Virus record (IMG/VR): IMGVR_UViG_3300044957_000763
Coordinates: 124,001-188,000 of that record
Direction: 5' to 3' (one strand)
DNA: 64,000 nucleotides
Position numbers and translations under genes: made by a program
The notes under the pieces: generated by a model
The model's database searches: none
What the model saw: the letters and a program-made list of their open reading frames with translations, nothing else
What the model was told of the DNA's origin: nothing
Part shown: in pieces, positions 1-64,000 of the stretch
How the letters are laid out: the number at the start of each line of letters is the position of its first letter
How positions within the stretch are numbered: position 1 is the first letter of the stretch

Positions 1-3000
1 CTGTCAATGCTTCTGCTCAGGTTTTGGTTAATTCTTTGACATCTGGTCGAGTAACCTATGCTGGCACAAATGGCTTGTTGCAAGACTCAGCGAATATGAC
101 ATTTGATGGTAACAGGCTGTCTCTTGCTACCACAGGAAATACAGGCGGGTTACTCATTGGAGGGGACGCTAATCTCTACAGAAATGCAGCTAACGAGCTT
201 GCCACAGATGACACTCTGAATGTCGGAGTGGCGTTGAATGTTATAAGCAATATCACAACGTCCGGTGGATATTTAATAAGCGGCGAAGGCGGTGGCGGTT
301 TAACTGGTGCTGTTCAACTGCTTGGCGACACATCTGGAGTCGTTACAATTAGACCTCAAGACACCGCTGGTACTTATAATTTCAACTTACCAACTACTGC
401 TGGTACCTCTGGACATGTTTTGACTTCTGGAGGTGGCGGCTTCACCGCCATGACCTGGACTGACCCAGCTTCGCTTGGTGTTCGATGGAACTCGATTGCT
501 AATCCAAATGGCAACCAATCCCTTACCATGTCTACTCATACGACGACCTGGAACTGGGCAACTGGTACGTCAACCAATAACTTATTTTCTTTGACAACTG
601 ACGCCTCTGCCAATGGCACAGGGGTGTTGCTTAACGTTGCAACGGGTGCATCATCAACTGTTGTTCCATTCAGAGTACGCAGAGATACCACAGATTATCT
701 GACAGTTAACGCCACTGGTGGCGTTTTGATTGGTAACTTGACTTCTGGCCGTGTTACCTATGCTGGTACCAGTGGTTTGCTTCAAGACTCCGCAAACATG
801 ACATTTGATGGCAATAGGTTGTCACTAGTAACAACAGGTAGTTCTGGTGGATTGTTAATTGGTGGTGACGCTAACCTTTATCGAAGTGCTGCTGATACAC
901 TAAGAACAGATGATTCATTAGTTGTTTCAACTAATTTGACAGTAAGCACAATGACCATTGGTAGCATACTTTTTGCTGGAACCTCGGGACTTGTAAGTCA
1001 AGATAACACAAATCTGTTCTGGGATGACACTAATAACACGTTTGGTATCGGGGCCACGCGAACTGGCGCGATTTCTAGTACCAATCCAAGTGCAAGAATT
1101 GTTGGAACAGGGGCCACCTCTGCGACATCTTCTTTTGAGGTTCAAACCAATGCGGCAGCTACCATCCTTTTTGTAAGAAATGATAGCAGAATAGGCATTG
1201 GAACAAACTCACCATCATTTGACTTGTCGCTTGGTGGAGCAGTAGCGCGGACAATTGGTGTAAACCGTCGCGGTACTGGTACTGGTCACAATCTTACAGT
1301 TCAAGCCGGGGGTGCTCAGGTGGGAGGAACTGATTTGAGTGGCGGAACACTTATATTAAGCTCCGGCATATCCACAGGGTTGGGTCCTGGTTATGTTGAT
1401 ATTTATGCCATAAACACCTACGGGCTTACAAGTGGCACCACAGACCGCAACGCTGTTTTTCACGCTCGCTTTGGTGAAGGAAAATTCGGCATAGGCACAA
1501 GCACGCTCACCTATGATATCACTCTTGCATCAATCATTAGCGAAGCCCCGTATACATATGTGATTGGCGTACAGACCGCTACTGCTAATAATGGTCACAG
1601 TTTGAATCTTCAGGCCGGTAATGTTACAACCACGGCAGATTTGAATGGTGGAAATCTTATACTAACTGCTGGAAACAGCACTGGTAGCGGTTCGTCAAGT
1701 ATCAGTTTTTACACAGCAACTGCTGGCGGTAGCGGCACAACGGTCAGAACATCAAGTCTTAAGATGACACTGACCGGAGCAGGCCAATTACAAATCTCAA
1801 CAACAGGCAGTTCCGCTGGCATTCTCATCGGTGGAGACGCTCTTCTTTACCGCTCAGCCGCAGACACTCTTCGAACACCTGATTCTCTCGTTATTGATAC
1901 AAACCTAACTGTTTCTGGCACCGCTTCTATTGGTGCCGTCGGCGGCACAACTGGAACAATCAATCTCCTTGGTTCAACGTCTGGAACAGTAAGCGTACTT
2001 GTTCAAGCTACTGCTGGTACTTACAACTTTAACCTTCCAACCACCGCTGGTACCTCTGGGCATATTTTGACATCTGGAGGTGGCGGTGGAACCGCCATGA
2101 CCTGGACTGACCCAGCAGAATTGGGTGTTCGATGGAACGCACTTATTAATCCAAATGGTAACGAGTCTCTCTCCATGTCTACATTCACTACGACATGGAA
2201 CTGGGCAACTGGAACAGGAACCAATAATCTATTATCTTTGACAACTGATGCATCGGCTAATGGTACAGGGGTGTTGCTTAACGTTGCAACGGGTACATCG
2301 TCAACTGTTGTTCCATTCCGAGTGCGCAGAGACACCACAGATTACTTGACAGTTAACGCCACTGGTGGCGTTTTGATTGGTAACTTGACTTCTGGCCGAG
2401 TAACCTATGCTGGTACATCTGGATTGCTGCAAGACTCCGCAAACATGACATTTGATGGCAATAGGTTGTCTCTTGCAACAACGGGCAGTTCTGGTGGATT
2501 GCTTATTGGCGGAGATGCTAACCTTTATCGAAGTGCTGCTGATGTACTTGCTACAGATGACCATTTTAATCTAATCACATCCAACAGAGAAATTCGACTT
2601 TCGACCAGTAGTGGTTATAATGGTGGATTGCTGTTTAACAGCAACATGCGATTGAGCGCCCACAGTGCTAGTGGTTTTGTATTCGCACCATTCACATATA
2701 CCCATACATCATCTTCTAATCAAGTAATCTTTATGGATGTTACATATTCTCCTGCGTCTGCATCAAGTGGGTCGCTTTATGGAACTAGTGTTGGGGTTAC
2801 ATATAACGATGATGATACAGTTGGTAATTTCACAGGAGAAATTATTGGTTCGTACAACCGCGCCGCATTTAATACAAACGCCGCAGGAAGTCACACGTTT
2901 AATCGCGGAATTGCTGTTAAAGGATATTTGTCTACGTATGACGACAACATTGGCTCAGGCGCAATCGTTGTTAATGCCTATGGCGGCTGGTTTGAGATTG

Positions 3001-6000
3001 AGGACACCAGTACCACCAGAATAACCAATGCATATGGATTGTATTCATTCCTTAACACCCCATATACCGATAACAACCAAACTCGCTATGGGTTATACGT
3101 TGGTGCAATGCCAAGCCCAGGTTCATATACTGGAACCACCACTGCTGCAATTCGTTTGGCTGGAACTGGAGGGTCACGCGACGGAATACTTTTTGGTTCA
3201 GATACAAATATTTATCGAAGTGCCGCTAATACTCTGAAAACAGATGATAGTTTTGAAATTGGAACAAATCTCAGTGTTCTTAATGCGGGAACTTTCTCGC
3301 TTTACGAAAGTGGAAGTGGTAATTTCTCTAGTTTTGTAGCAGGCACTCAGGCTAATGATTTAAGATACACGCTTCCAACGTCACAACCATCTACAAACCA
3401 AGTTCTTACAGCCACGGCTATTTCAGGCAGTGGGCCATATGATATTACACTTGGTTGGGCAGCGCCAGCAGCATCAATTTCTATTGGAAGTTCAGTCACG
3501 AGCGGTACTGCTGGAAGTATTTTGTTTGTTGGTTCCGGTCCTATTCTTGCACAAGATAACCCTAACCTATTCTGGGACGACGCTAACAATTATCTTGGAG
3601 TTGGTACATCTGCGACACCAGCGTCTAGGCTACATATCGCAGGAAACCAAACTGCATCTGCCTGGACTACAAATGGTATTTTACTAAGAATTGGCACTGC
3701 GACACTGACAGATTCGTCATCGTCTGGAACGGTCGCGGCAAGTGTCGCAAATTCAATTCAGACGCCAACTTTTGCCGCATCTAGCTCTACCACATACACC
3801 GACGCTGCAACACTGTATATTGCGGCAAACCCAACTGCTGGCACCAATGTAACTATCACCAATGGATACGCATTGTGGGTGGACAGCGGCGCAACTCGGC
3901 TTGATGGAAACTTGACAATAGGCACGCTTACCTCTGGTCGTGTTCCATTTGCAAGTACAGGCGGACTACTTATTGACTCTTCAAACTTTACATACACAAC
4001 AGGTTCTGGTCAGCTCGCACTTGCCACTTCGGGCTCTGGCGCAGGATTACTGATTGGTGGCGATGCGCAAATTTATCGTGACGCAGCAGATATACTTAGA
4101 ACACCTGATAGTGTCCGAATTGATACTGCTGTGGGTATTAACACCACAGCGCCCGCAACAACTGCTGGTAGATTGTCTGTTGTTGGTTCATTTACTGCAC
4201 TATCTGGCTCGAACCAAAATATTGTCAGTAACATAACACACACGGTTAACTCTCCAGATTCATCTAGTGGAAGAGTTTGGGGTCTCAATTTTAGTGTGAC
4301 TGCTACTGGCTCTGGTACTTTCAGTGATGCTACTGGTACAACTGGCGTGGAAGGCCTATCGACGTATTCTGGAAGTGGTACTGCTGGCGGGTGTGTGGGT
4401 ATCATCGCATATGCTCGAAACACCGGAAGCGGAACGCTAACTCGCGCCACTGGCATAAGTATTCTGAGTGCAACAAATACTGGTGGCGGTCATATTACTA
4501 ATCTGCGCAGTGCAGACCTTAACTGGGCACTTGATTTTAGCGCCATTAACCAATCTCGATGCGCTCTTCGAATTGGAGCCGGTCCGACTAACTCTGGCTC
4601 GTTCTCTGGAAGTATTGTTGGTGGTATTTATTTCAATAGTGACTCTGGTGGTGCCCAAGATGGAATTATTTGGGGCACTACAGGTGACACTAACCTCTAT
4701 CGAAGTGCGGCAAACACATTAAAGACAGATGACGCACTTATTGTAGTGAGCAACTTGACAGTCAACACTTTGACCTCTGGTCGTGTTCCATTTGCAAGCA
4801 CGAGTGGACTGTTTGTTGACTCTGCTAACTTTACATATACCACAGGCACAGGCCAGCTTGCACTTGCCACTTCGGGCTCTGGTGCAGGATTGTTAATTGG
4901 TGGCGATGCGCAAATTTACAGAACTAGTGCTGATGTGCTAAGGACACCAGACAGTCTTCAGGTAGACAGCTTCGTTGGTATTAACTCAACACCAGCTACC
5001 ACTAATAGATTACTGGCCGCACACACTACTTCTACTAACGTTAATGGTCGAACAATTCAATCTACAAATGACATTACAGGCAATATTACAAGTGCTTTTC
5101 CTTCGGCTGGATATTTCCAAGCAACGCCAAACGCCGGCGCAAATGGAATTAGTTATGTTGCTGGTTTAGTTGGTTCTGTTAGGGCACAATCTGGTCAATC
5201 TGGTACCGTAACAGAACAGTACGGAATTGATTTCGATAACTGGCATAGTGGTTCTGCCAACATTACCACAATGACAGGTGCCAAGTCCTTTGTTTCATTG
5301 AGAAACACAAGCAGCGGCACGGTCTCTTCTATGTCTGGGTACACCGTGACGCTAGATGCACAGTCCGGTGGCACAAACTCTGCGGTTACAGCAGCATATG
5401 GTTTTGATTTTGGAGCATCTTTGTCTGGTGCAAGCACAGTTACCGCTCTCACCGGATTAAGAATTCAAAATCCAAGCGGTTCTCAAACCATTACCACTTT
5501 CTATGGAATTAGACTAGCTGATTTAACTCGTGGCGGCACAAACTATGGCATTTACTTTGATGGCACAAGTGGATTGTCCCGTCAAGGCATTTGGTGGAAC
5601 GCTGACACTAATCTTTATCGAAGCGCTGCAGACACCTTGAGAACAGATGATGCATTTGTATCTGGAAGCACTATTACAGGCGCGTCATCACTGACACTCG
5701 GAGCGAACGGCGGCACTATTGGTACGATTCTTCTTAGGGGTAACACGTCTGGTACAGTCACCATTACCCCCGCCGCCGCCGCTGGTACTTGGTCGTTGAC
5801 GCTTCCAACAAGTGGCGGCACCGATGGTCAGGTTCTAAAGACCAATGGTTCCGGTACTACATCTTGGGTAAACCCCGGTGTGCCGTGGACAGAGGTCACA
5901 GGCACGTCTCAATCGGCGGCGGCTCATAATGGATATATCACCAATAATGCCGCTCTTGTTACAGTAACTTTGCCTACACCCGCTGTTGGCAGTGTTATTG

Positions 6001-6194
6001 AGATTGTAGGTTCTGGTGCTGGTGGTTGGCGAGCGCAGTGTGCGACTAGTCATACAATTAGAATGGGCACAACAGTTAGCGCAAGTACTGGATACGCGCA
6101 ATCCACCAATCAGTATGATTGTATTAAGATTGTTGGTATATCAACCACAGCGTGGTTGATTGTCAGCGCGGTTGGAACAATTGATATTACTTAA
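1..6194 (+). CDS. Giant tail fibre / virion fibre protein (5' truncated; frame open from nt 3)
   Basis: G/T/S-rich, >2056 aa; nine copies of a G(L/I)xxGGD(A/T)xxYRxAAxxLxTxD-like motif; long internal duplications; no stop upstream of nt 24 in this frame (VNASAQVL...). Confidence 0.8.
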   Translation, partial: VNASAQVLVNSLTSGRVTYAGTNGLLQDSANMTFDGNRLSLATTGNTGGLLIGGDANLYRNAANELATDDTLNVGVALNVISNITTSGGYLISGEGGGGLTGAVQLLGDTSGVVTIRPQDTAGTYNFNLPTTAGTSGHVLTSGGGGFTAMTWTDPASLGVRWNSIANPNGNQSLTMSTHTTTWNWATGTSTNNLFSLTTDASANGTGVLLNVATGASSTVVPFRVRRDTTDYLTVNATGGVLIGNLTSGRVTYAGTSGLLQDSANMTFDGNRLSLVTTGSSGGLLIGGDANLYRSAADTLRTDDSLVVSTNLTVSTMTIGSILFAGTSGLVSQDNTNLFWDDTNNTFGIGATRTGAISSTNPSARIVGTGATSATSSFEVQTNAAATILFVRNDSRIGIGTNSPSFDLSLGGAVARTIGVNRRGTGTGHNLTVQAGGAQVGGTDLSGGTLILSSGISTGLGPGYVDIYAINTYGLTSGTTDRNAVFHARFGEGKFGIGTSTLTYDITLASIISEAPYTYVIGVQTATANNGHSLNLQAGNVTTTADLNGGNLILTAGNSTGSGSSSISFYTATAGGSGTTVRTSSLKMTLTGAGQLQISTTGSSAGILIGGDALLYRSAADTLRTPDSLVIDTNLTVSGTASIGAVGGTTGTINLLGSTSGTVSVLVQATAGTYNFNLPTTAGTSGHILTSGGGGGTAMTWTDPAELGVRWNALINPNGNESLSMSTFTTTWNWATGTGTNNLLSLTTDASANGTGVLLNVATGTSSTVVPFRVRRDTTDYLTVNATGGVLIGNLTSGRVTYAGTSGLLQDSANMTFDGNRLSLATTGSSGGLLIGGDANLYRSAADVLATDDHFNLITSNREIRLSTSSGYNGGLLFNSNMRLSAHSASGFVFAPFTYTHTSSSNQVIFMDVTYSPASASSGSLYGTSVGVTYNDDDTVGNFTGEIIGSYNRAAFNTNAAGSHTFNRGIAVKGYLSTYDDNIGSGAIVVNAYGGWFEIEDTSTTRITNAYGLYSFLNTPYTDNNQTRYGLYVGAMPSPGSYTGTTTAAIRLAGTGGSRDGILFGSDTNIYRSAANTLKTDDSFEIGTNLSVLNAGTFSLYESGSGNFSSFVAGTQANDLRYTLPTSQPSTNQVLTATAISGSGPYDITLGWAAPAASISIGSSVTSGTAGSILFVGSGPILAQDNPNLFWDDANNYLGVGTSATPASRLHIAGNQTASAWTTNGILLRIGTATLTDSSSSGTVAASVANSIQTPTFAASSSTTYTDAATLYIAANPTAGTNVTITNGYALWVDSGATRLDGNLTIGTLTSGRVPFASTGGLLIDSSNFTYTTGSGQLALATSGSGAGLLIGGDAQIYRDAADILRTPDSVRIDTAVGINTTAPATTAGRLSVVGSFTALSGSNQNIVSNITHTVNSPDSSSGRVWGLNFSVTATGSGTFSDATGTTGVEGLSTYSGSGTAGGCVGIIAYARNTGSGTLTRATGISILSATNTGGGHITNLRSADLNWALDFSAINQSRCALRIGAGPTNSGSFSGSIVGGIYFNSDSGGAQDGIIWGTTGDTNLYRSAANTLKTDDALIVVSNLTVNTLTSGRVPFASTSGLFVDSANFTYTTGTGQLALATSGSGAGLLIGGDAQIYRTSADVLRTPDSLQVDSFVGINSTPATTNRLLAAHTTSTNVNGRTIQSTNDITGNITSAFPSAGYFQATPNAGANGISYVAGLVGSVRAQSGQSGTVTEQYGIDFDNWHSGSANITTMTGAKSFVSLRNTSSGTVSSMSGYTVTLDAQSGGTNSAVTAAYGFDFGASLSGASTVTALTGLRIQNPSGSQTITTFYGIRLADLTRGGTNYGIYFDGTSGLSRQGIWWNADTNLYRSAADTLRTDDAFVSGSTITGASSLTLGANGGTIGTILLRGNTSGTVTITPAAAAGTWSLTLPTSGGTDGQVLKTNGSGTTSWVNPGVPWTEVTGTSQSAAAHNGYITNNAALVTVTLPTPAVGSVIEIVGSGAGGWRAQCATSHTIRMGTTVSASTGYAQSTNQYDCIKIVGISTTAWLIVSAVGTIDIT
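375..2545 (+). repeat. Near-identical internal duplication in fibre gene (~375-900 vs ~2010-2545)
   Basis: YNFNLPTTAGTSGH...RRDTTDYLTVNATGG...DANLYRSAAD is repeated with high DNA identity; a second pair lies at ~3915-4075 and ~4770-4920. Confidence 0.9.
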
Positions 6195-6199
6195 GGTGA

Positions 6200-6778
6200 A
6201 TGATGCTGACTGTGGAACTTTTTCGCAACCAAAACATAGACAAAACACCTTATAGCCAGGAGCAAATGGAGTTTGTGATTGAAATTTGCAATCAAATCAA
6301 ATGGCCTTGGAGTTGTTTTGAAGACAGTGATGTGTCTGTATCAACTATTTCCAGTGTAATAGGTGAATCTTATGTTTTGAAAATAAACGATTTGTGCTAT
6401 ATGACAACCACTCCAGCAGACATATTAGACCACAGAAGCATTTATGAGACTGCAACTGGAAACATATTACTTACAGGTCTTGGATTAGGTCTTGGTTTTC
6501 TAATGGCCACACACAACACTCGAGTAGATAGCATAACCGTTGTTGAGAGCAACAGTGTTGTGTTAAAAACTATTGCTCCAATGTTACCCGTAAGTAATGT
6601 GTCAGATGTTAGGTTTATTGAGCATGACGCCGATACATGGAATCCAGATATGCATTTTGATTTTGCCTACATTGACCATGCATATTCTAGAGCGAATTCA
6701 GAAAGATATTGTGAGCACAGCGATATAGTGGTGAACTGGTATGACGAGAGAGTTAAACTGGAGGCTACATGGCGGTAA
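6200..6778 (+). CDS. SAM-dependent methyltransferase-fold (spermidine synthase-like) protein
   Basis: ILLTGLGLGLG glycine loop, acidic TVVE strand, DAD and DFAYID motifs. Confidence 0.6.
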   Translation: MMLTVELFRNQNIDKTPYSQEQMEFVIEICNQIKWPWSCFEDSDVSVSTISSVIGESYVLKINDLCYMTTTPADILDHRSIYETATGNILLTGLGLGLGFLMATHNTRVDSITVVESNSVVLKTIAPMLPVSNVSDVRFIEHDADTWNPDMHFDFAYIDHAYSRANSERYCEHSDIVVNWYDERVKLEATWR

Positions 6779-7362
6779 CGAACTATTTGTCGTGTGGCAC
6801 TTGTGCTAATGACACTGGTGTGGGCACCCTCTCATGGGCAAGTGACGATGACGCCGGCGCGCTGGTTGGTAACGAGGTCTCATCTAATAATGACGTATAT
6901 GCAGGCGTACAACTGGGCAGTATTACCACTACATACTACTTAAAATGCACCAACTTTGGTTTTACGAGTTCAGACATACCATCTGGCGCCACTATTAATG
7001 GTTTTGAAATCGAGGTAAGACAGTTTCGAGCATCTATACCAACAGTTACAAGCACAGAAGTCAAACTAGTAAAAGGCGGAACTGTTTCAGGCAACGATTT
7101 TGGTGCGTCCGTTGATTGGGACACAACTGAAACAGCAGTAGTTTATGGAAGCTCTACTCAATTAGGAGGACTGTCTTGGACACAATCGGATGTAACCAGT
7201 AGCAACTTTGGTTGTGCAATATCTGTTACTTCTAGTTCAACCAGAACTGTTTCAACCATCAGGTCTGTTTTAATTGACCAGGTTCAAATCAGGGTTTATT
7301 ATACATCCAATAGCATCACAGGAATATCATCAATCACAGGAATAGCATCAATCACTTGTTAA
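6769..7362 (+). CDS. Putative virion structural protein
   Basis: Beta-rich, S/T/G-rich, in the fibre operon with overlapping start/stop. Confidence 0.55.
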   Translation: MAVTNYLSCGTCANDTGVGTLSWASDDDAGALVGNEVSSNNDVYAGVQLGSITTTYYLKCTNFGFTSSDIPSGATINGFEIEVRQFRASIPTVTSTEVKLVKGGTVSGNDFGASVDWDTTETAVVYGSSTQLGGLSWTQSDVTSSNFGCAISVTSSSTRTVSTIRSVLIDQVQIRVYYTSNSITGISSITGIASITC

Positions 7363-7371
7363 TAAAACACT

Positions 7372-8154
7372 ATGGCTCGTAATACTAGCATTAATTTAGA
7401 CTCAAATCCACAAGCGGATGGGTTTATCATTGGCGGCGGCACTACAAAGCGCACAGCCACGTTTACTGGTGCTAACATGACATTTACTGGTAGTGGTTCA
7501 AATGTTTTTACGTTTCCTGGAGCCACTTCAACCTTGCTTGGTATTAGTGCAACTGCTACGGCAGGGTCGATTATTTTTGCAGGCACCACTCTAATGGCTG
7601 AAGACAATGCCAATCTGTTTTTTGATGACACTAACAACACGCTTGGCGTAGGTACAACTCGTTCTGGTGCTATTTCTGGAACAAACCCAAGACTGCGTGT
7701 AAGGGGTTCTGGTACTTCGTCTTCTACGTCTGGATTTGAGGTGCAAAATAGCAGCGGTTCTGCTTTGTTTTTCGTTCGTGATGATGGTCTGGTAACCACC
7801 ACGGGTATTCAAGTTGTGACAAAGGCGCACACTTCAGGGGTGGCGACACTTACAGACGGTGCGACACCGGCACTCGATGCGTCTCTTGGGAATACATTTT
7901 TACTTACGGCGGCCGGAGACCGCACTATTGCAGTTCCTTCTAATCCAACAAGCGGTCAGAAAATTACTATTGTTCACAAAGCATCTGGCGGTGCCAGAAC
8001 ACTTTCACTCAACACAGGCACTGGTGGGTTTAGATTTGGAACAGACATTACTGCATTAACCTCAACCACTAGTGGTTTAACGGATTACATTGGCGCAATT
8101 TACAACTCCGCTGACAACAAATGGGATGTTGTATCATATGTGAAAGGATTCTGA
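7372..8154 (+). CDS. Fibre-related virion protein
   Basis: Shares the AGSIIFAGT...DNANLFFDDTNNTLG module with the giant fibre (nt ~960-1140). Confidence 0.65.
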   Translation: MARNTSINLDSNPQADGFIIGGGTTKRTATFTGANMTFTGSGSNVFTFPGATSTLLGISATATAGSIIFAGTTLMAEDNANLFFDDTNNTLGVGTTRSGAISGTNPRLRVRGSGTSSSTSGFEVQNSSGSALFFVRDDGLVTTTGIQVVTKAHTSGVATLTDGATPALDASLGNTFLLTAAGDRTIAVPSNPTSGQKITIVHKASGGARTLSLNTGTGGFRFGTDITALTSTTSGLTDYIGAIYNSADNKWDVVSYVKGF

Positions 8155-8860
8155 TGGCTATTTCAAGAGTACAATTCAAATCAAACAGTGGAACAGGCAC
8201 TTCTTTGGGTATTACACCCGATTCTGCGCCTACAAACGGGAATTTAATGGTTGTAACAATCGCATATAATTCTGCAACATCAAACAGGGTTAGCAGCATT
8301 ACACAAACAAATGCCACATGGACTCGCGCTGTACAAAAGAACAATACACTTGGTGGTGCAATTTCTGTAGACATTTGGTATAGCGAAAACGCTGCTTCGG
8401 CTGGGTCTAGCTTGACAATAAATCTTGCATCTTCTGTTACTCTTGCGGCAACATATATAGAATATTCTGGTGTGGCTACATCATCATCACTAGATAAAAC
8501 AGCAACCAATGAAGACTGGGTGGATGGGTCAGGATAATGGCAGGACTTAGTACAGGAACAACGGCGACCACAGCACAAGCCAATGAAGTTTGTGTTGGAT
8601 GTATAGGTTTTGATATTTCAGATAGTTTTGGCTCGCCAACAAACTCATTCACAGAAATCACCGAAGCAAGTGGAGCGCCTGACTTGGTTGTTTTAGAAAG
8701 AATAGTGTCTGCTACTGGAACCTATGGAACAACTGTATCGTTTACAGGCTCCTTGCCGCTTTCATATTCTCTATGTGGCGCAATTGCAACGTTCAAAGAA
8801 GCCGGCGGCGGTGGTGCGTTTGATAGGAAAAAATCATCAACGTTCCTGGTGTTTAGTTAA
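8154..8860 (+). CDS. Virion protein split into two ORFs (8154-8537, 8537-8860) at a TAATG overlap
   Basis: The halves read like one continuous S/T-rich domain (...SSSLDKTATN / STGTTATTAQANEV...). Confidence 0.5.
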
Positions 8861-9635
8861 ACTTGTGTTTGTATCTCGATGCCATTTTAACAACCCAAGA
8901 AGTGTTATCAATGTTTTCAGATGCATAGACTGCCATTTTGCCTCTAAATGATGGGTCGTTATTGTCATCATCTGCTGCTGCAATGTACTCCATGGCTTGC
9001 TCAACATCCCATACTGCTTTAGAAAGTGATTCGTCTGCGTGTCTGTGTGCTTGTAGTTCAATAAGTATATTGCTCATGCTTCTGGCACAGTTTCTCACTG
9101 TTTCACTACCACTTTTCAGCAAATTGTCGTAATACGATTGTGGTGCTTTTGGTGCCGGTTCCATGTTTTTGGCCGCTTCAACATATGCTCCCCAACCGGT
9201 TACAGCAATGCGATTACTTCGCATTAGCTCATCAGACGCTTTGGCAAGCAATTTGGATATTGATTCAAGTTCAGATGAAATTCTAATGGCGTCACTTGGC
9301 TTCATAGTACTTTTGCCAGCCGGCGCGCCTTGCACTAAATCCCACCAACTTGGATGTGATTCAACAACTTCTGCATCATTTGAACCATTGAGTACGCAGC
9401 GTTCACTGAATGCCGATGCCCCGCTATTGGCATCCATTCCAAAATCACCAACAATTCGCGTGTATTCGACATGATTGCCACTCACACGAACTTCAACAAT
9501 TGGTTCTTGTGGGTATCGTTGTCTTGCGGCCTCAAGGTGCGTGAACGCAGTTACATTTTCACTATTGGTCCGCCGTTGAATATCAAATTCAGATTTTGGT
9601 AAGTATAGTGATTTTTGTGCATCTCGATACCACAT
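8853..9635 (-). CDS. Hypothetical protein with MWYR..AQ N-terminus
   Basis: 260-aa ORF; N-terminus shared with ORFs at 21227 and 38578. Confidence 0.6.
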   Translation of the reverse strand: MWYRDAQKSLYLPKSEFDIQRRTNSENVTAFTHLEAARQRYPQEPIVEVRVSGNHVEYTRIVGDFGMDANSGASAFSERCVLNGSNDAEVVESHPSWWDLVQGAPAGKSTMKPSDAIRISSELESISKLLAKASDELMRSNRIAVTGWGAYVEAAKNMEPAPKAPQSYYDNLLKSGSETVRNCARSMSNILIELQAHRHADESLSKAVWDVEQAMEYIAAADDDNNDPSFRGKMAVYASENIDNTSWVVKMASRYKHKFN

Positions 9636-9638
9636 GGT

Positions 9639-9842
9639 TTACGACCTGTTTTGTTGATGCAAGTGAACGTCACCTGGCTTGTCAGTATCCACTCTTTGCG
9701 TTTCAACAATTGACAATCCTGGGATTGTTTTGATAAACTCCATTAAGTCGACACATTCCTCACCCTGTGTTCCATCTGGCTTGACATGTAATCTTCCTTT
9801 GGTATCTATTCGTACATTTAAGCTGATTTCTTTCGACATCAA
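9639..9842 (-). CDS. DUF2997-like small protein
   Basis: IDTKGRLHVKPDGTQGEECVDL pattern; adjacent to a DUF1257-like gene, its usual partner. Confidence 0.55.
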   Translation of the reverse strand: MMSKEISLNVRIDTKGRLHVKPDGTQGEECVDLMEFIKTIPGLSIVETQRVDTDKPGDVHLHQQNRS

Positions 9843-10258
9843 ATCACCTTTTTTCCTACTGTAACCACGTCGCCAAAATTGCGCTGACCGCAGAATTCAT
9901 TTTCAATTTTGAATCCTCGTCGTTTCATTTCTTTTTCAAGCGCAGTCGCCGCATACGCTTGTTTAATTCGCTCATCCATTTTCATATTGCGGTCATAGTC
10001 GCTGCACACGATGTCATATCGTTGATTAGTTTTGTCCCACTTGAACCCAATGTCATTGGACAACTTGGTGTACTTTTTGTTGATTTCATTTTTTCTGACA
10101 ACAATTTCTGCGGTTTGTTCTCGAAGGTCATTCCCCCAACCCATTAAAGCTGTTGCCTTTTCGTGTTCTTCGTATTGAAGACCCAATTTGGTCAGTGCTT
10201 GACAAAGAATTTCCTTGTCGACCACAAACTCACATGTTAAAATTACATACGCTGACAT
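9839..10258 (-). CDS. DUF1257 (Ycf35-like) protein
   Basis: LCQALTKLG...LMGWGND...AEIVVRK...NDIGFKW pattern. Confidence 0.65.
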   Translation of the reverse strand: MSAYVILTCEFVVDKEILCQALTKLGLQYEEHEKATALMGWGNDLREQTAEIVVRKNEINKKYTKLSNDIGFKWDKTNQRYDIVCSDYDRNMKMDERIKQAYAATALEKEMKRRGFKIENEFCGQRNFGDVVTVGKKVI

Positions 10259-10305
10259 GATTATTACTCCTGATTACATATTAGGATGCGGTGGTTAAAT
10301 AACCT

Positions 10306-10668
10306 TTATTCGAACTTTGGTATTGATTTCATTACTGGTACTCGGCACTGTGGGCAAAACCAAAGATTTAGCATGGCCTCCCTTGGTAAATCTTTGTCTT
10401 TAATTCCGTTTTCCCAAGCATCAATACAGGTGTGTGTTCCAAATGCGGGAATACCTTCTTGATTTTGACCAACCTCGACACCCATGCAAATATTACATCC
10501 ATGTGGTGTATAGTTGTTGTTTTTGTCCTTCTCAAGTACTAGATTGGTACTGGTGATATACAGTTCATTATTACCAGCATTAGGCAGGACTGTGTTTCTG
10601 ACTCTTTCGCCAAAATTTCCACCCACACTGTCTACGCGTTCGAGAAATTCACGAAGATTGTATTTCAT
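10306..10668 (-). CDS. Hypothetical protein
   Basis: 120-aa ORF in a co-oriented, overlapping run. Confidence 0.55.
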   Translation of the reverse strand: MKYNLREFLERVDSVGGNFGERVRNTVLPNAGNNELYITSTNLVLEKDKNNNYTPHGCNICMGVEVGQNQEGIPAFGTHTCIDAWENGIKDKDLPREAMLNLWFCPQCRVPVMKSIPKFE

Positions 10669-10976
10669 AATTCATCGTTGTTTGATATATTAGACCCTGA
10701 CTTCTTTCCGTTTGTGCCGCCATTGTTTTTGACCCACTCTTGTACTCCGACCAGCGTGATGCGCAGTTTATCAATAACGATACTGGTTTGTATTTCGTTG
10801 ACACATGGGTCCTCAATAGATTGCAATGCGATGCTCAATGAACTGCTGAATAATAGTGCCTCTTCAATAAGTCCGTGTAGTTCTTCGGCATTGTATTTGC
10901 CAACATCGGCAATGAATTCTTCAGCCGTTTGTTGATTTTGGTTTTCGTTCGCTTCTTGATTCAAGTTTGATGCCAT
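10665..10976 (-). CDS. Hypothetical protein
   Basis: ORF in a co-oriented run (likely start MASNLNQE). Confidence 0.5.
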   Translation of the reverse strand: MASNLNQEANENQNQQTAEEFIADVGKYNAEELHGLIEEALLFSSSLSIALQSIEDPCVNEIQTSIVIDKLRITLVGVQEWVKNNGGTNGKKSGSNISNNDEL

Positions 10977-11445
10977 ATGCATATTGTACATTGCACATAG
11001 TCAGTTCTCTTATTGCTTGCTCTATTACGGAAGTGATTCTGATTTGCCGTTCATATTTACCAAGTACTTTGGTGAATTCGTCAACGTGGTCGTACATGTC
11101 GACATTGATTCTGTCATGTAAAAATCGTTTTTGGGCAAATGGTGTATCTGAAATTCGAATTTCATACTTGTATCTGCGGTGTCCGAAGAATTTTTCCAGG
11201 GCCATCGTTACCACTGTATTGCGGTTTAGCTTATGTTTTTTGCAAAATTTTTGAACAGCGCATAGTACGTCTTCATCAAGATAATAACTAACTTGACGAA
11301 ATTGTTGACCTGGTACTCTGCCTGAGATTTTCTTTGCGGGCTGGTGGTGTCCAGTATTGCCGCTTCGATATGCACGCATATATTCTCTGCGCCATTCTCT
11401 AATTTCTTGGATGTCTGCGTTAGCCGGTGGACGTTTTGGAATCAT
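10921..11445 (-). CDS. Putative DNA-binding protein (ribbon-helix-helix-like)
   Basis: VSYYLDEDVLCAVQKFCKKHKLNRNTVVTMALEKF resembles an RHH motif; basic N-terminus. Confidence 0.4.
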   Translation of the reverse strand: MIPKRPPANADIQEIREWRREYMRAYRSGNTGHHQPAKKISGRVPGQQFRQVSYYLDEDVLCAVQKFCKKHKLNRNTVVTMALEKFFGHRRYKYEIRISDTPFAQKRFLHDRINVDMYDHVDEFTKVLGKYERQIRITSVIEQAIRELTMCNVQYAYGIKLESRSERKPKSTNG

Positions 11446-11800
11446 AGTTCATTTGCATTATACTGGTACTCAATGCTTCGGCCAGAATCAATGCCTGTAA
11501 TTGGTGTGTTGTTGGTACTGCGGTGAGTGTGTAAACTTCATCTGCCGCCCTCATTAGATTTTCTGGAACTCCATTGGAATCACCGACCACAAATGACACA
11601 AAATCTCGAGATAATATGGTTTTAAGCACATCAACGGTTAAAATGTTGTTTGATTTGTCCGAAAGAACCACAGTGTATGCGCCCTTGGTGTTTGGCGTGT
11701 TGCTTAGACGACATTCTCTGATTCGATTAACTCGTTTCAGTTCTTCTCCTACATGTCTAGAGTGAGTACCGCCGGTGCCAAGGTGAATCAGCTTTATCAT
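11420..11800 (-). CDS. RlmH-like SPOUT RNA methyltransferase
   Basis: FVVGDSNGV...AADEVYTLTAVPTTHQLQALILAEAL parallels the RlmH C-terminal knot (IGGxxG...SLSxLTxPHxLxRxxLxExL); lacks the terminal HPYH. Confidence 0.55.
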   Translation of the reverse strand: MIKLIHLGTGGTHSRHVGEELKRVNRIRECRLSNTPNTKGAYTVVLSDKSNNILTVDVLKTILSRDFVSFVVGDSNGVPENLMRAADEVYTLTAVPTTHQLQALILAEALSTSIMQMNYDSKTSTG

Positions 11801-11888
11801 GTTGATTATTTTACCACGTCGTCACGACTTTTACACAAATTGCTATAATAGTTTGTTCATCTCATTACGGAGTGCGACAATTACAACC

Positions 11889-12185
11889 ATGGGAAGCGAA
11901 ATCACATTCAAACCACTTAATGACAAAATCGTCATCCTTCCAGACGACGATAACAAGACCACTTCAACAGGTCTTTATGTTCCAGACATGACACAAGGTC
12001 ACCAAAACAAAGGCAAGGTTGTCGCTGTCGGCCCCGGCAAGATGCTACAGGACGGTAGTCGCGGCAGCATGCAGTTAAACACTGGCGATACTGTGTGGTA
12101 CAACGCCGTTGCAGGTTTCAAAATCACTAAAGACGGTGTAGATTACTATGCTGTATCAGAAGACCATGTCTTCGTAATCGAATAA
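11889..12185 (+). CDS. groES: Co-chaperonin GroES
   Basis: [15 protein letters not shown] mobile loop, GKVVAVGPG. Confidence 0.95.
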
Positions 12186-12199
12186 CAAAAGGAATAAAA

Positions 12200-13819
12200 A
12201 TGTCATCCAAAAAACTCATTTATGATACAGACGCCAGAGCCGCGCTCGAACAAGGCGTCAACCAAGTTGCCAACGCAGTCAAGGTTACACTCGGGCCTCG
12301 AGGCAGGAATGTAGTCCTTGAACAAAAATACAAGGGCTCACCAGTTATTACGAAAGACGGCGTAACTGTTGCTCGTGAAATCGAACTAGAAAATCCATAC
12401 GAGAACATGGGCGCTCAGTTATGCAAAGAAGTTGCAAGCAAGACCAACGATGTTGCAGGTGACGGAACTACGACAGCAACAGTTCTGGCACAAGCTCTTG
12501 TTAACGAGGGTATTCGATATGTCGCAGCCGGCGGTGGAAACCCCATTGCTGTGAAGCGCGGTATGGACAAGGCAGTCGAAGCTGTTGTTGAATACGTTGT
12601 TGGTCAGGCTTCACCAATTAAGGACAAACAGCAAATTGAGTTTGTTGCCACAATTTCTGGCAACAATGCAGAAGTTGGTCAAATCGTTGCTGATGCCTTT
12701 GAGAAGGTAGGAAAAGACGGCGTTATCACCGTTGAAGAATCCGGCCGCGAGGATTCATTGGAATATGCAGACGGTATGCAATTTGACCGTGGGTATTTAA
12801 GTCCGTATTTCATCAATGAAGCTGACAGGCAGGTCGTACAATATGATGATGCATATGTGCTGGTTCACGATGGAAAAATTAGTATGGGCCAACCTGTGCT
12901 GAAGTTCCTTGATACGTTTATCACTGGAATGGGTGGTACACCAAAGCCGTTGTTGATTATTGCCGATGATGTTGACCAGCAAGGGTTGGCTACGCTTATC
13001 GTCAACAGAATGCGAGTTGGACTGCCAGTTGTTGCGGTTAAGGCACCTGGTTTTGGTGACCGTCGCAAGGAAATGCTGCGTGATATTGCGATTCTCACCG
13101 GTGCCGAATGCTTAAGTGAAGAACTTGGCACTCAGTTGGAAAACGCAGAAATTGGCGTCCTTGGTCGAGTCAAGAGAGTTATTGTCGACAAGGATACAAC
13201 CACTCTTGTTGATGGTGCTGGCAAAAAGGAAGACATCCAAGCCCGCATCCAGGCTCTGAGAACATCTGTAAATAACACTGAAAGCAAGTATGACAAGGAG
13301 AAGTTGCAGGAGCGACTTGCTAAACTTAGCGGCGGTGTTGCAGTTATCAGAGTAGGTGCTTCAACCGAAACAGCAATGAAGGAGAAGAAGCATCGTTATG
13401 AAGATGCCATTAATGCCACTCGCGCCGCGATTGAAGAGGGTATTGTTCCAGGTGGTGGTGTCACACTGTTGCGTGCTTCTGTGGCCCTTGATAAGCTCAA
13501 AGGCGCTAATGATGATGAGCAGGTTGGAATTGGTATCGTACAACGTGCACTTGAGGCCCCGGTTCGTCAAATTGCCACTAATGCCGGTTACAAAGGTGAC
13601 CTTGTGGTTGAAAAAGTTCGCGGTCTAGAAGGCCACTTCGGTCTCGATGCGTCAACTGGTGAATATGTCGACTTGATTAAAGCAGGAATCATTGACCCAG
13701 TCAAGGTTACCCGCTCTACTATCGAGAACGCGGCGTCAATCGCTGGTTTGGTTCTTACCACCGAGGCAATTGTAGTTGAAAATCCAACTGCAAAAGAAAA
13801 TGACAGTATGGAGATGTAG
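12200..13819 (+). CDS. groEL: Chaperonin GroEL
   Basis: [49 protein letters not shown]. Confidence 0.99.
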
Positions 13820-13835
13820 GAGCATCTCTAATTTA

Positions 13836-13866
13836 AGGCGCGGCTCATTTTTTGAGTCGCGCTTTT
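13836..13866 (+). terminator. Intrinsic terminator after groEL
   Basis: GCGCGGCTCA/TGAGTCGCGC stem followed by TTTT. Confidence 0.75.
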
Positions 13867-13962
13867 CATTTTATCGTGTCAAAAGCGCGATAATATAAAT
13901 GGGTCGGCGGTTATCCTCTTGTTAAGGCATGGGGGGCTCTGCCGGCCGACCCGTTGGTTCTT

Positions 13963-14934
13963 ATGAAAAAAGTTTCAATTGTAAGTCATCGAGCAGACCT
14001 AGATGGCGTGGCAAGTGCGGTGCTGGCGTCCGAATTTGTCATGTCCAGGCACGGAGTGCCTCCAGATAAGGTAATTTTTGCAGATTACGAAGACGCAAAA
14101 ACCGCTATCGCCAGAGCCGCCATCGACGCTGATGAGTTGTGGATATTGGACTTGTCTATCCGTGAGTCAAATATCTCTGAGTTCTTTAAGCATATTCCAA
14201 AGGAATCGGTCTTCTATTTTGACCACCATAATTCTTCTGTATCAACGATTGAAGCGTGGTCTGATAAAGTAAGTATCTATTTTGATGACTCTGGCAATTG
14301 TTGTACTGCTGACTTGCTATACGCGGCAACACCAGATGTTGCGCCGGCATTTGTAAAAACACCAGTTTATGACCAAATTGTTGCCGCAACACACTCTAGA
14401 GAACTTTGGATTAATGATGTTGCAGAGGGTGCTCTGTTGACAGATGCCATAGCTATACTTGGTGCAGAAACTGTATATCAAGAACTGCTCGAGCAACCAT
14501 CTTCTGCATTTGAGTCCAAGTTCCCCGAGTTGTTCCAAGAGGCAGTGGTTATCGCTGATAACCAACGTAAAAACGCAATGTCTATGGCAAACAATACAAA
14601 AATGGTCATTCCTGTGAAGGACGGTTGTAGTCTTGTGTATTCTATCACTACTGGTTATCAGTCAGAGGTGGGTCATATGATATTGCAACAACATCCAGGT
14701 TCATATGCAATTATGTTCAATCTTGGCAATCTTACTGCATCAGTTAGGTGCGACAAAGCAACTGCAGACGCCAATGGGATTGGTGCTAATAGTATTGCAT
14801 CATTGTTCGTCGGCGGCGGTGGCCACCCAGTCGCCGCTGGTTTTCCGCTGACCGCTGATATGTCACGAGTTATCTTGCAAAGTGGCTGTATGTCTACACA
14901 CAACGCAATTGCCAGATTGTTTGGTAAGAGGTAA
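13963..14934 (+). CDS. DHH-family phosphoesterase (NrnB/oligoribonuclease-like)
   Basis: SHRADLDG, ILD, FDHH, and C-terminal DHHA1 motif GGGHPVAAG. Confidence 0.85.
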   Translation: MKKVSIVSHRADLDGVASAVLASEFVMSRHGVPPDKVIFADYEDAKTAIARAAIDADELWILDLSIRESNISEFFKHIPKESVFYFDHHNSSVSTIEAWSDKVSIYFDDSGNCCTADLLYAATPDVAPAFVKTPVYDQIVAATHSRELWINDVAEGALLTDAIAILGAETVYQELLEQPSSAFESKFPELFQEAVVIADNQRKNAMSMANNTKMVIPVKDGCSLVYSITTGYQSEVGHMILQQHPGSYAIMFNLGNLTASVRCDKATADANGIGANSIASLFVGGGGHPVAAGFPLTADMSRVILQSGCMSTHNAIARLFGKR

Positions 14935-14936
14935 TT

Positions 14937-16172
14937 GTCAACTACCACACGCACAAGGCGTGTGGCTTGCTACGAGGGGCTCCGAAGGAGACCTGAGCAA
15001 TAGGGAGATTGACTGCTCCCCTAATTTAGCTATATTTTTGCTGGCGTTAAAGTCAGCGTTCTCTGTATGTCCGCAGGACATACAGAGAAATTTAGCTTGA
15101 CTCTTTCTATTTGCCTTGGCGCAATGTCCGCATTCGCTACACGTCACAGACGTGTAGCGAGCGGGAACAATAGCCAAAGGAACTCCATAGAGCTCAGCTT
15201 TATACGTGATATAGCCTCTGAGTTGGGCGAATGCCCAACTCATTCTCTCGTTTCGATTTTCCTTCCTGACCGTTACTCGCTTGTTGATATGCGTTAGCTC
15301 CTCCAGAGCTAACGCCATTTGAGTGCCTTTGGCTTTCGAAACGATTAGTTTAGAAATGACGTGATTGACGTCTTTTCTAAATCTGGACTCTTTCTGTCCA
15401 GTTGTTTTAATTCTTCTCTTTGCAGAGCGTGTTCCACGCTTCTGCAATCTTTGTTTATGAGAATGATATTGCTTTCGTTTCTTTTCGATGTGTTCTCCAG
15501 AGAACACATCTCCATCTGAAGTAACAGCAATGTTCTTCACTCCCAAGTCCACGCCTATGACGCCTTTGGCGTCATAGGCTGATTCTGTTGGAATATCAAG
15601 AGTGCAGAGCAAGTAGAATTTGTTGTTTTGATATACTAAATCCACTTGTCCTTTTCTGTATTTGAACTTGTCTTTATCGTAGACTTGAATTGGGATTTCC
15701 ATTCTACCATCATTAGTCCAAATATTGACAGTTCCTGAATCCCTAAACGTGATTACTCTGTCATCGTAGACGACAGCAGAAGTTCTTTTGAAGAAATTTC
15801 TCTGATGTCTGTTTCTCTTGACTTTATAGGAGTCGCTTACGACTCCTATAGCTCTTACAACGAGTTGTGAAGAGAAATCTGGCAACGCTTCGCGCTGCTT
15901 TTTGTAAACTATATGATGCAATTGTACTTTTTGATATTCCTTGGCTTCAAATGCTTGACTGGAGATATCATTACAAACATCACTGAAAGTGTGCATCGTG
16001 CGCAATAGCGCACGATGTTGAATCTCGTTGGTATTGAGCCTCGCTTTCAATGTGATATTCATAATAAGGATATTATACAAATAGTGTTTGATGTCCTTAT
16101 TGTTCTTGGAAAATATGCTATAATAGTTGTAGAAGTTCAATTCCTCCCACCCACAAGGGGTGGGGTTTCTTC
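14937..16172 (-). mobile_element. IS200/IS605-family element carrying tnpB only (IS1341-like)
   Basis: Terminal hairpins GTCAACTACCACACGCACAAGGCGTGTGG (14937) and TTCCTCCCACCCACAAGGGGTGGGGTTTC (16141); no tnpA; sits between two intact genes. Confidence 0.75.
14938..16062 (-). CDS. tnpB: RNA-guided endonuclease TnpB
   Basis: RuvC I GVDLG, RuvC II LEEL, zinc finger CSECG...CMSCG, RuvC III NADFNAS; likely start MNITLKARL. Confidence 0.92.
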   Translation of the reverse strand: MNITLKARLNTNEIQHRALLRTMHTFSDVCNDISSQAFEAKEYQKVQLHHIVYKKQREALPDFSSQLVVRAIGVVSDSYKVKRNRHQRNFFKRTSAVVYDDRVITFRDSGTVNIWTNDGRMEIPIQVYDKDKFKYRKGQVDLVYQNNKFYLLCTLDIPTESAYDAKGVIGVDLGVKNIAVTSDGDVFSGEHIEKKRKQYHSHKQRLQKRGTRSAKRRIKTTGQKESRFRKDVNHVISKLIVSKAKGTQMALALEELTHINKRVTVRKENRNERMSWAFAQLRGYITYKAELYGVPLAIVPARYTSVTCSECGHCAKANRKSQAKFLCMSCGHTENADFNASKNIAKLGEQSISLLLRSPSEPLVASHTPCACGS

Positions 16173-16183
16173 TCACAAATACT

Positions 16184-17611
16184 ATGAAAGTCACACATGC
16201 GTCTATACGTCCAACCCTCGCCGCAACGGCATCAGGTCGACCGGCTTTAACCCCAGAACTGTTGGCCTCAGTCGCGGCTAGATATTCACGAAGTGACGAT
16301 GGTCTTGAAGCTATTTTGGGCAAGGTTGACCAGGATAACCCAGACAAGTCGATTGATGCCATTTTTGCGCATGTGGATTACGGACATGCATCTATTGCAG
16401 ATATGGTGCCTGTGGCAATGTTTATGGATGGTGTGTCTGTTTTTCTGGCGTACTATTTATGGACAGAAACTGCTATTGGTGCAGGTCAAGAATCTTCAAC
16501 CAGATACATCAAGATGTCAGTAGATGGCGTCATGCCCTTTGACATGACCGGTTTACCCGAGTCTCAGAACTCTGAGTGGACTTCATTTATCCATACTGCA
16601 TTCGCGTTATACGAAGATGCTTATAATTACTGGCTTGCACTTGCTGAGGAATCACCTGAAATCACACGCATCCCAGAATCATTGTTGAACGACACTAGTG
16701 ATAAAGCACAAAAGCAAGTGGCGAGAATGCAGCGCAATTTTGCCTTTGACCGTGCTCGATATTTTCTGCCGGTCGCCGCACTTACCAATGTAATGATTGT
16801 GCAGTCGGCAAGAGAATGGGCCAGAGTGGCTAATATTTTGAACTCTCATCCGTGTCCAGAGTTCAACATGCTTGGTAAATTGATTGTGGATGAAATGCAA
16901 CTCGTGTGCCCTAGAATGTGTCGACATACAGGTGCAACTGAAGCAACACGTAGAATGCTTTCTAACGAACTAGAGGTCACACGTGCGTTTCGATGCGGAC
17001 TGTCACATAACCACTCGTTGCCAGAGTTTGGGAAAATGCCTGCTGAGAGAGGTTCATCATGCTCTATGCAACCAGAGGCTAATGTAGAGCTTTTTAATGT
17101 AGACAACCCGCTCAACAGCCTAGCATTGTCATCTTCATCACGTGCCAATAGGTACTCTGCATTTGGAAGTTCAGTACGCCGAACTACAGTGCGATTTAGT
17201 TGGGACGCAGTGGCTATGGCCGAGATTCGAGACTTGAACAGGCACAGAACCGGATTCAAATGGTGTCCGCTAAGTCCGCAAGGCTTCTATTGCGCCATGG
17301 ATGAATTACCACCCGATGATGTCGTAAATTTTCAAGCCTTTGAGAGATTTGGATGGAAATTCAGCGTTCGAGCAGCGAATGAACTGTGGAACAGAAGTGT
17401 TGGATATGAGTATTGGACATTGCTGGGTACGCAGTACTACTTTGAACACACCACACAACTTGATAAGTTCATCTACGAAGGAGAATTGCGCACTGGCATT
17501 GGTTCTCATTATCGCTACGCCAGGCACTTGCACGATGCGTTGAATGAACTATATCGAATCGAGCCAGAATTGCGACATCTCATTATGGAAGGAACTGCAG
17601 AGCCTGAGTGA
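16184..17611 (+). CDS. thyX: Flavin-dependent thymidylate synthase, double-domain type
   Basis: YGHASIAD, QESSTRY, DRARYFLP, RDLNRHR. Confidence 0.8.
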   Translation: MKVTHASIRPTLAATASGRPALTPELLASVAARYSRSDDGLEAILGKVDQDNPDKSIDAIFAHVDYGHASIADMVPVAMFMDGVSVFLAYYLWTETAIGAGQESSTRYIKMSVDGVMPFDMTGLPESQNSEWTSFIHTAFALYEDAYNYWLALAEESPEITRIPESLLNDTSDKAQKQVARMQRNFAFDRARYFLPVAALTNVMIVQSAREWARVANILNSHPCPEFNMLGKLIVDEMQLVCPRMCRHTGATEATRRMLSNELEVTRAFRCGLSHNHSLPEFGKMPAERGSSCSMQPEANVELFNVDNPLNSLALSSSSRANRYSAFGSSVRRTTVRFSWDAVAMAEIRDLNRHRTGFKWCPLSPQGFYCAMDELPPDDVVNFQAFERFGWKFSVRAANELWNRSVGYEYWTLLGTQYYFEHTTQLDKFIYEGELRTGIGSHYRYARHLHDALNELYRIEPELRHLIMEGTAEPE

Positions 17612-17686
17612 CGCAGACCAATATCAACAAAAAAGACCGCAACGATGCGGTCTTTTTTGTTTGTGTTACACTACTCTGGCTTATGC

Positions 17687-18292
17687 CTATTTGAGTGCTT
17701 TATACCACCTGTCGGCGGTTGGTCGTCTTGGTGCTCGGTGTTGCACAGCACAACGCTCGACCTTTGCTGCAAATCTATATGACATTTCTCCAGCAGTTGC
17801 GTTTGGATTTTTCTTTGTCCAAGCAACCCATTCCTTGAATGATTTGGAATCTGCCATGATGGTCATGTTGTAGACCAATTGCTTTAGTTTGGCCACAGAA
17901 TGACCTTTGCCCATGCCTCCTGCACGGTTCAATTGGAAGAAACCAATACAACTACCAGAAGCATCTGTGTAGTCCCATTTGCACTCATGCCATGCATTTA
18001 CAAGAATGGCAATGATAGCCTTGTCTGAATTGACTCCGCGACCTCGAAAGAATCGCTCTGCGGTTTCTCCAGTTTTGAGTCTTTTGATAAAAAGCGATTT
18101 TTCACCTGTCTTTTTGCCAAAAGCCTTCGAAGCGTCAATACGAGAAACAGTCAATGACTGCTCCTTAGTGGTCGCCTTGGCCACCACTGCCTTTGTGTTC
18201 ACACTAGGTTGTGCCTGATGTGAATTTTTTGGCTCTGCGCCTCCGAGTGAAATCACCAGAATTGCAGTCGCCAAACTGATTAGTTTATTCAT
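17687..18292 (-). CDS. Secreted lysozyme-like (phage tail lysozyme family) protein
   Basis: N-terminal signal peptide; AILVNAWHEC...GFFQLN...G catalytic Glu/FQ pattern. Confidence 0.55.
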   Translation of the reverse strand: MNKLISLATAILVISLGGAEPKNSHQAQPSVNTKAVVAKATTKEQSLTVSRIDASKAFGKKTGEKSLFIKRLKTGETAERFFRGRGVNSDKAIIAILVNAWHECKWDYTDASGSCIGFFQLNRAGGMGKGHSVAKLKQLVYNMTIMADSKSFKEWVAWTKKNPNATAGEMSYRFAAKVERCAVQHRAPRRPTADRWYKALK

Positions 18293-18609
18293 TTTTGCCT
18301 CCTAACAGCGTTCGGATGTATTTCGGGGACAATCTGCTCCAAGCACGCTTAATAGCGCGAAGTCCCTTCTACCCATCCAACAGTCCTGCGCGGGTCGCTA
18401 CTCAATCCAGCGTTGCCGCGCGGCCAGATTACGGGGGAGCTATCTGGCTTTTGTTGACGATATGATACCCTAAAAAACGAGGATTTTGTTGTTGACCATG
18501 TCTTTTAGTGCAAAATGGGCGCCCGTTGTGGCGGTACGCCCACTTTGCATATGGTAAGAACCACCCGATTGAGTCGTTCTATTAGTATCTTTAGGTTATT
18601 ATACCGTAA

Positions 18610-19344
18610 TTATCTTCTTTGGAGAGCACTGTAGAGTCTAACAGTCCCATTTTCGTAGGTTATTTCGCGCTCAAAATCGTCAGGTCCACCGTTCAAACAT
18701 ACTACTTTTCCGGTGATTTTGATTTTTTCTCGAGCTGTATTAACTTCTTCTGGTTTAGTGACAAAATATGCCGACGGCGCATCAGTTTCATAGCTTGCGA
18801 TATGTCTTTCTAAGGCTAACCTGATATTTTTGTACTCGGTCGCCACCGCCGGAACAAAACATACCTCGAACATTGGAACCAGGTCAACCAACAATGATAC
18901 TAAATCATCTGTGGTTAGGTTTGGATTGTCTGGAGAAGGTGGTGTGACGAATGTAGAACCAGGAAAGCCATTTTCAACAGCGTGCAACTTACTGATTGCC
19001 CAGTGTTGCTCAAATATAGCATACCCATCTTTATTTGCATCTGTAACAAGCTGTGCCGCGTCTTCTGTAGTGATATTCAATTGAGTGGTTCCATCTATAA
19101 ATGCAACCAGATAGCTAGGAGCAAACAACATCGCACATCTCACCGCCGCCGCCTTGCTACCATCAACCCCGGACTTTATAAATAGCACCGCGTCACGCGG
19201 ATGCATCCAAATACTGTTGTTGGATTCTTGCTCATCAACGATGATAAACAGTCTTGGTGCGTGCGGTTGAATGACCTCGGCAATCTCGGCCGCGTCTTCA
19301 ACACTCAGGCAATAAATGGCGTATGTGGCCGTTGGTAGCATCAA
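18610..19344 (-). CDS. Hypothetical protein
   Basis: 244-aa ORF overlapping the upstream gene by 4 nt. Confidence 0.6.
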   Translation of the reverse strand: MMLPTATYAIYCLSVEDAAEIAEVIQPHAPRLFIIVDEQESNNSIWMHPRDAVLFIKSGVDGSKAAAVRCAMLFAPSYLVAFIDGTTQLNITTEDAAQLVTDANKDGYAIFEQHWAISKLHAVENGFPGSTFVTPPSPDNPNLTTDDLVSLLVDLVPMFEVCFVPAVATEYKNIRLALERHIASYETDAPSAYFVTKPEEVNTAREKIKITGKVVCLNGGPDDFEREITYENGTVRLYSALQRR

Positions 19345-20051
19345 TGACCCTCTGTTAAAAACGATAGTACCGGCAAGACGCTGTCGGTAAATTTATCGTT
19401 GAGAAAATTTAGCACCTGTTGCTTGCTTTTTGATTTTAGTGATGAAGTGTCTATAGTTAATAGATTTATGTTCATTTTTTGAGCCAGCATACTTTTCTTG
19501 TAGTCATTACTTTGTGTTTTCTTTAGTCTGTCTTCTCCATAAATTGGATAAAAATGACACACCCCATTGAGTTCAATTGCAAGACAAACAGATGGAATCC
19601 AGATGTCTATTTCTAGATTATCTGGAAAAACATCTCTCACATTGTTGAATATACATATGTTGTTGTCATAGTTGTCTTTAATGATTTGTGACATGATGAC
19701 TTCGTGCGAACTTGTGGGCCGACTGCTTCGTGGAGACTTGTTGAGTGCTATCATTGCGCAATGTTTGTTGCAATATAGTTTGGCCGCATTTCGTAATTGG
19801 TTTTTGCGATAATCTTTCATGACTCTGGTGAATTCCTGGCCACATTCGTCGCATTTCAGTGTTACAAATCGCTGCAATCCAGAATTAGAAAGTCTGTTTG
19901 AACATCCTACACTGCATGAAAACTTTTTGCCTTTTCTGATTGATTTCATAACTTCTGATTTCTTTCTTTGGAACTCAATTCCGCAAGCGTGACACAACAA
20001 GGTAATGATTGCCCCTCTTGGAGAATTTTGAATTTGCTGTATTGTTGTCAT
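19341..20051 (-). CDS. Zinc-finger + PD-(D/E)xK/Vsr-like endonuclease (free-standing homing endonuclease-like)
   Basis: Repeated CxxC..F.R / CS..C units; LEIDIWIP...AIELNGVCHF nuclease motif. Confidence 0.7.
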   Translation of the reverse strand: MTTIQQIQNSPRGAIITLLCHACGIEFQRKKSEVMKSIRKGKKFSCSVGCSNRLSNSGLQRFVTLKCDECGQEFTRVMKDYRKNQLRNAAKLYCNKHCAMIALNKSPRSSRPTSSHEVIMSQIIKDNYDNNICIFNNVRDVFPDNLEIDIWIPSVCLAIELNGVCHFYPIYGEDRLKKTQSNDYKKSMLAQKMNINLLTIDTSSLKSKSKQQVLNFLNDKFTDSVLPVLSFLTEGH

Positions 20052-20130
20052 AATATAGATTTATTGGGGTTTGTTGTAGTACCTGCGTTCCCCAATAAAT
20101 CTGTTTGAAAATGGTGTATAATAGAATTAT

Positions 20131-20485
20131 GGGCGTGTAAGGGAGTCGATTGGCACTCTAACTTATCGTTGCAAGGCGTGGATGTATCCTTGGCCACGTA
20201 AAAATGGATGCAAAAAGTAAATGCGAATAACAACTTCGCACTCGCGGTCTAAGACATCGTGACATGAAGCGGATGTGAGTCAGTAACGTCCGTGGATTGC
20301 AGCCAAATCTGAATAGGCTCAAAGCACTTCTGTTCGTAGTGCCAGAGATGAAAAACAATCGAACTGGTGATGGAACGGGTTGGCCTTTTCCAAAGTCTGT
20401 CACGAGAAAAGAATAGAGGAGAACCTTGTGGTAGTGATAGGGTAAGGTGAACAACAACGCGGTTCAATTCCGCGCACGTCCACCA
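20131..20485 (+). ncRNA. ssrA: tmRNA; resume peptide (A)ANNNFALAV*
   Basis: Acceptor GGGCGTG/CACGTCC-ACCA with G3:U70; T-arm GCGG-TTCAATT-CCGC; tag ORF 20223-20252. Confidence 0.93.
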
Positions 20486-20491
20486 ATTTTC

Positions 20492-20517
20492 AAAAGCCGG
20501 CTATAAGCCGGCTTTTT
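20492..20517. terminator. Bidirectional terminator after tmRNA
   Basis: AAAAGCCGGC-TATAA-GCCGGCTTTTT. Confidence 0.8.
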
Positions 20518-20536
20518 GTGCTATAATGGCGATGTA

Positions 20537-20808
20537 ATGAAGATTGAACTTCGAGATATTATCACACGTTCTGAGTTGGTTACGTGGAAAGAAATGGCCA
20601 CCTTGGGAGATGATGAGTCCGCATACGAAAGCATGCTTGCAAGATGGCAAAAGACCTTGATATCAAGCTATCCAAGCAAGATAAAGAACACGCAAAGCTA
20701 CATGAAGCGTATGCCAAGAACATAACACTTGTCACAAAATGGGTTATTGGCATATTATTGGCAGCAGTCATCTTGTCTGGCGGTGCTTGGTCATTAGCGC
20801 ATGGGTGA
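20537..20808 (+). pseudogene. Small membrane protein gene apparently frame-disrupted near 20641
   Basis: MKIELRD...ESMLA continues plausibly as MAKDLDIKL...WVIGILLAAVILSGGAW (TM helix) in another frame; one extra A would join them. Confidence 0.4.
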
Positions 20809-21215
20809 ATGCGTATCAATCTGGAAAAGATGCCGAATACAAGAAAAATATTGCATCTGGAGTGTTTCCATTTGGTGTTCGCACTGGTAATAGCCAAATT
20901 AAAAATGCCCCAGATGGGGTCACTTTAGAAGCACTGGAATCTGAAGATACTAGTCATAATTTTAGCCCCAGTGCCGTTCTTAGATATACATTGAGCCTGC
21001 CGAAATTGGGAGAAAGTCAAGTGTACGCAGTGTCGCACGAATTGATTGATGAAGGCAAGGTTATTAATATAGGATTGTTTTACACTAATCCGGGAGAGCA
21101 CGGTTTGTCTCGATTTGAAAAGAAAGTTAACACATCTGTTCGAGACCAGGAGTTTGACTGGTTGAAAATCACTGTCTGCGTTGTAGATGCAGGTTCTGTA
21201 ACTAAGAGCAACTAA
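20804..21215 (+). CDS. Hypothetical protein
   Basis: ORF 20739-21215; GTG start near 20804 is likely. Confidence 0.5.
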
Positions 21216-21226
21216 CATTACTATGA

Positions 21227-22195
21227 ATGTGGTACCGCTCTGCGCAGCTATATGATGTCCATGGCAAGAACTTACTCGAGTTCGGGCCTTTTGTCATGCC
21301 ACCACAGGGCAAGCAAGTTGCTTTTACTGGTGTGCCAAAAGAATTTCAGTCGGTTATTAACAGAGCGCAGAATCAGTGGTCCAGTGCTACATGGAACCCA
21401 CAATATGGTTTACAATTTTGGACTAGCAACGGTAAACTAATCGGTTCACAGCAACCAAATTCTAGCGTATTCCAAACGTTGCGCGGTTTTGAACCATATA
21501 GGTTCAAAAGTGATTTCACAGATAAAATCATCTTAGACCTATATCGTCGTGGCAAATCAATCGAACAAGCCGTGCAACAAGCGCGAAGCCAAAACCCAAA
21601 CATTACACCTCAGCAGATTGCCCAAGTGTCATCTCGGTATATGAAGGAGTATTACGTCACTCCCAAGTTTGATGAGCAAGGCAATCTTCAGAATTTACCA
21701 GAGTACTACCCACAGCAAAGCCAACAAGAAGATGCGGCTATTAGGCAAAATATGGAGCGCGAGTATTTAGCCGCACCAAAGAAATCCAATGAACAGGGTT
21801 TTCAATTCACTGACTCACAACCAACAGAAACAGGTCAGCAATATCGAGCCAGATACACTGACGCATATGCAAAGGCGTATGCCGCCTACGAAGCTAACGG
21901 AAGGAAGATGCCATTTGCACAGTGGAAAAAGCAATTTGACGACGATTTCGCTCGTGGGCAATACGGCACCGCTGCCGGTCAAGTCAATCCTGTTATGAAC
22001 CAGGTTCAGACACAGAATCAAACAGCCGGCACATATGAGATGAGACAGGATGCAGTTGGTAATGTGAGCATTGTTCAATCAGACGGCAGGGCGTATGCGT
22101 ATATTCCGGCAAGCCAGGTTCCATATCAAACAGCTTATATTAAGCAAATGACCGGTAAAACACCGGCGGTAAACACTGTTAAAACGCAACAATGA
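21227..22195 (+). CDS. Q-rich hypothetical protein with MWYRSAQ N-terminus (candidate virion/ejection protein)
   Basis: 322-aa ORF; shared N-terminal motif. Confidence 0.6.
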   Translation: MWYRSAQLYDVHGKNLLEFGPFVMPPQGKQVAFTGVPKEFQSVINRAQNQWSSATWNPQYGLQFWTSNGKLIGSQQPNSSVFQTLRGFEPYRFKSDFTDKIILDLYRRGKSIEQAVQQARSQNPNITPQQIAQVSSRYMKEYYVTPKFDEQGNLQNLPEYYPQQSQQEDAAIRQNMEREYLAAPKKSNEQGFQFTDSQPTETGQQYRARYTDAYAKAYAAYEANGRKMPFAQWKKQFDDDFARGQYGTAAGQVNPVMNQVQTQNQTAGTYEMRQDAVGNVSIVQSDGRAYAYIPASQVPYQTAYIKQMTGKTPAVNTVKTQQ

Positions 22196-22288
22196 TTTGT
22201 GCCAAACACTTATTCAACAAACACTATGCCGTTTTTAGCATTTTGGTCTATGTTGATAAATCAGTAATTCGTGTGATATAATAAGCAC

Positions 22289-22903
22289 ATGAAGACAAAA
22301 GGTGTCAGTCCATTTGAAAGCGCACTGCCAATGTGGGAGATTTTAGTTCCATATAGTATCGGTCGCAAAAACGTACAGGTTCCTTATCACAGAGAGTGGG
22401 ATGCTAAGGTTATGGAGATTACCGGTGGTCTTACTATTATGCGCGCTGCCAAAGGTGTCTGGAATTCACCAGACACTGGTAAATCGCACAGAGAAATCAT
22501 GATTCCTGTGCGTATTGCATGCACTGAGGGGCAGATTGCTGAAATTGCCAAAATGACTATTGAGCACTACAGACAAGAAGCAGTGTTCGTAAGTCTGATT
22601 AGTAATAAATCTATGGTATTCCATAGTTCAGATTTTGAAGATGAGCCAGAGGAAGAACTAGGTCACGATGTCCTTTATGTAGTTCGTTTATGGGATGGTA
22701 TGGATGGCATGTGGATGGATGTGTCTGAGCCAGTTACTGCAAATGAAGCCAAAAGGATTTGGAACGAAAAGACTCAAAACGGCACTAAGAATATTGGCTT
22801 TAGTGAAATCGACTACTATGCGATTTACCCAGCAGACACCAAAATGCTTCGAGACGTGTCTAATTATGAGGCACTTGTTGAAGCAGGCCTCGTGCGCCCT
22901 TAA
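22289..22903 (+). CDS. Hypothetical two-module protein
   Basis: 204-aa ORF behind a TGATATAAT promoter; acidic linker EDEPEEE. Confidence 0.6.
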   Translation: MKTKGVSPFESALPMWEILVPYSIGRKNVQVPYHREWDAKVMEITGGLTIMRAAKGVWNSPDTGKSHREIMIPVRIACTEGQIAEIAKMTIEHYRQEAVFVSLISNKSMVFHSSDFEDEPEEELGHDVLYVVRLWDGMDGMWMDVSEPVTANEAKRIWNEKTQNGTKNIGFSEIDYYAIYPADTKMLRDVSNYEALVEAGLVRP

Positions 22904-23801
22904 ACTCTTCAATGTAGGCTGGTAATCTGTGTTCTGGTTGCCAGCCTAATTCTGTTCTTGCTTTCGAAGCGTATTCCTTGGCTTGGAATCTTTCTCCTGG
23001 TCTTTCTGGAAGATATTCAATCGGCATACCGAACATCTCTGCCACTTCTTGAATAGAGTGTGATTCATTTGTTCCAAGCAAGTATCCATCTCCATTGCCC
23101 TTTTGTGCGGCAAGTCGAACTCCCTTTACTATATCCTGCACATGTGTGAAATCACGTCGCTGAGTCCCTGGTAGAACCACTGTGATTGGTCCCCCTGCTA
23201 AATATTGTTGCTCAAAAATGGCAATGACCGTTGCATAGTCGCCACTTGAGATGTGCCCAGGCCCATATACACTGAAGAAGTAAGTGATTGCGTATTTCAA
23301 TCCGAACCATTCACCATAGTTCTTGATAAGTTCACAGTTTTTTGCTTTTGTCCATGCGTATGGACTCAAATGCTCATCTTCGCCGTTATTTCCAAATTTT
23401 GAACTGGAAGCCGCATAAATGAGCTTGGCATTAGTTTGGCGACAATATTCAATCACATTGAATGTGCCGGTTTGGTTTGAGCGTTGTACTTCGATAATGT
23501 CTTTGAAGCTACCAGTGATTCGACTATATTCCCCAAGGTGGTATACGTGTGGAAATGTTATAGGAAATATCAGCGGGTCGGTCGCTGTATGACCCTCGAG
23601 ATACAATACTCTTGGGTCATCTATATGATTTGACTTGTATCCAGAAGAATAGCAGTCTAGAGACAGTACGTGCATGCGCGGGTGCGAATTCAAAAGGTCT
23701 CGTATTAAATGCGTTCCGATAAAACCAGCTCCGCCGGTAACCATCGCCCTCGGTGCATCAGTGGCATTTTGCCAAAACTCACGATTAAAACCGTGTAACA
23801 T
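22860..23801 (-). CDS. NAD-dependent epimerase/dehydratase (extended SDR)
   Basis: VTGGAGFIG, YAASSS, YAWTK (YxxxK), VYGP, RDFTHV. Confidence 0.92.
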   Translation of the reverse strand: MLHGFNREFWQNATDAPRAMVTGGAGFIGTHLIRDLLNSHPRMHVLSLDCYSSGYKSNHIDDPRVLYLEGHTATDPLIFPITFPHVYHLGEYSRITGSFKDIIEVQRSNQTGTFNVIEYCRQTNAKLIYAASSSKFGNNGEDEHLSPYAWTKAKNCELIKNYGEWFGLKYAITYFFSVYGPGHISSGDYATVIAIFEQQYLAGGPITVVLPGTQRRDFTHVQDIVKGVRLAAQKGNGDGYLLGTNESHSIQEVAEMFGMPIEYLPERPGERFQAKEYASKARTELGWQPEHRLPAYIEEFKGARGLLQQVPHN

Positions 23802-23827
23802 ATATGACTTGTACAGTATAATGAGCA

Positions 23828-24139
23828 TTGATGAGCTGGGCTGATTTTGCAAAAACTGCACTACGGAACGGAAACGATGTGACTATCCGTCCTCGAGGAC
23901 AATCAATGCGCGGCCGCGTTGAAAGCGGAGATGTGGTCAAATTGACGCCTGTAACCATGGAAGAGGTTGAAGTAGACGACGTGGTTTTAGTGCGAGTCAA
24001 AGGTCGCGATTACCTGCACCTGGTCAAAGCCAAGGATGGCGACCGAATCCTGATTGGTAACAATAGAGGAGTCAATAACGGATGGATTGGAGCCGGAGGC
24101 CTATACGGAAAAGCCACTGAAATAGCTTCGCCGGAGTAG
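23828..24139 (+). CDS. S24/S26 peptidase-like protein
   Basis: GQSM serine motif and GDVV...DVVLV pattern. Confidence 0.6.
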   Translation: MMSWADFAKTALRNGNDVTIRPRGQSMRGRVESGDVVKLTPVTMEEVEVDDVVLVRVKGRDYLHLVKAKDGDRILIGNNRGVNNGWIGAGGLYGKATEIASPE

Positions 24140-24165
24140 TTTTTGGACTTTTTTCGAAAAGGGCC

Positions 24166-24194
24166 TTGACACGAGAAGGAGTTCGGTGTATAAT
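24166..24194 (+). promoter_or_regulatory. Consensus sigma70 promoter for the tRNA array
   Basis: TTGACA-17 nt-TATAAT; second TGTATAAT at ~24247. Confidence 0.85.
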
Positions 24195-24289
24195 CTCAGA
24201 AAGTAGAAATCGGTGGAACCTTTCGACGCGCCAATCGTCAATTGGTGTATAATAGAAAGAACCACTTAGGAAAAAAGGAAATTCGAACA

Positions 24290-24394
24290 ATGTTATTGCT
24301 TGTTAACGCCATGGCTATTAAAGAATCTGCCGCAATTTTTGCGGTTGAGCCGTGGTTTGTCGTACCAGCAGAACACACCCGGTCGAGGACGTAA
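24290..24394 (+). CDS. 34-aa putative leader peptide
   Basis: AGGAA SD; MLLLVNAMAIKESAAIFAVEPWFVVPAEHTRSRT*; followed by a terminator. Confidence 0.55.
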   Translation: MLLLVNAMAIKESAAIFAVEPWFVVPAEHTRSRT

Positions 24395-24421
24395 CCAGAA
24401 ATCCTAATCAAACAGATTTAG

Positions 24422-24461
24422 AGTGGGAGTCCCGACCAAAAGGGGCTCCCACTTATTTTTT
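24422..24461 (+). terminator. Intrinsic terminator (attenuator) upstream of the tRNA array
   Basis: AGTGGGAGTCCC/GGGGCTCCCACT stem plus TATTTTTT. Confidence 0.85.
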
Positions 24462-24519
24462 GCAAACATCGACATTATGTAAGCCGCAAGGCTGACGACA
24501 ACAAACAGGTTGGCTTGAT

Positions 24520-24593
24520 AGGAGTATGGTCTAATGGCATGACGCTAATCTCCAAAATTATCAGTCGGGGTTCGATTCCCCGTGCTCCTGCCA
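24520..24593 (+). tRNA. tRNA-Trp(CCA)
   Basis: AGGAGTA/TGCTCCT-GCCA; loop CT-CCA-AA. Confidence 0.85.
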
Positions 24594-24725
24594 AGCTAAT
24601 CTAAAACCGCCCTCGGGCTTCTTGGTCAAGATTAGACCAAGAATAAGCACTTTGATAGTTGAATATAGTTTGAGAAACAAGAGACCTGGAATGGGTCCCG
24701 GTGCGCCGGGACCCGAAGATTTCAT

Positions 24726-24804
24726 GAGGGATGGGACTGCTCGGGGTGGTCGCCTCATTTGCAATGAGGATTTCAGGTGGGTTCAAATCCCACATTCTCC
24801 ACCA
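24726..24804 (+). tRNA. tRNA-Ala(TGC)
   Basis: CCTCA-TTTGCAA-TGAGG; G3:U70; one acceptor mismatch. Confidence 0.75.
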
Positions 24805-24810
24805 AGGTTT

Positions 24811-25087
24811 TCGTTGCACAGTAATCGGACCCTTACACTGTTGCCTTGTGTAAACTTCCGATGAAAATTTGGGACAATAGGAAAATTGTTCACCTTGGGC
24901 AATGTGGTAACGCGCATTGTATGGCTTGCAACAGGCAAATAAGTTGCAAGTGAATAACTGCCTCGACGTTCGTCGCCGCAGGAAGGAAATGGCCAGCCGG
25001 CTTAACCACCCGGTGTGCCATGGAGGGTAAACCGACAGTCGAATGACTACCCGTGACTGATGAAAAGCAGACAGAGGGGCAACGAAA
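24811..25087 (+). ncRNA. Unclassified structured RNA candidate (~280 nt)
   Basis: Series of hairpins (CTTGCAAC/GTTGCAAG; ATGGC/GCCAT enclosing CCGG/CCGG; TCGGA/TCCGA) between tRNAs; no credible ORF. Confidence 0.45.
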
Positions 25088-25094
25088 TACAAAT

Positions 25095-25170
25095 ATCCGC
25101 ATGGCGCAATTGGTGGCGCACTTGCCTGATTAGCGAGTGGTTGTGAGTTCGAGTCTCACTGCGGATACCA
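25095..25170 (+). tRNA. tRNA-Ile(GAT), atypical U37
   Basis: ATCCGCA/TGCGGAT-ACCA; loop CT-GAT-TA. Confidence 0.8.
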
Positions 25171-25179
25171 AGTTTAAGT

Positions 25180-25257
25180 GGGGACGCATGTACCAAGGGC
25201 AGGCGACACATCTTTGCAAGATGAGTGTGGAGGGTTCGATTCCCTTCGTTTCCACCA
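25180..25257 (+). tRNA. tRNA-Ala(TGC)
   Basis: GGGGACG/CGTTTCC-ACCA with G3:U70; loop TT-TGC-AA. Confidence 0.75.
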
Positions 25258-25260
25258 AAT

Positions 25261-25339
25261 GCTGGCATGGTGTAGATGGTCTTAACACGCCGGACTTTCA
25301 ATTCGGAGATGACGGGTTCAAGCCCCGTTGCCAGTACCA
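25261..25339 (+). tRNA. tRNA-Glu(TTC)
   Basis: GCTGGCA/TGCCAGT-ACCA; loop CT-TTC-AA. Confidence 0.85.
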
Positions 25340-25345
25340 ATTGAT

Positions 25346-25420
25346 GACCCGTTAGTTTAACGGTTAGAATCTGTGACTTTCATTCACAGGACGCGAGTTC
25401 GACTCTCGCACGGGTCACCA
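25346..25420 (+). tRNA. tRNA-Glu(TTC)
   Basis: GACCCGT/ACGGGTC-ACCA; loop CT-TTC-AT. Confidence 0.9.
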
Positions 25421-25529
25421 ATGTGCAGTGATTGAACACCTACTGCTATGACTGATGGACAGACATCTGACTGCCGAGGAAAGAATCGGCCGTGTGTCGG
25501 GGTGAGATGGTGAAGCCCCGGCCTTTAAT

Positions 25530-25606
25530 GGGGATGTAGCTCAGTTGGTCAGAGCGTTGGTTTGAAAAACCAGAGGTCGCCGGTTCGGTCCCGGCTATCC
25601 CCACCA
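25530..25606 (+). tRNA. tRNA-Phe(GAA)
   Basis: GGGGATG/TATCCCC-ACCA; loop TT-GAA-AA. Confidence 0.88.
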
Positions 25607-25612
25607 GATTTT

Positions 25613-25689
25613 GCCTCGGTAGCTGAGTTGGTTCAAGCGCCTGCCTGAAGAGTAGAAGTAGGTCGGTTCGATTCCGTCGTGGGGCACCA
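25613..25689 (+). tRNA. tRNA-Phe(GAA), somewhat degenerate
   Basis: Loop CT-GAA-GA; TTCGATT T-loop; ACCA end; acceptor mismatch. Confidence 0.7.
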
Positions 25690-25703
25690 GATTTTTGTAG
25701 TTT

Positions 25704-25856
25704 CAATTTGCGGTTGAATCAAAAACGGAACAAATTGTGGAGTGAAACCACACTGTGTGTAAGTCGTCAGAACCTGAGGTCATTAGGAAGAAGCGCAACC
25801 AGACACAAGAGGTACATAGTGACCAGTTGGATAGCCTTATCCACCGTGCCGCAAAC
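25704..25856 (+). ncRNA. Unclassified structured RNA candidate (~150 nt)
   Basis: Ends pair (TTTGCGG/CCGCAAA); internal hairpins GTGG/CCAC and GGATA/TATCC. Confidence 0.4.
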
Positions 25857-25863
25857 AATTTAT

Positions 25864-25939
25864 GGGGCTGTAGTTCAGTTGGGAGAACGCTTCAATGGCA
25901 TTGAAGAGGTCGTGGGTTCGACCCCCATCAGCTCCACCA
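25864..25939 (+). tRNA. tRNA-Ala(GGC)
   Basis: GGGGCTG/CAGCTCC-ACCA; loop AT-GGC-AT. Confidence 0.92.
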
Positions 25940-25946
25940 GGTTTAT

Positions 25947-26025
25947 CTAGGCGTAGAGGAGTTTGGCTTTTCTCGCCTCCCTTGGAAGGAGGAGCACGTG
26001 GGTTCGAATCCCACCGCCTAGACCA
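25947..26025 (+). tRNA. tRNA-Pro(TGG)
   Basis: CTAGGCG/CGCCTAG-ACCA; loop CT-TGG-AA. Confidence 0.9.
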
Positions 26026-26214
26026 ATTTATATGCTCGGGTAACGGCAAGCGGCAAAGCCATTTCCTCGACGCGGTTTTTATCCAGTGCTTGCTGGAGGT
26101 CTAGTTGCGTTGATTTTTCCGCAATTACAGCAGCACCAGGGCGTATAGTTGCGGTGAATGCTTTGCGAGACGTCGCAATGGCGACTTGCGCCCTTCAATT
26201 TTGTAGATAAATCT

Positions 26215-26290
26215 CGGCGGGAGGCCCATTTGGATGAGCATTCCCCTGATAAGGGAAAGGTAGCGGGTTCGAATCCCGCACCGCCGACCA
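26215..26290 (+). tRNA. tRNA-Ile(GAT)
   Basis: TTCCC-CTGATAA-GGGAA; GCGGG-TTCGAAT-CCCGC; ACCA. Confidence 0.85.
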
Positions 26291-26310
26291 GGTTTATGCC
26301 ATAATAAGCT

Positions 26311-26565
26311 ATGAAAGTCAGTCGATTGAAAGAACTATTGGCACAATGCGATGATAACGATGACATTATCATGTTCGCTGACTCAGAGGGAAACTCATTT
26401 CATCCGTTGTCTGAAGAAGGTGTCTCTATAGGCGTTTACGCGTGGGACGGCGAGTATTACGCAGAAATCGGTTTAAGAGAACTCACGTCAGAACTTGAAC
26501 AATCAGGATATTCTGAAGACGATGTGATGGAAAAAGGTCGCCCTTGCATTGTCTTGTGGCCATAG
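26311..26565 (+). CDS. Acidic hypothetical protein
   Basis: 84-aa ORF between tRNAs. Confidence 0.65.
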   Translation: MKVSRLKELLAQCDDNDDIIMFADSEGNSFHPLSEEGVSIGVYAWDGEYYAEIGLRELTSELEQSGYSEDDVMEKGRPCIVLWP

Positions 26566-26579
26566 TAGTATAATGCATA

Positions 26580-26654
26580 TGCGGGGTGGAGCAGAGGTAG
26601 CTCGTCTGGTTCATAACCAGGAGGTCGTGGGTTCAATTCCCTCCCCCGCTCCCA
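26580..26654 (+). tRNA. tRNA-Met(CAT), initiator-like
   Basis: Unpaired 1:72; GCGGGG/CCCCGC; loop TT-CAT-AA. Confidence 0.8.
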
Positions 26655-26660
26655 ATTTAT

Positions 26661-26740
26661 GCGGCTCAGGCAATAATAGCAGTGGTCTGCTGGTTCGGCT
26701 CATGCCCAGACTGCCGGGGTTCAACTCCCAACCCGCTCCA
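26661..26740 (+). tRNA. Degenerate tRNA-Met(CAT)-like gene
   Basis: Loop CT-CAT-GC, TTCAACT T-loop, TCCA end; irregular D region. Confidence 0.45.
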
Positions 26741-26753
26741 GTTTACGACAGTA

Positions 26754-27125
26754 ATGAAACAAATTCCAGCACCGCCTTGTGAGCATTGCGCAGCGTATTG
26801 TTGTAAGCAAAAAGGTCACGATTTTGCAGTTCTACTTGATGAGCATGAGGCAAAGCAATTTGACCATGCATGTTTGGTAGAGAAGCCTTCAAAATATGGT
26901 CTGGAAGAGGGTCAATGGTGTCTGCCATATGAAAATGGCAAATGTGTGTATCTCGGAGATGATGATAGATGCACGGTATATGAAACTAGACCACAATTGT
27001 GCAGAGATTTCAACTGTGTCAATGGATACAAGTGCAGGGGCGAGTATCATGGTTTTTTCCTTGAAGACCACCCGAAAGTGGTCAAGTTGATTGAGTTGCA
27101 TGTAATAAACACCAAAACCTCTTGA
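26754..27125 (+). CDS. YkgJ-family cysteine-cluster (Zn/Fe-chelating) protein
   Basis: CEHCAAYCC...CVYL...CTVYETRPQLCRDF. Confidence 0.85.
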   Translation: MKQIPAPPCEHCAAYCCKQKGHDFAVLLDEHEAKQFDHACLVEKPSKYGLEEGQWCLPYENGKCVYLGDDDRCTVYETRPQLCRDFNCVNGYKCRGEYHGFFLEDHPKVVKLIELHVINTKTS

Positions 27126-27149
27126 CATTTCTTGAGAAAGTGGTATAAT
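27122..27149 (+). promoter_or_regulatory. sigma70 promoter within the tRNA array
   Basis: TTGACA-16 nt-TATAAT with extended TG. Similar (TGn)TATAAT boxes at ~20115, 20519, 22276, 27835, 30233, 33708, 42285. Confidence 0.8.
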
Positions 27150-27236
27150 AAGGTGTCGGGAGTTGAGTATGCAAATTCATGACGTCAACAGAGTTATGAG
27201 CTCTGATTGACTGCAGAAAGGCTCCCAAGATAAAGG

Positions 27237-27311
27237 CGCGGGATGGAGCAGTTAGGTAGCTCGCTTGGCTCATAACCAGGAGGTCATTGGTTCAAATCCA
27301 ATTCCCGCACC
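27237..27311 (+). tRNA. Initiator tRNA-fMet(CAT)
   Basis: C1:A72 mismatch; loop CT-CAT-AA; CCA not fully encoded. Confidence 0.88.
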
Positions 27312-27353
27312 TTTGTTCACTAAGTGACCTACATTTTGTACGAGACGAAGAGA

Positions 27354-27458
27354 TTGGTTCACCTTAACGGCCCTAAGGTAGTCGAAAGATGAAGTGACTT
27401 GTAGAAGCAAGCCCAGTGCCCAGTGCGCGAAAGCGTATACGGCGGCCACCAACCACCA
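27354..27458 (+). ncRNA. Unclassified structured RNA ending in ACCA
   Basis: TTGGT/ACCAA closing helix; two GAAA tetraloop hairpins; CCACCA tail. Confidence 0.35.
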
Positions 27459-27487
27459 GTTTCACAACTTGTTCGTGCAATTCCAAC

Positions 27488-27565
27488 GGGTCTGTAGCTT
27501 AGATGGCTTAAAGCGCGCCTCTCATAAGGGCGAGAGCGTCGGTTCGAATCCGACCAGACCTACCA
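27488..27565 (+). tRNA. tRNA-Met or Ile2 (CAT)
   Basis: GGGTCTG/CAGACCT-ACCA; loop CT-CAT-AA. Confidence 0.88.
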
Positions 27566-27575
27566 AGTTTCTCAT

Positions 27576-27651
27576 GGGGGTGTAGTTTAATTGGGTGAAC
27601 ATTGCTTTCGCACGGCAAAGGTTGTGGGTTCGAGCCCCATCATCTCCACCA
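27576..27651 (+). tRNA. tRNA-Ala(CGC)
   Basis: G3:U70; loop TT-CGC-AC; ACCA. Confidence 0.88.
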
Positions 27652-27654
27652 AGA

Positions 27655-27808
27655 ATTCCTGGTTCTGCAGACTAGGATAAACAAGATGGCGTCGTGGATA
27701 GACACGATTATTCGCCTAGTGCCAACAAGCCTAAAGCGAACTGACAGCAGCGCTCGATTGACAAGAATAAGTCTGAACCAAAGGAATCAAAAACGGTCCT
27801 TGTGGGTA
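27655..27808 (+). ncRNA. Unclassified structured RNA candidate (~150 nt)
   Basis: Nested end pairing ATTCCT..GGTT..CAGACT / AGTCTG..AACC..AGGAAT. Confidence 0.4.
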
Positions 27809-27859
27809 TTCAATCCCACCCATCTTGGAATTTTGTGGTATAATGGAAATAACAGGTTT

Positions 27860-27922
27860 GCGGAACGAAGTCATTGGGTTATCATTAGGAAAAGACACAC
27901 CCACCGACATCAACTTGTCCGC
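27860..27922 (+). ncRNA. Y RNA-like element A (short, no tRNA module)
   Basis: GCGGAACGAAG...GGGTTATC...ACCCA...CTTGTCCGC; parallels the Y RNA Ro60 helix GGUCCGA/CUUGAC. Confidence 0.6.
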
Positions 27923-27936
27923 TTAAAATTTGTGTG

Positions 27937-28081
27937 TTCGGTACGATTGAAATACGGTTATCCTATCATAAAGGGGAAATTCAGGTTCGACTCCTGAGGC
28001 CGGCTCTGTGCTTTCAGCAGAAAGCCGGCTTAGTGTAATGGTTAGCACGCCTAAAAACATCGTTTTCGCCACTTGACCGAA
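27937..28081 (+). ncRNA. YrlA-like element B: permuted tRNA fold with anticodon arm (CAT)
   Basis: Order: anticodon arm, T-arm, acceptor 3' strand GGCCGGC, 18-nt linker, acceptor 5' strand GCCGGCT, D-arm; enclosed by a Y-like stem. Confidence 0.75.
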
Positions 28082-28097
28082 TGTGCAAAACAAATAT

Positions 28098-28318
28098 GGT
28101 GTCCGGGGAGCGGTGAAATTCCGTGGAACGGCTGCGTGGTTGCAAACGCGCAGTGCAGTGGGTGCCTCTGCGAAAGCAAGACCACCCCGGCGAGCCTCAA
28201 ATAGATTTCACGTGGCTGTGTGTAGAACCAGTCGTAGGGTAAAGTGAAACGTTTGTCCATTCGTAAAATGGACTGGAGACGGGTTGCGAGCGGCCCCTCG
28301 GCAATAATGCCGCTCAAC
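28098..28318 (+). ncRNA. Unclassified highly structured RNA (~220 nt)
   Basis: CCGGGG/CCCCGG multiloop with CGG-TGAAATT-CCG T-loop and GAAA hairpin; TTTCAC/GTGAAA domain; three further hairpins. Confidence 0.55.
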
Positions 28319-28328
28319 AGGTTTTAAG

Positions 28329-28403
28329 ATTTGCGGAACGAAGCATCAACGGTTATCACTCACAGCAAATGAACACGACACCGTTAGCGTTCACTTGTCC
28401 GCA
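28329..28403 (+). ncRNA. Y RNA-like element C (short)
   Basis: GCGGAACGAAG...AACGGTTATC...ACCGTT...CTTGTCCGC. Confidence 0.6.
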
Positions 28404-28418
28404 TTCAATTTCTTAAAT

Positions 28419-28566
28419 CTGCGCGGTACGAACGAGTTACGGTTATCCTTCTGTTAAAAGGGTTGCCCAGGTTCGATTCCTGGTCTCGGGACTAAAGACC
28501 ATCTTTAGACTCGAGATAATGTAGTGGTAGCATGCTAAAACATCGTTCTCACCCCTTGACCGCCAG
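28419..28566 (+). ncRNA. YrlA-like element D: permuted tRNA fold with anticodon arm (GTT, Asn)
   Basis: TCCTT-CTGTTAA-AAGGG, CCAGG-TTCGATT-CCTGG, TCTCGGG / 18-nt hairpin linker / CTCGAGA, D-arm ATGT-AGTGGTA-GCAT. Confidence 0.75.
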
Positions 28567-28583
28567 ATTTAAGAACACAGTTT

Positions 28584-28707
28584 CCGGTACGAATGAATAT
28601 TGGTTATCAATTAGTTCGACTCTAATATTCCCCTCTCAGATGTGGTATCATCCACGTTTGAAAGGGGAATCGCCCTGGTGGGCACCCAATTTCAAAACCT
28701 TGACCGG
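28584..28707 (+). ncRNA. YrlA-like element E: T-arm, closed acceptor stem, D-arm (no separate anticodon arm)
   Basis: ATTAG-TTCGACT-CTAAT, ATTCCCC/GGGGAAT joined by a hairpin, enclosed by CCGGTACGAA/CTTGACCGG. Confidence 0.7.
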
Positions 28708-28713
28708 TAAAAT

Positions 28714-28790
28714 CGGGCCGTAGCGTAGCTTGGTATCGCGCCTCGTTTGGGACGAGGAGGTCGCCAGTTCGAATCTGGCCGGCCCGACCA
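28714..28790 (+). tRNA. tRNA-Pro(TGG)
   Basis: CGGGCCG/CGGCCCG-ACCA; loop TT-TGG-GA. Confidence 0.95.
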
Positions 28791-28797
28791 TTTTTTT

Positions 28798-28876
28798 CGA
28801 GCTGTAGCGTAGCTTGGTTTATCGCGCTTACCTGGGAGGTAAGAGGTCGTGGGTTCAAATCCCGCCAGCTCGACCA
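28798..28876 (+). tRNA. tRNA-Pro(GGG)
   Basis: CGAGCTG/CAGCTCG-ACCA; loop CT-GGG-AG. Confidence 0.93.
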
Positions 28877-28884
28877 AGTTTCAT

Positions 28885-28961
28885 CTGGGGTCAGACTCAA
28901 GGTGGGTCGCCTATTTCGGAAGTAGGACATTAGCGGGGTTCAATTCCCCGACCTCAGACCA
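28885..28961 (+). tRNA. tRNA-Pro(CGG)
   Basis: CTGGGGT/ACCTCAG-ACCA; loop TT-CGG-AA. Confidence 0.88.
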
Positions 28962-28975
28962 AATTCAAGTATAAT

Positions 28976-29197
28976 GTGGATATGGCAGGCGTAATACCAC
29001 AATACTATATCTTTGTGAAGCCGTATACAGTTGGTGGAACTACGATTCACCCAGGTGTTTCGCTAAAAGGTGAGTTTGAAGTGACTGATACTCATATTTC
29101 ACAAAAGGGCTCGACTTTATTGTCGAACATCCCCAAGGAATATCTTGAACCTTACACACCGCACAAGTTTGAGAAGAAGGTGCGAAAGAAAAAATAG
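28976..29197 (+). CDS. Small hypothetical protein
   Basis: 73-aa ORF after a TATAAT box; basic C-terminus. Confidence 0.55.
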   Translation: MDMAGVIPQYYIFVKPYTVGGTTIHPGVSLKGEFEVTDTHISQKGSTLLSNIPKEYLEPYTPHKFEKKVRKKK

Positions 29198-29200
29198 ATT

Positions 29201-29275
29201 CCACGGATGGTATAGTGGCAATACGCTTGCATTACAAGCAAGAGATTTAGGGTTCGATTCCCTAGCCGTGGACCA
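29201..29275 (+). tRNA. tRNA-Val(TAC)
   Basis: CTTGC-ATTACAA-GCAAG; ACCA. Confidence 0.85.
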
Positions 29276-29282
29276 GGTTTGT

Positions 29283-29358
29283 CCTCAATTAGCTCAGTTG
29301 GTAGAGCGCCTCGTTTACACCGAGGATGCCGGGGGTTCAAGTCCCTCATTGAGGACCA
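29283..29358 (+). tRNA. tRNA-Val(TAC)
   Basis: CCTCAAT/ATTGAGG-ACCA; loop TT-TAC-AC. Confidence 0.92.
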
Positions 29359-29363
29359 GAATT

Positions 29364-29684
29364 TCATGCAACATGTTTGTCTCCAGCTACGCTGGCAGAC
29401 TTATAAACAACCAGTGTGCAATCAGTGATTGCTTCGAAGTCTGATTCTTCATATGGTTCAATAACCATGATGTCGCCGGCGTTCAAGACGTAATCGCCCA
29501 TGCGACATTCTCCAGAGATTATCAACGTCACCTCAGTGCTGCACTTGTGGTAGTGCATGGCGTTTGTTTCGCCAGCCTTGTAAGATTTGACACCGACTTC
29601 TGCGGTTGTGGTTTTGAAAACACAAGGTTCAAAATTTCCTACGAACCACCCTCCTTTCATTGAGTTGTGCTGGAATATGCGCAT
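29364..29684 (-). CDS. Cupin-domain protein
   Basis: MHYHK..TEVTLIISG..GD cupin motifs. Confidence 0.8.
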   Translation of the reverse strand: MRIFQHNSMKGGWFVGNFEPCVFKTTTAEVGVKSYKAGETNAMHYHKCSTEVTLIISGECRMGDYVLNAGDIMVIEPYEESDFEAITDCTLVVYKSASVAGDKHVA

Positions 29685-29758
29685 GTTTAGTTTGTACAGG
29701 CGCTATAGCCATTAATATGGTTGTTGATTTCATCGGTGAGTTTGGTCTATAATAAGTA

Positions 29759-30010
29759 ATGGACAAAGAGATTCAACTAATACCATTGCCCGATGATTTT
29801 GAAGGAAGAGTCGAGACAGGCCCAGTGCAATTTGGAGACGATTGGCCAGGGGTTTTTATTCGAGGCGACAGTGCGGCATACTATGCGGCGTCCATTCGTG
29901 CTATTTTGGAAAAATATGGCGAACAGATGCATAGGATAATGGAAATAGTACCATTGGTTGGTTTGATGGAAGATTTGGGCAGTTCCAATTTGATTAATCG
30001 ACAGCAATGA
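29759..30010 (+). CDS. Hypothetical protein
   Basis: 83-aa ORF (RVETGPVQFGDDWPGVFIRGD). Confidence 0.65.
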   Translation: MDKEIQLIPLPDDFEGRVETGPVQFGDDWPGVFIRGDSAAYYAASIRAILEKYGEQMHRIMEIVPLVGLMEDLGSSNLINRQQ

Positions 30011-30051
30011 AGACGCTTCTTGGCTGTGCTCTGTGATTTCAAGAACAAGAT

Positions 30052-30126
30052 GCCCCGGTAGTTTAGCGGTCAGAATGTTGGATTCTCAATCCAGCGAGCG
30101 GAGTTCGAGTCTCCGTCGGGGTACCA
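30052..30126 (+). tRNA. tRNA-Glu(CTC)
   Basis: GCCCCGG/TCGGGGT-ACCA; loop TT-CTC-AA. Confidence 0.9.
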
Positions 30127-30142
30127 TTTTTGCAATGTATTC

Positions 30143-30218
30143 GCTCTCCGAGCACGGTTGGTTGTGCGCTGCCATGACACGGCAGAGGTCGTGAGTTCGA
30201 ACCTCACGGAGAGCACCA
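30143..30218 (+). tRNA. tRNA-Val(GAC)
   Basis: GCTCTCC/GGAGAGC-ACCA; loop AT-GAC-AC. Confidence 0.9.
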
Positions 30219-30247
30219 TTTTCAAATCTAAGTGGTATAATAACCAC

Positions 30248-30574
30248 ATGAATACGGTAACTGATTCTAGTTTTGGTAAAGAGGTCGAAGAAGCCTCAGA
30301 TGAACAAGTTGTCATAGTCAACTTTTCTGCTTCTTGGTGTGGTCCGTGCAAGGCAATGAGGCCGCAGGTTGAGGCTATTGAGGCAAAATCCACTGGTGCA
30401 AAATTCGTATATTGTGACATTGATGACGCACCTATGCAAACAGAAAAGTTTGGTGTTTTAGGTGTGCCAACATATGTCGTGATGCGCAACCGCAAAGAAC
30501 ACGCAAGATTCGCAGGCTCAGGCCCACAAGTGTTAAGTGGCATTCAAGAATCAATTGAAAAGTTTTCGGTTTAG
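30248..30574 (+). CDS. trxA: Thioredoxin
   Basis: FSASWCGPCK active site; cis-Pro GVPT. Confidence 0.93.
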   Translation: MNTVTDSSFGKEVEEASDEQVVIVNFSASWCGPCKAMRPQVEAIEAKSTGAKFVYCDIDDAPMQTEKFGVLGVPTYVVMRNRKEHARFAGSGPQVLSGIQESIEKFSV

Positions 30575-30575
30575 T

Positions 30576-30648
30576 ACCGGCGGTTCTGGGCCAGAGACTT
30601 CAAGCTCATATCTTGAAGGAATGGGTTCGATTCCCTTCGCCGGTACCA
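30576..30648 (+). tRNA. tRNA-Met(CAT)
   Basis: ACCGGCG/CGCCGGT-ACCA; TCAAG-CTCATAT-CTTGA. Confidence 0.75.
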
Positions 30649-30671
30649 GTTTTCTCAAACATATTCAACAT

Positions 30672-30746
30672 GGCCAACTGGTGTAATGGCAGCTCGCCTC
30701 TATCACACGGAGAAGGTTCTGGGTTCGATTCCCAGGTTGGCCACCA
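30672..30746 (+). tRNA. tRNA-Val(CAC)
   Basis: GGCCAAC/GTTGGCC-ACCA; loop AT-CAC-AC. Confidence 0.82.
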
Positions 30747-30790
30747 AATTTACAGACCTGGGTTTACCCAGTGTTTTGATAGCAGAATGT

Positions 30791-31180
30791 TTAACAATCT
30801 TGCGGCCACTGAATATCGTAATCATCCGACTCTACTAGCTCTTCAGTAGACAATTTCACTCCTCCCCACTCAAGGTCTGCGGGTGATATGTAGTACATCC
30901 CCGGTATGTAATCAGCATATCCAACGTATTGATTTTGATGATATACCATGACGTTGCTTTCGTCTGCGGTGCGATATTCAAAGTAGAAAACCTTGTCTGG
31001 CCAGTCACCAGAGAACCTGTATTTTTGGTCATCGGGAATCGTAAGTTTGTTGTGTTCTATGTGTTCGTCTGTAAATTCAATATAGGCACCTCGTTGACCA
31101 ATTACAAGACGTCTATAACCAACGGCTACGAGTGTGCCGCTGTGTGTTTTGAATTCAATCGGAGTACTTCTCGAGTTCAT
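30791..31180 (-). CDS. Hypothetical protein
   Basis: 129-aa ORF. Confidence 0.65.
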   Translation of the reverse strand: MNSRSTPIEFKTHSGTLVAVGYRRLVIGQRGAYIEFTDEHIEHNKLTIPDDQKYRFSGDWPDKVFYFEYRTADESNVMVYHQNQYVGYADYIPGMYYISPADLEWGGVKLSTEELVESDDYDIQWPQDC

Positions 31181-31937
31181 ATCCTGCTACAAACGCATTC
31201 ATCAATTCATCCAAAAGATGTTTTGTGTCCGTGAGTCCAATTTTACCTTCGATTCTTGCGAATAGTTGATTTGCGTATGAGTTTGCAAAGTGCGTATCGA
31301 ATTGCTCCTCGAGCCATTCTGTTTCTTCTTCGCTTCGTGGCGTAATGCTTCGAAGAAATGATTCTGAATCTTTTGGCAATGAGTCAAATGAAAACTTGGC
31401 TACAATAGAGCAAGGGAAGAATTGCTCCTCAATTGGTTTTCCGTGTCTGTGTTCATCAAGTTTGGTTTTGTCAAATGTGTATCTGCTTTCTTCTCCAGGT
31501 CGACCTTGGTTGAATCCTTCGTACACTTCTAAGATTTTTTCGTCAAGGTTGATGATATACGCATATTCACAAAACAAAGAATCATAAATGAAATCGTTGT
31601 TTACGAGCATATACCCGCATATAAGCATTTCCTTGAGGTCACCCTGTAGACCTCTTGTCAAGCAATACCAATCTTCTTCTGATTGCTCTCCTACTCCATT
31701 GTGTGTATACGGCTTTAGTGCCTGTATGTCTTCGGCTGTTGGTTTGGGGCCGTCAATGCTGACAGTCTTGACATCATTAAGCATCTTTCTCACCCACTTA
31801 ATGCCGGGGTATTTTATAAGCGACCTGGTCAATTCAAGTGCTTCAACACCCAAAGATTCTGGATAACTGTCGCAATGGTTATATGTCAAGTAATCTTGAC
31901 CATTGTGTCTGAATCCGATGCTGCCTCGTGTTGACAT
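31155..31937 (-). CDS. Conserved phage hypothetical protein
   Basis: Likely start MSTRGSIG...YNHCDSYPESLG; SLFCEYAYIINLD pattern recurrent in phages. Confidence 0.7.
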   Translation of the reverse strand: MSTRGSIGFRHNGQDYLTYNHCDSYPESLGVEALELTRSLIKYPGIKWVRKMLNDVKTVSIDGPKPTAEDIQALKPYTHNGVGEQSEEDWYCLTRGLQGDLKEMLICGYMLVNNDFIYDSLFCEYAYIINLDEKILEVYEGFNQGRPGEESRYTFDKTKLDEHRHGKPIEEQFFPCSIVAKFSFDSLPKDSESFLRSITPRSEEETEWLEEQFDTHFANSYANQLFARIEGKIGLTDTKHLLDELMNAFVAGYELEKYSD

Positions 31938-31988
31938 ATATCCATTATGCCATAGGTGAGCACTGTTTGTCAACATAATCAATAAGCT

Positions 31989-32279
31989 ATGGTTTGTGTA
32001 ATTGAACTCGAGCTTGGGCAGTGTGGCGACCATCGAGCAACAGAACACGAACGTATTCAGCATAGAATCAAGGCAACTCATCAGGTTTATCACGAAATGA
32101 TGGAAGAATGCCGAATGCTTGGTGCGTCATTTCATGTTTATTCTATTTTAGACCGCCTTGGATATGTTGTTGCAGAATTGCCGGTGCATCATTGGTCATT
32201 GTTGAATTCTATGCACTGTGTAAAAGAAGTGCGCGAAAGTAAATTACACAAACGACTACGAGAATGCGATAATAACTAA
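31989..32279 (+). CDS. Hypothetical protein
   Basis: 96-aa ORF immediately upstream of the deaminase. Confidence 0.45.
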   Translation: MVCVIELELGQCGDHRATEHERIQHRIKATHQVYHEMMEECRMLGASFHVYSILDRLGYVVAELPVHHWSLLNSMHCVKEVRESKLHKRLRECDNN

Positions 32280-32280
32280 C

Positions 32281-32802
32281 ATGTCACAAAGACCAGGTTG
32301 GGATTCGCTGTTTATGTCAATGGCGATGTTGTTTTCAATGCGCAGTCCAGACACATCAACTAGGGTTGGGTGTGTTATCGCAGACCGCGACAATACTGTC
32401 ATGAGTCTTGGATACAACGGTTGGCCTCGAGGGGTTCAGTCTTTTGAACCAGGAGACGCGCGTTTTCAAAGACCAGAAAAGTATATGTGGATGGAGCACG
32501 CCGAGCGCAATGCCATCTATAATGCCTGTCGTAATGGCACACCGCTGAATCACTGCACACTGTATGCGACGCTTTTTCCGTGTGCTGATTGCGCCAGGGG
32601 TATTATTCAGGTTGGAATAGAGCGTGTAGTTTATCATGGCCCAAGCACTCAAATCATGAGGCAAATGAACCAGCAGTGGGATGCTTTTTACGGCGCGTCT
32701 ATGCGTATGTTTAATGAAGCCGGCATCGAAGTTGTGGAGTGGTTTGGAGACATTGTAATACCAGAAGGTCAATGTCAAGGTCAATCTATGCATTTTTGCT
32801 AG
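32281..32802 (+). CDS. dCMP deaminase
   Basis: SLGYNG, EHAERNAI, FPCADCA zinc motifs. Confidence 0.93.
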   Translation: MSQRPGWDSLFMSMAMLFSMRSPDTSTRVGCVIADRDNTVMSLGYNGWPRGVQSFEPGDARFQRPEKYMWMEHAERNAIYNACRNGTPLNHCTLYATLFPCADCARGIIQVGIERVVYHGPSTQIMRQMNQQWDAFYGASMRMFNEAGIEVVEWFGDIVIPEGQCQGQSMHFC

Positions 32803-32853
32803 ATTTCTTCGCATTGACCTCAAGAATCTGCACAATCATGGCAAGACCAAATT

Positions 32854-33339
32854 GTGCTGTACGCTTTATACTTTTTGCTGGTTGTGATTTCTCTGTTATT
32901 GTTTGATAACATTAAATTGCGCAGCCGCATTAGAACTGACGCGATGACTAGCGCAGTAACGCGCACGGTGTTTGAAAGCACACTAGTCCGTTGGCGAAAA
33001 TCCAAGAGTAAGTTCGCTGTTATTTACATTGACTGTGATGGGTTCAAGAGGGTCAATGATGCATATGGACACAAGGCCGGAGACCACGTGTTGTATGCAG
33101 TTGTTGAGTTTTTGAAGGAAATAGTGCGGCCATCTGACATGGTGGCAAGGTTGGGCGGCGACGAATTTGCCATACTTTTGCGCGATTGCAAAAGCGTTCA
33201 ATTGGTGGTCGAGCGTATTCAGGTGTTTAAGTACATTGGTGTGACACTTAGTTGTGGTTGGGCGACTTCTGATGAATATGACCCGCTAACTCTTGCTGAC
33301 ACGCGAATGTATGAGGCTAAACGAGCATCATATCAATAA
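32854..33339 (+). CDS. Diguanylate cyclase (GGDEF) with N-terminal TM helix
   Basis: IDCDGFKRVNDAYGHKAGD, RPSD I-site, RLGGDEF, ADTRMYEAK. Confidence 0.9.
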   Translation: MLYALYFLLVVISLLLFDNIKLRSRIRTDAMTSAVTRTVFESTLVRWRKSKSKFAVIYIDCDGFKRVNDAYGHKAGDHVLYAVVEFLKEIVRPSDMVARLGGDEFAILLRDCKSVQLVVERIQVFKYIGVTLSCGWATSDEYDPLTLADTRMYEAKRASYQ

Positions 33340-33688
33340 GACTTTCTTGGCGATTTTCTAAGTATCTCAAAAAGTATGTGACGGTTTTTCGACGACTGTA
33401 GCCGATGTGCTCCTGTGTGTCACAGATATCGAAGAAATCAGCGCCTATTTTAAGTAGACGATGTCTGTGTGGTTGGTCTCTCAATTCTGGAGTTAAATAT
33501 TCTCTGAGGTGCCAATGTATATCTTTCCATTCTGTAATTCTAGCGCGATGTGACCTGGTTAATCCCAACCTGATAATACTGATGTTTGAGTGTGAGTGAT
33601 TAAGTTCAGAATTGAATACGACCGCGTTTTTATACTTGCGATAGCGCCAATATCCGAGCTCATCTTTGGAGTATTCGCAAATGTCCAT
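33317..33688 (-). CDS. Hypothetical protein
   Basis: 123-aa ORF. Confidence 0.5.
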   Translation of the reverse strand: MDICEYSKDELGYWRYRKYKNAVVFNSELNHSHSNISIIRLGLTRSHRARITEWKDIHWHLREYLTPELRDQPHRHRLLKIGADFFDICDTQEHIGYSRRKTVTYFLRYLENRQESLIDMMLV

Positions 33689-33727
33689 GCATGAATTATA
33701 GCACGTGTGCTATAATAACCAGTAATC

Positions 33728-33803
33728 GCTCCAGTAGCTCAACGACAGAGCGGAGGTCTCTAACACCTCGACTGAGTGGGTTCAACTCCCACCTGGAGCA
33801 CCA
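33728..33803 (+). tRNA. Amber-suppressor-type tRNA (CTA)
   Basis: GCTCCAG/CTGGAGC-ACCA; GAGGT-CT-CTA-AC-ACCTC; own TGCTATAAT promoter. Confidence 0.88.
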
Positions 33804-33808
33804 AATTT

Positions 33809-34288
33809 ATGCAAGTATTCGTACCATCAACTGATATGCGCGAAAGCGTTAGAGTGTTAGATACTCTAAGATTGCGAAAGCAATTGTTAGAGTGCGTGGG
33901 GATTTTGTCGATTCTTCACAATCTTCCAAAGGCAGACGGCTCTCCGCGCAAAGGGCATCTCAATCATCCAGCAGTGCTTCAATGGAAATACTGGCCTGGT
34001 TGCTTGGCGACGTATGCCATGATGTGCGTGGAAGAACTTGAATCTCGTGGATTTTTCTCGGAAAAGATGCGTACTTCTGCCGAGGCATTTCAGACCGATG
34101 ACAACAAACCAGTTTGGTGGGGTGATGAGCAAGTTCATTCAACACATCGAAGTCGACTGCTACAAAAAGACCCTGTACACTACGGTCAATTCAATTGGGA
34201 AGAGATGAATCAAGAACCGCAGTCATATTGGTGGGCTATTCCATCGAGTAAATCTGAGTACAACTTGGAGCGCAGAGGTAAATCATGA
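33809..34288 (+). CDS. Pyrimidine-dimer glycosylase/endonuclease V-like (MSMEG_6728 family)
   Basis: MQVF...LDTLRLRKQLLE...HLNHPAVLQW...HSTHRSRLLQKDP. Confidence 0.8.
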   Translation: MQVFVPSTDMRESVRVLDTLRLRKQLLECVGILSILHNLPKADGSPRKGHLNHPAVLQWKYWPGCLATYAMMCVEELESRGFFSEKMRTSAEAFQTDDNKPVWWGDEQVHSTHRSRLLQKDPVHYGQFNWEEMNQEPQSYWWAIPSSKSEYNLERRGKS

Positions 34289-34761
34289 GGTTCATTTTCT
34301 TGGATATTGATGGTTGTCTGAATGACCGCACAATGATGTCAAATGGATTTTGTGGTATTGATGACGATAAAGTTGCGTTATTGAATCAAATTCTCTCGAA
34401 TCACGAGGATGTGTTCTTGGTGATTTCTTCTGCATGGCGATATATGTGCATAGCTAAAGATATGACTCTAAGAGGGTTTGAGGAAATGTTGTTGACCCAC
34501 GGTGTAGACTGCTACGGTCGTGTCCATGGTATTACATCTCCAGATGAGAAATATTGGCCAGACATTCCAACAAGTGACGATTATGCAGACCTTACTGTTC
34601 GCGCTCGTCAAATTGAAGAATATGTACAACAACATAACCCACAATCATTTGTGGTATTTGATGATTTGGATTTACCAGTTGACAATATAGTCAAGACTGA
34701 TGGTCAAATTGGCTTAGAGCAACACCACATATACTCAGCTCTGAACATTTTATTTCAGTAG
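34285..34761 (+). CDS. HAD-superfamily (Swiss Army Knife RNA repair-like) protein
   Basis: FLDIDGCLN, ISSAWR, VVFDD. Confidence 0.8.
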   Translation: MRFIFLDIDGCLNDRTMMSNGFCGIDDDKVALLNQILSNHEDVFLVISSAWRYMCIAKDMTLRGFEEMLLTHGVDCYGRVHGITSPDEKYWPDIPTSDDYADLTVRARQIEEYVQQHNPQSFVVFDDLDLPVDNIVKTDGQIGLEQHHIYSALNILFQ

Positions 34762-34772
34762 TTGAAGCCGTA

Positions 34773-34802
34773 TTGACAAACATTGGATTTGAGGATATAA
34801 TA
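34773..34802 (+). promoter_or_regulatory. sigma70 promoter
   Basis: TTGACA...TATAAT directly before a near-leaderless ATG. Confidence 0.7.
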
Positions 34803-35296
34803 TGAACATGCAAACCATTACCCTTTCTCGCGCACTTCAGGTCAAGAATCGCCTGGCTGAAAAAATCGCAGTTGCACAGAAGTTGGTGCAAGATTACAAC
34901 AGTAGCGTTGTAATCCCTGGACAGGCACCGGAGTTCAATGTGGCAGAGGTTTACAAACTCTATACCGAGCTACAGTATCGAATGGTCGATTTGAAAGACC
35001 GCATCAGCGAGGCAAATCGTCCTGTTCAGGCGACTATTTTCGAGCTTGCTGAGTTGAAAGGCCGCGTGCAGATGCTCAAGGGCTTGAACACGCGTAAAGG
35101 AAAGGAGTTTGCTAACTCGTATTCCATGTTTGATGACAGTGGTGAACCCAAGATGGTTGAGTACGTGGCAGTACTCGATAAGCAGTTCACTGCCGAAGAA
35201 ATTCGCGTTCTGCAGAATGAAATCGACAGTCGACAGGCTGACCTAGACCGCCACAATCATCAAACCATAATCGAATTTGATTTCGATTGGATGTAA
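34802..35296 (+). CDS. DIP1984/DUF6847-like coiled-coil protein
   Basis: ITLSRALQVKNRL...LKDRISEAN...LAELK...LQNEID..Q..LD..N pattern (recalled family resemblance). Confidence 0.6.
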   Translation: MNMQTITLSRALQVKNRLAEKIAVAQKLVQDYNSSVVIPGQAPEFNVAEVYKLYTELQYRMVDLKDRISEANRPVQATIFELAELKGRVQMLKGLNTRKGKEFANSYSMFDDSGEPKMVEYVAVLDKQFTAEEIRVLQNEIDSRQADLDRHNHQTIIEFDFDWM

Positions 35297-35317
35297 CGAT
35301 TTCGGCTTCGGTCGAAA

Positions 35318-35547
35318 CTAGGGGTGTGTAAGTGAGATGCGAGCCAGGTGCACAATCAGTGTATGTCTGGGTTCACTTCGGTGAATAGAAAACAAGTAAC
35401 CACTTGAAATGGTGACTATTATGGCAAACTTGTTCCTGACTAGGACTTTGAATGTCAAGATGCAAGGTTCAATTTAGTCAAAATACAAGGCGCAAAACGC
35501 AAGTCTTAAGAATCAACATTCACTCGGTCTTACAAACCACCCCTTAG
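35318..35547 (+). ncRNA. Structured RNA with 7-nt-periodic CAA loop
   Basis: GGGGTG-TGTAAG/CTTACA-CACCCC closing helix, UUCG hairpin, AACAAGT/ACTTGTT helix, GAATGT/ACATTC closing a repeat loop. Confidence 0.7.
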
Positions 35548-35592
35548 TATTTTGTTGAAGGTCGATTTTACACTTGTGTCGAACTGTTAATT

Positions 35593-36327
35593 ATGAGTTC
35601 GAAATACACACATCGACACGATGAAATTGTTCACTTGTGTAAAAACGCATTTACATTTTCAGAAGTCGAGCAACAGCTTGGTACATCAACACCAAACACC
35701 TCGCTTCGGAGATATATTAAGTTTCATAGCATACCAATGCCAAATTATTGCAGAGTTCGCGACGTTGATGATAATTTAGTAAAATATTATCAACCTATAC
35801 GAATTGAAGATTTGATAAATGGCATACGATTGTCAACGCATGCTGTAAAGAAATTTCTTTTTAAGAACGGTATCAAATCTCAAGAGTGTGAGATTTGCGG
35901 TTGGTGTGAACGACGTGCATCAAATGGAAAAATTCCAGTACACTTACATCACATTAACGGGAACCCATTTGATTGGACGATTGAAAATTTGCAGATTTTG
36001 TGCCCTAATCATCATGCACTCACTGATAATTTTGGTTCTCTGAATACAGGAAAAGGTTACATATTTGCAAATCGCCCAGCTACAACCAGGGCCCGCTTAG
36101 AGCACGAAACTAGCAATGCTTGTTTGTATTGCGCTTCTGCTTGTTCTTATAAGTCTAAATTTTGTTCTAGAGAGTGTCTATATATGAGTCAGCAAAAATG
36201 CATTAGACCAACTAAGGAACAATTAAAAGATGAGATAGCTAATAGCAACTGGATGGCTATTGGTCGCAAATATGGAGTGTCAGACAATGCTGTAAGAAAA
36301 TGGGCCAAGAAATATGGCATAATATAA
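35593..36327 (+). CDS. HNH endonuclease with C-terminal HTH
   Basis: CEICG...LHHINGN..D...NLQILCPNHH; AIGRKYGVSDNAVRKW. Confidence 0.88.
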   Translation: MSSKYTHRHDEIVHLCKNAFTFSEVEQQLGTSTPNTSLRRYIKFHSIPMPNYCRVRDVDDNLVKYYQPIRIEDLINGIRLSTHAVKKFLFKNGIKSQECEICGWCERRASNGKIPVHLHHINGNPFDWTIENLQILCPNHHALTDNFGSLNTGKGYIFANRPATTRARLEHETSNACLYCASACSYKSKFCSRECLYMSQQKCIRPTKEQLKDEIANSNWMAIGRKYGVSDNAVRKWAKKYGII

Positions 36328-36329
36328 TT

Positions 36330-36411
36330 GCCCCGTGGTTTGACGCTTGAGGCTTGAGCGATTGGTCCCTAAAACCAACAACAAAGGGTTCAACTCCCTC
36401 TCGGGGCGCCA
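36330..36411 (+). tRNA. Second, non-canonical tRNA with CTA anticodon
   Basis: TTGGT-CC-CTA-AA-ACCAA (C33 instead of U33); 6-bp acceptor; 14-nt D-loop; GCCA end. Confidence 0.55.
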
Positions 36412-36465
36412 ATTCTCTCACAAACTACAAGGTTCATTGTCTTCTGCTGTGTAAAAAAGACATAG

Positions 36466-38544
36466 ATGTCGAAGCAGATGAATAGTGAGATACTGAACGC
36501 CTTGCTAAAGGCTGCAAACGCTGCTGAACAGGCTGGCGACTTTCGTCTTGCAGACAGTGCTGACGAGTTGGCACAACGTGTGGCACAACTTTCTACTGCG
36601 GTTCAATTTGGCAAAACAGTTGCCAAGCCTGCGTTAACATATCTTGGTAACGACCAGGTTATTTTACCAACAGTTAAAGGACTCACAAACGCCACTGAAG
36701 GAAAGGCATTAGGAGAGGGTGTTTTAGAAAGTACGCCCGTCAATATGCTCGGAATCGGCGGCGGAGACTATTTCGGTTCATTAACAGACCCTCTTAATTG
36801 GGGACCAGACGCGGTCATGGCGCTCAACAAAATGAGGTTTATGAATATGTTGCGTTCGCAATTGATTAGTGCCGGGTATACCGAATTAGCAAATGACAAT
36901 GTGTGGAGAGTTTTTAAGAATATCCCCGGAGGACAAGGTGGTCTTGAGGACTTGTTGCGGGAGGCAGACCCTAAAGCTGCTGCTAAGTTTCTTGGAGAGC
37001 AAAAGGCAACTCCGAGGGGGCTTGCTGATTTCTTTACGCGTTTTCGCGAACGAGCAAGAGCGAACAAGGGCACTCATTGGGCTAGATTCAAGGCGCGGTA
37101 TATTACAAGTGCGGGCTGGGGAGGCAGTGCCAATCTATCTGCAGAAAGAGCGGAGCGTGTTAGGAATTTTATCAACAGCAAGATGACAGATGCAGATAAA
37201 GCATTAAGTACTGAAGAGTTGATTAAGAAGTATCGTCGAAATGTTGATGATGTTGAAGGCTTCGACAGAAGTAAAGTCAAAACCAAAGCACCTAAGACTC
37301 CAAAACCTAATGCAATTAAGGGCGCAAATTCTGTAATAAGCAAAGCATCGTCAGCGAAAGACCTGGTACAAAAAGCCGGTCAATATTTGAAAGAAAGACC
37401 GGAGCTGATAAAGCAGGCACTTTCCAAAGCCGGTAAAACCGAAGAAGGCGTTCAGTGGCTTAAGTTCTTAAAATCCAACAGCAAAGACGCCACTAAAGTT
37501 GGCAAGGGCATGAAGGCGCTCGGTCGAATTGCCATGGTTATAGCCATTGCAGATATTATTAGCGATGTCCCAGGTGCCGTTGCAGGAGACGCACAGGCAC
37601 AACTTGATATTTACATTAACACTCTTGGCCTGGCTTTTCCACCTCTTGCCATTGCCACAGCATTGACAAGTTTGTTTGGGCTTGATTTATCTGAAATGAT
37701 TATTGCTAATGTTACGCATTTGGGCGAGGTTGCATCAGGTGTTGACACAGCACAAACCAACGAAGACCTTATCAATGCTGGTATGACCTACAATCCGCAA
37801 ACCAAAGAGTGGGAAAATGGTGGTGTAGAACGCTCATATGACACTAATACTGGCAAATCATTCGAGGCTGGGATGATGAATATGGTTAAGTCTGGTATGA
37901 GTATTAATCAGGCATGGTTGATTACGTTAAGAAAAATGAAGGCTTCTGGTTCTACACCAGAAGAAATTCTTACGGCGCGACAAAAATACAACCAAGCCAA
38001 AACTATGATTTACAATGAGGGAATGATTGGCTCAATAAAAGCACCTATGTGGAGCGAAAGCCAAATCGCTGAATTTGAAAAGTCTTTGAACAAGCACATT
38101 GTCGCCAAGCTGAATGCTGGAGTTGCACAAGCAGAACTATTGCGCGAGATTGATTCTTACATGCGCAAGGTTCCAAATCTTCGTATGATAAGTGCTATTC
38201 GTTCTAGAGTTGTTGGCAATCTTAACGCAGCGCAAAAAAGCATTGAGAAGGGTGAAAAACCAATTACACCACAGGGTCAGCAAAATACAACTACCAAAGA
38301 AAAGGTAAATAACACATTGATGTCACGAGCACAACGTTCTCGAGGTCCTCGTGTCGCAATTTGGCAAAAATTCTTGGCTCAAAATGGTTTCTTCCCTGGA
38401 TACAATCAAAACACACCAGCGGTCTTTGGTCCTCGAACAACACGCGGTACTCGCGCTTTTCAGTCAAGATACAATTTGAGGGTAGATGGAGCGGCCGGCC
38501 CAGAGACGCTTGCGAAAGCGAGGCAACTGGGTGGTAAACTATAG
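36466..38544 (+). CDS. Large putative virion protein with C-terminal peptidoglycan-binding domain
   Basis: PG_binding_1 pattern RGPRVAIWQ..L...FGPRT...AFQ...LRVDG.AGPET; N-terminal LLKAANAAE.AG...AD..D helix. Confidence 0.7.
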   Translation: MSKQMNSEILNALLKAANAAEQAGDFRLADSADELAQRVAQLSTAVQFGKTVAKPALTYLGNDQVILPTVKGLTNATEGKALGEGVLESTPVNMLGIGGGDYFGSLTDPLNWGPDAVMALNKMRFMNMLRSQLISAGYTELANDNVWRVFKNIPGGQGGLEDLLREADPKAAAKFLGEQKATPRGLADFFTRFRERARANKGTHWARFKARYITSAGWGGSANLSAERAERVRNFINSKMTDADKALSTEELIKKYRRNVDDVEGFDRSKVKTKAPKTPKPNAIKGANSVISKASSAKDLVQKAGQYLKERPELIKQALSKAGKTEEGVQWLKFLKSNSKDATKVGKGMKALGRIAMVIAIADIISDVPGAVAGDAQAQLDIYINTLGLAFPPLAIATALTSLFGLDLSEMIIANVTHLGEVASGVDTAQTNEDLINAGMTYNPQTKEWENGGVERSYDTNTGKSFEAGMMNMVKSGMSINQAWLITLRKMKASGSTPEEILTARQKYNQAKTMIYNEGMIGSIKAPMWSESQIAEFEKSLNKHIVAKLNAGVAQAELLREIDSYMRKVPNLRMISAIRSRVVGNLNAAQKSIEKGEKPITPQGQQNTTTKEKVNNTLMSRAQRSRGPRVAIWQKFLAQNGFFPGYNQNTPAVFGPRTTRGTRAFQSRYNLRVDGAAGPETLAKARQLGGKL

Positions 38545-38577
38545 TTGTTGCTTGAATTAGCAACGGATTGACATGCA

Positions 38578-41500
38578 ATGTGGTACAGAACTATTGTAGC
38601 TGCAAGAAACGGCGTATATGTTTCAGAATTGAATTTACCAATCAATGAAACACTGCACGCAATTCTTGAGGATTTGAGGTCACAAGGATTTAAGGCCTTG
38701 GTGGTCGGCGGTGCTGTGCGAGACGCGGTGATGGGTGTGGTGCCCAAAGACATTGATGTTGAGGTTTATGGAGCAGACTATGACACTTTACACACAACAC
38801 TCACCAAATACGGTCGCGCCGACGTAGTTGGTAAAAGTTTTGGTGTGTTGAAGTTGCGCACGCCCGATGGTCAAGATTATGACTTTAGCGTTCCTCGGCG
38901 TGACAGTAAAACAGGAGATGGGCATACAGGGTTTAAAATTACTGTAGACCATACAATGACACCAGAGCAAGCGGCAGCCCGCCGCGATTTCACCATGAAT
39001 TGTTTTTCTGGAGAAACGAAAATATTGACCAAATCAGGACCGAAATCATTAATGGAATTATGTGGTCAACAATGTGAGGTGTTAGACGGAAACGGTGAGT
39101 GGACACACGCAGATGTTAGGTCGTTTGGTGTTCAAAAATTGTTAAAATTGACTGTTACCAGAAATAGAATTGTCAAAACGATTTATGCAACTCCAAATCA
39201 CAGATGGTTTATCAAGAATAAACACACATATGTTTTTGACCGCGAAAGAACGACTGAGAATTTGCGGTGCGGTCACATGCTTCCGTCTGTGTATCCAATT
39301 ATTCAATCTACACAATTAGACAATGAGTCTATTTGTAGGGGGTTTGTATTTGGTGACGGCAACATTGTTGTTTTTGACAGCGGGAATGCGGTGAGCATTG
39401 CTAATTTTTGCGGTGAAAAAGACTCACATTTATTACCTTTATTTGAAAAACTGGACATGGGTCGACCCCCTCATGATATCCCATCGGGCAAGCGCATCTC
39501 TTCTCTTCCGCCAAATTGGAAGTTAGAAACTCCAGAATTTTCTGAATCATATGAATATCTACTTGGGTGGTTGTCTGGTTATTTTGCCGCTGATGGTTGT
39601 GTAGACTCTAAGGGATGTCCTGTGTTGAGTTCTTGCAATAGGGAAAATCTTGAATATGTAGAGCAACTTTGCAGATGTGTTGGTATCGGTACATATCAAA
39701 TCAGTCAATGTAAAATTGGTTCTGGGTACAATTCAAAAAGTGAATGTTGGTCTTTGGGCTTTGTGCGCAAAACTTTGTTTTCTGATTTTTTTATTATTCC
39801 AGAGCACAGAAAAAGATTTAACTCTGCAACCAATAGTCGGAATCGAACTGCATGGAAGGTTGTTAGTGTTGATGATTCAGATAGGATTGAAGAGGTTTAT
39901 TGTGCTGTAGTGCCGACCACTCATACATTTTGCCTAGATGGCAATTTGTTGACATCAAATTGTCTTGCGTATGACCCGTTGACGTCTGAGATACATGACT
40001 ACTATGGTGGAATTGAGGACTTGGAGAACGGTGTGTTGCGCGCCACCACAGAGGCATTTAAGGAAGACCCTTTGCGTGTATTGCGCGGCATGCAATTCGC
40101 TGCCAGATACGGTATGCGTCTAGACCCTGACACTGCAAAGATGTGCAGGGAAATAGTCGATGCGCATGACGAGTTGGCAACTGAGCGCATTGCAGAAGAA
40201 TGGATGAAACTTGCCATTAAGGGAAAACAACCAGGAACCGCACTCGAATACTTGGCAGACACTGGATGGCTAAAGCATTATCCAGAGCTTGAGGCCATGT
40301 TCGATGTGCCCCAAGACCCAGAATGGCACCCGGAAGGCTGGGAGCACTTCGATGCACCAGAACACAAAAGAAACCTATATACCAAAGAAGACCAAAATGT
40401 ATCTCACTGGCAAGACGTTATTGGTTTTCGGGGCGACGCACCAAGCGGTAGTAAAATGGTCTCGACACCTTATAAGTCCACAAATCCAGAACGCCAGCAT
40501 GAGAACAGCCCAGAACCACACATTTATGTCACTATGGATGTTCCTATTGACAGCTATTGGAGATATGTGTACGAACAAGACAGAATTGATGCCAAACCTA
40601 TAGCCAACCTTGCTGTTAGACACTTAATGTCTCAATATGGTGGTGCCGAACTTAATGGCAAGACCCACTATCGTATGATTGGTTCATTGAAAGCCAGTCC
40701 AGCAGTGTATTGTCATGCCGAACGACAAGGTGACCATGTTGAATTGACCGTTGGGCTTCATAGTGAGTTGTCTAAGGAGTTGTTAGACCGTGGATGCCCA
40801 CTTCATGTTTATGTGAAAATGGGCGATGTAGCCACGCATACTGCACACGTGATGGATGCAGCCGCTGCAGTTGCAGAGCGAGACGGACTGATTGGTGATG
40901 ACAGGGCAACATTAGTACTTGCCGCTATGGTGCATGATATTGCCAAGCCACAGACCACAGAAATCCAGCAACGCGCCGGCAGGGGTATGTCTGTAACTTC
41001 GATTGGTCACGAAAAGGCCGGAGAACCAATTGCTGTAGACCTACTCAAAAGAATGGGCATTAAGAAGTCAATCAGGGATAAGGTTGGTCCAATGGTGGCA
41101 CGTCATTTGGCGCATGTTACCACGACCCCAACTAAGTCTAATGTGCGCAAGCTGGCTCGTGATATCGCACCAGCCAGCATTGAAGAACTTGCCAAGTTGA
41201 TTGAGGCCGACCATTCTGGTAGGCCACCATTGCCACAAGAGTTACCTCGTCAAGCCCAGGATATGTTGGATATTGCTAGAAAAGACGGTGTAGCCAACGG
41301 CAAGCCCGCACCAATTGTGCAAGGCAAGCATGTTCTGCCATATTACGGTGGCGCGTCAGGGAAACATATTGGTGAAGCGGTACAGGAAGCATATCGTGCA
41401 TACTTAAATGGTGCCTATGACAACTTTGAAGGTGGACAACAGTGGTTGAGCAATTATTTACAGTCTCGAGCCTCTATGCTTAGAGGTTCAGATGTTATAG

Positions 41501-41646
41501 CACTTGGTGTTAAACCCGGTCCAGTGATTGGTCAAATACTCAACGAGGCATGGCAAATGCAGATTGTGGGCACGTTCACGAGTCGTGAGGATGCTCTTGC
41601 TTGGCTGTCGAATCGAGTGAATTCTGACGCCACGTTAACGCAGTAG
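38578..41646 (+). CDS. cca: CCA-adding tRNA nucleotidyltransferase with HD domain, intein and extra insertion
   Basis: VGGAVRD, DIDVE, RRDFTMN, EDPLRVLR, ERIAEEW, PQDPEWHPEG, VHDIAK. Confidence 0.9.
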   Translation: MWYRTIVAARNGVYVSELNLPINETLHAILEDLRSQGFKALVVGGAVRDAVMGVVPKDIDVEVYGADYDTLHTTLTKYGRADVVGKSFGVLKLRTPDGQDYDFSVPRRDSKTGDGHTGFKITVDHTMTPEQAAARRDFTMNCFSGETKILTKSGPKSLMELCGQQCEVLDGNGEWTHADVRSFGVQKLLKLTVTRNRIVKTIYATPNHRWFIKNKHTYVFDRERTTENLRCGHMLPSVYPIIQSTQLDNESICRGFVFGDGNIVVFDSGNAVSIANFCGEKDSHLLPLFEKLDMGRPPHDIPSGKRISSLPPNWKLETPEFSESYEYLLGWLSGYFAADGCVDSKGCPVLSSCNRENLEYVEQLCRCVGIGTYQISQCKIGSGYNSKSECWSLGFVRKTLFSDFFIIPEHRKRFNSATNSRNRTAWKVVSVDDSDRIEEVYCAVVPTTHTFCLDGNLLTSNCLAYDPLTSEIHDYYGGIEDLENGVLRATTEAFKEDPLRVLRGMQFAARYGMRLDPDTAKMCREIVDAHDELATERIAEEWMKLAIKGKQPGTALEYLADTGWLKHYPELEAMFDVPQDPEWHPEGWEHFDAPEHKRNLYTKEDQNVSHWQDVIGFRGDAPSGSKMVSTPYKSTNPERQHENSPEPHIYVTMDVPIDSYWRYVYEQDRIDAKPIANLAVRHLMSQYGGAELNGKTHYRMIGSLKASPAVYCHAERQGDHVELTVGLHSELSKELLDRGCPLHVYVKMGDVATHTAHVMDAAAAVAERDGLIGDDRATLVLAAMVHDIAKPQTTEIQQRAGRGMSVTSIGHEKAGEPIAVDLLKRMGIKKSIRDKVGPMVARHLAHVTTTPTKSNVRKLARDIAPASIEELAKLIEADHSGRPPLPQELPRQAQDMLDIARKDGVANGKPAPIVQGKHVLPYYGGASGKHIGEAVQEAYRAYLNGAYDNFEGGQQWLSNYLQSRASMLRGSDVIALGVKPGPVIGQILNEAWQMQIVGTFTSREDALAWLSNRVNSDATLTQ
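39001..39960 (+). mobile_element. Intein (320 aa) with LAGLIDADG homing endonuclease
   Basis: Begins CFSGET, block B TPNHRW, GFVFGDG and GYFAADG, ends VYCAVV...LLTSN; +1 residue Cys. Confidence 0.92.
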
Positions 41647-41845
41647 CGCCGGCCCAAATTACCTGCAAGACCACTACTGAATATAATTGGTGGAACCACG
41701 CGTCTACTGCAATCATTATTGGTCCAACAATGTTGCACATTTCATAAAATGTGCTTTCTTGTTTGATTTTTCCAGCACGCATGGCAACATAGCTACCGAC
41801 AACAATAAATATTCCTGCCCAACCAAGTACATCAAGTAAATTCAT
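41576..41845 (-). CDS. Small three-helix membrane protein (CBU_0592-like)
   Basis: LGWAG...SY...NIVG...LQVIW hydrophobic pattern. Confidence 0.6.
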   Translation of the reverse strand: MNLLDVLGWAGIFIVVGSYVAMRAGKIKQESTFYEMCNIVGPIMIAVDAWFHQLYSVVVLQVIWAGATALTWRQNSLDSTAKQEHPHDS

Positions 41846-41858
41846 CTATTTATTATGT

Positions 41859-42266
41859 CTATTTGAACTTGATTGATAAGTCAATGCGGCCGGCAACTCC
41901 ATCTTCTCGAGGTGTGCCGTTTACTGAAAACACAGACATGTTCAGATTGAAGTTTGGTCTTGAAAACTGGTATCCAAAACCGTATTTTGAAATCATATTT
42001 GCATTCAGTTCATGACCGCGTGAAAGGTCGTAGTTCATGTTAAGCCCAGGCAAAATACGTATGCCGGTGCCGGCACTGAATCCGCGTAAGTTCCAGTTGT
42101 TTTGTTCGCTAAGTCGAGTTGATGCACGGAGAGTAAACGCATCTTTATATGATGCGTTGTAGTTGATGTCCAGGGTGTTGTCCTTGAATCCTTGGGCCAT
42201 GATTGTACACGTAACGAGTGCTGTGATGATAGTCGCTATAAGTTTCATGTTATTTTTATACCGCAC
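41859..42266 (-). CDS. Secreted beta-rich protein
   Basis: Signal peptide; alternating beta pattern; C-terminal Phe/Lys. Confidence 0.5.
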   Translation of the reverse strand: MRYKNNMKLIATIITALVTCTIMAQGFKDNTLDINYNASYKDAFTLRASTRLSEQNNWNLRGFSAGTGIRILPGLNMNYDLSRGHELNANMISKYGFGYQFSRPNFNLNMSVFSVNGTPREDGVAGRIDLSIKFK

Positions 42267-42298
42267 GCATTGTTGGAATTCATGGTATAATCACGAAT

Positions 42299-42628
42299 GT
42301 GAGTCAAAAAAATAGAATCACTGACTTGGTTGGTACGTTGGATTTCTTTGATTTCGTAACACCGATTGAACCAGCACCGCCATCGCATGATGAGCTTGAG
42401 TCGATATCTAACAATATGGGCATTCAGTGCGCTGCTGCAGTAGTAGAAGACTACTTGTCTTTGTCTGCTAATAGATATGCCTCATGTGGAATTCGTGCCG
42501 GGTGTGTTCTGAAGCTAAAAGACGGTGGTTATCTACTTGTAGGCCACGTTAGCGAGCGCCTTGGCTACATAGATGACGCTCCATTCATAGAATTACACGA
42601 AATCGAGGCTATTGCCTATTTGTATTGA
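42299..42628 (+). CDS. Hypothetical protein
   Basis: ORF after a TGGTATAAT box. Confidence 0.55.
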   Translation: MSQKNRITDLVGTLDFFDFVTPIEPAPPSHDELESISNNMGIQCAAAVVEDYLSLSANRYASCGIRAGCVLKLKDGGYLLVGHVSERLGYIDDAPFIELHEIEAIAYLY

Positions 42629-42637
42629 GGTTACAAA

Positions 42638-42925
42638 ATGCCTGAAGATGTTCCTATTCCAAACTGCAATGATATTCTGGATATGATTATAGCAGTTACT
42701 GCCAAAAACGACACTGAAGCCAATCGTTATCATGATGGCGAAATGTCAAGCGAGTTATATTTGCAAACTTGCCTTGCGCACATGTCTGAGATTACATGGA
42801 TTGTAAGCTGTAATCATTTGTCATCTGGAGACATGAGGTTGATTGATTTTTGGACTCGGCACCGTAATTTTGCCAAATGGAACCTGGTTAAGCCTCGCCC
42901 TGATGGCTATGAATTTTTGGCTTGA
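42638..42925 (+). CDS. Hypothetical protein
   Basis: 95-aa ORF with GAGG SD. Confidence 0.55.
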   Translation: MPEDVPIPNCNDILDMIIAVTAKNDTEANRYHDGEMSSELYLQTCLAHMSEITWIVSCNHLSSGDMRLIDFWTRHRNFAKWNLVKPRPDGYEFLA

Positions 42926-43487
42926 ACTCAGACAAGCTGGCATTAGGATTGAATAGACCAATTTGTTGATTCCGCATGCTTACAATCGCTTGGGCTTTAT
43001 CAATGGTGGTCATCCAGTGGTATTCTGGCGACAAGAAACAACGTTCGACATCAGCGCGAATTCCAAGCCAAACACCAGGCTCTAAGATTTTGATTTGCCC
43101 CTCTTCTGCCATGATAACACATTTCGCCGCGGCAAATGCATCTTGTGCAATATGAGCAATCGACCTTGGGCCTGGGTCTACACCTGTGGTCATGAATTCG
43201 CTGTATCTATTTAGGTCTGATTTAGAACCAGGCTCGTCTTTCTCGCAACTTATCCAACCATGTTCAGTCCATACGACAAACCACCCTTTCTCTGCCGCCT
43301 CAAGTGAACCAGGCCAATAACCAGTCCAAGCCGCTTTGTCCCAATCATGCTCATCGCATTGGCACAACATATATTGCCCAAAGCACTTTGTGCAGATTTG
43401 AACATCACAGTCTTCTTGATGTCTTTCGCCAGGACTGACGCCGCAATCCGGGCATATTGTTTCAGCCCGTAAACCTTCCATACTCAT
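42888..43487 (-). CDS. Hypothetical Cys-rich protein
   Basis: CPDCG...H..DCD...CTKC N-terminal metal-binding pattern. Confidence 0.6.
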   Translation of the reverse strand: MSMEGLRAETICPDCGVSPGERHQEDCDVQICTKCFGQYMLCQCDEHDWDKAAWTGYWPGSLEAAEKGWFVVWTEHGWISCEKDEPGSKSDLNRYSEFMTTGVDPGPRSIAHIAQDAFAAAKCVIMAEEGQIKILEPGVWLGIRADVERCFLSPEYHWMTTIDKAQAIVSMRNQQIGLFNPNASLSEFKPKIHSHQGEA

Positions 43488-43802
43488 AATATACCACAAT
43501 GTGCCATAATAGGCGCAGGCCTGATGAACAAGCAATTTTACTAGTGTTTTGAACTTGTGTTGAGATTTTTCGAGAAAATTGACGCAGGTGGGAACATTTT
43601 CGACGCAGAATAGGTATAATACGACCAGCGGAGCAAATCTGCATCGAGATTAACATGAGCATTCGACTTAAGCGCAATAAACGCAACTACTAGGTATCCC
43701 AGTCTTTCGACAGGGGTGCCTTGCAGTCCTGTCGTTTATACCGAGTCGAATTATCTCCAATTCCCAACTCCATTCAGCGGCAGGAATGCGCATTCGCATT
43801 AT

Positions 43803-43879
43803 CCGTCGCTAGCTCAATGGTTAGTAGCAATTCCCTCTTAAGGAAAAGGTTCTGGGTTCAAGTCCCAGGCGACGGACCA
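43803..43879 (+). tRNA. tRNA-Lys(CTT)
   Basis: CCGTCGC/GCGACGG-ACCA; loop CT-CTT-AA. Confidence 0.88.
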
Positions 43880-43883
43880 ATAC

Positions 43884-43955
43884 CCCTCCGTGGCGCAAAG
43901 GCAGCGCAGGTGACTTTTAATTACTTGGTTACAGGTTCGAATCCTGTCGGGGGGA
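43884..43955 (+). tRNA. tRNA-Lys(TTT), no encoded CCA
   Basis: CCCTCCG/CGGGGGG-A; loop CT-TTT-AA. Confidence 0.85.
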
Positions 43956-43963
43956 CACAATTT

Positions 43964-44042
43964 GGCGGCTTAACTCAGTTGGGTCAAGAGTACTCGGCTT
44001 TTAACCGAGGGGTCGTGGGGTCCCAGTCCACAGTCGCCACCA
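43964..44042 (+). tRNA. tRNA-Lys(TTT), atypical T-loop
   Basis: GGCGGCT/AGTCGCC-ACCA; CTCGG-CTTTTAA-CCGAG; T-loop lacks TTC. Confidence 0.75.
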
Positions 44043-44043
44043 A

Positions 44044-44955
44044 CTATCTGTACCACTTACTTGCCCCGACAACACCATTGGCCTTGGTTGACATAAGTTT
44101 CTTTAATACTGGCGCATCGTCATCCAACATATTGTGGTCTGCCTCCCAGTGGCAATTACCACACAAGATTAAAATGTTGTTTTTATGGTTGACTCTCCAT
44201 ACTTCTGTGCTTAATGGAAATTCTGGAATTGCAATGATGTGGCAAACCTCGGCGTGTTTTTTATATCCACAGTTTTCACAGCCCTCAATCACCTGGTTTT
44301 TGTATTGTGTTCTTGCTCTGCCTCGGACTTTTGCCCATTGTGCGGAGCGAAAATGGTTTGTAACTAGTGTGTCTTGCAAAGTGGATGAATCGAGCAAGAT
44401 GTTTTCTGATTCAATACATTGCTTACATTTCTTATTTTTGCCGGAGTGTAAATTTGAACACTTTACACAATTTTTTAACGGTTTCTTTAAGAAAGAAGTC
44501 GCCCACTTAGAAGAGCATTTTTTATCACAAAACAATTTCCCGCTTTTGGATTGTTTTAGCGATGTTTTTGTCTTGATAATTGATTTTCCACATGTGCCGC
44601 ACTGGGTTTCTATATATTGTTTTGACAATCTAAGTTTGTTATTGTATGTTGTAGAGCATTTGCGAGAACAGAATGAGTTATTGCATTTTGAGACGTCCTT
44701 GGAACTTTTGACTGCTGGTTCTCCGCAATTTACACACTTGATTAAATGCTTTTTTCTTCCCTTGGATAGTTGCTGGAATTGCGCACAACATTTTGTTGTG
44801 CAGAATGTGTTTCGATTATGTTTGATGTTTGATAACAGGTCGCCCTTTCTTTTATTAACTGTTGCCCCACAACCGATACATGTGATTGGCAACACATCAT
44901 TAGCTCTAAATTTATCTAAAAAATCTCTTGTGAGGTGTTGGTATTGATTCGACAT
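44044..44955 (-). CDS. Multi-zinc-finger HNH endonuclease
   Basis: Repeated CxxCG..FC...C units; CENCG...EVCHII...NILILCGNCHWEAD. Confidence 0.85.
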   Translation of the reverse strand: MSNQYQHLTRDFLDKFRANDVLPITCIGCGATVNKRKGDLLSNIKHNRNTFCTTKCCAQFQQLSKGRKKHLIKCVNCGEPAVKSSKDVSKCNNSFCSRKCSTTYNNKLRLSKQYIETQCGTCGKSIIKTKTSLKQSKSGKLFCDKKCSSKWATSFLKKPLKNCVKCSNLHSGKNKKCKQCIESENILLDSSTLQDTLVTNHFRSAQWAKVRGRARTQYKNQVIEGCENCGYKKHAEVCHIIAIPEFPLSTEVWRVNHKNNILILCGNCHWEADHNMLDDDAPVLKKLMSTKANGVVGASKWYR

Positions 44956-45007
44956 AACATGGTATTATATCAAGAACCACTCGATTCCTACTACAATCAC
45001 TAAAATC

Positions 45008-46267
45008 ATGAACTATCTTAGAACTGTTTTTGCATCCGATATGCCCTTTGCGGCAGATAGAGAACTTGGAAACCAAGTCCTTTGTGGGCGAATTACCAAC
45101 GTGCGTAGGCAAGGTGGTGTTTGTTTCATTACAATCCAAGACCACACTGGCAGAACTCAACTATTCGGCCAGCGCAATGTACTTGGTGACCGATATACCG
45201 ACTTCTATCAAATGGGTGTTGGTGACATGGTGTATGCGCTTGGAAACATTGCACGCACTGTAGCCGGCGAACCAAGTCTGTTTGTATCTGACTTTGGAAT
45301 TGGTGGTGTTGCATATGACCGACCACCTCTAGGTCAGGTTACTCCAGACGGTGTTCGGATGAATGCTCTTGAGGACATTGAAGAGTGTCGAAGAAATCGA
45401 CATTTGGATATGATGTCGAATAGCGACACAATGTCGCGATTCGTGTCGCGTTCGCAGTTTATTAGCGACTTGCGTGCCTATCTTCGCGACATGGCCTATT
45501 TAGAAGTCGAGACACCAATTTTGCAAGAACAGGCCACTGGTGCCACTGCGTCTACGTTCAATACGTATCACAACGAAATGAACCAGGATATGCAGTTGCG
45601 AATCGCTCTTGAGATTCACCTCAAGCTATGCATTATGGGTGGATTAGACAGGGTATTTGAACTTGGTCGGGTTTTCAGAAACGAAGGTGTTAGTTCGCGT
45701 CACAATCCAGAGTTTACATTGTTAGAGATGTACGCTGCGTGGACTGGACTTGAGCACATGATGTCAGAAACTGAGCATATCGTCCGAATGGCATATGCTT
45801 CATTTGGCCGTGAATTGCCAGAATTCAGAGTTGCTACAATGGGCTCTCTGGTTGGTGATTCAGAAAATTTGATTGAAGATTTTGACAATCATATTGCACA
45901 CACGTTAGTTGAGCCGACGTTTGTTACAAATCATCCACTAAGCGATTCGCCTTTTGCTCAAGAGGACATTGCAATGCCTGGTACGGCTATGAGGTTTGAA
46001 CTCTATATCAATGGTGTAGAAGTTGCGAATGCCTATCAGGAAATCAATGATGCCGAAGAACAGGCTTCTCGTTTGAGATTGGATGATGGAACATTGGCAC
46101 CAATGGATGCGTATTTTGTCAACGCAATGCGAAATGGCATGCCGCCGACAAGCGGCCTCGGGATTGGTATTGACAGGCTAGTTATGCTTGCATCCAATTC
46201 TGCATCAATTCGTGACATCTTGTTGTTCCCGTCGATGAGAAATACAGGAGGGATTCCTATGTTGTAG
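45008..46267 (+). CDS. lysS: Compact class II lysyl-tRNA synthetase
   Basis: N-terminal OB fold; YLEVETP, LRIALEIHLK, motif 2 FRNEG..RHNPEFT.LEMY, motif 3 GMPPTSGLGIGIDRLVM. Confidence 0.9.
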   Translation: MNYLRTVFASDMPFAADRELGNQVLCGRITNVRRQGGVCFITIQDHTGRTQLFGQRNVLGDRYTDFYQMGVGDMVYALGNIARTVAGEPSLFVSDFGIGGVAYDRPPLGQVTPDGVRMNALEDIEECRRNRHLDMMSNSDTMSRFVSRSQFISDLRAYLRDMAYLEVETPILQEQATGATASTFNTYHNEMNQDMQLRIALEIHLKLCIMGGLDRVFELGRVFRNEGVSSRHNPEFTLLEMYAAWTGLEHMMSETEHIVRMAYASFGRELPEFRVATMGSLVGDSENLIEDFDNHIAHTLVEPTFVTNHPLSDSPFAQEDIAMPGTAMRFELYINGVEVANAYQEINDAEEQASRLRLDDGTLAPMDAYFVNAMRNGMPPTSGLGIGIDRLVMLASNSASIRDILLFPSMRNTGGIPML

Positions 46268-46352
46268 GATAATAGAGCACCGCCTTGACCTTGATATTGT
46301 GAATTTCGTCACTCTGTGCCAACAGGCACCACGATATCTAAGGAAAAGGAAA

Positions 46353-46787
46353 ATGTCAAAAACACTTAACAAAACAATTACTTCGAAGTTTTATGCCACC
46401 GAAGGTGGCTACGATGAAATGCGTCGCCGCTGGTCGGCAGCGGTGAACGATAAAGAGATTCGCAAGACTCTCACGTCGTCTCACCATGCGCTGTACATCA
46501 TTTTGTCTGGCAAGAATCTTGGCAAGTCATTCACACCGATTACGAACCAAGTCAAGTTAGACAATGGTGCGTATCCATACGGTGGCGCCACTCGCGCACT
46601 GAATGGATTGTGGACTTATGACTGGTCAAAGCGCAAGAATATTGCCAGGTCCGAGGTTTGGTCGATGTTCAAGGACTTGTTGTCCGAGAATGCCGAAGAA
46701 CTCGTTCGCGCATTGGTGCCAACCAAGGTTTCGGCTGGTGATTTCGATTACATTCTTGCGGCCGTGCTGTTTGCGGAGGTCGCATAA
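46353..46787 (+). CDS. Hypothetical protein
   Basis: AGGAAAAGGA SD before MSKTLNK; coupled to the Pth2-like gene. Confidence 0.65.
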   Translation: MSKTLNKTITSKFYATEGGYDEMRRRWSAAVNDKEIRKTLTSSHHALYIILSGKNLGKSFTPITNQVKLDNGAYPYGGATRALNGLWTYDWSKRKNIARSEVWSMFKDLLSENAEELVRALVPTKVSAGDFDYILAAVLFAEVA

Positions 46788-46789
46788 CC

Positions 46790-47224
46790 ATGAGAAAAGA
46801 GGATGTCAGGAAGATTCTTCCTGGCGTCCTCGCCGGTGATGGCGAGGACGCAAAATTAGCAAAACTGGAAACAATGACATCATACGTTTATGTTGCGGTT
46901 CGTTCAGACCTTGCACCAGCGCAGCAATTGGTTCAGGCCGCTCACGCCACTCAAGAAAGTGGTGCGCAATTTGGTTGTCCAGAACACTGCCACATGGTTG
47001 TGTTTGAAGTGAACGGTGTTGATGGTCTGAAAAAATTCTGTGAGGTGTGTGGTAATGCGGATATCCAATATTCGCTGTTTTACGAACCGGATTATGACCT
47101 GGGATATACGTCAGCGTGTACTGAACCGATTACAGGTCTGGCACGCTCACATTTTCGTAGGTTTCAGTTGTTCGGGGCACAAATTCCAATTCAACAGGAT
47201 AAGCCATCCCGCCAGCCGGCATAG
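46790..47224 (+). CDS. Pth2-like (peptidyl-tRNA hydrolase 2 fold) protein
   Basis: YVAVRSDL...QLVQAAHA...FYEPD...TSACT. Confidence 0.65.
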   Translation: MRKEDVRKILPGVLAGDGEDAKLAKLETMTSYVYVAVRSDLAPAQQLVQAAHATQESGAQFGCPEHCHMVVFEVNGVDGLKKFCEVCGNADIQYSLFYEPDYDLGYTSACTEPITGLARSHFRRFQLFGAQIPIQQDKPSRQPA

Positions 47225-47975
47225 TAGTTAGATACAAAGATTGACCTGGCCTGAGTGTAAATGTTGCTAGTCGATATTTACCTTTAGCTGGTATCATCGG
47301 GGTGTTGTGGTAAATACCATTGACACCCCAAGTTACAACTGCTTTTCCGCCTCTTGGGCTTGCGTATATCACAACGCTCTTGGTGGTCTTTGATGCGTTT
47401 GTGACTGTCACTTTTTGAATAACACCGTACTGACCTATATTAGCACTTGGGCCTAGTCCGCCAAATCGTATCTTTACCGGATGGTCTTCGATTTTTTCTG
47501 AAAACACAGACTCTGTTGAGTCCATAATGCCAATAATAGTTTTGGGGTTGACGGTGTTGCCAGTTTTGCATTCAATTTGTACGTCTTTGGCGGCTGTGAA
47601 TTCAATGACACCACTAATTGTCTGACCAGGGAGCCATTGGTGGTTGATATTTACTTCGCGCAATACCTTGTAATTCTGAAAGAATTCTAGTACCGCTTGG
47701 GAGCCTGCCAATCCTGGACTACCGTTAAATGAGAATCCAACTATACCTAATATTGGTTGGCTTGATTTGAACTCAAATTCCATGGTTTTTCTACCGGAAT
47801 TCTTGTAGTGAAAGAAAATTCGGACTTGTTTCCCGGAGCGCACCTCGAATTGTGCTAACCGTTGAGTGGTAGCAATGCTTTCTGGCTTGTTCAGAAAGTA
47901 TAGGCTTTTTGTTTGTGCCCAAACCATACTGAGTGTAGCCACAAACACAATGAGCGTTATGGCAGCTCGTATCAT
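47130..47975 (-). CDS. Secreted hypothetical protein
   Basis: Signal peptide; beta-rich. Confidence 0.6.
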   Translation of the reverse strand: MIRAAITLIVFVATLSMVWAQTKSLYFLNKPESIATTQRLAQFEVRSGKQVRIFFHYKNSGRKTMEFEFKSSQPILGIVGFSFNGSPGLAGSQAVLEFFQNYKVLREVNINHQWLPGQTISGVIEFTAAKDVQIECKTGNTVNPKTIIGIMDSTESVFSEKIEDHPVKIRFGGLGPSANIGQYGVIQKVTVTNASKTTKSVVIYASPRGGKAVVTWGVNGIYHNTPMIPAKGKYRLATFTLRPGQSLYLTTMPAGGMAYPVELEFVPRTTETYENVSVPDL

Positions 47976-48036
47976 ATCAACTCTCTTACGGAGTTTGATT
48001 TCGCCACCTGCAATCTCAGGTGCGATAAATGTAGTA

Positions 48037-48311
48037 TGGACGCAAATCAGTCAGATTTACATGGGGTTGTATTTGTATCTATGGACGGAATGCAGGCCAT
48101 GTACGTATCTGGAGAACTTGTGATGCAACAGCCTCAATTAAGTATTGAGGCTGTGTTAGAAGAATTAGGAGTGCCGTTTGTCTCACACTTTCTGTCTAGC
48201 CCATGCAACCCAGTGGTCAGACGAGGTGTGTTTCCTGTCAATTTGAAGAAGGTGATTCTAGAAGATGATATGTATTTTTCTAAAGGTATAAATGGTGATA
48301 GCTGTGGATAG
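48037..48311 (+). CDS. Hypothetical protein
   Basis: Likely start MDANQSD; first gene of a co-oriented operon. Confidence 0.5.
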
Positions 48312-48708
48312 GTTTATGGATATTGAGATAGAACAAACATCTATTTACATTGTGCTATCTGTATTCGCGGCTCAAATACATAATGACAAATTGCCTATTG
48401 TGGTACACCAAGACGAAGATTACTTTTTGGTTGCAAAACGTATTAGTGAATCGCATTTGATTTATGAAGTTGCAATCTGGAGGACATGCGAGTTTGAGGA
48501 CGTACAAGGCGTGTTGTTTTCTGTGGCACATTTTCCTGGCATTGTCAACACTATTTACAGATATGAAGAATGGAACTCAATTCCAATTAATCAAATGGGC
48601 ACGCGCTCTATTTACGGACCAATGCATGGCATTGTCTCTACGTTCGCATACCCAGATGATGAATATGAGCTTTCCAGCTTCAATAACAGGGCACTGGGTG
48701 CTTACTAA
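48292..48708 (+). CDS. Hypothetical protein
   Basis: 138-aa ORF; TAATG-coupled to the next gene. Confidence 0.55.
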   Translation: MVIAVDRFMDIEIEQTSIYIVLSVFAAQIHNDKLPIVVHQDEDYFLVAKRISESHLIYEVAIWRTCEFEDVQGVLFSVAHFPGIVNTIYRYEEWNSIPINQMGTRSIYGPMHGIVSTFAYPDDEYELSSFNNRALGAY

Positions 48709-49172
48709 TGGAGTGGAGAGATGGTTGTGATTTTCTTGAATTAGCTGTTCAAGAAGGCATTGACAATATTGTGTTTAGTGCCAATTCTGTAGTTAACAAA
48801 CACGGTCTTGTAATGGGCAAGGGAGCGGCTTTGAGAATACGCGATGCCTACCCAGGTATTACCAGCGATTTTGGGAAGATACTTGACCGTAGACCTCCTG
48901 GTGATTATTATGTGATTAAGGTGAGTCGGTCAGAGACACCCAGTTCTGTTTATGCGCTACAAGTTAAGCGCAAATATCGAGACCCAGGTGATTTTGAGCT
49001 GTGTCGACAGTCTTTGCAAAAACTCAATCAAATACTCGGTGATTCGAGGGCCGTAATGAATTGTCCCTTGATTACAAACGGTGGTTTTCACGACGAAAAA
49101 GAGCGCGTGTATGAAATGATTGAAAATGAGTTAGAAAATTCACCAATATTGGTTACTAGATTTGATGTATAG
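48708..49172 (+). CDS. Macrodomain (ADP-ribose-binding) protein
   Basis: AN...LVMGKGAA...YP; LQVK..Y; CPLI..GG. Confidence 0.7.
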   Translation: MEWRDGCDFLELAVQEGIDNIVFSANSVVNKHGLVMGKGAALRIRDAYPGITSDFGKILDRRPPGDYYVIKVSRSETPSSVYALQVKRKYRDPGDFELCRQSLQKLNQILGDSRAVMNCPLITNGGFHDEKERVYEMIENELENSPILVTRFDV

Positions 49173-49186
49173 GTGCGATAAGTTGT

Positions 49187-49756
49187 ATGGTGTCTAATTC
49201 AGAATTGAAACTGCATGACGAAGAGTGGGTGTTACGTCAGTACGATGCTTTGGCCTATAGTATGGCAAGAAAGTATTACGCAAATGTATCCGCTTCTCAC
49301 GAATTGGAAGAACTTGTTCAGGTCGCCAGAATGGGCATACTCGAGGCCGCCCGAAATTTTGACGAATCTCGAGGTGTGAAATTTATAACACACGCATACA
49401 ATTCGGCATGGCACTCTTTATCAAGGTATTTGCGCAAAAACCCAGGATTAGTTCGCGTTACAAATACTGAGCGCGACGGTGTTCCTACTATTTTGCCGCT
49501 CTTTGCGTCTATGGTGAGTTCTGATACTTCTCACGAAGATATAGAGCGCAGTGTAATGATAGAAGAACTACTAGATTGCCTAGAACCAGATGAGCGTGAG
49601 GTATGTGTCAAAATGCACATGCATGGCATGAGTGCCAAAGAAGTCGCGGCATCAATGAGCAATCTAACCTCATACAAGGTACTGATTCTGAATCGAAGCG
49701 CATTATCAAAATTGAAAGACAGAGCGAAGTCCATGGGGCTCGGGGCTGAATTATGA
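49187..49756 (+). CDS. Sigma-70 family RNA polymerase sigma factor
   Basis: Region 2 EELVQ..GILEAARNFDESRGVKFITHA; region 4 HTH. Confidence 0.85.
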   Translation: MVSNSELKLHDEEWVLRQYDALAYSMARKYYANVSASHELEELVQVARMGILEAARNFDESRGVKFITHAYNSAWHSLSRYLRKNPGLVRVTNTERDGVPTILPLFASMVSSDTSHEDIERSVMIEELLDCLEPDEREVCVKMHMHGMSAKEVAASMSNLTSYKVLILNRSALSKLKDRAKSMGLGAEL

Positions 49757-50751
49757 ACGACAAAATAGAATTCACATCATTGTTTTCTGGCTGCGGCGGA
49801 TTAGACTGCGGTATGCATATGGCCGGTCTAAAAACTGTCTATGCCAATGAGTATGACAAACGCATTACTCCTACTTATCGTAGAAACTTCCCCGATGTAG
49901 AGGTTTCCACCGGAGATATTCGGACCATCAGTTTTGCAGACTTACCAAATACTCGAGGCATTATTGGTTCTCCTCCGTGTCAATCATGGTCTGCCGCAGG
50001 CGCAGGCCGCGGCGCGATGGACCCTCGAGGAAAACTGTTCTACGTTTATTGTGATATTATTGCAGCTAAGAAACCTGAGTTTTTTGTTGCAGAAAATGTC
50101 TCAGGCATGTTGCAGGGCAAAAAAGTTGAGGCGTTTCAGTACTTGATTGGTCAGTTAAAGAGTTGTGGTTACCATGTTGCCTACAAGTTGGTTGATTGTG
50201 CAGACTATGGCGTGCCTCAAAATCGAGACCGAGTTTTCATTGTTGGGCTGCGCAATGACACTTATGATTCGGAGTTCGTCTTTCCTGAACCAACACACAT
50301 TGGGAATCATATGACTCTACAAGATGCTATTGGAGACCTCGGTGCACCACAAGAATTGAGTCAAAATCGCAACAACCAGTGGGATTCGTTTAATCACGAA
50401 TATTCATCAGGAACATGGTCGCCGCATTTTATGAGCAGGCAACGAGTGCGCTCGTGGAATGAATGTTCTTACACCATACCAGCTACCGGTCGTCATGTTC
50501 CGTTGCACCCAAGTGCCAATAAGATGATTCCAGCAGGTACAGATAAGTATGTGTTTGACCCAAATACCCCTTGCCCGTATCGTCGCCTTTCTGTTCGAGA
50601 ATGCGCTAGAATACAGACATTTCCAGACGATTTCGTGTTTGAATACGATGCGATTGATGCAGGGTACTTAATGGTTGGTAATGCCGTGCCTGTTGAAATG
50701 GCAAGGGTTATAGGAACAGCGCTTAAAGAACGTATTGAACTAGGCAAATGA
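49753..50751 (+). CDS. DNA (cytosine-5)-methyltransferase, M.HaeIII-like
   Basis: FSGCGG, PPCQ, ENV, QNRDRVF, RECARIQTFP, VGNAVP. Confidence 0.95.
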   Translation: MNDKIEFTSLFSGCGGLDCGMHMAGLKTVYANEYDKRITPTYRRNFPDVEVSTGDIRTISFADLPNTRGIIGSPPCQSWSAAGAGRGAMDPRGKLFYVYCDIIAAKKPEFFVAENVSGMLQGKKVEAFQYLIGQLKSCGYHVAYKLVDCADYGVPQNRDRVFIVGLRNDTYDSEFVFPEPTHIGNHMTLQDAIGDLGAPQELSQNRNNQWDSFNHEYSSGTWSPHFMSRQRVRSWNECSYTIPATGRHVPLHPSANKMIPAGTDKYVFDPNTPCPYRRLSVRECARIQTFPDDFVFEYDAIDAGYLMVGNAVPVEMARVIGTALKERIELGK

Positions 50752-52421
50752 AGTCACTGTCACTTTTCTCTGGTATTGGTGGCATTGAATTGGCACTGTC
50801 TCAAATTGGCATTGAGCCAGTTGCTTTTTGTGATTGGGAAAAGTACTGTCAGCAAATTTTGTCCCGCCACTGGGAAAGTGTTCCGGTGTTTGGCGATGTC
50901 AAAGAGCTTGATGTCGAGCAATTAAGGGCTTCTGGCGTATCTATAGATGACATCAAGATTATTACTGGCGGGTATCCTTGTCAAAGTCACTCTGTTGCCG
51001 GCAATCGCAAGGGTCGAGACGACGAGCGACATTTATGGCCAGAGATGTTCAGATTGATTCAATCAATCTCTCCAGATTACATCATCGGTGAGAATGTCGA
51101 AGGTTTACTGAGTAGTTCTGACGGTACTGTGTTTGGCGATGTGCTAAGAGATATGTCTTCGTTAGGATATCGCGTGGGATGGTGTTGTTATCCCGCCAGC
51201 GATATCGGATGCTCGCACGAAAGATATCGGGTGTTCTCATTTGGTTTGCGTGAAACACATTCTGGCTGGATGCCAGACAAAACCGTGGTGATGGACGCAA
51301 TTATGGCATGGCTGGCATATGCGAAGTGGCCAGCACTTCCTGGTTATAAGCAACGTGTTTATGAGCCACCACGCGTGATATTCGAAGACATTGACAAAGA
51401 CCGGTCAAAACGCGTAAAGGCAATTGGCAATGCTGTTTCACCAATGCAGATTTTTCCTATAGCATTGGCGTTAATGTGTCGCGGTGATATGGAATACATT
51501 GACTTTTCAGGTATTAAGCAAGATTGGTTAGAGGCTTGTGTTAATGTCAGAATGTTTGATAAGAAACTAGCAGTTCTTGAGGAATGTTTTCGACTTGTGA
51601 GAACAGTAATTGAGCAACCAATTGGTAAGACTTTTGCATATTTAGACAACGATGTGTGGCATTTAGGGACAAAGCCGTTTATTGGCAAACCTGGCCTTCA
51701 GGTGCCCAAGTGGAAAAAGTGGGGGTATATCTCACATGGCACTACTTGTATGGATTACAAGCACAATTTCAACACCACGACTTTGAGAGCACAATTCCCA
51801 CCATATCTCGGTGACAGACATCATGGTTCAGAACAATGGAGAGATATGGACGAAGCACTATGGCGCACTCCAACGTCTGAATGCGGCGTTAAGATTACCA
51901 GCTTAATGGACAAAGACGGTAATCCGCCGTCCAGGCTAGGTGTTACTACATATCGTCGCAACAAAGATGGCACTGTGGCAGTTCAGTCAGTCACACTCAA
52001 TCAGCAAGTTGCCATGTGCCACGAATGGGAGTCGGCACTTTGGGCCACTCCTCAGGCCAATACTACCACCGGAGAATTACCAGAGTATTTAGTGAATTCA
52101 AAGGGAGAGGAACCACAACCAGGCGAGAAAATGTATCGTCGTGATTCCGGTCGAATGGTTCAAACAGCACTTACTACACAAGTCAAGATGTGGCCTGGCG
52201 AGGCCGATGCGGCACCTTACTGTCCTATTAGTGTATTGTGGCCGAGACCCACTACGCATGAGTCGTCAGAAGTTATTGATTGTGTTTATAGTCCAAGCAA
52301 AACAAGTGACACTATAGAGCGCACCGCTCGTTCTGCCAGTGGCAAGCGTGCAATGATGAATCCTGATTGGGAAGAAGTACTTATGGGATTCCCAATTGGA
52401 TGGACTAAGTTAAACTTGTAA
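50748..52421 (+). CDS. DNA (cytosine-5)-methyltransferase with extended C-terminus
   Basis: FSGIGG, GYPCQ, ENV, RYRVF, IGNAV; three LWxTP-like repeats and NPDWEEVLMGFPIGWT. Confidence 0.88.
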   Translation: MKSLSLFSGIGGIELALSQIGIEPVAFCDWEKYCQQILSRHWESVPVFGDVKELDVEQLRASGVSIDDIKIITGGYPCQSHSVAGNRKGRDDERHLWPEMFRLIQSISPDYIIGENVEGLLSSSDGTVFGDVLRDMSSLGYRVGWCCYPASDIGCSHERYRVFSFGLRETHSGWMPDKTVVMDAIMAWLAYAKWPALPGYKQRVYEPPRVIFEDIDKDRSKRVKAIGNAVSPMQIFPIALALMCRGDMEYIDFSGIKQDWLEACVNVRMFDKKLAVLEECFRLVRTVIEQPIGKTFAYLDNDVWHLGTKPFIGKPGLQVPKWKKWGYISHGTTCMDYKHNFNTTTLRAQFPPYLGDRHHGSEQWRDMDEALWRTPTSECGVKITSLMDKDGNPPSRLGVTTYRRNKDGTVAVQSVTLNQQVAMCHEWESALWATPQANTTTGELPEYLVNSKGEEPQPGEKMYRRDSGRMVQTALTTQVKMWPGEADAAPYCPISVLWPRPTTHESSEVIDCVYSPSKTSDTIERTARSASGKRAMMNPDWEEVLMGFPIGWTKLNL

Positions 52422-52430
52422 AATTGTAGT

Positions 52431-52730
52431 ATGTACGACGATGACTCTTTGTTTTTACCACATGCACGAGACATGCTAGATATTGAAATGTCTAGTACGT
52501 TTAAGCAAGCTAAAGTTATTCTATCTGAAACAGCAGAAAAACTTAATAGTCTGGGTGTTTGTTATGTTCTCAAATTTTGTGAAAGTGAACATAATGATTA
52601 TGATAATTCTGTGTCCATGCACATAGCATGTAAGTGTAGTGAAATGACTGTGGCTAACGCAGGGGCACTACTGGAGTATGAGCAACAGAGATTTGTTGAG
52701 TTTATAGATGGTGCGCGTGATGATTCTTGA
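52431..52730 (+). CDS. Hypothetical protein
   Basis: 99-aa ORF in operon. Confidence 0.5.
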   Translation: MYDDDSLFLPHARDMLDIEMSSTFKQAKVILSETAEKLNSLGVCYVLKFCESEHNDYDNSVSMHIACKCSEMTVANAGALLEYEQQRFVEFIDGARDDS

Positions 52731-53091
52731 CTATATTAAGAGATTACTAAAACAATATCCTCCAGTTCCACGCTCGCGTTTCAACACCGAGTCTAAAGGT
52801 GATATGACGATTACTACGGGCAACTTTACTGTAGGGACGTCAGGAGGTATTACATTTACGTCAAATCCCAATACCACATTGAAAATGTCTCCTATGCCAA
52901 TAGACCGATTAGTGTCTAGTGTTGCAAACAAAATAGACAACAAAAGTCTCTCAGATTACGAATTTCGAGAGTGGTTGCGCGATAATTTAAGTAGCTGTGA
53001 ATATCAATCTGAAAATAGTCCGCGTAAATATACCAAGCCGGACGACACAAGACCAATTTCAGTTATAGACGCAATGTTAGAGGTGAAATAA
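52720..53091 (+). CDS. Hypothetical protein
   Basis: ORF in operon. Confidence 0.5.
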   Translation: MILDYIKRLLKQYPPVPRSRFNTESKGDMTITTGNFTVGTSGGITFTSNPNTTLKMSPMPIDRLVSSVANKIDNKSLSDYEFREWLRDNLSSCEYQSENSPRKYTKPDDTRPISVIDAMLEVK

Positions 53092-53664
53092 ATGACAGTA
53101 ATTGGTGTAAGTGGTAAGAAGCGTTCTGGCAAAGACACGTTCTTTCAAATGCTCGAGAAACACAGTAGTGTTCCTGTTTATCGTTTGGCTTTCGCAGACA
53201 CGTTGAAAAACGAAATTTATGAAATGATTCTCAAACCAGATGGGCTAGAACGCTCAATGCTTGATAATGATGAGACAAAAGAGCAGTTTAGAATATTGCT
53301 TCAGTGGTGGGGCACAGAGTATCGTCGCAGACTTTTCAGAGATGATTATTGGCTTGTTAAGTTGTCGGAGCAGCTTGAGCCATACAAAGACCAAGATGTA
53401 ATTGTAGTAGTGACAGATGTGCGATTTCCAAATGAATTCAATTTCATTAAGTCTATTGGGGGGTTAATGGTCAGGATTTCAAGACCTGGGCTTACAAGTT
53501 CAACAGACTCTCATGTGTCAGAAATTGCTCTCGATGATGAGAAAGGGTTCGATACGTTTGTTGACAACAACGGTACACTAGAACAATTTGAAAGTATTGT
53601 TCAGGCTTATATTGGCGCACTTAATCGTGGTGCGAGTTGTTTAAGAATGGTGAGTGTGGTCTAA
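53092..53664 (+). CDS. Deoxynucleoside monophosphate kinase
   Basis: GVSGKKRSGKDT P-loop, FADTLK, TDVRFPNE, HVSE. Confidence 0.9.
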   Translation: MTVIGVSGKKRSGKDTFFQMLEKHSSVPVYRLAFADTLKNEIYEMILKPDGLERSMLDNDETKEQFRILLQWWGTEYRRRLFRDDYWLVKLSEQLEPYKDQDVIVVVTDVRFPNEFNFIKSIGGLMVRISRPGLTSSTDSHVSEIALDDEKGFDTFVDNNGTLEQFESIVQAYIGALNRGASCLRMVSVV

Positions 53665-54170
53665 TCCGTTAGTTCTGGAACCGCACTGCCACACGCAATG
53701 CCAAATCCCTCGATATCATCTCGTGACGGATGGTGCATTACATTTTTGGAAAGATTGGCCGCAACGCCATCATCATCAATATCTCCGCAAATTGCAACAG
53801 AGAAATTGTTGATTTTTGGTTCGGCATTCATCAACAAATGTGATGCGCCATCGTCATATAAATCTGAGTCACGGAAGCACGCAACAAACTCTTCAGTTAC
53901 ACCCGCTGACATTTTGTTCATGTATTTCAACGCACTGCCCACACCTTCATCAAGTGCAATAATACACAATCGTGCGTGGTCTTCGTTTTCGATTGCTTCG
54001 ATAATACTGTCTTCTGTGTTAGTGTTGTTTACGACAATGGCCACACTGGTTTCTGGTCTCTCGTGAAGCGCAGAGACAACACCTTTGCTCCACGCCATGC
54101 CTACTTTATGGTCTTTGCCTGTTACAATAACACACAAAGTATGTTGTTTAGTTTGGGCGAATCTGCGCAT
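53661..54170 (-). CDS. Hypothetical protein
   Basis: 169-aa ORF. Confidence 0.5.
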   Translation of the reverse strand: MRRFAQTKQHTLCVIVTGKDHKVGMAWSKGVVSALHERPETSVAIVVNNTNTEDSIIEAIENEDHARLCIIALDEGVGSALKYMNKMSAGVTEEFVACFRDSDLYDDGASHLLMNAEPKINNFSVAICGDIDDDGVAANLSKNVMHHPSRDDIEGFGIACGSAVPELTD

Positions 54171-54218
54171 ATATATCTTATACGCATTTTACAGGTGTGT
54201 CTCCTTCAATACACGAAA

Positions 54219-54530
54219 ATGAGATTGGTGAAAGAAAACATTTTAACACCTGAGCAAATAGAGAAAATAACCGAGGCTTTCGTCCATGGTCGCGCTTCGC
54301 AGGGAGAACCTGCACCTACAGATTCAGAACTCGAGTCCATTCTGTGGTGGTTTAATGAAGTCGCTCGAGGCGCAGTACTAATGCAGTGGGTTTTAGACGG
54401 TTCAATTGCGTTGAATATGAATGATAATATCATAGTATTTATTGGTATGGAACAAGACGAAGACACACTATCACCTCTCATTATGAAGCAATTAGAGTCA
54501 CTTGATTTTGATGGAGAAAATCAGGTATAA
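54219..54530 (+). CDS. Hypothetical protein
   Basis: Likely start MRLVKENIL. Confidence 0.5.
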   Translation: MRLVKENILTPEQIEKITEAFVHGRASQGEPAPTDSELESILWWFNEVARGAVLMQWVLDGSIALNMNDNIIVFIGMEQDEDTLSPLIMKQLESLDFDGENQV

Positions 54531-54537
54531 GTCCAAT

Positions 54538-55047
54538 ATGGATGTTATTATTCGTGCAAAATCCGATGACCACTTGCCAGAAAAAACCAAACAGGTCATT
54601 GTTGTGCGCAAACTATACCCGGATGGTAAGGGTGGTCTGCGTAAAATCAGGTCTGGCAAAATAGCATCCCAAGCCGCGCACGCTAGTATGATTTGGTTAT
54701 CAAGGCGGGTTTGTGAGGCTGCATCACCGCCGCTTGAGCATATTGTTGGAAAGATGAGCGCATACCCAGGTGTTAAGTACACAAACAATTTTAACGACCT
54801 TGGGTTTACCACCGAAGAGCGCGATTGGCTAACTGGAAAATTCACCAAGATTGTGCTTGGAGTTGACACAGAAGAAGAACTGATTGCCTTGCATCAAAAA
54901 GCACTAGACGCCGGTCTTACATCTCATATTGTAACTGATTCTGGTCTTACAGAATTTGACGGAGAACCAACCAACACTGCGATTGCCATTGGCCCCCATA
55001 GTGCCAATAGAATTGAAGGATTAACCAAGGGGCTTAGTTTACTATGA
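54538..55047 (+). CDS. Peptidyl-tRNA hydrolase, Pth2 family
   Basis: KQVIVVRK...GKIASQAAHAS...KIVL...DSGLTEF...TAIAIGP. Confidence 0.9.
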   Translation: MDVIIRAKSDDHLPEKTKQVIVVRKLYPDGKGGLRKIRSGKIASQAAHASMIWLSRRVCEAASPPLEHIVGKMSAYPGVKYTNNFNDLGFTTEERDWLTGKFTKIVLGVDTEEELIALHQKALDAGLTSHIVTDSGLTEFDGEPTNTAIAIGPHSANRIEGLTKGLSLL

Positions 55048-55367
55048 AACAAAGAGAGCGCAAAACTTGCACTGCTGATTTTGTCACCGGGGTGGAGTGT
55101 GATATTACTGAACAGCCTTGTGTAGACCTGTCTTGTTTTGAGGGTTCTTTGCCAGAGTTTGACTACGGTGTACTGAAGTATACTGGTGGCTATGGCAGTC
55201 CTTATGACTTCTTAGAGGTTAATCTAGATTTGCACCCCGACCTTGTAGTTGCACTCTTTTTACTTTCGAAACAAGGTAAAAAAATGGCCAGCAAGGATTG
55301 GTGTTACAAAACTCCTAAATTCAAAATTACCATTGAGGAACAAAATGAAAACGAAAGTTCAGATTAA
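55044..55367 (+). CDS. Hypothetical protein
   Basis: 107-aa ORF overlapping its neighbours. Confidence 0.5.
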   Translation: MKQRERKTCTADFVTGVECDITEQPCVDLSCFEGSLPEFDYGVLKYTGGYGSPYDFLEVNLDLHPDLVVALFLLSKQGKKMASKDWCYKTPKFKITIEEQNENESSD

Positions 55368-55575
55368 TGACGCGAGCCAATTAGTTGGCATGTCTGTTGG
55401 CAACGGTAAGTCCGAACTTACAGAAGCCCAACTTCAAAGTATCGCAACCGGACTTGGATATCGCACTGCGCAAATCAGAGACACCTTTTCGATGTATGAT
55501 TGTATGTACGATACAAGCCGGCTGCAAATTCATGTAGACGAACAGAAAAAAATTACATCAGTCCGCGTCGGCTAA
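55345..55575 (+). CDS. Peptidase inhibitor I78-like small protein
   Basis: LVG...IR...DY/CMY...RLQIHVDE...ITSVRVG. Confidence 0.5.
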   Translation: MKTKVQINDASQLVGMSVGNGKSELTEAQLQSIATGLGYRTAQIRDTFSMYDCMYDTSRLQIHVDEQKKITSVRVG

Positions 55576-56254
55576 ATCCGATTTCGCCACCGAGGTATCG
55601 TGCCAATGACACTTTCTGTCCTGTGATTTCGCACTTGACTATGTTGTCTTGGCAACGGATTGTACGCACCTTGTCGCCGCGCATACCGCTACCGATTTGT
55701 TCTTTTCTATCTCGAGCACGTTCATTTGTACTCTTTTTTGTTTGATAGTCGAGAACCTTGGAGTACAGTAGTTCTAAAGCAAGCGCACGGTTTTGATGTT
55801 GGCTTCGCTCTGTGTCACATCTAATTTCCATACCCGTAGGCAGGTGCTTTGCTATGACACAGGTTTCTACCTTGTTCTTTCGTTGGCCGCCTGGCCCGGA
55901 ACCTTTGGTAAACCTGAGTTCTATGTCCTTTTCGTTGACAACAGCGTTGTTGACAGCAATTGGAAGAACTGCCACAGTGATTGAAGAAGAATGTACTCGC
56001 CCACGTTTTTCATTCGGCGGAATTCTCTGCCATCTGTGGCCACCGGGTTCTTTGGCAAACAGTTCTGCCGCATAATCGCCTTTGATTATCAGCGCACAGA
56101 ACCCATCACGTTCATCAATAAACTCTAGTCAGAGCTTATTGGCTTTGCAGGCACGTTCGTAGATTCCGGCCTGTTCTTTGACGAGCATTTTGGCGTCGTC
56201 ACCGCCTTCGCCAGAGCGAATTTCAACAAGGATTGAATTATTGTGATGTTTCAT
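55553..56254 (-). CDS. Minimal class I peptide chain release factor with in-frame UGA at codon 42
   Basis: AGAGG SD, MKHH...VEIRSGEGGDDA...KANKL*LEFIDERDG...GGHRWQRIPPNEKRGRVHSSSITVAV...GPGGQ; all one frame, 233 codons. Confidence 0.85.
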
Positions 56255-56444
56255 GATTTTCCTCTTGTATTGGCTGAAAATCGTCATACAAATTAATGGT
56301 ACTTCTCACCACAACTGTATCAGCGATTTCACTGCGGGCTAACGTGACCATTTCATGAGAACCATATGCGGCTCTCTGTGTGTGGACGAGTTGGTACTCT
56401 TCTCCACTGGTTTTGTGAATCCATTTATTACTTAATTTCCGCAT
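56238..56444 (-). CDS. Small hypothetical protein
   Basis: 68-aa ORF overlapping the release factor start. Confidence 0.5.
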   Translation of the reverse strand: MRKLSNKWIHKTSGEEYQLVHTQRAAYGSHEMVTLARSEIADTVVVRSTINLYDDFQPIQEENHETSQ

Positions 56445-56471
56445 TTTACAAACCTCCTGGGAAGTTTGTAA

Positions 56472-56879
56472 TTATACATCATCCTTTTTAGAAAATGCTA
56501 TACTCTCAGCCCTAGATATAAGAGATTTTACGTCTCCCTTGTATATCATTATGCCACTTTGACCTTGCGGTTTTTTAGGGTTGAGTCCGCCAACCCAAAT
56601 TCCAAGCAATGTTTGAATTTTACGAATATTGATGTTAGTTGACATAACCGCCTGGCCTCTGGAGTATACTGTGATTGTGTAATTCCCCGGCTGTAGCTCG
56701 ACACCAATTTGGTCAAATGAAAATACTTCAGATGACCAGTGCAATGTGTAGAACTGAGTGCATTGTTTGGTTCGTTGTATTTCACAACAGAACCCCCTGA
56801 GCAAATCCTTCTTCATAGTGTGAATTGGCTTAGACACGTTTATATTGTACATCGAACTGTTTTTAGCCTGATTACACAT
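56472..56879 (-). CDS. Hypothetical protein
   Basis: 135-aa ORF. Confidence 0.45.
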   Translation of the reverse strand: MCNQAKNSSMYNINVSKPIHTMKKDLLRGFCCEIQRTKQCTQFYTLHWSSEVFSFDQIGVELQPGNYTITVYSRGQAVMSTNINIRKIQTLLGIWVGGLNPKKPQGQSGIMIYKGDVKSLISRAESIAFSKKDDV

Positions 56880-56892
56880 AATACAATATCAA

Positions 56893-57591
56893 ATGACAAC
56901 TACAACTAAGCCACAACACGAATTTCGCTCAAGTGTCTCTGAAAATGAGTTTTTTGAACGAATGTATTATCGCAAGGTGTTATCGCCATTGTTGCGTGAA
57001 GACGGATATACACCTGTTGACCTACGAGCAGATTCTAAATATCGCAAGGTCGATATTGACTTCGGCGGAATACAAAATGACAAAGTTGCTAAAACTATTG
57101 AAGTTAAATTCGACCACGTTGCCGCTGTAACCGGAAACATGTTTCTTGAAACCGTGTCTGTCGACAAGGGATTTGGCCACGCACAATCTCCAGGTTGTTT
57201 TCTGATTAGTGAGGCTGATGAATTTCATCAAATTGTAGTATTGCAGAACAAGATATACATTTCAAATCTGCCTGCGATGCGTGATTATTGGTATGGTGAA
57301 GAGGCAGTGCCAAGAATTTGGCGCTCTGATTATTCTAGGTATGTTATGCGCAATATCCGCGCATACAATCATACATATGATTCAATAGGCGATTGCGTTA
57401 GTATTGAGTTATTGTTTGGAGAGAACCACCCACACCATAGTCATTATCTGATTGACATATACGAGTTTGATGACAGTATTCTTAAATCATTTGTCCCGCT
57501 TTCTGCAAAAATAGTCAACAAGTATCACTCAATAAAGCATCAAGCTGCAGAATTAGATTATCCCAAAGAGGTATCTAAATGGTTGCATTAA
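56893..57591 (+). CDS. PD-(D/E)xK nuclease-like protein
   Basis: VDIDF...IEVKFD...TGNMFLE. Confidence 0.55.
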   Translation: MTTTTKPQHEFRSSVSENEFFERMYYRKVLSPLLREDGYTPVDLRADSKYRKVDIDFGGIQNDKVAKTIEVKFDHVAAVTGNMFLETVSVDKGFGHAQSPGCFLISEADEFHQIVVLQNKIYISNLPAMRDYWYGEEAVPRIWRSDYSRYVMRNIRAYNHTYDSIGDCVSIELLFGENHPHHSHYLIDIYEFDDSILKSFVPLSAKIVNKYHSIKHQAAELDYPKEVSKWLH

Positions 57592-57980
57592 AACGAGCAC
57601 AAATACGCAGAAATGCACCAGGAGTTGATGTTACTGTAATGTCATCTAAAGACCGCGCCAGGTCTTTGGCACCAACATGGGAACTGGTAATGGGTCACAA
57701 GAATAGAACCATCAGCGATGACGAATATGCCTACGCATATGGTGCGTTGCTCAATTTGGTAAGCGCAGATGATTGGAACTGGTTGCAAGAGCAAAAGGAC
57801 ACCAATCATGAAGTTTATTTGTTGTGTTACTGCAGAGATGGTAAATTCTGCCATACTCATTTAATAGGTTTGTATGCGCAGGCACTTTTGCCAGAAGTAT
57901 TTGAATGTCAAACATCTCCTCCAAAATCTGTCATTGAAACTGCTTGGTACTTAGAACTTGCGGCCGGAGGCAAAAAATAA
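57579..57980 (+). CDS. DUF488-like protein
   Basis: LAPTWEL...Y...LLCYC....FCH. Confidence 0.55.
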   Translation: MVALKRAQIRRNAPGVDVTVMSSKDRARSLAPTWELVMGHKNRTISDDEYAYAYGALLNLVSADDWNWLQEQKDTNHEVYLLCYCRDGKFCHTHLIGLYAQALLPEVFECQTSPPKSVIETAWYLELAAGGKK

Positions 57981-57994
57981 GGTACAATAACACC

Positions 57995-58276
57995 ATGTCG
58001 TCTATTACATTACCGAATCCGGTTGACTCGAATGAAGATTGTCAGTCTGATGAGTACTGTATCATTGTCTACAACAATGATGTCAATACATTTCAGGAAG
58101 TTATCGCGATTTTGTGTATCGCATTGGAAATCGACAACCATCGTGCGGAATTGCACGCATGGGATGTACATTTGCTGGGTTCGGCTAGGGTACACTATGG
58201 TTCAGAAGCCGACTGTCAATCGAAGGCCGAGATAATTAGCAAAATCGGTATTCGTACAGAAGTTTGCTCTGCATAA
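57995..58276 (+). CDS. clpS: ClpS N-degron adaptor
   Basis: IIVYNNDVNTFQEVIAIL...AWDVHLLG.A. Confidence 0.85.
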   Translation: MSSITLPNPVDSNEDCQSDEYCIIVYNNDVNTFQEVIAILCIALEIDNHRAELHAWDVHLLGSARVHYGSEADCQSKAEIISKIGIRTEVCSA

Positions 58277-58294
58277 ATAAAGGAACAAAATAAC

Positions 58295-60814
58295 ATGTGG
58301 CAAAGATTTACAGAAAGCGCAAGAAAAGCTGTTTTTTATGCTCAAGAAGAAGCTCAAAACTACGCCGAAGGCTATGTCTCGACAGAGCACATTCTTCTTG
58401 GACTTATTCGAGAACCAGACAACGTATCGTGTGAAATCATTGAAAAAATGAATGTCAAATGCTCGAAGGTTAAATCCGAACTTGAAAAGGCGATGCCCAA
58501 GGGTGACGGTAGAGCAAATACTGATTTGTCTTTAACACCAAGGGCAAAACGTGCAATTGACCTTGCTTATGATGAAGCCCGCCAGCTTAACAATAACTAC
58601 ATCGGAACAGAGCACTTGTTGCTTGGATTATTGCGCGAATCTGATGGTCTCGCCGGTAGAACCCTTACTAAGTTCGGTATTACGTTGGAAAAAGCCAGGA
58701 CATTGGTTTTACAACAGCAAGAACACGAGGACGTTGATTCCGAACATTCTGATGCTATGTCATCGCCAGAGCGTTCTTCTAAGGTTAAAACTGCAAGTCT
58801 AGATGAATATAGCCGAGATTTGACTGCAATGGCGAAGGCAGGCAAGCTAGACCCTGTAATTGGTCGAGAACCAGAAGTCGAGCGTCTGATGCATATTCTA
58901 AGCCGTCGAACCAAGAACAATCCATGTCTTGTTGGTGACCCAGGAGTTGGAAAGACCGCTATTGTTGAAGGACTTGCGCAAAAGATTGTGAGTGGTAATG
59001 TGCCAAGGTCACTACGTGACAAGCGTGTGGTTTCGTTAGACTTGGCCGCGATGATTGCTGGTTCAAAATATCGCGGTGAATTCGAGGAACGATTGAAGCG
59101 AGTTATGGAAGAATTGCGCCGTGCACAAGGGCAGATTGTCCTGTTTATTGATGAATTGCACACATTGATTGGTGCCGGCGCCGCCGAAGGTGCAGTAGAT
59201 GCAAGCAATATCATGAAGCCAGCCTTGTCTCGTGGAGAGATGCAGTGTATCGGCGCAACAACGCATGACGAGTATCGTAAGTACATTGAAAAAGATGCTG
59301 CACTTGAGCGCAGATTTCAGGCAGTCAAGGTGCAAGAACCCAGTCCTGAAATTGCATATGAAATTCTTCGTGGATTGCGAGACCGATATGAGGCATATCA
59401 TGGCGTTGAATTGACCGATGAGTCACTTCGTGCCGCCGTTGATATGTCTGTTAGGTATATTACAGACAGAACTTTGCCAGATAAGGCAATTGACCTTATT
59501 GACGAGGCAAGTGCAAAGGTGCGACTACAGCATTCAATGCCAAACAACGAGTTGCAATCTCTGAAAAATCAAAGCGTTGAACTGGAAAGAGAGATTGGTA
59601 GATTAAAGAGGCAAAAGAAAACGAATGAACTTGAGAGTGCAGAAAGCAGATTCAAAGACATGTCTTCTGAAATCAGCAAACTAGAAAATGCATTGAGTCA
59701 TTCAGACGATGTTGATTTGATTATTGGCGAATCTGAAATCGCAGCGATTGTGCAATCATGGACTGGTATTCCTGTCAACAAGGTTGCACAAGATGAGTCT
59801 GCTCGTTTGTTAAACATGGAGGCAGACCTTATGCAACATATCATTGGTCAAGACGAAGCTGTTATTGCATTGTCTAAGACCATTAGAAGGTCGCGAAGTG
59901 GATTAGCAGACCCCAAGAGGCCGATGGGTAGTTTCATCTTCCTTGGACCAACTGGTGTCGGAAAAACCGAAACTGCCAAAGAGTTGACTCGATATTTATA
60001 TGGCAAAGACGATGCCATTGTTCGAATTGATATGTCTGAATACATGGAGAAGTTCTCTGTATCTAGACTTATTGGCGCACCTCCTGGTTATGTTGGATAT
60101 GACGAGGGTGGTCAGCTTACTGAGCAAGTGCGTCGGAATCCATACTGCGTTGTGCTTCTGGATGAAATCGAAAAAGCACACCCAGAAGTTTTCAATATCT
60201 TGCTACAGGTCATGGAAGACGGACATCTTACAGACTCTCGGGGTCGCAAGGTTGATTTCCGCAATACACTTATCATCATGACATCTAACGTTGGTGTCAA
60301 GCCAATTGAAGTAGACAAGGCACTTGGTTTCAGGACAATTACTGATGACCCTGATGACCCCAAGGTGTATCAGCGCCTCAAAAAGAACATGTTGGCCGAA
60401 ATGAAAAAAATGTTTCGTCCTGAGTTCCTGAACCGAGTTGATGAAATCATTGTTTTTCAGCATTTGAACCGAGCACATATTCTACAAATCGCAGACCTGT
60501 ATATGGCCCGAGTTTACAATCAGGCATCAGAACTTGGCATTGAACTTGTGTTAACTGAAAAACTTAAGGATGTATTGGTCAAAGAAGGGTATGACCCGAA
60601 TATGGGCGCAAGACCATTGCGACGAGCAGTTCAATCATTGGTTGAAAACCCATTGAGTGAAGAAATGCTTAAGGGCGCTCTCGAGTCTGGTAAGAAGTAT
60701 TTGATTGATTGCGACGACGAAAGTAACGTATCAATAAGTGAATATATTGAAGAAGTACCAGCGGAAATGCCTAAAAAGCGACAGAAGAAAACCGCAGAGG
60801 TTACAACTGAGTAA
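58295..60814 (+). CDS. clpC: ATP-dependent Clp protease ATPase ClpC
   Basis: Double Clp-N repeats, [16 protein letters not shown] coiled coil, [24 protein letters not shown]. Confidence 0.96.
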
Positions 60815-60838
60815 CTATTAGTTTCTTAAGCTGTATGA

Positions 60839-60888
60839 GTCAGATAGACGCCATTGCGCTATGTTTGTGTGCCATGGCGTCTATCTGG
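60839..60888. terminator. Long hairpin between convergent genes
   Basis: CAGATAGACGCCA/TGGCGTCTATCTG perfect 13-bp stem. Confidence 0.6.
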
Positions 60889-61034
60889 GATATCTGAAAA
60901 CAGCGGTAGTTCAAAATGACTAAGGCACCAGTATCTTAGTTTTCGTTCTTATAGTGGTTTTCTTGACCCTGGGTTGTGCATTGGTACCCTGTCACTTCGG
61001 TATATCCTTTTGTGACATGCCGGACACTTGACTT

Positions 61035-61724
61035 TTAGACATTGCGACCCAGGGTATAACTTGCGTATCGTTTTGGTTCATGAGTACAAACACCCTTGAA
61101 TCCAATTTCAAATGCAGTCTTAATAAATTCGTCTGTAAGGTCAAAGGCTCTTTCTTGTAATTCTTTTGCAAACAAAGTTGTCTCATTTGAAATTGATTGA
61201 TATTTATGAAGCTCTGGAGACACTACGTATGAATCTTTGGCAATATCTGCAAATTGCACCAGGTCATCGGGTGAGAACACATAGTCGAGCCAATATTCTT
61301 CTTGTGGTTTTGGATTCGTTACAGGCCCAGGCATAGACGCAACACTAATATTCTCAAACTTGCTTCGCCTTGTGAGCACTCTTCCTCCAGCAGCGCGGGT
61401 AAATATTTGGTCTGGAACAATCATGTCGACAAATGCATATTGGTTAAATATATATTGGCCATACGCAAACACAAGACTGTTCAATCGTTTGAACAATCCA
61501 GTTTCTTTGCAATCAAGTACTATTGTGTTGTTCCAATTTTGTGTTGCTTCATACATCGAAGCAAATGAAGGCGTGTACTCTGTAAAATAGTCACCTTCAA
61601 TTACATCGTGAGACAAATACACTATTCCTCGATGTGTTCTAAGGTCTACCTCAATACCCCATCCATTTTCAGCGGCCCATAACCATTGTTTAACACTGTT
61701 AGCTCTATGCAAAATAATTTCCAT
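61035..61724 (-). CDS. Glycerophosphodiester phosphodiesterase-like (PLC-like TIM barrel)
   Basis: IILHRAN...GIEVDLR...LSHD; VSPELH; GVCT. Confidence 0.7.
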   Translation of the reverse strand: MEIILHRANSVKQWLWAAENGWGIEVDLRTHRGIVYLSHDVIEGDYFTEYTPSFASMYEATQNWNNTIVLDCKETGLFKRLNSLVFAYGQYIFNQYAFVDMIVPDQIFTRAAGGRVLTRRSKFENISVASMPGPVTNPKPQEEYWLDYVFSPDDLVQFADIAKDSYVVSPELHKYQSISNETTLFAKELQERAFDLTDEFIKTAFEIGFKGVCTHEPKRYASYTLGRNV

Positions 61725-61727
61725 AAT

Positions 61728-63320
61728 TCATCCTATTAATCCAAGTTGTTTGTATTGTTCAATATTTTCAATAACACAATCTGGTAGTAATCCAGGTGTT
61801 ACTGGTTTAGTTTCAAATATGAAGCCGCGACCAAATACATCAGATTTGAGTTCTAATACCCGATTGGGTATTTGAGATAGAACTTCATCGTTATTGTATT
61901 CTGTGTGGCTGAATGCTTGAATCTTCTCTGTTATTATGTCGATTCCTCCCATAAAACTAAAATGCCAGCCGCCATTTCCTGGGAATTTGTATAGACCATT
62001 ATGCGCATCGCGCAGTTCTTGTGGTCTACGTTGCGACAGATGGTGTTTGAGCGCAATGACAAACATGTTCCACGGTGCGTGTGGCTCAATTCCAGGTTCT
62101 TGTCCAACCATAAAGTTGTTGAGTTTATAGTAGCACTTCTCGAGAGTGATTGTAGCCGGCGCATTATTATCAGACACCCATGCACATACTTTTTTGAGCA
62201 ATTCTATGTCTGGTATTTCGTCTACGTCTGAAATCAGTACAATATCTCCGATTTTTGCATGCTGTAGTCCAAGTTCTATGTTGTTTCTTTGCGCAGATTC
62301 ATTCCACCATGCGTTGTCTGGTTTTGGTTGAAAATCTGTTAGTACATGCTCGATTTTATCAGTCGCCCATTCGAATCTTTGCTTGTTTTCTAGATAGAAC
62401 AGTGGTTTGGGCTTACCAGTAAACGTGTACGGCGATTCTACTATAACAAACTTGTCTACGTGGTCATACATATGTCGAAGACGAAGTTCTAAAAGGTCCA
62501 ATTCGCGCCAGAACATGAAGCAGTCAAATATCTTCTTCGGTTCTCTTCTGTCAATGGGATGAAATAGATGCGGGTGTGTTTTTCGAGCATGAAACATGAC
62601 GGCAGGCAACTCAAGGTCGTCTACTGGTGACAATTGAATACCGTCAAGAAATATTCTGTCTTCAACAATGTCGCGCCAAAGCCTTGCTTCGTCATGAAAT
62701 TCTGGTATGTCAAACTCTGAGTGACTGAAGCTGGATAGCTTTCTTTGAATCCCTTCAATTCCACCAGTGTATGAGAAATGCCAACCTGCATCAGCAATCG
62801 GTGTGTATTTTCCAGATGTGCGTTGTTGGCGAATGTCTTGGGCATGTAGTCCTTTTTGATATGATACGATACTAGTGCCATGCCAAGCAAATGAATTAGT
62901 ATATCGGTCAAGATAGTAACAATGCGGTCGCATTAAGCACACATAGTTTTGTTTAGATTCAATTGCTGACTCAACGACATCTATAGCAGGAAATTCATCT
63001 ACGTCACCTAGTATTATTGTGTCGCCTTCTTTAGCGTCCTTGATTCCGTTGAATATAAAGTTGCGTTGCCTGGTTTCGTTATGCCATCTTTCGTGTGGTT
63101 TTACATTTGATACTAACGTATCACAAATAACGTGTCTGATTTTACTCATTGCCCAGCCAAATCTACCTGAATTTTTGGCAAAAACAAGTTCTTTTTGATT
63201 GCCGGCAAATGTTAGCGGTGCTTCGCATATTACAAATGCGTCGACTAAGTCCCATAAGTGTCTTAGTCGAAACTCCAGTAAGTCTATTTCGTCAGCGAAT
63301 GTAAAACAATCAAATACCAT
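61728..63320 (-). CDS. Tandem two-domain GT17-family glycosyltransferase
   Basis: Two copies of DCF.F..E.DLLE.RL...E..QRN...DVDE.P...GWHFS. Confidence 0.85.
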   Translation of the reverse strand: MVFDCFTFADEIDLLEFRLRHLWDLVDAFVICEAPLTFAGNQKELVFAKNSGRFGWAMSKIRHVICDTLVSNVKPHERWHNETRQRNFIFNGIKDAKEGDTIILGDVDEFPAIDVVESAIESKQNYVCLMRPHCYYLDRYTNSFAWHGTSIVSYQKGLHAQDIRQQRTSGKYTPIADAGWHFSYTGGIEGIQRKLSSFSHSEFDIPEFHDEARLWRDIVEDRIFLDGIQLSPVDDLELPAVMFHARKTHPHLFHPIDRREPKKIFDCFMFWRELDLLELRLRHMYDHVDKFVIVESPYTFTGKPKPLFYLENKQRFEWATDKIEHVLTDFQPKPDNAWWNESAQRNNIELGLQHAKIGDIVLISDVDEIPDIELLKKVCAWVSDNNAPATITLEKCYYKLNNFMVGQEPGIEPHAPWNMFVIALKHHLSQRRPQELRDAHNGLYKFPGNGGWHFSFMGGIDIITEKIQAFSHTEYNNDEVLSQIPNRVLELKSDVFGRGFIFETKPVTPGLLPDCVIENIEQYKQLGLIG

Positions 63321-64000
63321 TTATGACACTTCTGCAATCCATCCGAGCTTGGTGTACTTTTCGATGTTATCGACTATCTCGTCTGGATATTTTTCTGGAG
63401 TAATTGCTTCTACTCTGTAGCGATAACCTCGTTCAAATGGGTCTACATCAAGAGCCGCAATGCGCTGTTTGATTTTCTCTGGGTCTGTGAATTCTGGTGT
63501 ATCATACTCTGAGTGAGAAAATGCCTTGATTTTCTCTTGGTTGAAAAATTCGTCTCCAATAAAACTAAAGTGCCATCCGCCGTGTTCAACCGCCGGCCAG
63601 GCACATCGTTTGTCTCTGATTTGTTGAGGTGTCCACCCCATTGTTGATGGTTCTTCTGGGAATCTCAGATGTTTGCGTTGGCAAACGGTGAAGCTGTGCC
63701 ACGGGTGATGGTGCTCAGAACCTGGTAGTGTGGTGTCCATGCGATTGTTTATTTTCCAATGATGTTTTGTTAAAACCAATGCCACCGGTCCCTCGTTTAC
63801 ACATCGACTCATAGCCACTCGCATTTCATGATATCTTGGCAGCTCATCAACATCTGATATGAATACATAGTCTTCTGGTAATGCGTCCGTGAGCCCATTC
63901 ATAATTCCGTCACGTTGTATGCCTTCCATGCCCCAATATTCTGAATGAGATTCTGGCATGTTGACTAATACGTGGTGTATTTTTGGCATAGCCCACGCGA
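63321..64000 (-). CDS. GT17-family glycosyltransferase (5' truncated)
   Basis: QRD...ISDVDELP...GGWHFSF...KIKAFSHSEY; frame is open to the window end. Confidence 0.8.
   Translation of the reverse strand, partial: AWAMPKIHHVLVNMPESHSEYWGMEGIQRDGIMNGLTDALPEDYVFISDVDELPRYHEMRVAMSRCVNEGPVALVLTKHHWKINNRMDTTLPGSEHHHPWHSFTVCQRKHLRFPEEPSTMGWTPQQIRDKRCAWPAVEHGGWHFSFIGDEFFNQEKIKAFSHSEYDTPEFTDPEKIKQRIAALDVDPFERGYRYRVEAITPEKYPDEIVDNIEKYTKLGWIAEVS

Follow-up and report, generated by a model that had tools for sequence, protein, structure and literature searches.

A phage genome of 479 kb carries, in front of four of its tRNA gene arrays, a short leader ORF whose codons are those read by the tRNAs of the array that follows. 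At the locus analysed here, this ORF lies between a consensus promoter and an intrinsic terminator, suggesting a ribosome-mediated transcription attenuator in which the phage probably makes those tRNAs only when ribosomes run short of them; in the absence of transcript or ribosome data, the regulation itself is inferred from the sequences. The leader/array match holds for the Asn/His/Tyr array, the Trp/Ala/Ile/Glu/Phe/Pro/Met/Val array (this locus), the Leu/Cys/Arg/Gly/Ser/Thr/Asp array and the Gln array, with a combined P of about 1e-9, and every mismatched leader/array pairing is non-significant. A relative with a 73% identical neighbouring protein has all four leaders. Five further contigs carry the leader of this locus, with an unbroken block of 23-25 cognate codons in four of them. 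Their terminators differ, yet the antiterminator helix is kept through compensatory changes.

The window, i.e. the whole 64,000-nt stretch of DNA that was analysed, corresponds to bases 124001-188000 of a 478,840-bp IMG/VR phage record (IMGVR_UViG_3300044957_000763) with direct terminal repeats. The genome carries 62 tRNA genes plus a tmRNA. The tRNAs sit in arrays, which we designated a to e, each with its own amino-acid set. Together they cover all 20 amino acids without overlap, apart from Met and Ile. The window also encodes other translation and chaperone functions: a CCA-adding enzyme, a class II aminoacyl-tRNA synthetase, GroEL and ClpB.

Coordinates of the leader region and of the tRNA arrays (window positions unless marked as genome positions).
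Feature	Position	Strand	Description
UP-like element	24140-24165	+	T-run, CG, A-run just upstream of the -35 hexamer
Sigma-70 consensus promoter	24166-24194	+	TTGACA, 17-nt spacer, TATAAT; transcription start inferred near 24201
Possible second -10 element	24248-24253		TATAAT
Shine-Dalgarno site	24275-24279	+	AAGGA, 10 nt before the ATG
Leader ORF	24290-24394	+	34 codons plus TAA (24392-24394); peptide ends HTRSRT
Cognate-codon block	24302-24373	+	Codons 5-28 (Val5 to Glu28); 21 of 24 codons read by tRNAs of the array downstream
Hairpin inside the ORF	24329-24345	+	GCCGCA, loop, TGCGGT; candidate RNA polymerase pause or synchronising hairpin
Antiterminator 5' strand	24381-24390	+	GGTCGAGGAC, in the non-cognate tail codons; ends 1 nt before the stop codon
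Intrinsic terminator	24421-24461	+	5' arm 24421-24433, loop 24434-24441 (8 nt), 3' arm 24442-24454, then ATTTTTT; 13 bp, -25.7 kcal/mol
Antiterminator 3' strand	24429-24437	+	GTCCCGACC, the top five bases of the 5' arm plus four loop bases
Small GNRA-loop hairpin followed by GACGAC	24479-24499	+	Between the terminator and the first tRNA; possibly a processing or stabilising element
tRNA-Trp (CCA)	24520-24593	+	First gene of array b
Array b	24520-30746		22 tRNAs: Trp, Ala, Ile, Glu, Phe, Pro, Met, Val
Internal perfect promoter	27122		Within array b
Array c	43803-44041		Lys
Array a	genome 32.7-33.2 kb	-	Asn, His, Tyr
Array d	genome 205-218 kb	-	Leu, Cys, Arg, Gly, Ser, Thr, Asp, Ile-UAU, Met
Array e	genome 256.4-256.7 kb	-	Gln

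The original prediction, made from the sequence alone, had described a promoter, a leader ORF, a terminator and an alternative pairing at this locus, and all of these elements were confirmed. The promoter matches the sigma-70 consensus at 12 of 12 positions. It is one of only seven perfect matches in the genome, six of which lie at or inside tRNA arrays, and it is conserved in the relatives L004, L005, L011 and L152 (contigs described below). The UP-like element also recurs in front of the promoters of other tRNA arrays of the genome and of L004, L005 and L011; its function is inferred from resemblance to rRNA promoters. A possible second promoter was not counted, because its TATAAT is kept in L004 but lost in L005 and L011. 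The terminator starts 26 nt after the stop codon, not 27 nt as first stated, and the 'Y-like RNAs' of the original prediction have no Rfam support.

To examine the alternative pairing, we folded the transcript only up to the terminator loop. The minimum-free-energy partner of the 5' arm was GGTCGAGGAC, which pairs with GTCCCGACC over 9 bp with one bulged A. The best duplex between the end of the ORF and the arm plus loop was -20.6 kcal/mol, against -13.5 +/- 2.9 kcal/mol for shuffled sequences (P about 0.02). The antiterminator (about -12 to -20 kcal/mol) is weaker than the terminator (-26 kcal/mol) and covers only the top of the 5' arm and part of the loop, where hairpin folding would nucleate, so it must act kinetically.

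We then looked upstream of the other arrays. Three of them have the same layout: an UP-like element, a near-consensus promoter, a short ORF preceded by AGGA or AAGGA at 8-11 nt and, for a and d, a strong terminator 130-170 nt before the first tRNA. The a leader (37 aa) has 8 Asn, 2 His and 3 Tyr. The e leader has five consecutive Gln codons that use both CAA and CAG. The d leader has a block of 28 codons in which 27 are read by tRNAs of array d, and it uses all six Leu codons and ATA for Ile. The match between leader codons and array tRNAs, which the original prediction had not noticed, was tested with wobble rules and the phage's own codon usage as background. The four matched leader/array pairs gave P = 1e-4, 2e-3, 2e-4 and 6e-3, all 12 mismatched pairs were non-significant, and Fisher combination gave 1e-9. 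Over the whole b leader, 21 of 33 codons are cognate (P=2e-3). The d leader samples 21 of 21 distinct anticodons of its array, whereas random peptides sample 13.3 +/- 2.0 (P<5e-5), and the b leader samples 13 of 15. In a scan of all six frames of the whole genome with no prior choice of ORF, the longest run of d-set residues was the d leader, the longest Gln run was the e leader, and the 15-residue run of the b leader was second for its set. A hydrophobic-peptide artefact is unlikely, as Leu and Gly, the commonest membrane residues, are absent from the b block, and the d set is chemically heterogeneous.

The Lys array has no convincing leader; it is preceded only by a 12-codon ORF with two Lys codons and no clear terminator, and a KKKKK run at genome 256376-256362 is an off-frame reading of an HNH endonuclease gene. 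The Gln leader has no intrinsic terminator and may work through Rho. In addition, the internal promoter at 27122 can express the distal part of array b without the leader, and none of the internal consensus promoters has a sampler leader.

The S24-peptidase gene next to the leader has many homologues, and syntenic contigs carry homologous b leaders: L004, L099 and L152 (92% identity on that protein), L005, L006 and L007 (84%), L011 (73%), and L008 and L010 (71% and 69%). The six homologues compared (this phage, L004, L005, L011, L008 and L010) share one plan: 4-5 non-cognate codons, then a cognate block, then a 6-10-codon non-cognate tail that carries the antiterminator strand. The block is unbroken in L004 and L011 (23/23), L008 (25/25) and L010 (24/24), and is 21/24 here and 21/23 in L005. 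Two of the three off-set residues of this phage (Lys, Ser) are Ile and Pro in L004. The reading frame is kept in all six, and third-position changes dominate (46, 41 and 77 differences at codon positions 1, 2 and 3). L011 is G002, a contig of a metagenome-assembled genome that contains a colinear relative of the whole phage, and it has all four leader types before the corresponding arrays. Its b leader has 25 of 34 cognate codons (P=2e-5) and samples 15 of 15 anticodons, its d leader has 30 of 48 (P=3e-3) and its e leader has six Gln in a row, whereas its a leader is only weakly enriched (7 of 35, P=0.1); Fisher combination gave 1.5e-8. The depth of comparison is small, with about four independent lineages for the b leader and two genomes for the others.

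The terminator stems of the b homologues have four different sequences, all strong (-25 to -32 kcal/mol), although the U-tracts are poor in L008 and L010. Only the segment that pairs with the ORF tail is retained. On a MAFFT alignment not fitted to any structure, the 8-pair helix was 87.5% paired, against 21-46% when the partner strand was slid by 1-3 columns. Two pairs changed on both sides: G-C to U-A in L005, and C-G to U-A in L008 and L010. In L011, L008 and L010 the bulged A acquires a U partner, and the 3' strand lies wholly within the 5' arm, whereas in this phage, L004 and L005 it covers only the top of the arm plus the loop. The original prediction had named the absence of this complementarity in homologues as a refutation, and the helix passed this test. 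The d leaders of both genomes keep GGTCGAG paired with CTCGACC as islands in otherwise 57%-identical sequence, and the two a leaders use different, co-varying sequences at the same place. In all 12 leaders analysed, the best partner of the terminator arm lies in the last codons of the ORF (individual P 0.001-0.18 against shuffled sequences, 0.009-0.12 in the six b homologues; combined P 4e-7). However, the dinucleotide-shuffle test of the best duplex was not significant for the a- and d-type leaders of this genome, whose single-sequence tests are weak (P=0.18 for a).

We also folded partial transcripts with a 28-nt ribosome mask. In this model, the helix of the b leader formed with the A site at codons 1-27 and was lost at codons 30-35; for d it formed at codons 1-31, and for a at codons 1-26. 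Those are the zones that hold the cognate codons. In the b- and d-type leaders the cognate block ends 7-12 nt before the strand, which we read as about the distance from the A site to the leading edge of the ribosome. The strand lies 10 nt before the stop codon in L008 and L010, 17 nt in a and 24 nt in d. A ribosome at the stop codon would not cover the strand in a and d, and the folding only partly rescues this, so the simple masking picture fits this locus best. The hairpin inside the ORF was 100% paired in the six homologues, and its loop-closing pair changes from A-U to G-C in L008 and L010; a pause role is inferred only by analogy with the trp leader.

These results support the attenuation geometry of the original prediction and, with fairly good confidence, a ribosome-mediated transcription attenuator that gates the tRNA array, with a leader peptide that acts as a codon sampler. 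In the proposed mechanism, host RNA polymerase starts at a very strong promoter, and a ribosome loads on the leader and has to read a block of about 24 codons, almost all decoded by the tRNA species encoded just downstream. If any of those tRNAs is scarce, the ribosome would stall inside the block, leaving the tail of the ORF naked to pair with the top of the terminator's 5' arm and its loop as they emerge. That would block nucleation of the terminator hairpin, and the polymerase would read on into the tRNA genes. If the tRNAs are plentiful, the ribosome would run into the tail and park at the stop codon, covering the strand, so that the terminator forms and transcription stops 60 nt before tRNA-Trp. 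The result would be negative feedback that holds supply of exactly those tRNAs, with induction when host tRNAs are depleted. Translation of the ORF, stalling, termination efficiency, the direction of the switch and its physiological trigger, including the tRNA cleavage or stalling suggested by the original prediction, are inferences.

A less likely alternative is that translation of the leader does sense the tRNAs but is read out in another way: by Rho-dependent polarity, by ribosome-dependent processing or stability of the precursor RNA, or by arrest by the nascent peptide itself (the conserved AVEPWF..P core, as with TnaC or SecM). The Gln leader has the codon run without an intrinsic terminator, and its spacer is C-rich and G-poor (32% C against 16-20% G), as in Rho-dependent tna control. 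The residue order of the core is conserved, not only its composition, which could mean that the peptide itself matters. The small hairpin plus GACGAC after the terminator is conserved, and in the a- and d-type leaders the strand is too far from the stop codon for simple masking. On the other hand, three of four leader types in two genomes, and two distant phages, have a canonical strong terminator right after the ORF, the helix between the ORF tail and the terminator arm covaries, and the other leader types do not share the AVEPWF motif. It is also unlikely that the promoter, ORF and terminator form an independent short transcription unit or a constitutive leaky insulator that throttles a very strong promoter, with the array expressed by fixed readthrough and from internal promoters. 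The terminator is stronger than the antiterminator, the promoter at 27122 drives tRNA-Met directly, and short ORFs are frequent by chance; but this reading does not explain why each leader's codons match its own array and not the others, why the cognate block is purified in relatives, or why the ORF tail co-evolves with the terminator arm. We consider it very doubtful that the two complementary segments are half-sites of a DNA operator for a dimeric protein. They form an inverted repeat at the DNA level, and a TCGA-containing motif recurs in the b- and d-type leaders. However, their spacing (about 38-49 bp) varies between homologues, one half is always the top of a terminator stem, G-U pairs and a bulge are tolerated, which is RNA-like behaviour, and the a-type leaders and that of L155 (a distant phage, below) use unrelated sequences in the same positions. 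Chance is very unlikely, even though the single-sequence shuffle test gave only P about 0.02 and the ORF is short, given the combined P values in two genomes, the genome-wide run ranks, the conservation and the covariation.

Leader-peptide attenuators of enterobacterial amino-acid operons (trp, his, leu, thr, ilvGMEDA, pheA) also have a promoter-proximal short ORF with regulatory codons, an intrinsic terminator before the first structural gene, and an alternative helix that excludes the terminator, with ribosome position choosing between the two (a choice that is inferred for the phage leaders); the Gln runs of five or six codons look like a his or pheA leader. Here, the regulated genes would be tRNAs rather than biosynthetic enzymes, and the regulatory codons form a block covering 8 (this locus) or 7-8 (d type) amino acids and nearly every anticodon species of the array. 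The system is phage-encoded and present in several copies that divide the genetic code between them. The antiterminator strand lies in the last codons of the ORF, and no clear anti-antiterminator was seen; a pairing of only 4-5 bp between the TCGA motif in the SD-ATG spacer and the strand appears in some minimum-free-energy folds, and we do not claim it. An untranslated leader is therefore predicted to read through rather than super-attenuate. The pheST attenuator (pheM leader) of E. coli controls a component of the translation apparatus that handles the same amino acid as the leader's codons, but it controls a synthetase, uses one amino acid and is chromosomal. T-box riboswitches sense tRNA status and switch between terminator and antiterminator in a leader of about 200-300 nt, but they bind uncharged tRNA directly through a specifier codon and the T-box sequence, need no translation, and control synthetase, biosynthesis or transport genes. 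The tna operon leader is a possible analogue for the Gln leader, although TnaC senses free tryptophan through the nascent peptide, not tRNA supply. rRNA/tRNA operon promoters with UP elements share the consensus -35/-10 pair and the T/A-rich upstream element in front of stable-RNA genes, but they are controlled at initiation (ppGpp, initiating NTP, Fis). Rfam searches returned nothing beyond tRNAs and tmRNA: no T-box, riboswitch or Y-RNA-like match was found, and the Trp, His, Leu, Thr and Phe leader families gave no match at E up to 10 in 24140-24530. We found no report of leader-peptide control of tRNA genes or phage tRNA arrays in the full-text literature searched, which did not cover most subscription journals.

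Why phages carry tRNAs, and when they use them, is still debated; the proposals include codon-usage matching, replacement of degraded host tRNAs and escape from tRNA-cutting defences. A leader that reads out the supply of exactly the tRNAs encoded behind it would show that the phage treats tRNA shortage as a measured variable. It would also extend leader-peptide attenuation, known for amino-acid operons and one synthetase operon, to stable-RNA genes, to phages, and to a design in which one short peptide monitors up to 21 anticodon species, and such leaders could be used as compact, modular reporters of individual tRNA pools. It is about as likely as not that the phage runs a multi-channel tRNA homeostat, in which the 20 amino acids are divided among five array groups (NHY; WAIEFPMV; K; LCRGSTD plus Ile-UAU; and Q) and at least four groups are gated by their own test-strip peptide, each switching on only when its own tRNAs limit translation. 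That could happen after host tRNA decay, codon-usage mismatch, or attack by host anticodon nucleases. The Asn/His/Tyr group contains three of the four GUN-anticodon tRNAs, a class that may be cut by colicin-E5-type nucleases, and Lys, a likely target of PrrC, stands alone. As the layout also occurs with other tRNA groupings in distant huge phages, it may be a general way of regulating phage tRNA arrays.

To look for further examples, we first compared 23800-24600 with the GenBank phage collection, and no similar DNA was found. Scans of IMG/VR with neighbouring proteins gave only one distant relative (L002/G001), in which the S24-peptidase gene sits inside a tRNA array, the contig starts 660 nt before its first tRNA, and no leader or terminator is recognisable. 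Other S24 homologues (P0008, P0010, P0014) lie in non-syntenic, partly bacterial contexts. Pattern scans for the conserved core listed 58 short in-frame ORFs, of which only the known loci plus L099 were real, and stricter patterns found only G002, or nothing. Through a CxxCxxCC protein encoded inside array b, we reached two AT-rich, more distant phages, L155 and L154. L155 has a promoter-like site, a 19-codon ORF rich in Pro, Tyr, Leu and His, and a terminator whose 5' arm pairs with the last three codons of the ORF; the array that follows is Pro, Tyr, Leu, Leu, Ser, His (12 of 18 at amino-acid level, P=1e-3). L154 has a 22-codon ORF whose last ten residues are nine Phe/Asp/Ser/Gly, then a terminator, then the array Gly, Asp, Phe ... 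Ser, Ser. Different arrays therefore go with different leaders, as the model predicts. Finally, in the small GNRA-loop hairpin between the terminator and tRNA-Trp, three of the four pairs show compensatory changes across the six homologues.

To investigate whether the other tRNA arrays of the genome are preceded by comparable elements, we examined their upstream regions. Three further leader ORFs, all outside the window, were found before the Asn/His/Tyr, Leu/Cys/Arg/Gly/Ser/Thr/Asp and Gln arrays, and each was enriched in the codons of its own array. The first two were followed by strong terminators, whereas the Gln leader was followed by a C-rich spacer with no terminator. Two AT-rich, distantly related phage contigs (L155 and L154) also had a short ORF plus terminator before tRNA arrays of different composition; the ORFs leaned towards those arrays' amino acids, and both contigs shared an upstream motif, TTTTTTCAAATCTCACAAA.

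Across the whole genome, perfect TTGACA-N16-18-TATAAT promoters were almost confined to tRNA arrays (six of seven), often with a GACTTTTTT-type upstream element, suggesting that the arrays are read by unmodified host RNA polymerase. An internal perfect promoter was found 88 nt before tRNA-Met in the array that begins with tRNA-Trp (array b), with no leader ORF match and no terminator; the distal half of this array can therefore be expressed independently of the attenuator. In the 5' untranslated region of the b leader, the motif CGTGGAAC was conserved in the b leaders of three related contigs (L004, L005 and L011), and it was also seen in two other leaders of G002 (the same sequence as L011), a contig of a metagenome-assembled genome.

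A small GNRA-loop hairpin followed by GACGAC was identified between the terminator and tRNA-Trp. It was conserved in all six homologues, with compensatory changes in three of its four pairs, and is possibly a processing or stabilising site. Conserved non-tRNA spacers were also found inside the array; one is a GC-rich hairpin that was also present in L004 and in two further related contigs, L008 and L010. The original prediction had included Y-like RNAs in this array; however, no Rfam match was found, so these are not supported by Rfam.

Table. Locations of the additional features in the window, in the rest of the genome and in related sequences.
Location	Strand	Feature
genome 33583-33470	-	Leader ORF, Asn/His/Tyr array
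genome 217967-217827	-	Leader ORF, Leu/Cys/Arg/Gly/Ser/Thr/Asp array
genome 256884-256780	-	Leader ORF, Gln array
window 20131-20485		tmRNA
window 24208-24222		Motif CGTGGAAC
window 24479-24499		GNRA-loop hairpin followed by GACGAC
window 24594-24725 and 24805-25094		Conserved non-tRNA spacers
window near 24690-24715		GC-rich hairpin (one of the spacers)
window 27122-27149		Internal perfect promoter
window 33728-33803; genome 233368-233442		tRNAs with suppressor-type anticodons, CTA (reads TAG) and TCA (reads TGA)
window 38578-41643, 45008-46264, 12200-13816, 58295-60811, 14941-16362 (-)		CCA-adding enzyme with a LAGLIDADG insert, class II (Asp/Lys/Asn-type) aminoacyl-tRNA synthetase, GroEL, ClpB and TnpB/Cas12f-like protein
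L155:7879-7990		Short ORF plus terminator
L154:8922-9050		Short ORF plus terminator
G002:C5 (JAFDWS010000002.1), about 95-520 kb		Colinear relative of the whole phage

The tmRNA (tag ANNNFALAV) lies 4 kb upstream of the leader, and relatives L008 and L010 carry one at the same place. The aminoacyl-tRNA synthetase is encoded right after the Lys tRNAs. The presence of tRNAs with suppressor-type anticodons may indicate stop-codon reassignment in some genes; CTA tRNAs also occur in the distant phages L154 and L155. The colinear relative of the whole phage lies inside a 1.36-Mb contig of an Armatimonadota metagenome-assembled genome that also carries scattered single tRNAs; it is either a giant prophage or a chimeric assembly, and it hints at the host phylum.

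Follow-up and report, generated by a model that had tools for sequence, protein, structure and literature searches.

A tRNA cluster in a 479-kb phage carries an array of five paralogous Y RNAs, elements A to E, on the + strand at positions 27861-28706 of the 64-kb stretch of DNA that we analysed (hereafter the window). We classify A and C as short Y RNAs, E as a standard YrlA, and B and D as YrlAs with an extra hairpin. Homology, the linkage of their homologues to Ro60 genes, and a secondary structure with covariation place all five in a known family. They are new members of that family rather than a new class, and should be annotated as Y RNA genes, not tRNA genes. Within the closing stem of B, D and E lie, in order, a T arm, a closed acceptor stem and a D arm. 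We think it probable that this tRNA-shaped body is an effector or decoy module carried on Ro60 and not a decoding tRNA.

An earlier note on this DNA had described five elements with common flanking motifs, and a sequence check of the whole window verified all of its coordinates and motifs. The 5' strand CGG[AT]ACGA starts at 27861, 27939, 28334, 28424 and 28585; GGTTATC, found in all five elements, starts at 27877, 27956, 28351, 28441 and 28602; and the 3' strand CTTG[AT]CCG ends at 27921, 28079, 28401, 28562 and 28706. The pattern ACGA-N6-14-GGTTATC matched five times in the window versus 0.17 times expected by chance, and none of 100 shuffles produced five or more matches. Minimum free energy folds consisted of the closing stem and cloverleaf arms, with z-scores of -2.4 for B, -3.0 for D and -6.2 for E, and weaker z-scores for the short elements (A, -1.8; C, -1.0).

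An RNA-only pattern scan of viral contigs yielded homologous elements, 10 of which formed the seed of a covariance model, R1. Across 10 homologues, compensatory changes occur at 25 of 32 consensus pairs, bearing out the covariation that had been proposed for the outer and second helices; the fourth pair of the outer helix appears as U-A, A-U, G-U and G-C. Four metagenome contigs carry the array at 94-95% identity, compared to 82-86% for the neighbouring genes, and acceptor pair 3-70 of D changes from C-G to U-A in relatives. This higher identity and the compensatory change in the D acceptor stem suggest that the array is under selection. A blastn search of the array region against INPHARED phages produced no match, and the true matches to the first viral pattern (ACGA..GGTTATC..CTTGWCCG) came from the source contig only. 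The features of the array are:

27838..27846, + strand: TGGTATAAT, putative extended -10 promoter-like site read from the sequence, about 13 nt upstream of A, with a poor -35.
27861..27921, + strand: element A, short Y RNA; closing stem, GGGTTATC and a loop of about 20 nt.
27939..28079, + strand: element B, YrlA-class Y RNA with a permuted tRNA body, anticodon CAU (R1, 96.4 bits; ARAGORN; fold).
27962..27976, + strand: B anticodon arm, part in the 5' segment; CCT (nucleotides 29-31), loop ATCATAA (27965-27971), AGGGG (39-43).
27981..28005, + strand: B T arm (27981-27997), then acceptor 3' strand GGCCGGC and discriminator T (27998-28005).
28006..28023, + strand: B linker hairpin, 18 nt, closing the acceptor stem (fold).
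28024..28051, + strand: B acceptor 5' strand GCCGGCT, U8 A9, D arm GTGT-AATGGTTA-GCAC, G26, C27 C28.
28086..28330, + strand: B-C spacer, conserved and non-coding; candidate additional RNA.
28334..28401, + strand: element C, a paralogue of A and likewise a short Y RNA (R1 without filters, 25.7 bits).
28424..28562, + strand: element D, YrlA-class Y RNA with a permuted tRNA body, anticodon GUU (R1, 92 bits; ARAGORN; fold).
28447..28462, + strand: D anticodon arm, part in the 5' segment; CCTT (28-31), loop CTGTTAA (28451-28457), AAGGG (39-43).
28467..28491, + strand: D T arm (28467-28483), then acceptor 3' strand TCTCGGG and discriminator A (28484-28491).
28492..28509, + strand: D linker hairpin, 18 nt, CTAAAG-ACCAT-CTTTAG then A (fold).
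28510..28535, + strand: D acceptor 5' strand CTCGAGA, U8 A9, D arm ATGT-AGTGGTA-GCAT, G26, C27.
28585..28706, + strand: element E, standard YrlA (R1, 29.6 bits; fold).

To reconstruct the tRNA bodies, we joined 28024-28051 to 27962-28005 in B and 28510-28535 to 28447-28491 in D; ARAGORN called the products tRNA-Met(cat) and tRNA-Asn(gtt), respectively. The rejoined stems measure 7 bp (acceptor), 4 bp (D), 5 bp (anticodon) and 5 bp (T), with the hairpin providing a split 5-bp stem and a 7-nt loop, followed by a variable loop of 4-5 nt. C27 and C28 at 28050-28051 complete the anticodon stem of B (CAT at 27967-27969), and C27 at 28535 completes that of D (GTT at 28453-28455). The claims that B and D enclose complete permuted tRNAs with these anticodons, and that an 18-nt linker is common to both, held, as did the view of E as a permuted tRNA mimic of the YrlA type, its fold giving T arm, closed acceptor and D arm in that order. 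In both B and D the linker follows the discriminator. We propose that B and D would be whole tRNAs permuted to run anticodon arm, variable loop, T arm, acceptor 3' strand, linker, acceptor 5' strand, D arm, with the anticodon stem nicked in its 5' strand, between nucleotides 28 and 29 in B and 27 and 28 in D, where the Ro60 stem exits. In E, the closing stem prolongs the anticodon stem (TTGG/CCAA) and TTATC is the variable loop; its T arm (28610-28626) is followed by the acceptor (28627-28633 / 28664-28670) with a hairpin extension (28634-28663) and by the D arm (28672-28683). The T arm of E is identical to that of L158:9944-10049, an element adjoining a Ro60 gene.

Comparison with the related contigs indicated which parts of the array vary. 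The anticodon arm of B is invariant across four of them and element C has the same sequence in four relatives, while E is found in L314 and L315 and is missing from L310 and L312. The B linker varies in sequence and keeps its hairpin (CUGU/GCAG here, CUGC/GCAG in L314), and the D linker has a conserved stem and a variable loop. The D anticodon loop is CTGTCAA (GUC) in L310, L314 and L315, and the D discriminator is G in L312. The B-C spacer is 94% identical in relatives, compared to 82-86% for flanking genes; relatives have 162 extra nt there, and one of its hairpins shows a compensatory A-U to U-A change. The fold z-scores of this spacer (-0.66) and of the second spacer (-1.78) were unremarkable, and neither matched an Rfam family. 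The promoter-like TGGTATAAT is invariant in the alignment of four related contigs; it went unscored in a promoter consensus scan because its -35 is poor.

Evidence that the array belongs with Y RNAs came from the surroundings of its homologues. The ORFs of about 530-660 amino acids beside the pattern-found homologues encoded Ro60 (TROVE and vWA_Ro60 domains) in seven of seven cases, and tblastn located Ro60 at three further homologue loci, for a linkage of 10 out of 10 loci with enough flank. At dozens of viral loci, a search with R1 revealed groups of 2-5 elements no more than about 700 nt from Ro60; a typical viral Ro60 locus, of which IMG/VR contains at least 467, has 2-5 Y RNAs. Short elements built like A adjoin Ro60 in L166, L139, ET08 and BearBQ. 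Direct Rfam searches of the window, at gathering scores and at E<=10, found no YrlA or Y_RNA match. Of the five elements, only A matched RF01656, which we take to be the nematode stem-bulge RNAs, homologues of Y RNAs, at a sub-threshold 34.4 bits (gathering score 38; E 4.9e-5); A scores 30.2 bits with R1. The homology of B and D to YrlA is transitive: they score 92-96 bits with R1, and the relatives that seed R1 score 35-41 bits with the YrlA model RF02553, below its gathering score of 69. Elements from Rhizobium etli score 63.5 and 92.2 bits with RF02553.

The closing helix of all five elements, CGGWACGA / CUUGWCCG, contains a bulged C and covaries at its fourth pair; together with the Ro60 linkage of the homologues, this supports its earlier identification as a Ro60-type Y RNA helix. 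In every element an A.G replaces one conserved C-G pair of the Ro60-binding helix. The same GGUACGA variant is present in a Ro60-adjacent element (L162/L304). Because all five have A where the canonical helix has C, Ro60 binding by A-E is assumed here. The window contains neither a Ro60 gene (tblastn best E 0.028) nor an ordinary tRNA-Asn, reproducing two absences already noted, and the Ro60 partner therefore stays putative. The source contig was also not among the best 80 loci in each of three viral Ro60 scans, which used as queries a 7-sequence alignment, a megaphage alignment and an L162-type Ro60. A 2056-aa ORF puts the window at about 122-190 kb of that contig, which is 478,840 bp long. 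In a 416-kb phage (L147/L209), Y elements likewise lie in a tRNA array, apart from that phage's Ro60 gene.

From these features we infer how A-E may bind Ro60, be processed and function. The elements are probably co-transcribed with the phage tRNA array. Their 5' and 3' ends would pair to form a lineage variant of the bulged Ro60-binding helix (GGWACGA / CUUGWCC), followed by UUAUC; in E this closing stem would replace the anticodon stem of the permuted tRNA-like body. Ro60, encoded by the host or by another part of the phage genome, would bind the closing stem, and the tRNA-shaped body would engage tRNA-recognising factors. YrlA of Mycobacterium smegmatis is cleaved by RNase P, CCA-tailed in vivo and bound by Rsr as two pieces (PMC4201824). 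By this precedent, and given their 7-bp acceptor, discriminator and hairpin linker, RNase P likely cleaves B and D, at G28024 and C28510; trimming and then CCA addition would follow, leaving each RNA as two pieces that stay joined through the acceptor and Ro60 stems. In 5 of 42 elements, versus about 0.7 expected, an N73-CCA is encoded where the linker begins. The window also encodes a possible trans-acting partner for B and D:

38578..41646, + strand: CCA-adding/repair enzyme with a nucleotidyltransferase head, RNA-binding domain and HD domain, and a LAGLIDADG intein inside (Pfam PolyA_pol, PolyA_pol_RNAbd, HD, LAGLIDADG_3 and Intein_splicing; NCBIfam multifunctional CCA addition/repair protein, E 1.9e-44).

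Two other candidates in the window were rejected. A class II aminoacyl-tRNA synthetase (45008-46267), considered as an AsnRS serving D, is LysRS-like and adjoins three tRNA-Lys genes. TAG recoding, suggested by a CUA suppressor tRNA, was unsupported, as TAG ends 16 of 54 long frames.

Human Y1 RNA, with 5' GGUCCGA...GUUAUC and 3' CUUGAC, is near-identical to A and C in these motifs. More broadly, A and C share with YrlB, metazoan Y RNAs and stem-bulge RNAs the bulged closing helix, UUAUC at the border of stem and loop, and a small loop, but they are phage-encoded, have A.G for C-G and score below Rfam gathering thresholds. Permuted ssrA, encoding two-piece tmRNA, shows that bacteria and phages can process a permuted tRNA-like domain into two base-paired pieces, although tmRNA has no anticodon arm or Ro60 helix and acts on ribosomes; ARAGORN flags a permuted tmRNA in L145. 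The closest comparison is YrlA itself (RF02553; PMC4201824; bioRxiv 10.1101/312249), with which the array shares the closing stem, CGA(A) near the 5' end, the YUAY/UUAUC motif, and occurrence in phages and beside tRNA genes. B, D and E also share with YrlA a T arm 5' of the D arm with a closed acceptor between, and B and D an optional fourth stem-loop ('V') upstream of the T arm. A passage of PMC4201824 describes YUAY as conserved at the start of the YrlA variable region, a feature that GGTTATC fits in 5 of 5 elements. M. smegmatis YrlA has, like B and D, a 7-bp acceptor stem and a linker, but B and D are known from sequence alone; a scan of genome contigs with a primer-derived 19-mer for M. 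smegmatis YrlA found only a chance site in a Solirubrobacterales MAG. B, D and E differ from YrlA in lacking a match to RF02553 even at E<=10 and in departing from its near-invariant D and T stems (GCUC/GAGC and GCGGG/CCCGC): B has GUGU/GCAC and UCAGG/CCUGA, and D has AUGU/GCAU and CCAGG/CCUGG. Other elements with GUGU/GCAC form a sub-group (L127:1496, L263, L278). The YrlA helix GG(N)CCGA is GGWACGA in A-E, and YrlA usually has a Ro60 gene within 4 kb on the same strand, whereas A-E are embedded in a tRNA array with no Ro60 gene closer than 27 kb.

The earlier note had set B and D apart as a special YrlA type, for which we find no support: the extra hairpin is already present in mycobacteriophage ET08, Gordonia phage BearBQ, a plasmid of R. 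etli, where the hairpin-bearing element adjoins an Rsr gene, and 38 of the 61 viral metagenome elements readable by our parser. B and D share their layout exactly with the elements of ET08, BearBQ and R. etli. The ET08 YrlA was aligned by Chen et al. 2014 (PMC4201824), whose 'V' stem-loop occupies the position of the B and D hairpin; that paper and its 2018 successor treated the hairpin as a variable arm and described YrlA as having no anticodon loop (PMC4201824; bioRxiv 10.1101/312249). Interpreting it as an anticodon arm may be new.

Many homologues retain the hairpin. Together with one to four bases 3' of the D arm, the hairpin completes a 5-bp stem in 38 distinct viral elements, split between the two segments as 1+4, 2+3, 3+2 or 4+1. 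In these elements, pair 27-43 is C-G in 27, G-C in 6, U-A in 4 and A-U in 1, and pair 28-42, where nucleotide 28 comes from the 3' segment, is C-G in 11, G-C in 6, U-A in 5 and U-G in 1. Swapping the 3' segments among elements left only 16.6 +/- 2.2 of the 38 stems complete. Loops of seven nucleotides have U33 in 33 of 37 cases and A38 in 34 of 37, and ARAGORN called a tRNA after permutation for 41 of the 42 hairpin-bearing elements. These patterns support the idea that the B and D hairpin behaves as a true anticodon arm.

If B and D resemble tRNAs this closely, they might encode precursors of functional tRNAs in circularly permuted form (Met or Ile2 for B, Asn for D). By this route the closing stem would be excised and nucleotide 27 ligated to 28, for example by an RtcB-type enzyme, creating the junctions GCACGCC|CCTATCAT in B and GCATGC|CCTTCTGTT in D, and RNase P and 3' trimming would open the acceptor, ending in decoding tRNAs as in Cyanidioschyzon merolae. 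The permuted bodies are textbook cloverleaves, and the missing tRNA-Asn and the CCA-adding enzyme in the window fit this possibility, as does the pairing of GUU with G73, the E. coli Asn discriminator, in relative L312. Wang et al. 2018 also allow that some YrlAs may be processed toward canonical tRNA likeness (bioRxiv 10.1101/312249). However, acceptors in L166, L158, L180, L192, L234 and L290 are closed by UUCG, GAAA or GCAA loops, and D carries GUU or GUC in relatives of 94-95% identity with its body almost unchanged; both favour a tRNA mimic over a decoding tRNA. The U73 of B and A73 of D do not fit Met and Asn identity, the Ser anticodons GCU and UGA occur on class I bodies without a long variable arm, and L152 has a GUU element plus a normal tRNA-Asn at the same locus. 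Permuted tRNA genes of C. merolae and Thermofilum (Soma 2007; Chan 2011) do resemble B and D in having the 3' half first, a linker-closed acceptor and paired termini, but they use a bulge-helix-bulge and a splicing endonuclease to yield decoding tRNAs. In B and D, by contrast, it is the anticodon stem that is interrupted, in its 5' strand, the terminal helix is of Ro60 type, and the junction (GGUU-AU|C / C|UAAA-AAC) shows no bulge-helix-bulge by eye, resembling a three-way junction with AU and UAAA linkers. A passage of bioRxiv 10.1101/312249 states that no splicing-type endonuclease is reported in bacteria, and the 64-kb window has no RtcB or endonuclease candidate. The evidence leans against decoding tRNAs, and we consider this route very improbable.

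We give equally little credence to the idea that the closing stems are processing or stability signals of a tRNA operon rather than Ro60 sites, with B and D as functionless, decaying products of tandem tRNA duplication. The absence of Ro60 from the 64 kb and the A.G mismatch at a conserved helix pair are compatible with it, and ordinary tRNA dimers in the array score 15-34 bits with R1 too, indicating that such an arrangement arises easily. Against it, both helix strands and UUAUC are retained in all five paralogues, the array is conserved above its neighbours with compensatory changes, and both the Ro60 linkage of the homologues and the 416-kb phage point to genuine Y RNAs. A further alternative, which we regard as unlikely, makes the anticodon loop the working part: Ro60 would present B and D, as two-piece tRNA look-alikes with a CCA tail and possibly an amino acid, to act as anticodon-specific decoys or sensors for tRNA-cleaving defence nucleases or as baits for anticodon-loop modification enzymes. 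The same loops do recur on unrelated stems (UUUGGGA, Pro UGG with G37, four times; CUUGUAA and CUGCUAA, three times each), and a GUU class comprises D, L152, L290, R. etli and Picosynechococcus. Elements with the same anticodon are not closer in their acceptor stems (identity 0.30 vs 0.36 overall), and one phage often has several elements with different anticodons. The window further encodes HAD_SAK_2, an RNA-repair-type HAD domain, and a PTH2 peptidyl-tRNA hydrolase besides the CCA-adding/repair enzyme. Anticodon triplets are shared by 30 pairs of elements versus 18.0 +/- 3.9 by chance, with 45 of 5000 shuffles reaching 30, a modest excess (p ~0.009) by a statistic that ignores phylogeny. Recurrence beyond chance hints that anticodon identity matters, and a generic mimic leaves it unexplained. 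The nuclease or other partner is putative, though; the genes conserved around viral Ro60 serve replication and recombination, with no RNA-repair partner among them, and the GUU/GUC switch in D could be neutral drift. We retain the effector or decoy module on Ro60 as the preferred reading of A-E.

A broader possibility, which we find doubtful, is that the 'V stem-loop' of YrlA is a selected anticodon arm and that most phage YrlAs are whole permuted tRNAs displayed by Ro60 as decoys, sensors or baits. The Ro60-binding stem would then be inserted at nucleotides 27-30, in many bacterial YrlAs too, and the classes would include Pro-UGG with G37, Thr-UGU, Ser-GCU, Gly-GCC, Lys-UUU, Asn-GUU and CAU. 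The displayed look-alikes would be species-specific, and RNase P would open the members that have a linker, B and D among them, to which the phage enzyme would add CCA.

The role of the tRNA-like half of bacterial Y RNAs has been a question since 2014. The window adds a divergent five-gene Y RNA array within a megaphage tRNA cluster, and our comparisons suggest that the additional YrlA hairpin truly is an anticodon arm, that particular loops recur on unrelated bodies, and that RNAs of this kind are very common beside viral Ro60. The idea of intermediates between tRNA and Y RNA agrees with the published model of a dimeric-tRNA origin. If true, the anticodon-arm reading would directly support the origin of Y RNAs from tandem tRNAs.

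Elements A–E lie at 27.86–28.71 kb, among 26 tRNA genes and one tmRNA gene arrayed on the plus strand; the window itself comes from the 478,840-bp viral contig IMGVR_UViG_3300044957_000763. The motifs that the earlier note had described as common to the five elements, CGG[AT]ACGA, GGTTATC and CTTG[AT]CCG, were found at exactly the positions it gave, and the two-part 5' motif occurs five times in the window versus 0.17 expected by chance. In minimum-energy folds all five elements formed the closing stem, which in B and D encloses an anticodon-like hairpin, a T arm, a long acceptor hairpin and a D arm, and in E only the T arm, acceptor and D arm. When the halves of B and D were rejoined at the proposed junctions, ARAGORN called the products tRNA-Met(cat) and tRNA-Asn(gtt), and their stem lengths were canonical. 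The original observation on the five elements was confirmed in full.

At gathering thresholds, Rfam returned no match for the elements. The sole match at relaxed thresholds was A against RF01656 (34.4 bits, E 4.9e-5), a family of the nematode stem-bulge RNAs, themselves Y RNA homologues. A scan of IMG/VR for RNA features alone (GGTTATC followed by a T loop and CTTGWCC) yielded, amid chance matches, about a dozen true homologues with the 5' strand GG(N)CCGA. Adjoining ORFs of ~530–660 aa carried TROVE and Ro60 vWA domains in seven of seven cases, and tblastn found Ro60, the Y RNA-binding protein, at three further homologue loci. R1, a covariance model built from ten homologous viral Y elements, scored B at 96.4 bits and D at 92 bits and, with filters off, A, C and E at 30.2, 25.7 and 29.6; in viral Ro60 loci it found arrays of two to five elements, mostly within ~700 nt of the Ro60 gene. 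Against the Rfam YrlA model (RF02553, gathering score 69), R1 seed members scored 35–41 bits and two elements adjoining the Rhizobium etli Rsr gene 63.5 and 92.2 bits. By this transitive homology and the Ro60 linkage of their relatives, A–E belong to the Ro60-associated Y RNAs, with A and C of the short form, E of the standard YrlA form, and B and D of the hairpin-bearing YrlA form. In their mode of action they would resemble YrlA/YrlB Y RNAs, the group in which they fit best, although they fall below the Rfam threshold, do not keep the near-invariant D and T stems of YrlA, and lack the Ro60 adjacency usual for the family. Their Ro60 helix also carries a lineage-specific A.G; the GGUACGA strand is found as well in one Ro60-adjacent element (in L304). 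No Ro60 gene lies within the 64-kb window, and Ro60 is an unproven candidate partner of A–E; a megaphage (L147/L209) likewise has Y elements in a tRNA array, away from its Ro60 gene.

Several other features of these loci were recorded. The B–C spacer (window 28086–28330; L312:8178–8580) is 94% conserved, with 162 additional nt at its start in relatives; it contains a hairpin, GUCCAUUCGUAAAAUGGAC, with a compensatory A-U to U-A change, matches no Rfam family and may be another RNA. The 207-nt spacer upstream of A (window 27652–27858) is ~95% conserved, above neighbouring genes, and ends in TGGTATAAT (fold z-score -1.8). One Ro60 gene is followed downstream by a row of four Y RNA architectures, all different; in one of them (L166:8037–8169, equal to L121:10187–10319) a Y-type closing stem surrounds a tRNA-like body whose parts keep the ordinary, unpermuted order (called tRNA-Ile gat by ARAGORN; 46.9 bits to the Rfam tRNA model). 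At L200:5623–5816 and L288:8564–8798, the acceptor-closing linker of a hairpin-type Y RNA bears the motifs of a second Y element (L200: 5' strand GGGCCGAAG, GTTATC and 3' strand CACTTGCCC; L288: GGTTATC), which looks like a Y RNA nested in a Y RNA. Model positions 26–104 of R1 also match pairs of ordinary neighbouring tRNAs (window 29226–29311, 28741–28830, 27516–27600 and others), taking the T arm and acceptor 3' strand from the first tRNA, then the spacer, and from the second the acceptor 5' strand and D arm, which agrees with the published model in which YrlA arose from a tRNA dimer. The Rfam tRNA model spans two consecutive YrlA elements (L319:4631–4756; L320:2669–2775 and 2801–2923), finding its 5' half in one and its 3' half in the following one, so that Y RNAs in tandem look like tRNAs carrying very large inserts.

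The claim that B and D are a new type of YrlA did not hold. Three Y elements precede the Ro gene of mycobacteriophage ET08, whose YrlA was one of the seven sequences aligned by Chen et al. (PMC4201824). The second of the three has the form GGTTAC|CTC-ATTGAAA-GAGAG-AGGTC-T arm ... D arm-G-CT|TAAAC, a layout repeated in Gordonia phage BearBQ, an R. etli plasmid and a Picosynechococcus plasmid. Since known YrlAs already include hairpin-bearing members, the novelty proposed for B and D falls away. The 2014 and 2018 papers (PMC4201824; 10.1101/312249) describe this hairpin as a variable arm, with YrlA having no anticodon loop, a reading under which the two links to the tRNA core would have 4 and 6 bases left unpaired. 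However, across 38 distinct elements exactly five pairs are completed by the bases that directly follow position 26 together with those 5' of the loop; the split between the two segments is 1+4, 2+3, 3+2 or 4+1, and the partner strand precedes a 4–5-nt variable loop, often AGGUC. Covariation is seen at the pair that involves the base directly after the D arm (C-G 27, G-C 6, U-A 4, A-U 1); the second pair, counted where its 5' base belongs to the same segment, is C-G 11, G-C 6, U-A 5, U-G 1. Because the set was selected for complete stems, the informative number is the swap control: with 3' segments exchanged between elements, only 16.6 +/- 2.2 of the 38 stems stayed intact. Loops are mostly 7 nt, and the 37 of this length have U33 in 33, a purine at 37 in 33 and A38 in 34; after permutation, ARAGORN called a tRNA in 41 of 42 elements. 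These comparative data favour the proposal that the hairpin of B and D is a real anticodon arm rather than a variable arm.

By analogy, B and D would be cut by RNase P and then receive CCA. The precedent is M. smegmatis YrlA: RNase P cleaves it, CCA is added, and the two pieces stay bound to Rsr (PMC4201824). Counted for such processing were the 7-bp acceptor stem, discriminator and linker of both B and D, N73-CCA encoded at the linker start in 5 of 42 relatives (~0.7 expected), and the first of the following window genes:

38578–41646, CCA-adding/repair enzyme gene, interrupted by an intein with a LAGLIDADG homing endonuclease
34285–34761, RNA-repair-type HAD domain ('Swiss army knife')
54502–55047, PTH2 peptidyl-tRNA hydrolase
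14938–16362, minus strand, TnpB/Cas12f-like gene
32854–33339, stand-alone GGDEF domain

The window also encodes an N-terminally short, 419-aa LysRS-like class II aminoacyl-tRNA synthetase directly preceded by three tRNA-Lys genes (45008–46267 and 43803–44041), and an amber-suppressor tRNA with anticodon CUA (33728–33803; ARAGORN label 'Pyl'). TAG recoding showed no sign in the window, where TAG ends 16 of 54 long reading frames. A tRNA with a UCA anticodon occurs in a relative, at L312:1882–1958. The genes conserved beside viral Ro60 serve replication and recombination and gave no functional clue; for a Thermus phage, recruitment of host PNPase by phage Ro60 and its Y RNAs has been suggested in the literature.

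Judged by the tests run here, B and D are probably not genes for functional permuted tRNAs. Many relatives cap the acceptor stem with UUCG, GAAA or GCAA tetraloops, the bodies that carry GCU and UGA (Ser) anticodons have no long variable arm, and a GUU element in L152 lies beside a normal tRNA-Asn. Among four metagenome contigs, one has GUU as the D anticodon and the other three have GUC, while the body hardly differs. Reading by eye, we saw no bulge-helix-bulge at the junction, and the window has no RtcB. The array is 94–95% identical across the four contigs, versus 82–86% for flanking genes; D acceptor pairs 3-70 and 2-71 change from C-G to U-A and from U.G to C-G in relatives, and linker hairpins are kept though linker sequences change. 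This conservation, together with the pair changes and the kept hairpins, argues for a selected, structured RNA.

Some anticodon loops are found, base for base, on several bodies whose anticodon and acceptor stems are unrelated: UUUGGGA (Pro UGG with G37, as in real tRNA-Pro) four times, CUUGUAA and CUGCUAA three times each, and a GUU class in D, L152, L290, R. etli and Picosynechococcus. Shared triplets numbered 30 pairs versus 18.0 +/- 3.9 in column-preserving shuffles that ignore kinship (45 of 5000 reached 30), and the acceptor stems of same-anticodon pairs were no closer to each other. This is suggestive of recurrence beyond chance, possibly a new point. On this recurrence rests the reading that such a Y RNA could be an anticodon-specific tRNA look-alike displayed by Ro60, which we consider unlikely. 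The window elements are classified as further members of a known Y RNA family, and there is nothing unusual in annotating them so; what the comparison shows about the anticodon arm merits a specialist's look.

What the first reader, a model, noticed from the sequence alone, without database searches (positions are those of the whole stretch)
33728..36411. Two amber-anticodon tRNAs in a genome that still uses TAG as a stop
Seen: a canonical cloverleaf with CUA at 33728 under its own promoter, and a non-canonical one at 36330 (C33, long D-loop, G73). At least 12 well-supported genes here end in TAG (groEL, trxA, dCMP deaminase, cca, lysS and others), and I found no in-frame TAG in recognisable genes. 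Known: TAG-recoded phages carry CUA tRNAs plus an RF2-type factor. Inference: this may be a pre-recoding state or conditional readthrough, or recoding may be limited to genes outside the window. The odd release factor would fit such a system.
Basis: partly seen in the sequence, partly recalled or inferred. Interest (0 to 1): 0.62.

Follow-up and report, generated by a model that had tools for sequence, protein, structure and literature searches.

The report
Two conserved amber-suppressor tRNAs, huge phage
A 479-kb lake-water phage that ends about a fifth of its own genes with TAG still carries two conserved tRNA genes that read TAG, one normal in shape and one oddly built, so it probably lets ribosomes read through that stop on purpose: a habit already seen in giant phages and still unexplained.

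Summary
Both tRNAs are real. The first (33728-33803) is a canonical tRNA (Rfam 56 bits). The second (36330-36411) is missed by ARAGORN defaults and by Rfam's tRNA model. However, seven orthologs keep its cloverleaf through compensatory changes and keep CUA invariant. It has an 8-bp acceptor stem, a 4-bp T stem and a 5-6-nt connector. C33 is specific to this genome and two relatives; four of the seven orthologs have U33.

The window lies in a complete 478,840-bp virus genome that uses the standard code. Coding density is 90.3% under code 11 and 90.6% with TAG read through. TAG ends 17-20% of well-supported ORFs across the whole genome. Among orthologs TAG swaps freely with TAA and TGA, and I found no gene with an in-frame TAG.

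Relatives down to 57% protein identity carry both CUA tRNAs and also use TAG stops. This is therefore a stable state, not a step towards recoding.

The release factor is RF1-like, so it should read UAG. That is the opposite of the RF2 found in TAG-recoded phages.

The most likely function is real, partial UAG suppression. Its target and the inserted amino acid are unknown. Precedent exists: Xanthomonas phage XacN1 has two CUA tRNAs with TAG stops.

New here are the 8/4 architecture, the clade-wide conservation, the linkage to a structured RNA operon, and a dedicated HNH homing-endonuclease subfamily.

The parts
33708..33716 (+). extended -10 promoter element (TG-c-TATAAT) 11 nt upstream of tRNA 1
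   Evidence: Read from the sequence. The same element is conserved in L004 and L006. The consensus scan did not list it because the -35 is poor.
33728..33803 (+). tRNA 1: canonical 7/5 tRNA, anticodon CUA, loop CUCUAAC, A73, CCA encoded
   Evidence: ARAGORN. Rfam tRNA 56.2 bits. Cloverleaf fold with z = -2.9. Orthologs sit at the same place in L004, L006/7, L010, L011, L013 and L016.
33809..34288 (+). pyrimidine-dimer DNA glycosylase gene. It starts 5 nt after the tRNA's CCA, and its only Shine-Dalgarno-like GGAG lies in the tRNA's 3' acceptor strand.
   Evidence: Pfam Pyr_excise, E 1.8e-12. The junction is conserved in relatives.
34285..34761 (+). HAD_SAK_2 (RNA-repair type HAD) gene, ending in TAG
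   Evidence: Pfam, E 2.9e-16. Orthologs end in TGA or TAA.
34773..34801 (+). perfect sigma-70 promoter TTGACA-17-TATAAT abutting the p164 start; probable promoter of the p164 - ncRNA - (HNH) - tRNA 2 unit
   Evidence: 12 of 12 consensus matches. Conserved in L004, L006, L010 and L016.
34802..35296 (+). p164, a 164-aa protein always found upstream of the structured RNA; weak DIP1984-family resemblance
   Evidence: NCBIfam DIP1984_fam, E 2e-4, 21.5 bits, below the cut-off of 70. Thirteen homologs found. Synteny shown.
35297..35549 (+). conserved structured non-coding RNA of about 250 nt. It has a closing long-range helix and UUCG hairpins; its 3' half carries about ten CAA motifs spaced 7-8 nt apart.
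   Evidence: Fold z = -3.5, -90.5 kcal/mol. Conserved in 9 relatives. A wastewater relative matches with 8 differences in 187 nt, against about 15% divergence in the flanking genes. No Rfam family matches.
35593..36327 (+). free-standing HNH homing-endonuclease gene, inserted between the ncRNA and tRNA 2
   Evidence: Pfam HNH_3, weak. The gene is absent from relatives: a contig skips 35550-36261, and L004, L013, L016 and L036 lack it. A 23-codon remnant remains in L010.
36330..36411 (+). tRNA 2: non-canonical tRNA, anticodon CUA, loop CCCUAAA (C33). It has an 8-bp acceptor stem (with a U7.U66 mismatch), a 4-bp T stem, a 6-nt connector, a 4-bp D stem with a 9-nt loop, G73 and an encoded CCA.
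   Evidence: It is the only strong hit of its own covariance model in the whole genome (106.5 bits).
38578..41646 (+). CCA-adding enzyme with a LAGLIDADG intein and an HD domain (context: tRNA 3'-end repair)
   Evidence: Pfam PolyA_pol, LAGLIDADG_3, HD. Relatives lacking the intein are about 700 aa.
45008..46267 (+). class II lysyl-tRNA synthetase; the only class IIb synthetase in the genome and a candidate charging enzyme
   Evidence: Pfam tRNA-synt_2 plus OB anticodon-binding domain. NCBIfam lysS 361-382 bits. It is the single PF00152 hit in the genome.
55553..56254 (-). RF1-like release factor without domain 1. It has PPN in place of PxT, keeps GGQ, and has one conserved in-frame TGA (56129-56131) in the context CUC-UGA-CUA-G.
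   Evidence: The TGA and its context are conserved in L051, L052, L053 and L056.
20131..20485 (+). phage tmRNA, tag ANNNFALAV (context: rescue of ribosomes that run past stop codons)
   Evidence: ARAGORN. Rfam tmRNA 98.6 bits.

Best explanation
Both genes encode working amber-suppressor tRNAs that a clade of standard-code huge phages from lakes and wastewater keeps on purpose.

Shown:
- tRNA 1 sits behind its own extended -10 promoter, as the leader of a DNA/RNA-repair operon.
- tRNA 2 is the last element of a unit driven by a perfect sigma-70 promoter: p164, a structured RNA, tRNA 2.
- Both encode CCA.
- In both, the stems co-vary while C34-U35-A36 never changes.
- Both have 12 stacked base pairs in the acceptor/T branch, arranged 7/5 or 8/4.

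Inferred:
- Host RNase P and 3' nucleases release the tRNAs.
- A synthetase that reads U35 charges them. LysRS (host or phage) or GlnRS are the likeliest; different discriminators (A73 and G73) suggest two different enzymes.
- EF-Tu delivers them to the ribosome, where they compete with RF1 at UAG.
- A fraction of ribosomes therefore reads through UAG on host and phage messages, adding short tails until the next stop.
- The phage tmRNA, PTH2 and its own RF1-like factor limit or tune the damage.

The genome itself is not recoded. The benefit is unknown. The options I consider are controlled readthrough as a regulatory or host-disturbing device, or insurance against amber mutations.
For: - The anticodon CUA is invariant in 8 tRNA-1 orthologs of two architectures and in 7 distinct tRNA-2 orthologs.
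- The stems change by compensatory substitution. In a hand-set register all four D-stem pairs change both sides. On the model-fitted alignment the acceptor pairs 6:67 and 7:66 and two anticodon-stem pairs do, giving a covariation score of 0.236 against 0.104 in shuffles, 0 of 500.
- The loops follow YUCUAAA/C, with A37 always present.
- At locus 1 some relatives replaced the 7/5 tRNA by an 8/4 tRNA plus an HNH gene. The replacement still reads CUA.
- By contrast, the tRNA-like insert in this phage's GOLLD RNA changes its anticodon between relatives (UCA here, a UUG-type loop in L057). Anticodon constancy is therefore not automatic for embedded tRNA-like elements.
- 8/4 tRNAs work in bacterial translation (PMC5389517).
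- Promoters are conserved.
- The neighbourhood is rich in tRNA and translation genes: CCA enzyme, LysRS, PTH2, tmRNA and a release factor.
Against: - There is no expression, processing or charging evidence. The RNA-library contigs that cover the locus belong to a relative and cannot prove transcription.
- No target was found. There is no in-frame TAG, no conserved open extension behind TAG stops, and no excess of back-up stops or TAG avoidance.
- Suppression would mistranslate the ends of about 19% of the phage's own genes.
- The phage also encodes an RF1-like factor, which should oppose suppression.
- tRNA 2 has C33 in this genome, a U.U mismatch in the acceptor stem and an unusual connector. 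Standard detectors reject it.
- The amino-acid identity could not be inferred.
Confidence: 0.55

Rival explanations
1. The tRNAs are passengers of a homing-endonuclease system. They persist because a dedicated HNH endonuclease subfamily homes next to, or into, CUA-tRNA genes and drags them between phages. Their effect on translation is small or neutral.
For: Every close HNH homolog I could inspect lies 2-70 nt from a CUA tRNA. These are the window and L006-9 (tRNA 2); L010, L011 and L016 (8/4 tRNA 1); and two unrelated contigs picked blind, L058 and L059. HNH presence or absence is polymorphic at both loci. The wider HNH family sits in phage tRNA arrays in 79 of 80 loci. In L059 the tRNA-plus-HNH cassette sits between two halves of a Gln-like tRNA.
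Against: L004 and L013 carry both tRNAs with no HNH gene within the fetched loci, and the tRNAs stay intact with co-varying stems. Purifying selection on the anticodon itself is not explained by hitch-hiking. In the wider family only 1 of about 480 neighbouring tRNAs is CUA. The link therefore reflects the target choice of one subfamily, not a reason for CUA to exist.
Confidence: 0.15
2. These are tRNA-shaped RNA elements with a role outside decoding. They could be RNase P/Z punctuation that releases the flanking mRNA and the structured RNA, or decoys for a synthetase, a release factor or a host anticodon nuclease.
For: tRNA 1 abuts the next gene (5 nt) and contains that gene's only SD-like sequence. 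tRNA 2 always directly follows the about 250-nt structured RNA. The same phage embeds a tRNA-like element in its GOLLD RNA. tRNA 2 departs from the canonical shape and has C33 here.
Against: A punctuation signal does not need a fixed anticodon. Here CUA is invariant across two loci, two architectures and at least 43% protein divergence, whereas the GOLLD-embedded element lets its anticodon drift. The encoded CCA, the 12-bp acceptor/T branch, the T-loop and the GG in the D-loop are all kept.
Confidence: 0.15
3. One reading: the phage is on its way to TAG recoding, or it recodes TAG in some genes outside the window.
For: Suppressor tRNAs in standard-code relatives of recoded phages have been proposed as a first step to recoding (bioRxiv 10.1101/2021.08.26.457843).
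Against: Coding density is the same under both readings across all 24 20-kb bins. TAG is 17-20% of stops, so it is not depleted, and GC is 44.5%. All TAG-separated same-frame ORF pairs are separate genes. Relatives at 57-91% identity have the same two tRNAs and TAG stops that swap with TAA and TGA. The factor encoded is RF1-like, not RF2.
Confidence: 0.05
4. The tRNAs are pyrrolysine or selenocysteine tRNAs, as the ARAGORN label 'tRNA-Pyl' and the weak Rfam tRNA-Sec hit would suggest.
For: ARAGORN labels any CUA tRNA as Pyl. tRNA 2 gives a 22-bit tRNA-Sec match because of its long acceptor stem.
Against: There is no PylS in the genome; the only match is the LysRS, at 22 bits against a cut-off of 178. 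tRNA 1 has a 5-bp anticodon stem and a normal D-loop, and tRNA 2 also has a 5-bp anticodon stem. tRNA 2 has no long variable arm, its anticodon is CUA rather than UCA, and it scores far below the Sec gathering threshold of 47.
Confidence: 0.01

Closest known systems
CUA suppressor tRNAs of the standard-code jumbo phage XacN1 (PMC5852040); also the UCA suppressor of Atu_ph07 (PMC6102473)
   Same: A cultured jumbo phage with a large tRNA set has two CUA tRNA genes in each terminal repeat. TAG is still used as a stop (18 genes), and in-silico readthrough found no target. That is the same paradox as here.
   Different: Here the pair is shown to be conserved across a clade with covariation. One member, and in some relatives both, has an 8/4 architecture. 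The genes are tied to a structured-RNA operon and to a specific HNH subfamily. The phage also carries an RF1-like factor whose gene has a conserved in-frame UGA.
Code-switch modules of TAG- or TGA-recoded phages such as Lak, crAss-like, Jade and Agate (bioRxiv 10.1101/2021.08.26.457843)
   Same: A phage-encoded suppressor tRNA together with a release factor and a synthetase, located near translation-related genes.
   Different: This genome is not recoded. The factor is RF1-like, not the RF2 that accompanies TAG recoding. The synthetase is LysRS rather than a Gln or Trp enzyme. TAG is not depleted.
(8/4) non-canonical tRNAs and allo-tRNAs (Mukai et al., PMC5389517)
   Same: A 12-bp acceptor/T branch split 8/4. 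Such tRNAs are found in bacteria and phages and are shown to function in E. coli translation, including as engineered amber suppressors.
   Different: The described natural 8/4 species are Ser (long variable arm) or His tRNAs, or allo-tRNAs with Sec-like D-arms. tRNA 2 has a short variable region, a natural CUA anticodon and a 5-6-nt connector between the acceptor and D stems. That abstract and the passages I read do not mention such a connector.
Free-standing homing endonuclease genes in phage tRNA clusters (T4 SegB; recalled from my own knowledge, not checked here)
   Same: An endonuclease gene lodged between tRNA genes, with presence/absence polymorphism among related phages.
   Different: This is an HNH rather than a GIY-YIG enzyme. 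The close subfamily is found specifically beside CUA tRNAs.
tRNAs linked to large ornate phage RNAs (GOLLD linker tRNAs; bioRxiv 10.1101/2024.12.08.627333)
   Same: A tRNA physically joined to a large structured phage RNA. This phage has such a GOLLD with an embedded tRNA-like element.
   Different: The RNA upstream of tRNA 2 matches no Rfam family. It is only about 250 nt long and is always preceded by a DIP1984-like protein gene.

Membership tests
Bacterial-type elongator tRNA (Rfam RF00005) | Score at or above the family's gathering threshold (29 bits) with a full cloverleaf | tested here: met
   tRNA 1 scores 56.2 bits. The CUA tRNAs of L058 and L059 score 45.9 and 54 bits.
Bacterial-type elongator tRNA (Rfam RF00005) | The same criterion applied to tRNA 2 (36330-36411) | tested here: not met
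   No RF00005 hit at E <= 1; the only hit is tRNA-Sec at 22.1 bits. ARAGORN calls it only at relaxed thresholds. It resembles a tRNA but fails the standard model because of the 8/4 branch and the long connector.
Amber suppressor tRNA | Anticodon CUA in a 7-nt loop, conserved among orthologs | tested here: met
   CUA is invariant in 8 and 7 orthologs respectively. Loops follow YUCUAAA/C or CCCUAAA.
Amber suppressor tRNA | The tRNA is aminoacylated and inserts an amino acid at UAG | not testable with these tools
   This needs tRNA sequencing, a reporter assay or proteomics.
(8/4) non-canonical tRNAs (PMC5389517) | 8-bp acceptor stem plus 4-bp T stem, 12 bp in all | tested here: met
   G8-C65 is invariant and the T stem AGGG/CCCU is invariant in tRNA 2. 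The L010-type tRNA 1 folds with 8-9 acceptor pairs; I read a 4-bp T stem from its sequence.
allo-tRNA subgroup of 8/4 and 9/3 tRNAs | Long variable arm and a Sec-like long D-stem with a tetraloop | tested here: not met
   The variable region is 5-6 nt. The D stem is 4 bp with a 9-nt loop in the covarying register.
tRNA-Pyl | A cognate PylRS in the genome, a 6-bp anticodon stem, a 3-nt variable loop and a tiny D-loop | tested here: not met
   No PylS above cut-off. The anticodon stems are 5 bp and the variable regions 5-6 nt.
tRNA-Sec (Rfam RF01852) | Gathering score of 47 bits, UCA anticodon, long variable arm | tested here: not met
   22.1 bits, a CUA anticodon and no long variable arm.
TAG-recoded (code 15) phage with a code-switch module | In-frame TAG in genes; higher coding density when TAG is read as sense | tested here: not met
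   90.3% against 90.6%. No split genes across TAG.
TAG-recoded (code 15) phage with a code-switch module | An RF2-type release factor (SPF motif) accompanies the CUA tRNA | tested here: not met
   The factor is RF1-like: prfA 148.8 bits against prfB 102.8, with PPN aligned to PxT.
Free-standing HNH homing endonuclease of phage tRNA arrays | HNH motif, presence/absence polymorphism between close relatives, position between tRNA genes | tested here: met
   HNH_3 hit and an invariant HH...N...H pattern. The gene is absent from L004, L013 and L016 and from a wastewater relative. 79 of 80 family loci hold tRNAs. Cleavage activity was not tested.

The most novel reading that the evidence does not exclude
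A clade of standard-code huge phages runs a dedicated stop-codon control module without recoding its genome. The module has two differently charged amber suppressors: a canonical A73 tRNA, and an 8/4 G73 tRNA released from a novel protein-plus-structured-RNA operon. It also has an RF1-like factor (PxN motif, no domain 1) whose own synthesis requires readthrough of a conserved UGA-CUA-G site. Together with the phage tmRNA and PTH2, this module would set UAG and UGA termination efficiency during infection, as a regulatory device or a weapon against the host. The suppressor genes would spread between phages by a homing endonuclease specialised on them.
Probability: 0.2. Interest if true: 0.8.

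Novelty: new variant of a known kind. Interest (0 to 1): 0.58.

Why it matters
Suppressor tRNAs in phages are usually read as tools, or first steps, of stop-codon recoding. This case shows a pair of amber suppressors kept under selection across a diverged clade that goes on using TAG as an ordinary stop. Suppression itself may therefore be the selected trait, not recoding.

It also gives three further things:
- A natural 8/4 amber suppressor with an unusual connector. This could interest genetic-code-expansion work, where orthogonal amber suppressors are sought.
- A concrete example of tRNA genes that standard detectors miss.
- A testable link between a homing-endonuclease subfamily and suppressor tRNA genes, which could explain how such tRNAs move among phages.

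Tried and rejected
- Near-identity DNA and protein searches of the GenBank phage collection found nothing. Exact-pattern scans of IMG/VR for either tRNA also found nothing.
- Single-protein related-loci runs with the HAD gene and p164 found nothing. Relatives came only through the search for homologous proteins plus look-up of encoding contigs.
- Isotype assignment by nearest-neighbour comparison with phage tRNAs gave 'Arg' with a reference set that was biased by my own pattern search. With an unbiased set of 457 phage tRNAs it gave no consistent isotype. I reject it as uninformative.
I repeated it by reference only.
- RNAalifold found no convincing consensus structure for the about 250-nt RNA beyond a few helices. 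Rfam has no match for it.
- I considered a group I intron for the ncRNA-plus-HNH arrangement. There is no Rfam intron hit, and ARAGORN's intron mode finds no split tRNA.
- I considered the opal-suppressor reading of the UCA tRNA at genome position 233368. It lies inside a GOLLD RNA, lacks CCA, has two acceptor mismatches, and its anticodon is not conserved in a relative. I do not count it as a suppressor.
- I looked for back-up stops, TAG avoidance by genome region and conserved C-terminal extensions. There was no signal.
- Read laying was given 2,901 letters. No genetic code other than table 11 was named in any tool.


Full report
**What the window is.** The window is bases 124001-188000 of a single 478,840-bp contig. 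It is an IMG/VR virus record with direct terminal repeats, estimated complete, with 44.5% G+C. ARAGORN finds 62 tRNAs and a tmRNA in the genome. The DNA is found in several lake-water metagenomes, and parts of relatives occur in wastewater and activated sludge. No near relative exists in the GenBank phage collection.

**Observation: tRNA 1.** The gene at 33728-33803 is a canonical 76-nt tRNA with anticodon CUA, loop CUCUAAC, A73 and an encoded CCA. Support comes from ARAGORN, Rfam tRNA at 56.2 bits and a clean cloverleaf fold with z = -2.9. An extended -10 element (TG-c-TATAAT) lies 11 nt upstream and is conserved in relatives. The next gene, a pyrimidine-dimer glycosylase, starts 5 nt after the CCA.

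**Observation: tRNA 2.** ARAGORN defaults and Rfam's tRNA model both reject the element at 36330-36411. It gives only a sub-threshold tRNA-Sec hit (22.1 bits), and its fold energy is unremarkable (z = -0.8). On the sequence alone it would be doubtful. Comparative data settle the matter.

- Through homologs of the neighbouring 164-aa protein I fetched syntenic loci from relatives at 91% to 53% protein identity. A metagenome pattern scan added two more loci.
- Seven distinct orthologs of tRNA 2 exist.
- In a hand-set structural register every helix pairs in every sequence, except a U7.U66 mismatch in five of them. Compensatory changes occur at acceptor pairs 6:67 and 7:66, at all four D-stem pairs (CGCU/AGCG, UCUC/GAGA, CCUC/GAGG) and at two anticodon-stem pairs.
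- On an Infernal-fitted alignment 93.2% of cells pair. The covariation score is 0.236 against 0.104 in shuffles (0 of 500 reach it), and the score collapses when partners are slid.
- C34-U35-A36 is invariant. Position 33 is C in this genome, L010 and L016, and U in L004, L006, L013 and L036.
- The architecture is an 8-bp acceptor stem (G8-C65 invariant), a 4-bp T stem, a 5-6-nt connector, a 4-bp D stem with a 9-nt GG-containing loop, a 5-6-nt variable region, G73 and an encoded CCA.
- A covariance model of the family finds exactly one strong member in the genome (106.5 bits).
- ARAGORN does call the orthologs as tRNA(cta) once its threshold is relaxed.

**TAG is an ordinary stop here.**

- Greedy ORF coverage is 90.3% under table 11, 90.6% if TAG is open and 89.6% if TGA is open. 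No 20-kb bin behaves differently.
- After removing ORFs that overlap RNA genes, TAG ends 72 of 382 ORFs of at least 100 aa and 23 of 133 of at least 300 aa, in every 40-kb bin.
- Only 7 same-frame coding pairs are separated by a TAG, against 38 for TAA and 12 for TGA. Two of the seven lie in tRNA arrays. Each of the other five has a start codon 0-3 codons after the stop, so they are neighbouring genes.
- Distances to the next in-frame stop and the base after the stop do not set TAG apart.
- Among orthologous genes of the relatives, TAG swaps with TAA and TGA. The sequence after TAG is neither open nor conserved.

**Conservation of the pair.**

- tRNA 1 is present at the same place in L004, L006/7, L010, L011, L013 and L016. 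It is absent only from L012.
- tRNA 1 comes in two forms. One is the canonical 7/5 form (window, L004, L006, L013). The other is a 74-nt 8/4 form (L010, L011, L016), which shares its anticodon arm with tRNA 2 and is its closest relative by the model (48.9 bits).
- All tRNA-1 forms have A73 and all tRNA-2 forms have G73.
- The two-suppressor arrangement is therefore old and maintained, and the relatives are standard-code as well. This argues against a transitional 'pre-recoding' state. So do the undepleted TAG usage and the mid-range G+C. The published route to recoding starts from low G+C and depleted stop codons.

**Context of tRNA 2.**

- A perfect TTGACA-17-TATAAT promoter abuts the start of the 164-aa gene.
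- That gene gives a weak, full-length DIP1984-family match (E 2e-4, below cut-off).
- The gene is always followed by a structured RNA of about 250 nt. Its fold has z = -3.5 and it matches no Rfam family. Its 3' half carries about ten invariant CAA motifs spaced 7-8 nt apart.
- In most relatives tRNA 2 follows this RNA within 6-30 nt.
- In this genome and in L006-9, a 244-aa HNH endonuclease gene is inserted between them. A wastewater relative's contig joins 35549 to 36262 directly, and L010 keeps only the last 23 codons.

**The HNH link.**

- In L010, L011 and L016 a 50%-identical HNH gene sits 7 nt upstream of the 8/4 tRNA 1.
- I picked two more homologs (44-45% identity) blind from unrelated contigs. 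Each lies 15-70 nt downstream of a bona fide CUA tRNA. Genes on those contigs also end in TAG.
- The wider family (25-47% identity) lies inside phage tRNA arrays in 79 of 80 IMG/VR loci. There only 1 of about 480 neighbouring tRNAs is CUA.
- The family is thus a tRNA-array homing-endonuclease family, and the close subfamily is specialised on CUA tRNA genes. This may explain how suppressor genes move. It does not explain why CUA is kept.

**The release factor.**

- The factor gene (55553-56254, minus strand) is RF1-like: prfA 148.8 bits, prfB 102.8 and prfH 78.
- It lacks domain 1, keeps GGQ and has PPN where RF1 has PxT.
- It carries one in-frame TGA. The stop and its context (CUC or CUG, UGA, CUA, GAR) are conserved in four relatives, including the most distant, with coding conservation on both sides. 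The tripeptide varies as PPN, PQN or PDN.
- An RF1-type factor should terminate at UAG. It therefore does not fit the RF2-plus-CUA pattern of TAG-recoded phages and would rather oppose or tune amber suppression.
- The 'UCA tRNA' of this genome lies in the linker of a GOLLD RNA (112.9 bits, E 4e-30, below gathering). Its anticodon is not conserved in a relative, so I do not count it as an opal suppressor.

**Which amino acid?** The genome encodes no GluRS/GlnRS-class enzyme, no TrpRS/TyrRS-class enzyme and no PylS. It encodes one class IIb enzyme, a LysRS next to three tRNA-Lys genes. From memory of the classical E. coli suppressor work (Normanly, Abelson, Miller and colleagues; not checked here), amber suppressors with U35 are mostly charged by GlnRS or LysRS. 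A73 fits Lys better and G73 fits Gln better. Similarity to phage tRNAs gave no answer. This step is inference only.

**Mechanism and rivals.**

- The invariance of the anticodon, set against co-varying stems, holds at two loci and across two architectures. It survived a gene replacement at locus 1. It contrasts with the drifting anticodon of the GOLLD-embedded element. This is best explained by selection for decoding UAG.
- I therefore favour genuine, partial amber suppression in a non-recoded phage (0.55). The tmRNA, PTH2 and the RF1-like factor would be the accompanying damage-control or tuning parts.
- Against this reading: no target was found, about 19% of the phage's own genes would be affected, tRNA 2 is irregular, and there is no expression or charging evidence.
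- The rivals are a homing-endonuclease passenger (0.15), a non-decoding tRNA-like processing or decoy element (0.15), pre- or hidden recoding (0.05), and Pyl/Sec (0.01).

**Comparison with what is known.**

- The paradox itself is published. XacN1 has two CUA tRNAs in each terminal repeat, uses TAG stops, and no targets were found. Atu_ph07 has a UCA tRNA while UGA is an abundant stop. Suppressor tRNAs also occur in standard-code relatives of recoded phages.
- 8/4 tRNAs are known in phages for Ser and His, and they function in E. coli.
- New here are clade-wide conservation with covariation, a natural 8/4 CUA tRNA with an extended connector that detectors miss, its attachment to a protein-plus-structured-RNA unit, the CUA-specific HNH subfamily, and the co-occurring RF1-like gene with a conserved in-frame UGA.
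- I rate the finding a new variant of a known kind.

Noticed in passing
window 55553-56254 (-), TGA at 56129-56131; relatives L051, L052, L053, L056: RF1-like release-factor gene without domain 1 and with PxN instead of PxT. One in-frame TGA is conserved in position and context (CUC/CUG-UGA-CUA-GAR) in four relatives. This looks like programmed readthrough or an autoregulatory site rather than a pseudogene.
   Followed up: partly
genome 233300-233769 (L003:1801-2269), outside the window; relative L057:1501-1973: GOLLD RNA match (112.9 and 118.1 bits, below the gathering score of 150, E about 1e-30). A tRNA-like element lies in its linker. The element has anticodon UCA and no CCA in this phage, and a UUG-type loop in the relative.
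   Followed up: partly
window 34802-35549 and loci L004, L006, L010, L012, L013, L014, L016, L036: Conserved module of a DIP1984-like 164-aa protein followed by an unclassified structured RNA of about 250 nt, with about ten CAA motifs spaced 7-8 nt apart. The module also occurs without the tRNA (L012, L014/15), so it is a separate unit. It may be an RNA-protein complex.
   Followed up: partly
window 34795-34810: The -10 hexamer of a perfect promoter ends one base before the annotated ATG of p164. Transcription would then start near the second ATG (34808), which suggests a leaderless mRNA.
   Followed up: no
L060-L139 (IMG/VR loci): The HNH family of 35593-36327 lies inside phage tRNA arrays in 79 of 80 loci, nearly always on the same strand as the tRNAs. 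It is a widespread homing-endonuclease family of tRNA arrays.
   Followed up: partly
L059:2317-2354 and L059:3233-3264: The CUA-tRNA plus HNH cassette sits between what look like the 5' half (up to a CUG anticodon) and the 3' half (variable loop, T arm, acceptor) of a Gln-like tRNA. No intron-containing tRNA is called and the 3' anticodon-stem strand is missing.
   Followed up: partly
window 30574-30648 (+); equivalents L004:1810-1882 and L010:535-607: Another non-canonical tRNA-like element that ARAGORN misses in this genome. It has a CAU anticodon, a 7-bp anticodon stem, an acceptor stem of about 9 bp with a 3-bp T stem, and a reduced D arm.
   Followed up: no
window 38578-41646: The CCA-adding enzyme gene is interrupted by a LAGLIDADG intein, giving 1022 aa. 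Relatives without the intein are about 700 aa.
   Followed up: no
L013, L056, L057 = G001:C5, a 1.36-Mb contig of a MAG labelled Armatimonadetes: A related phage region spans at least 97 kb of this contig and holds the p164 locus with both CUA tRNAs, the RF gene with its TGA, and a GOLLD RNA. The MAG's ribosomal protein S8, RF1 and RF2 are on other contigs. The contig could be a prophage, a chimera or a very large phage; this is undecided.
   Followed up: partly
window 33794-33811: The only Shine-Dalgarno-like GGAG for the glycosylase gene lies in the 3' acceptor strand of tRNA 1. tRNA folding or processing should therefore affect translation of the downstream gene. The 5-nt junction is conserved in relatives.
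   Followed up: no
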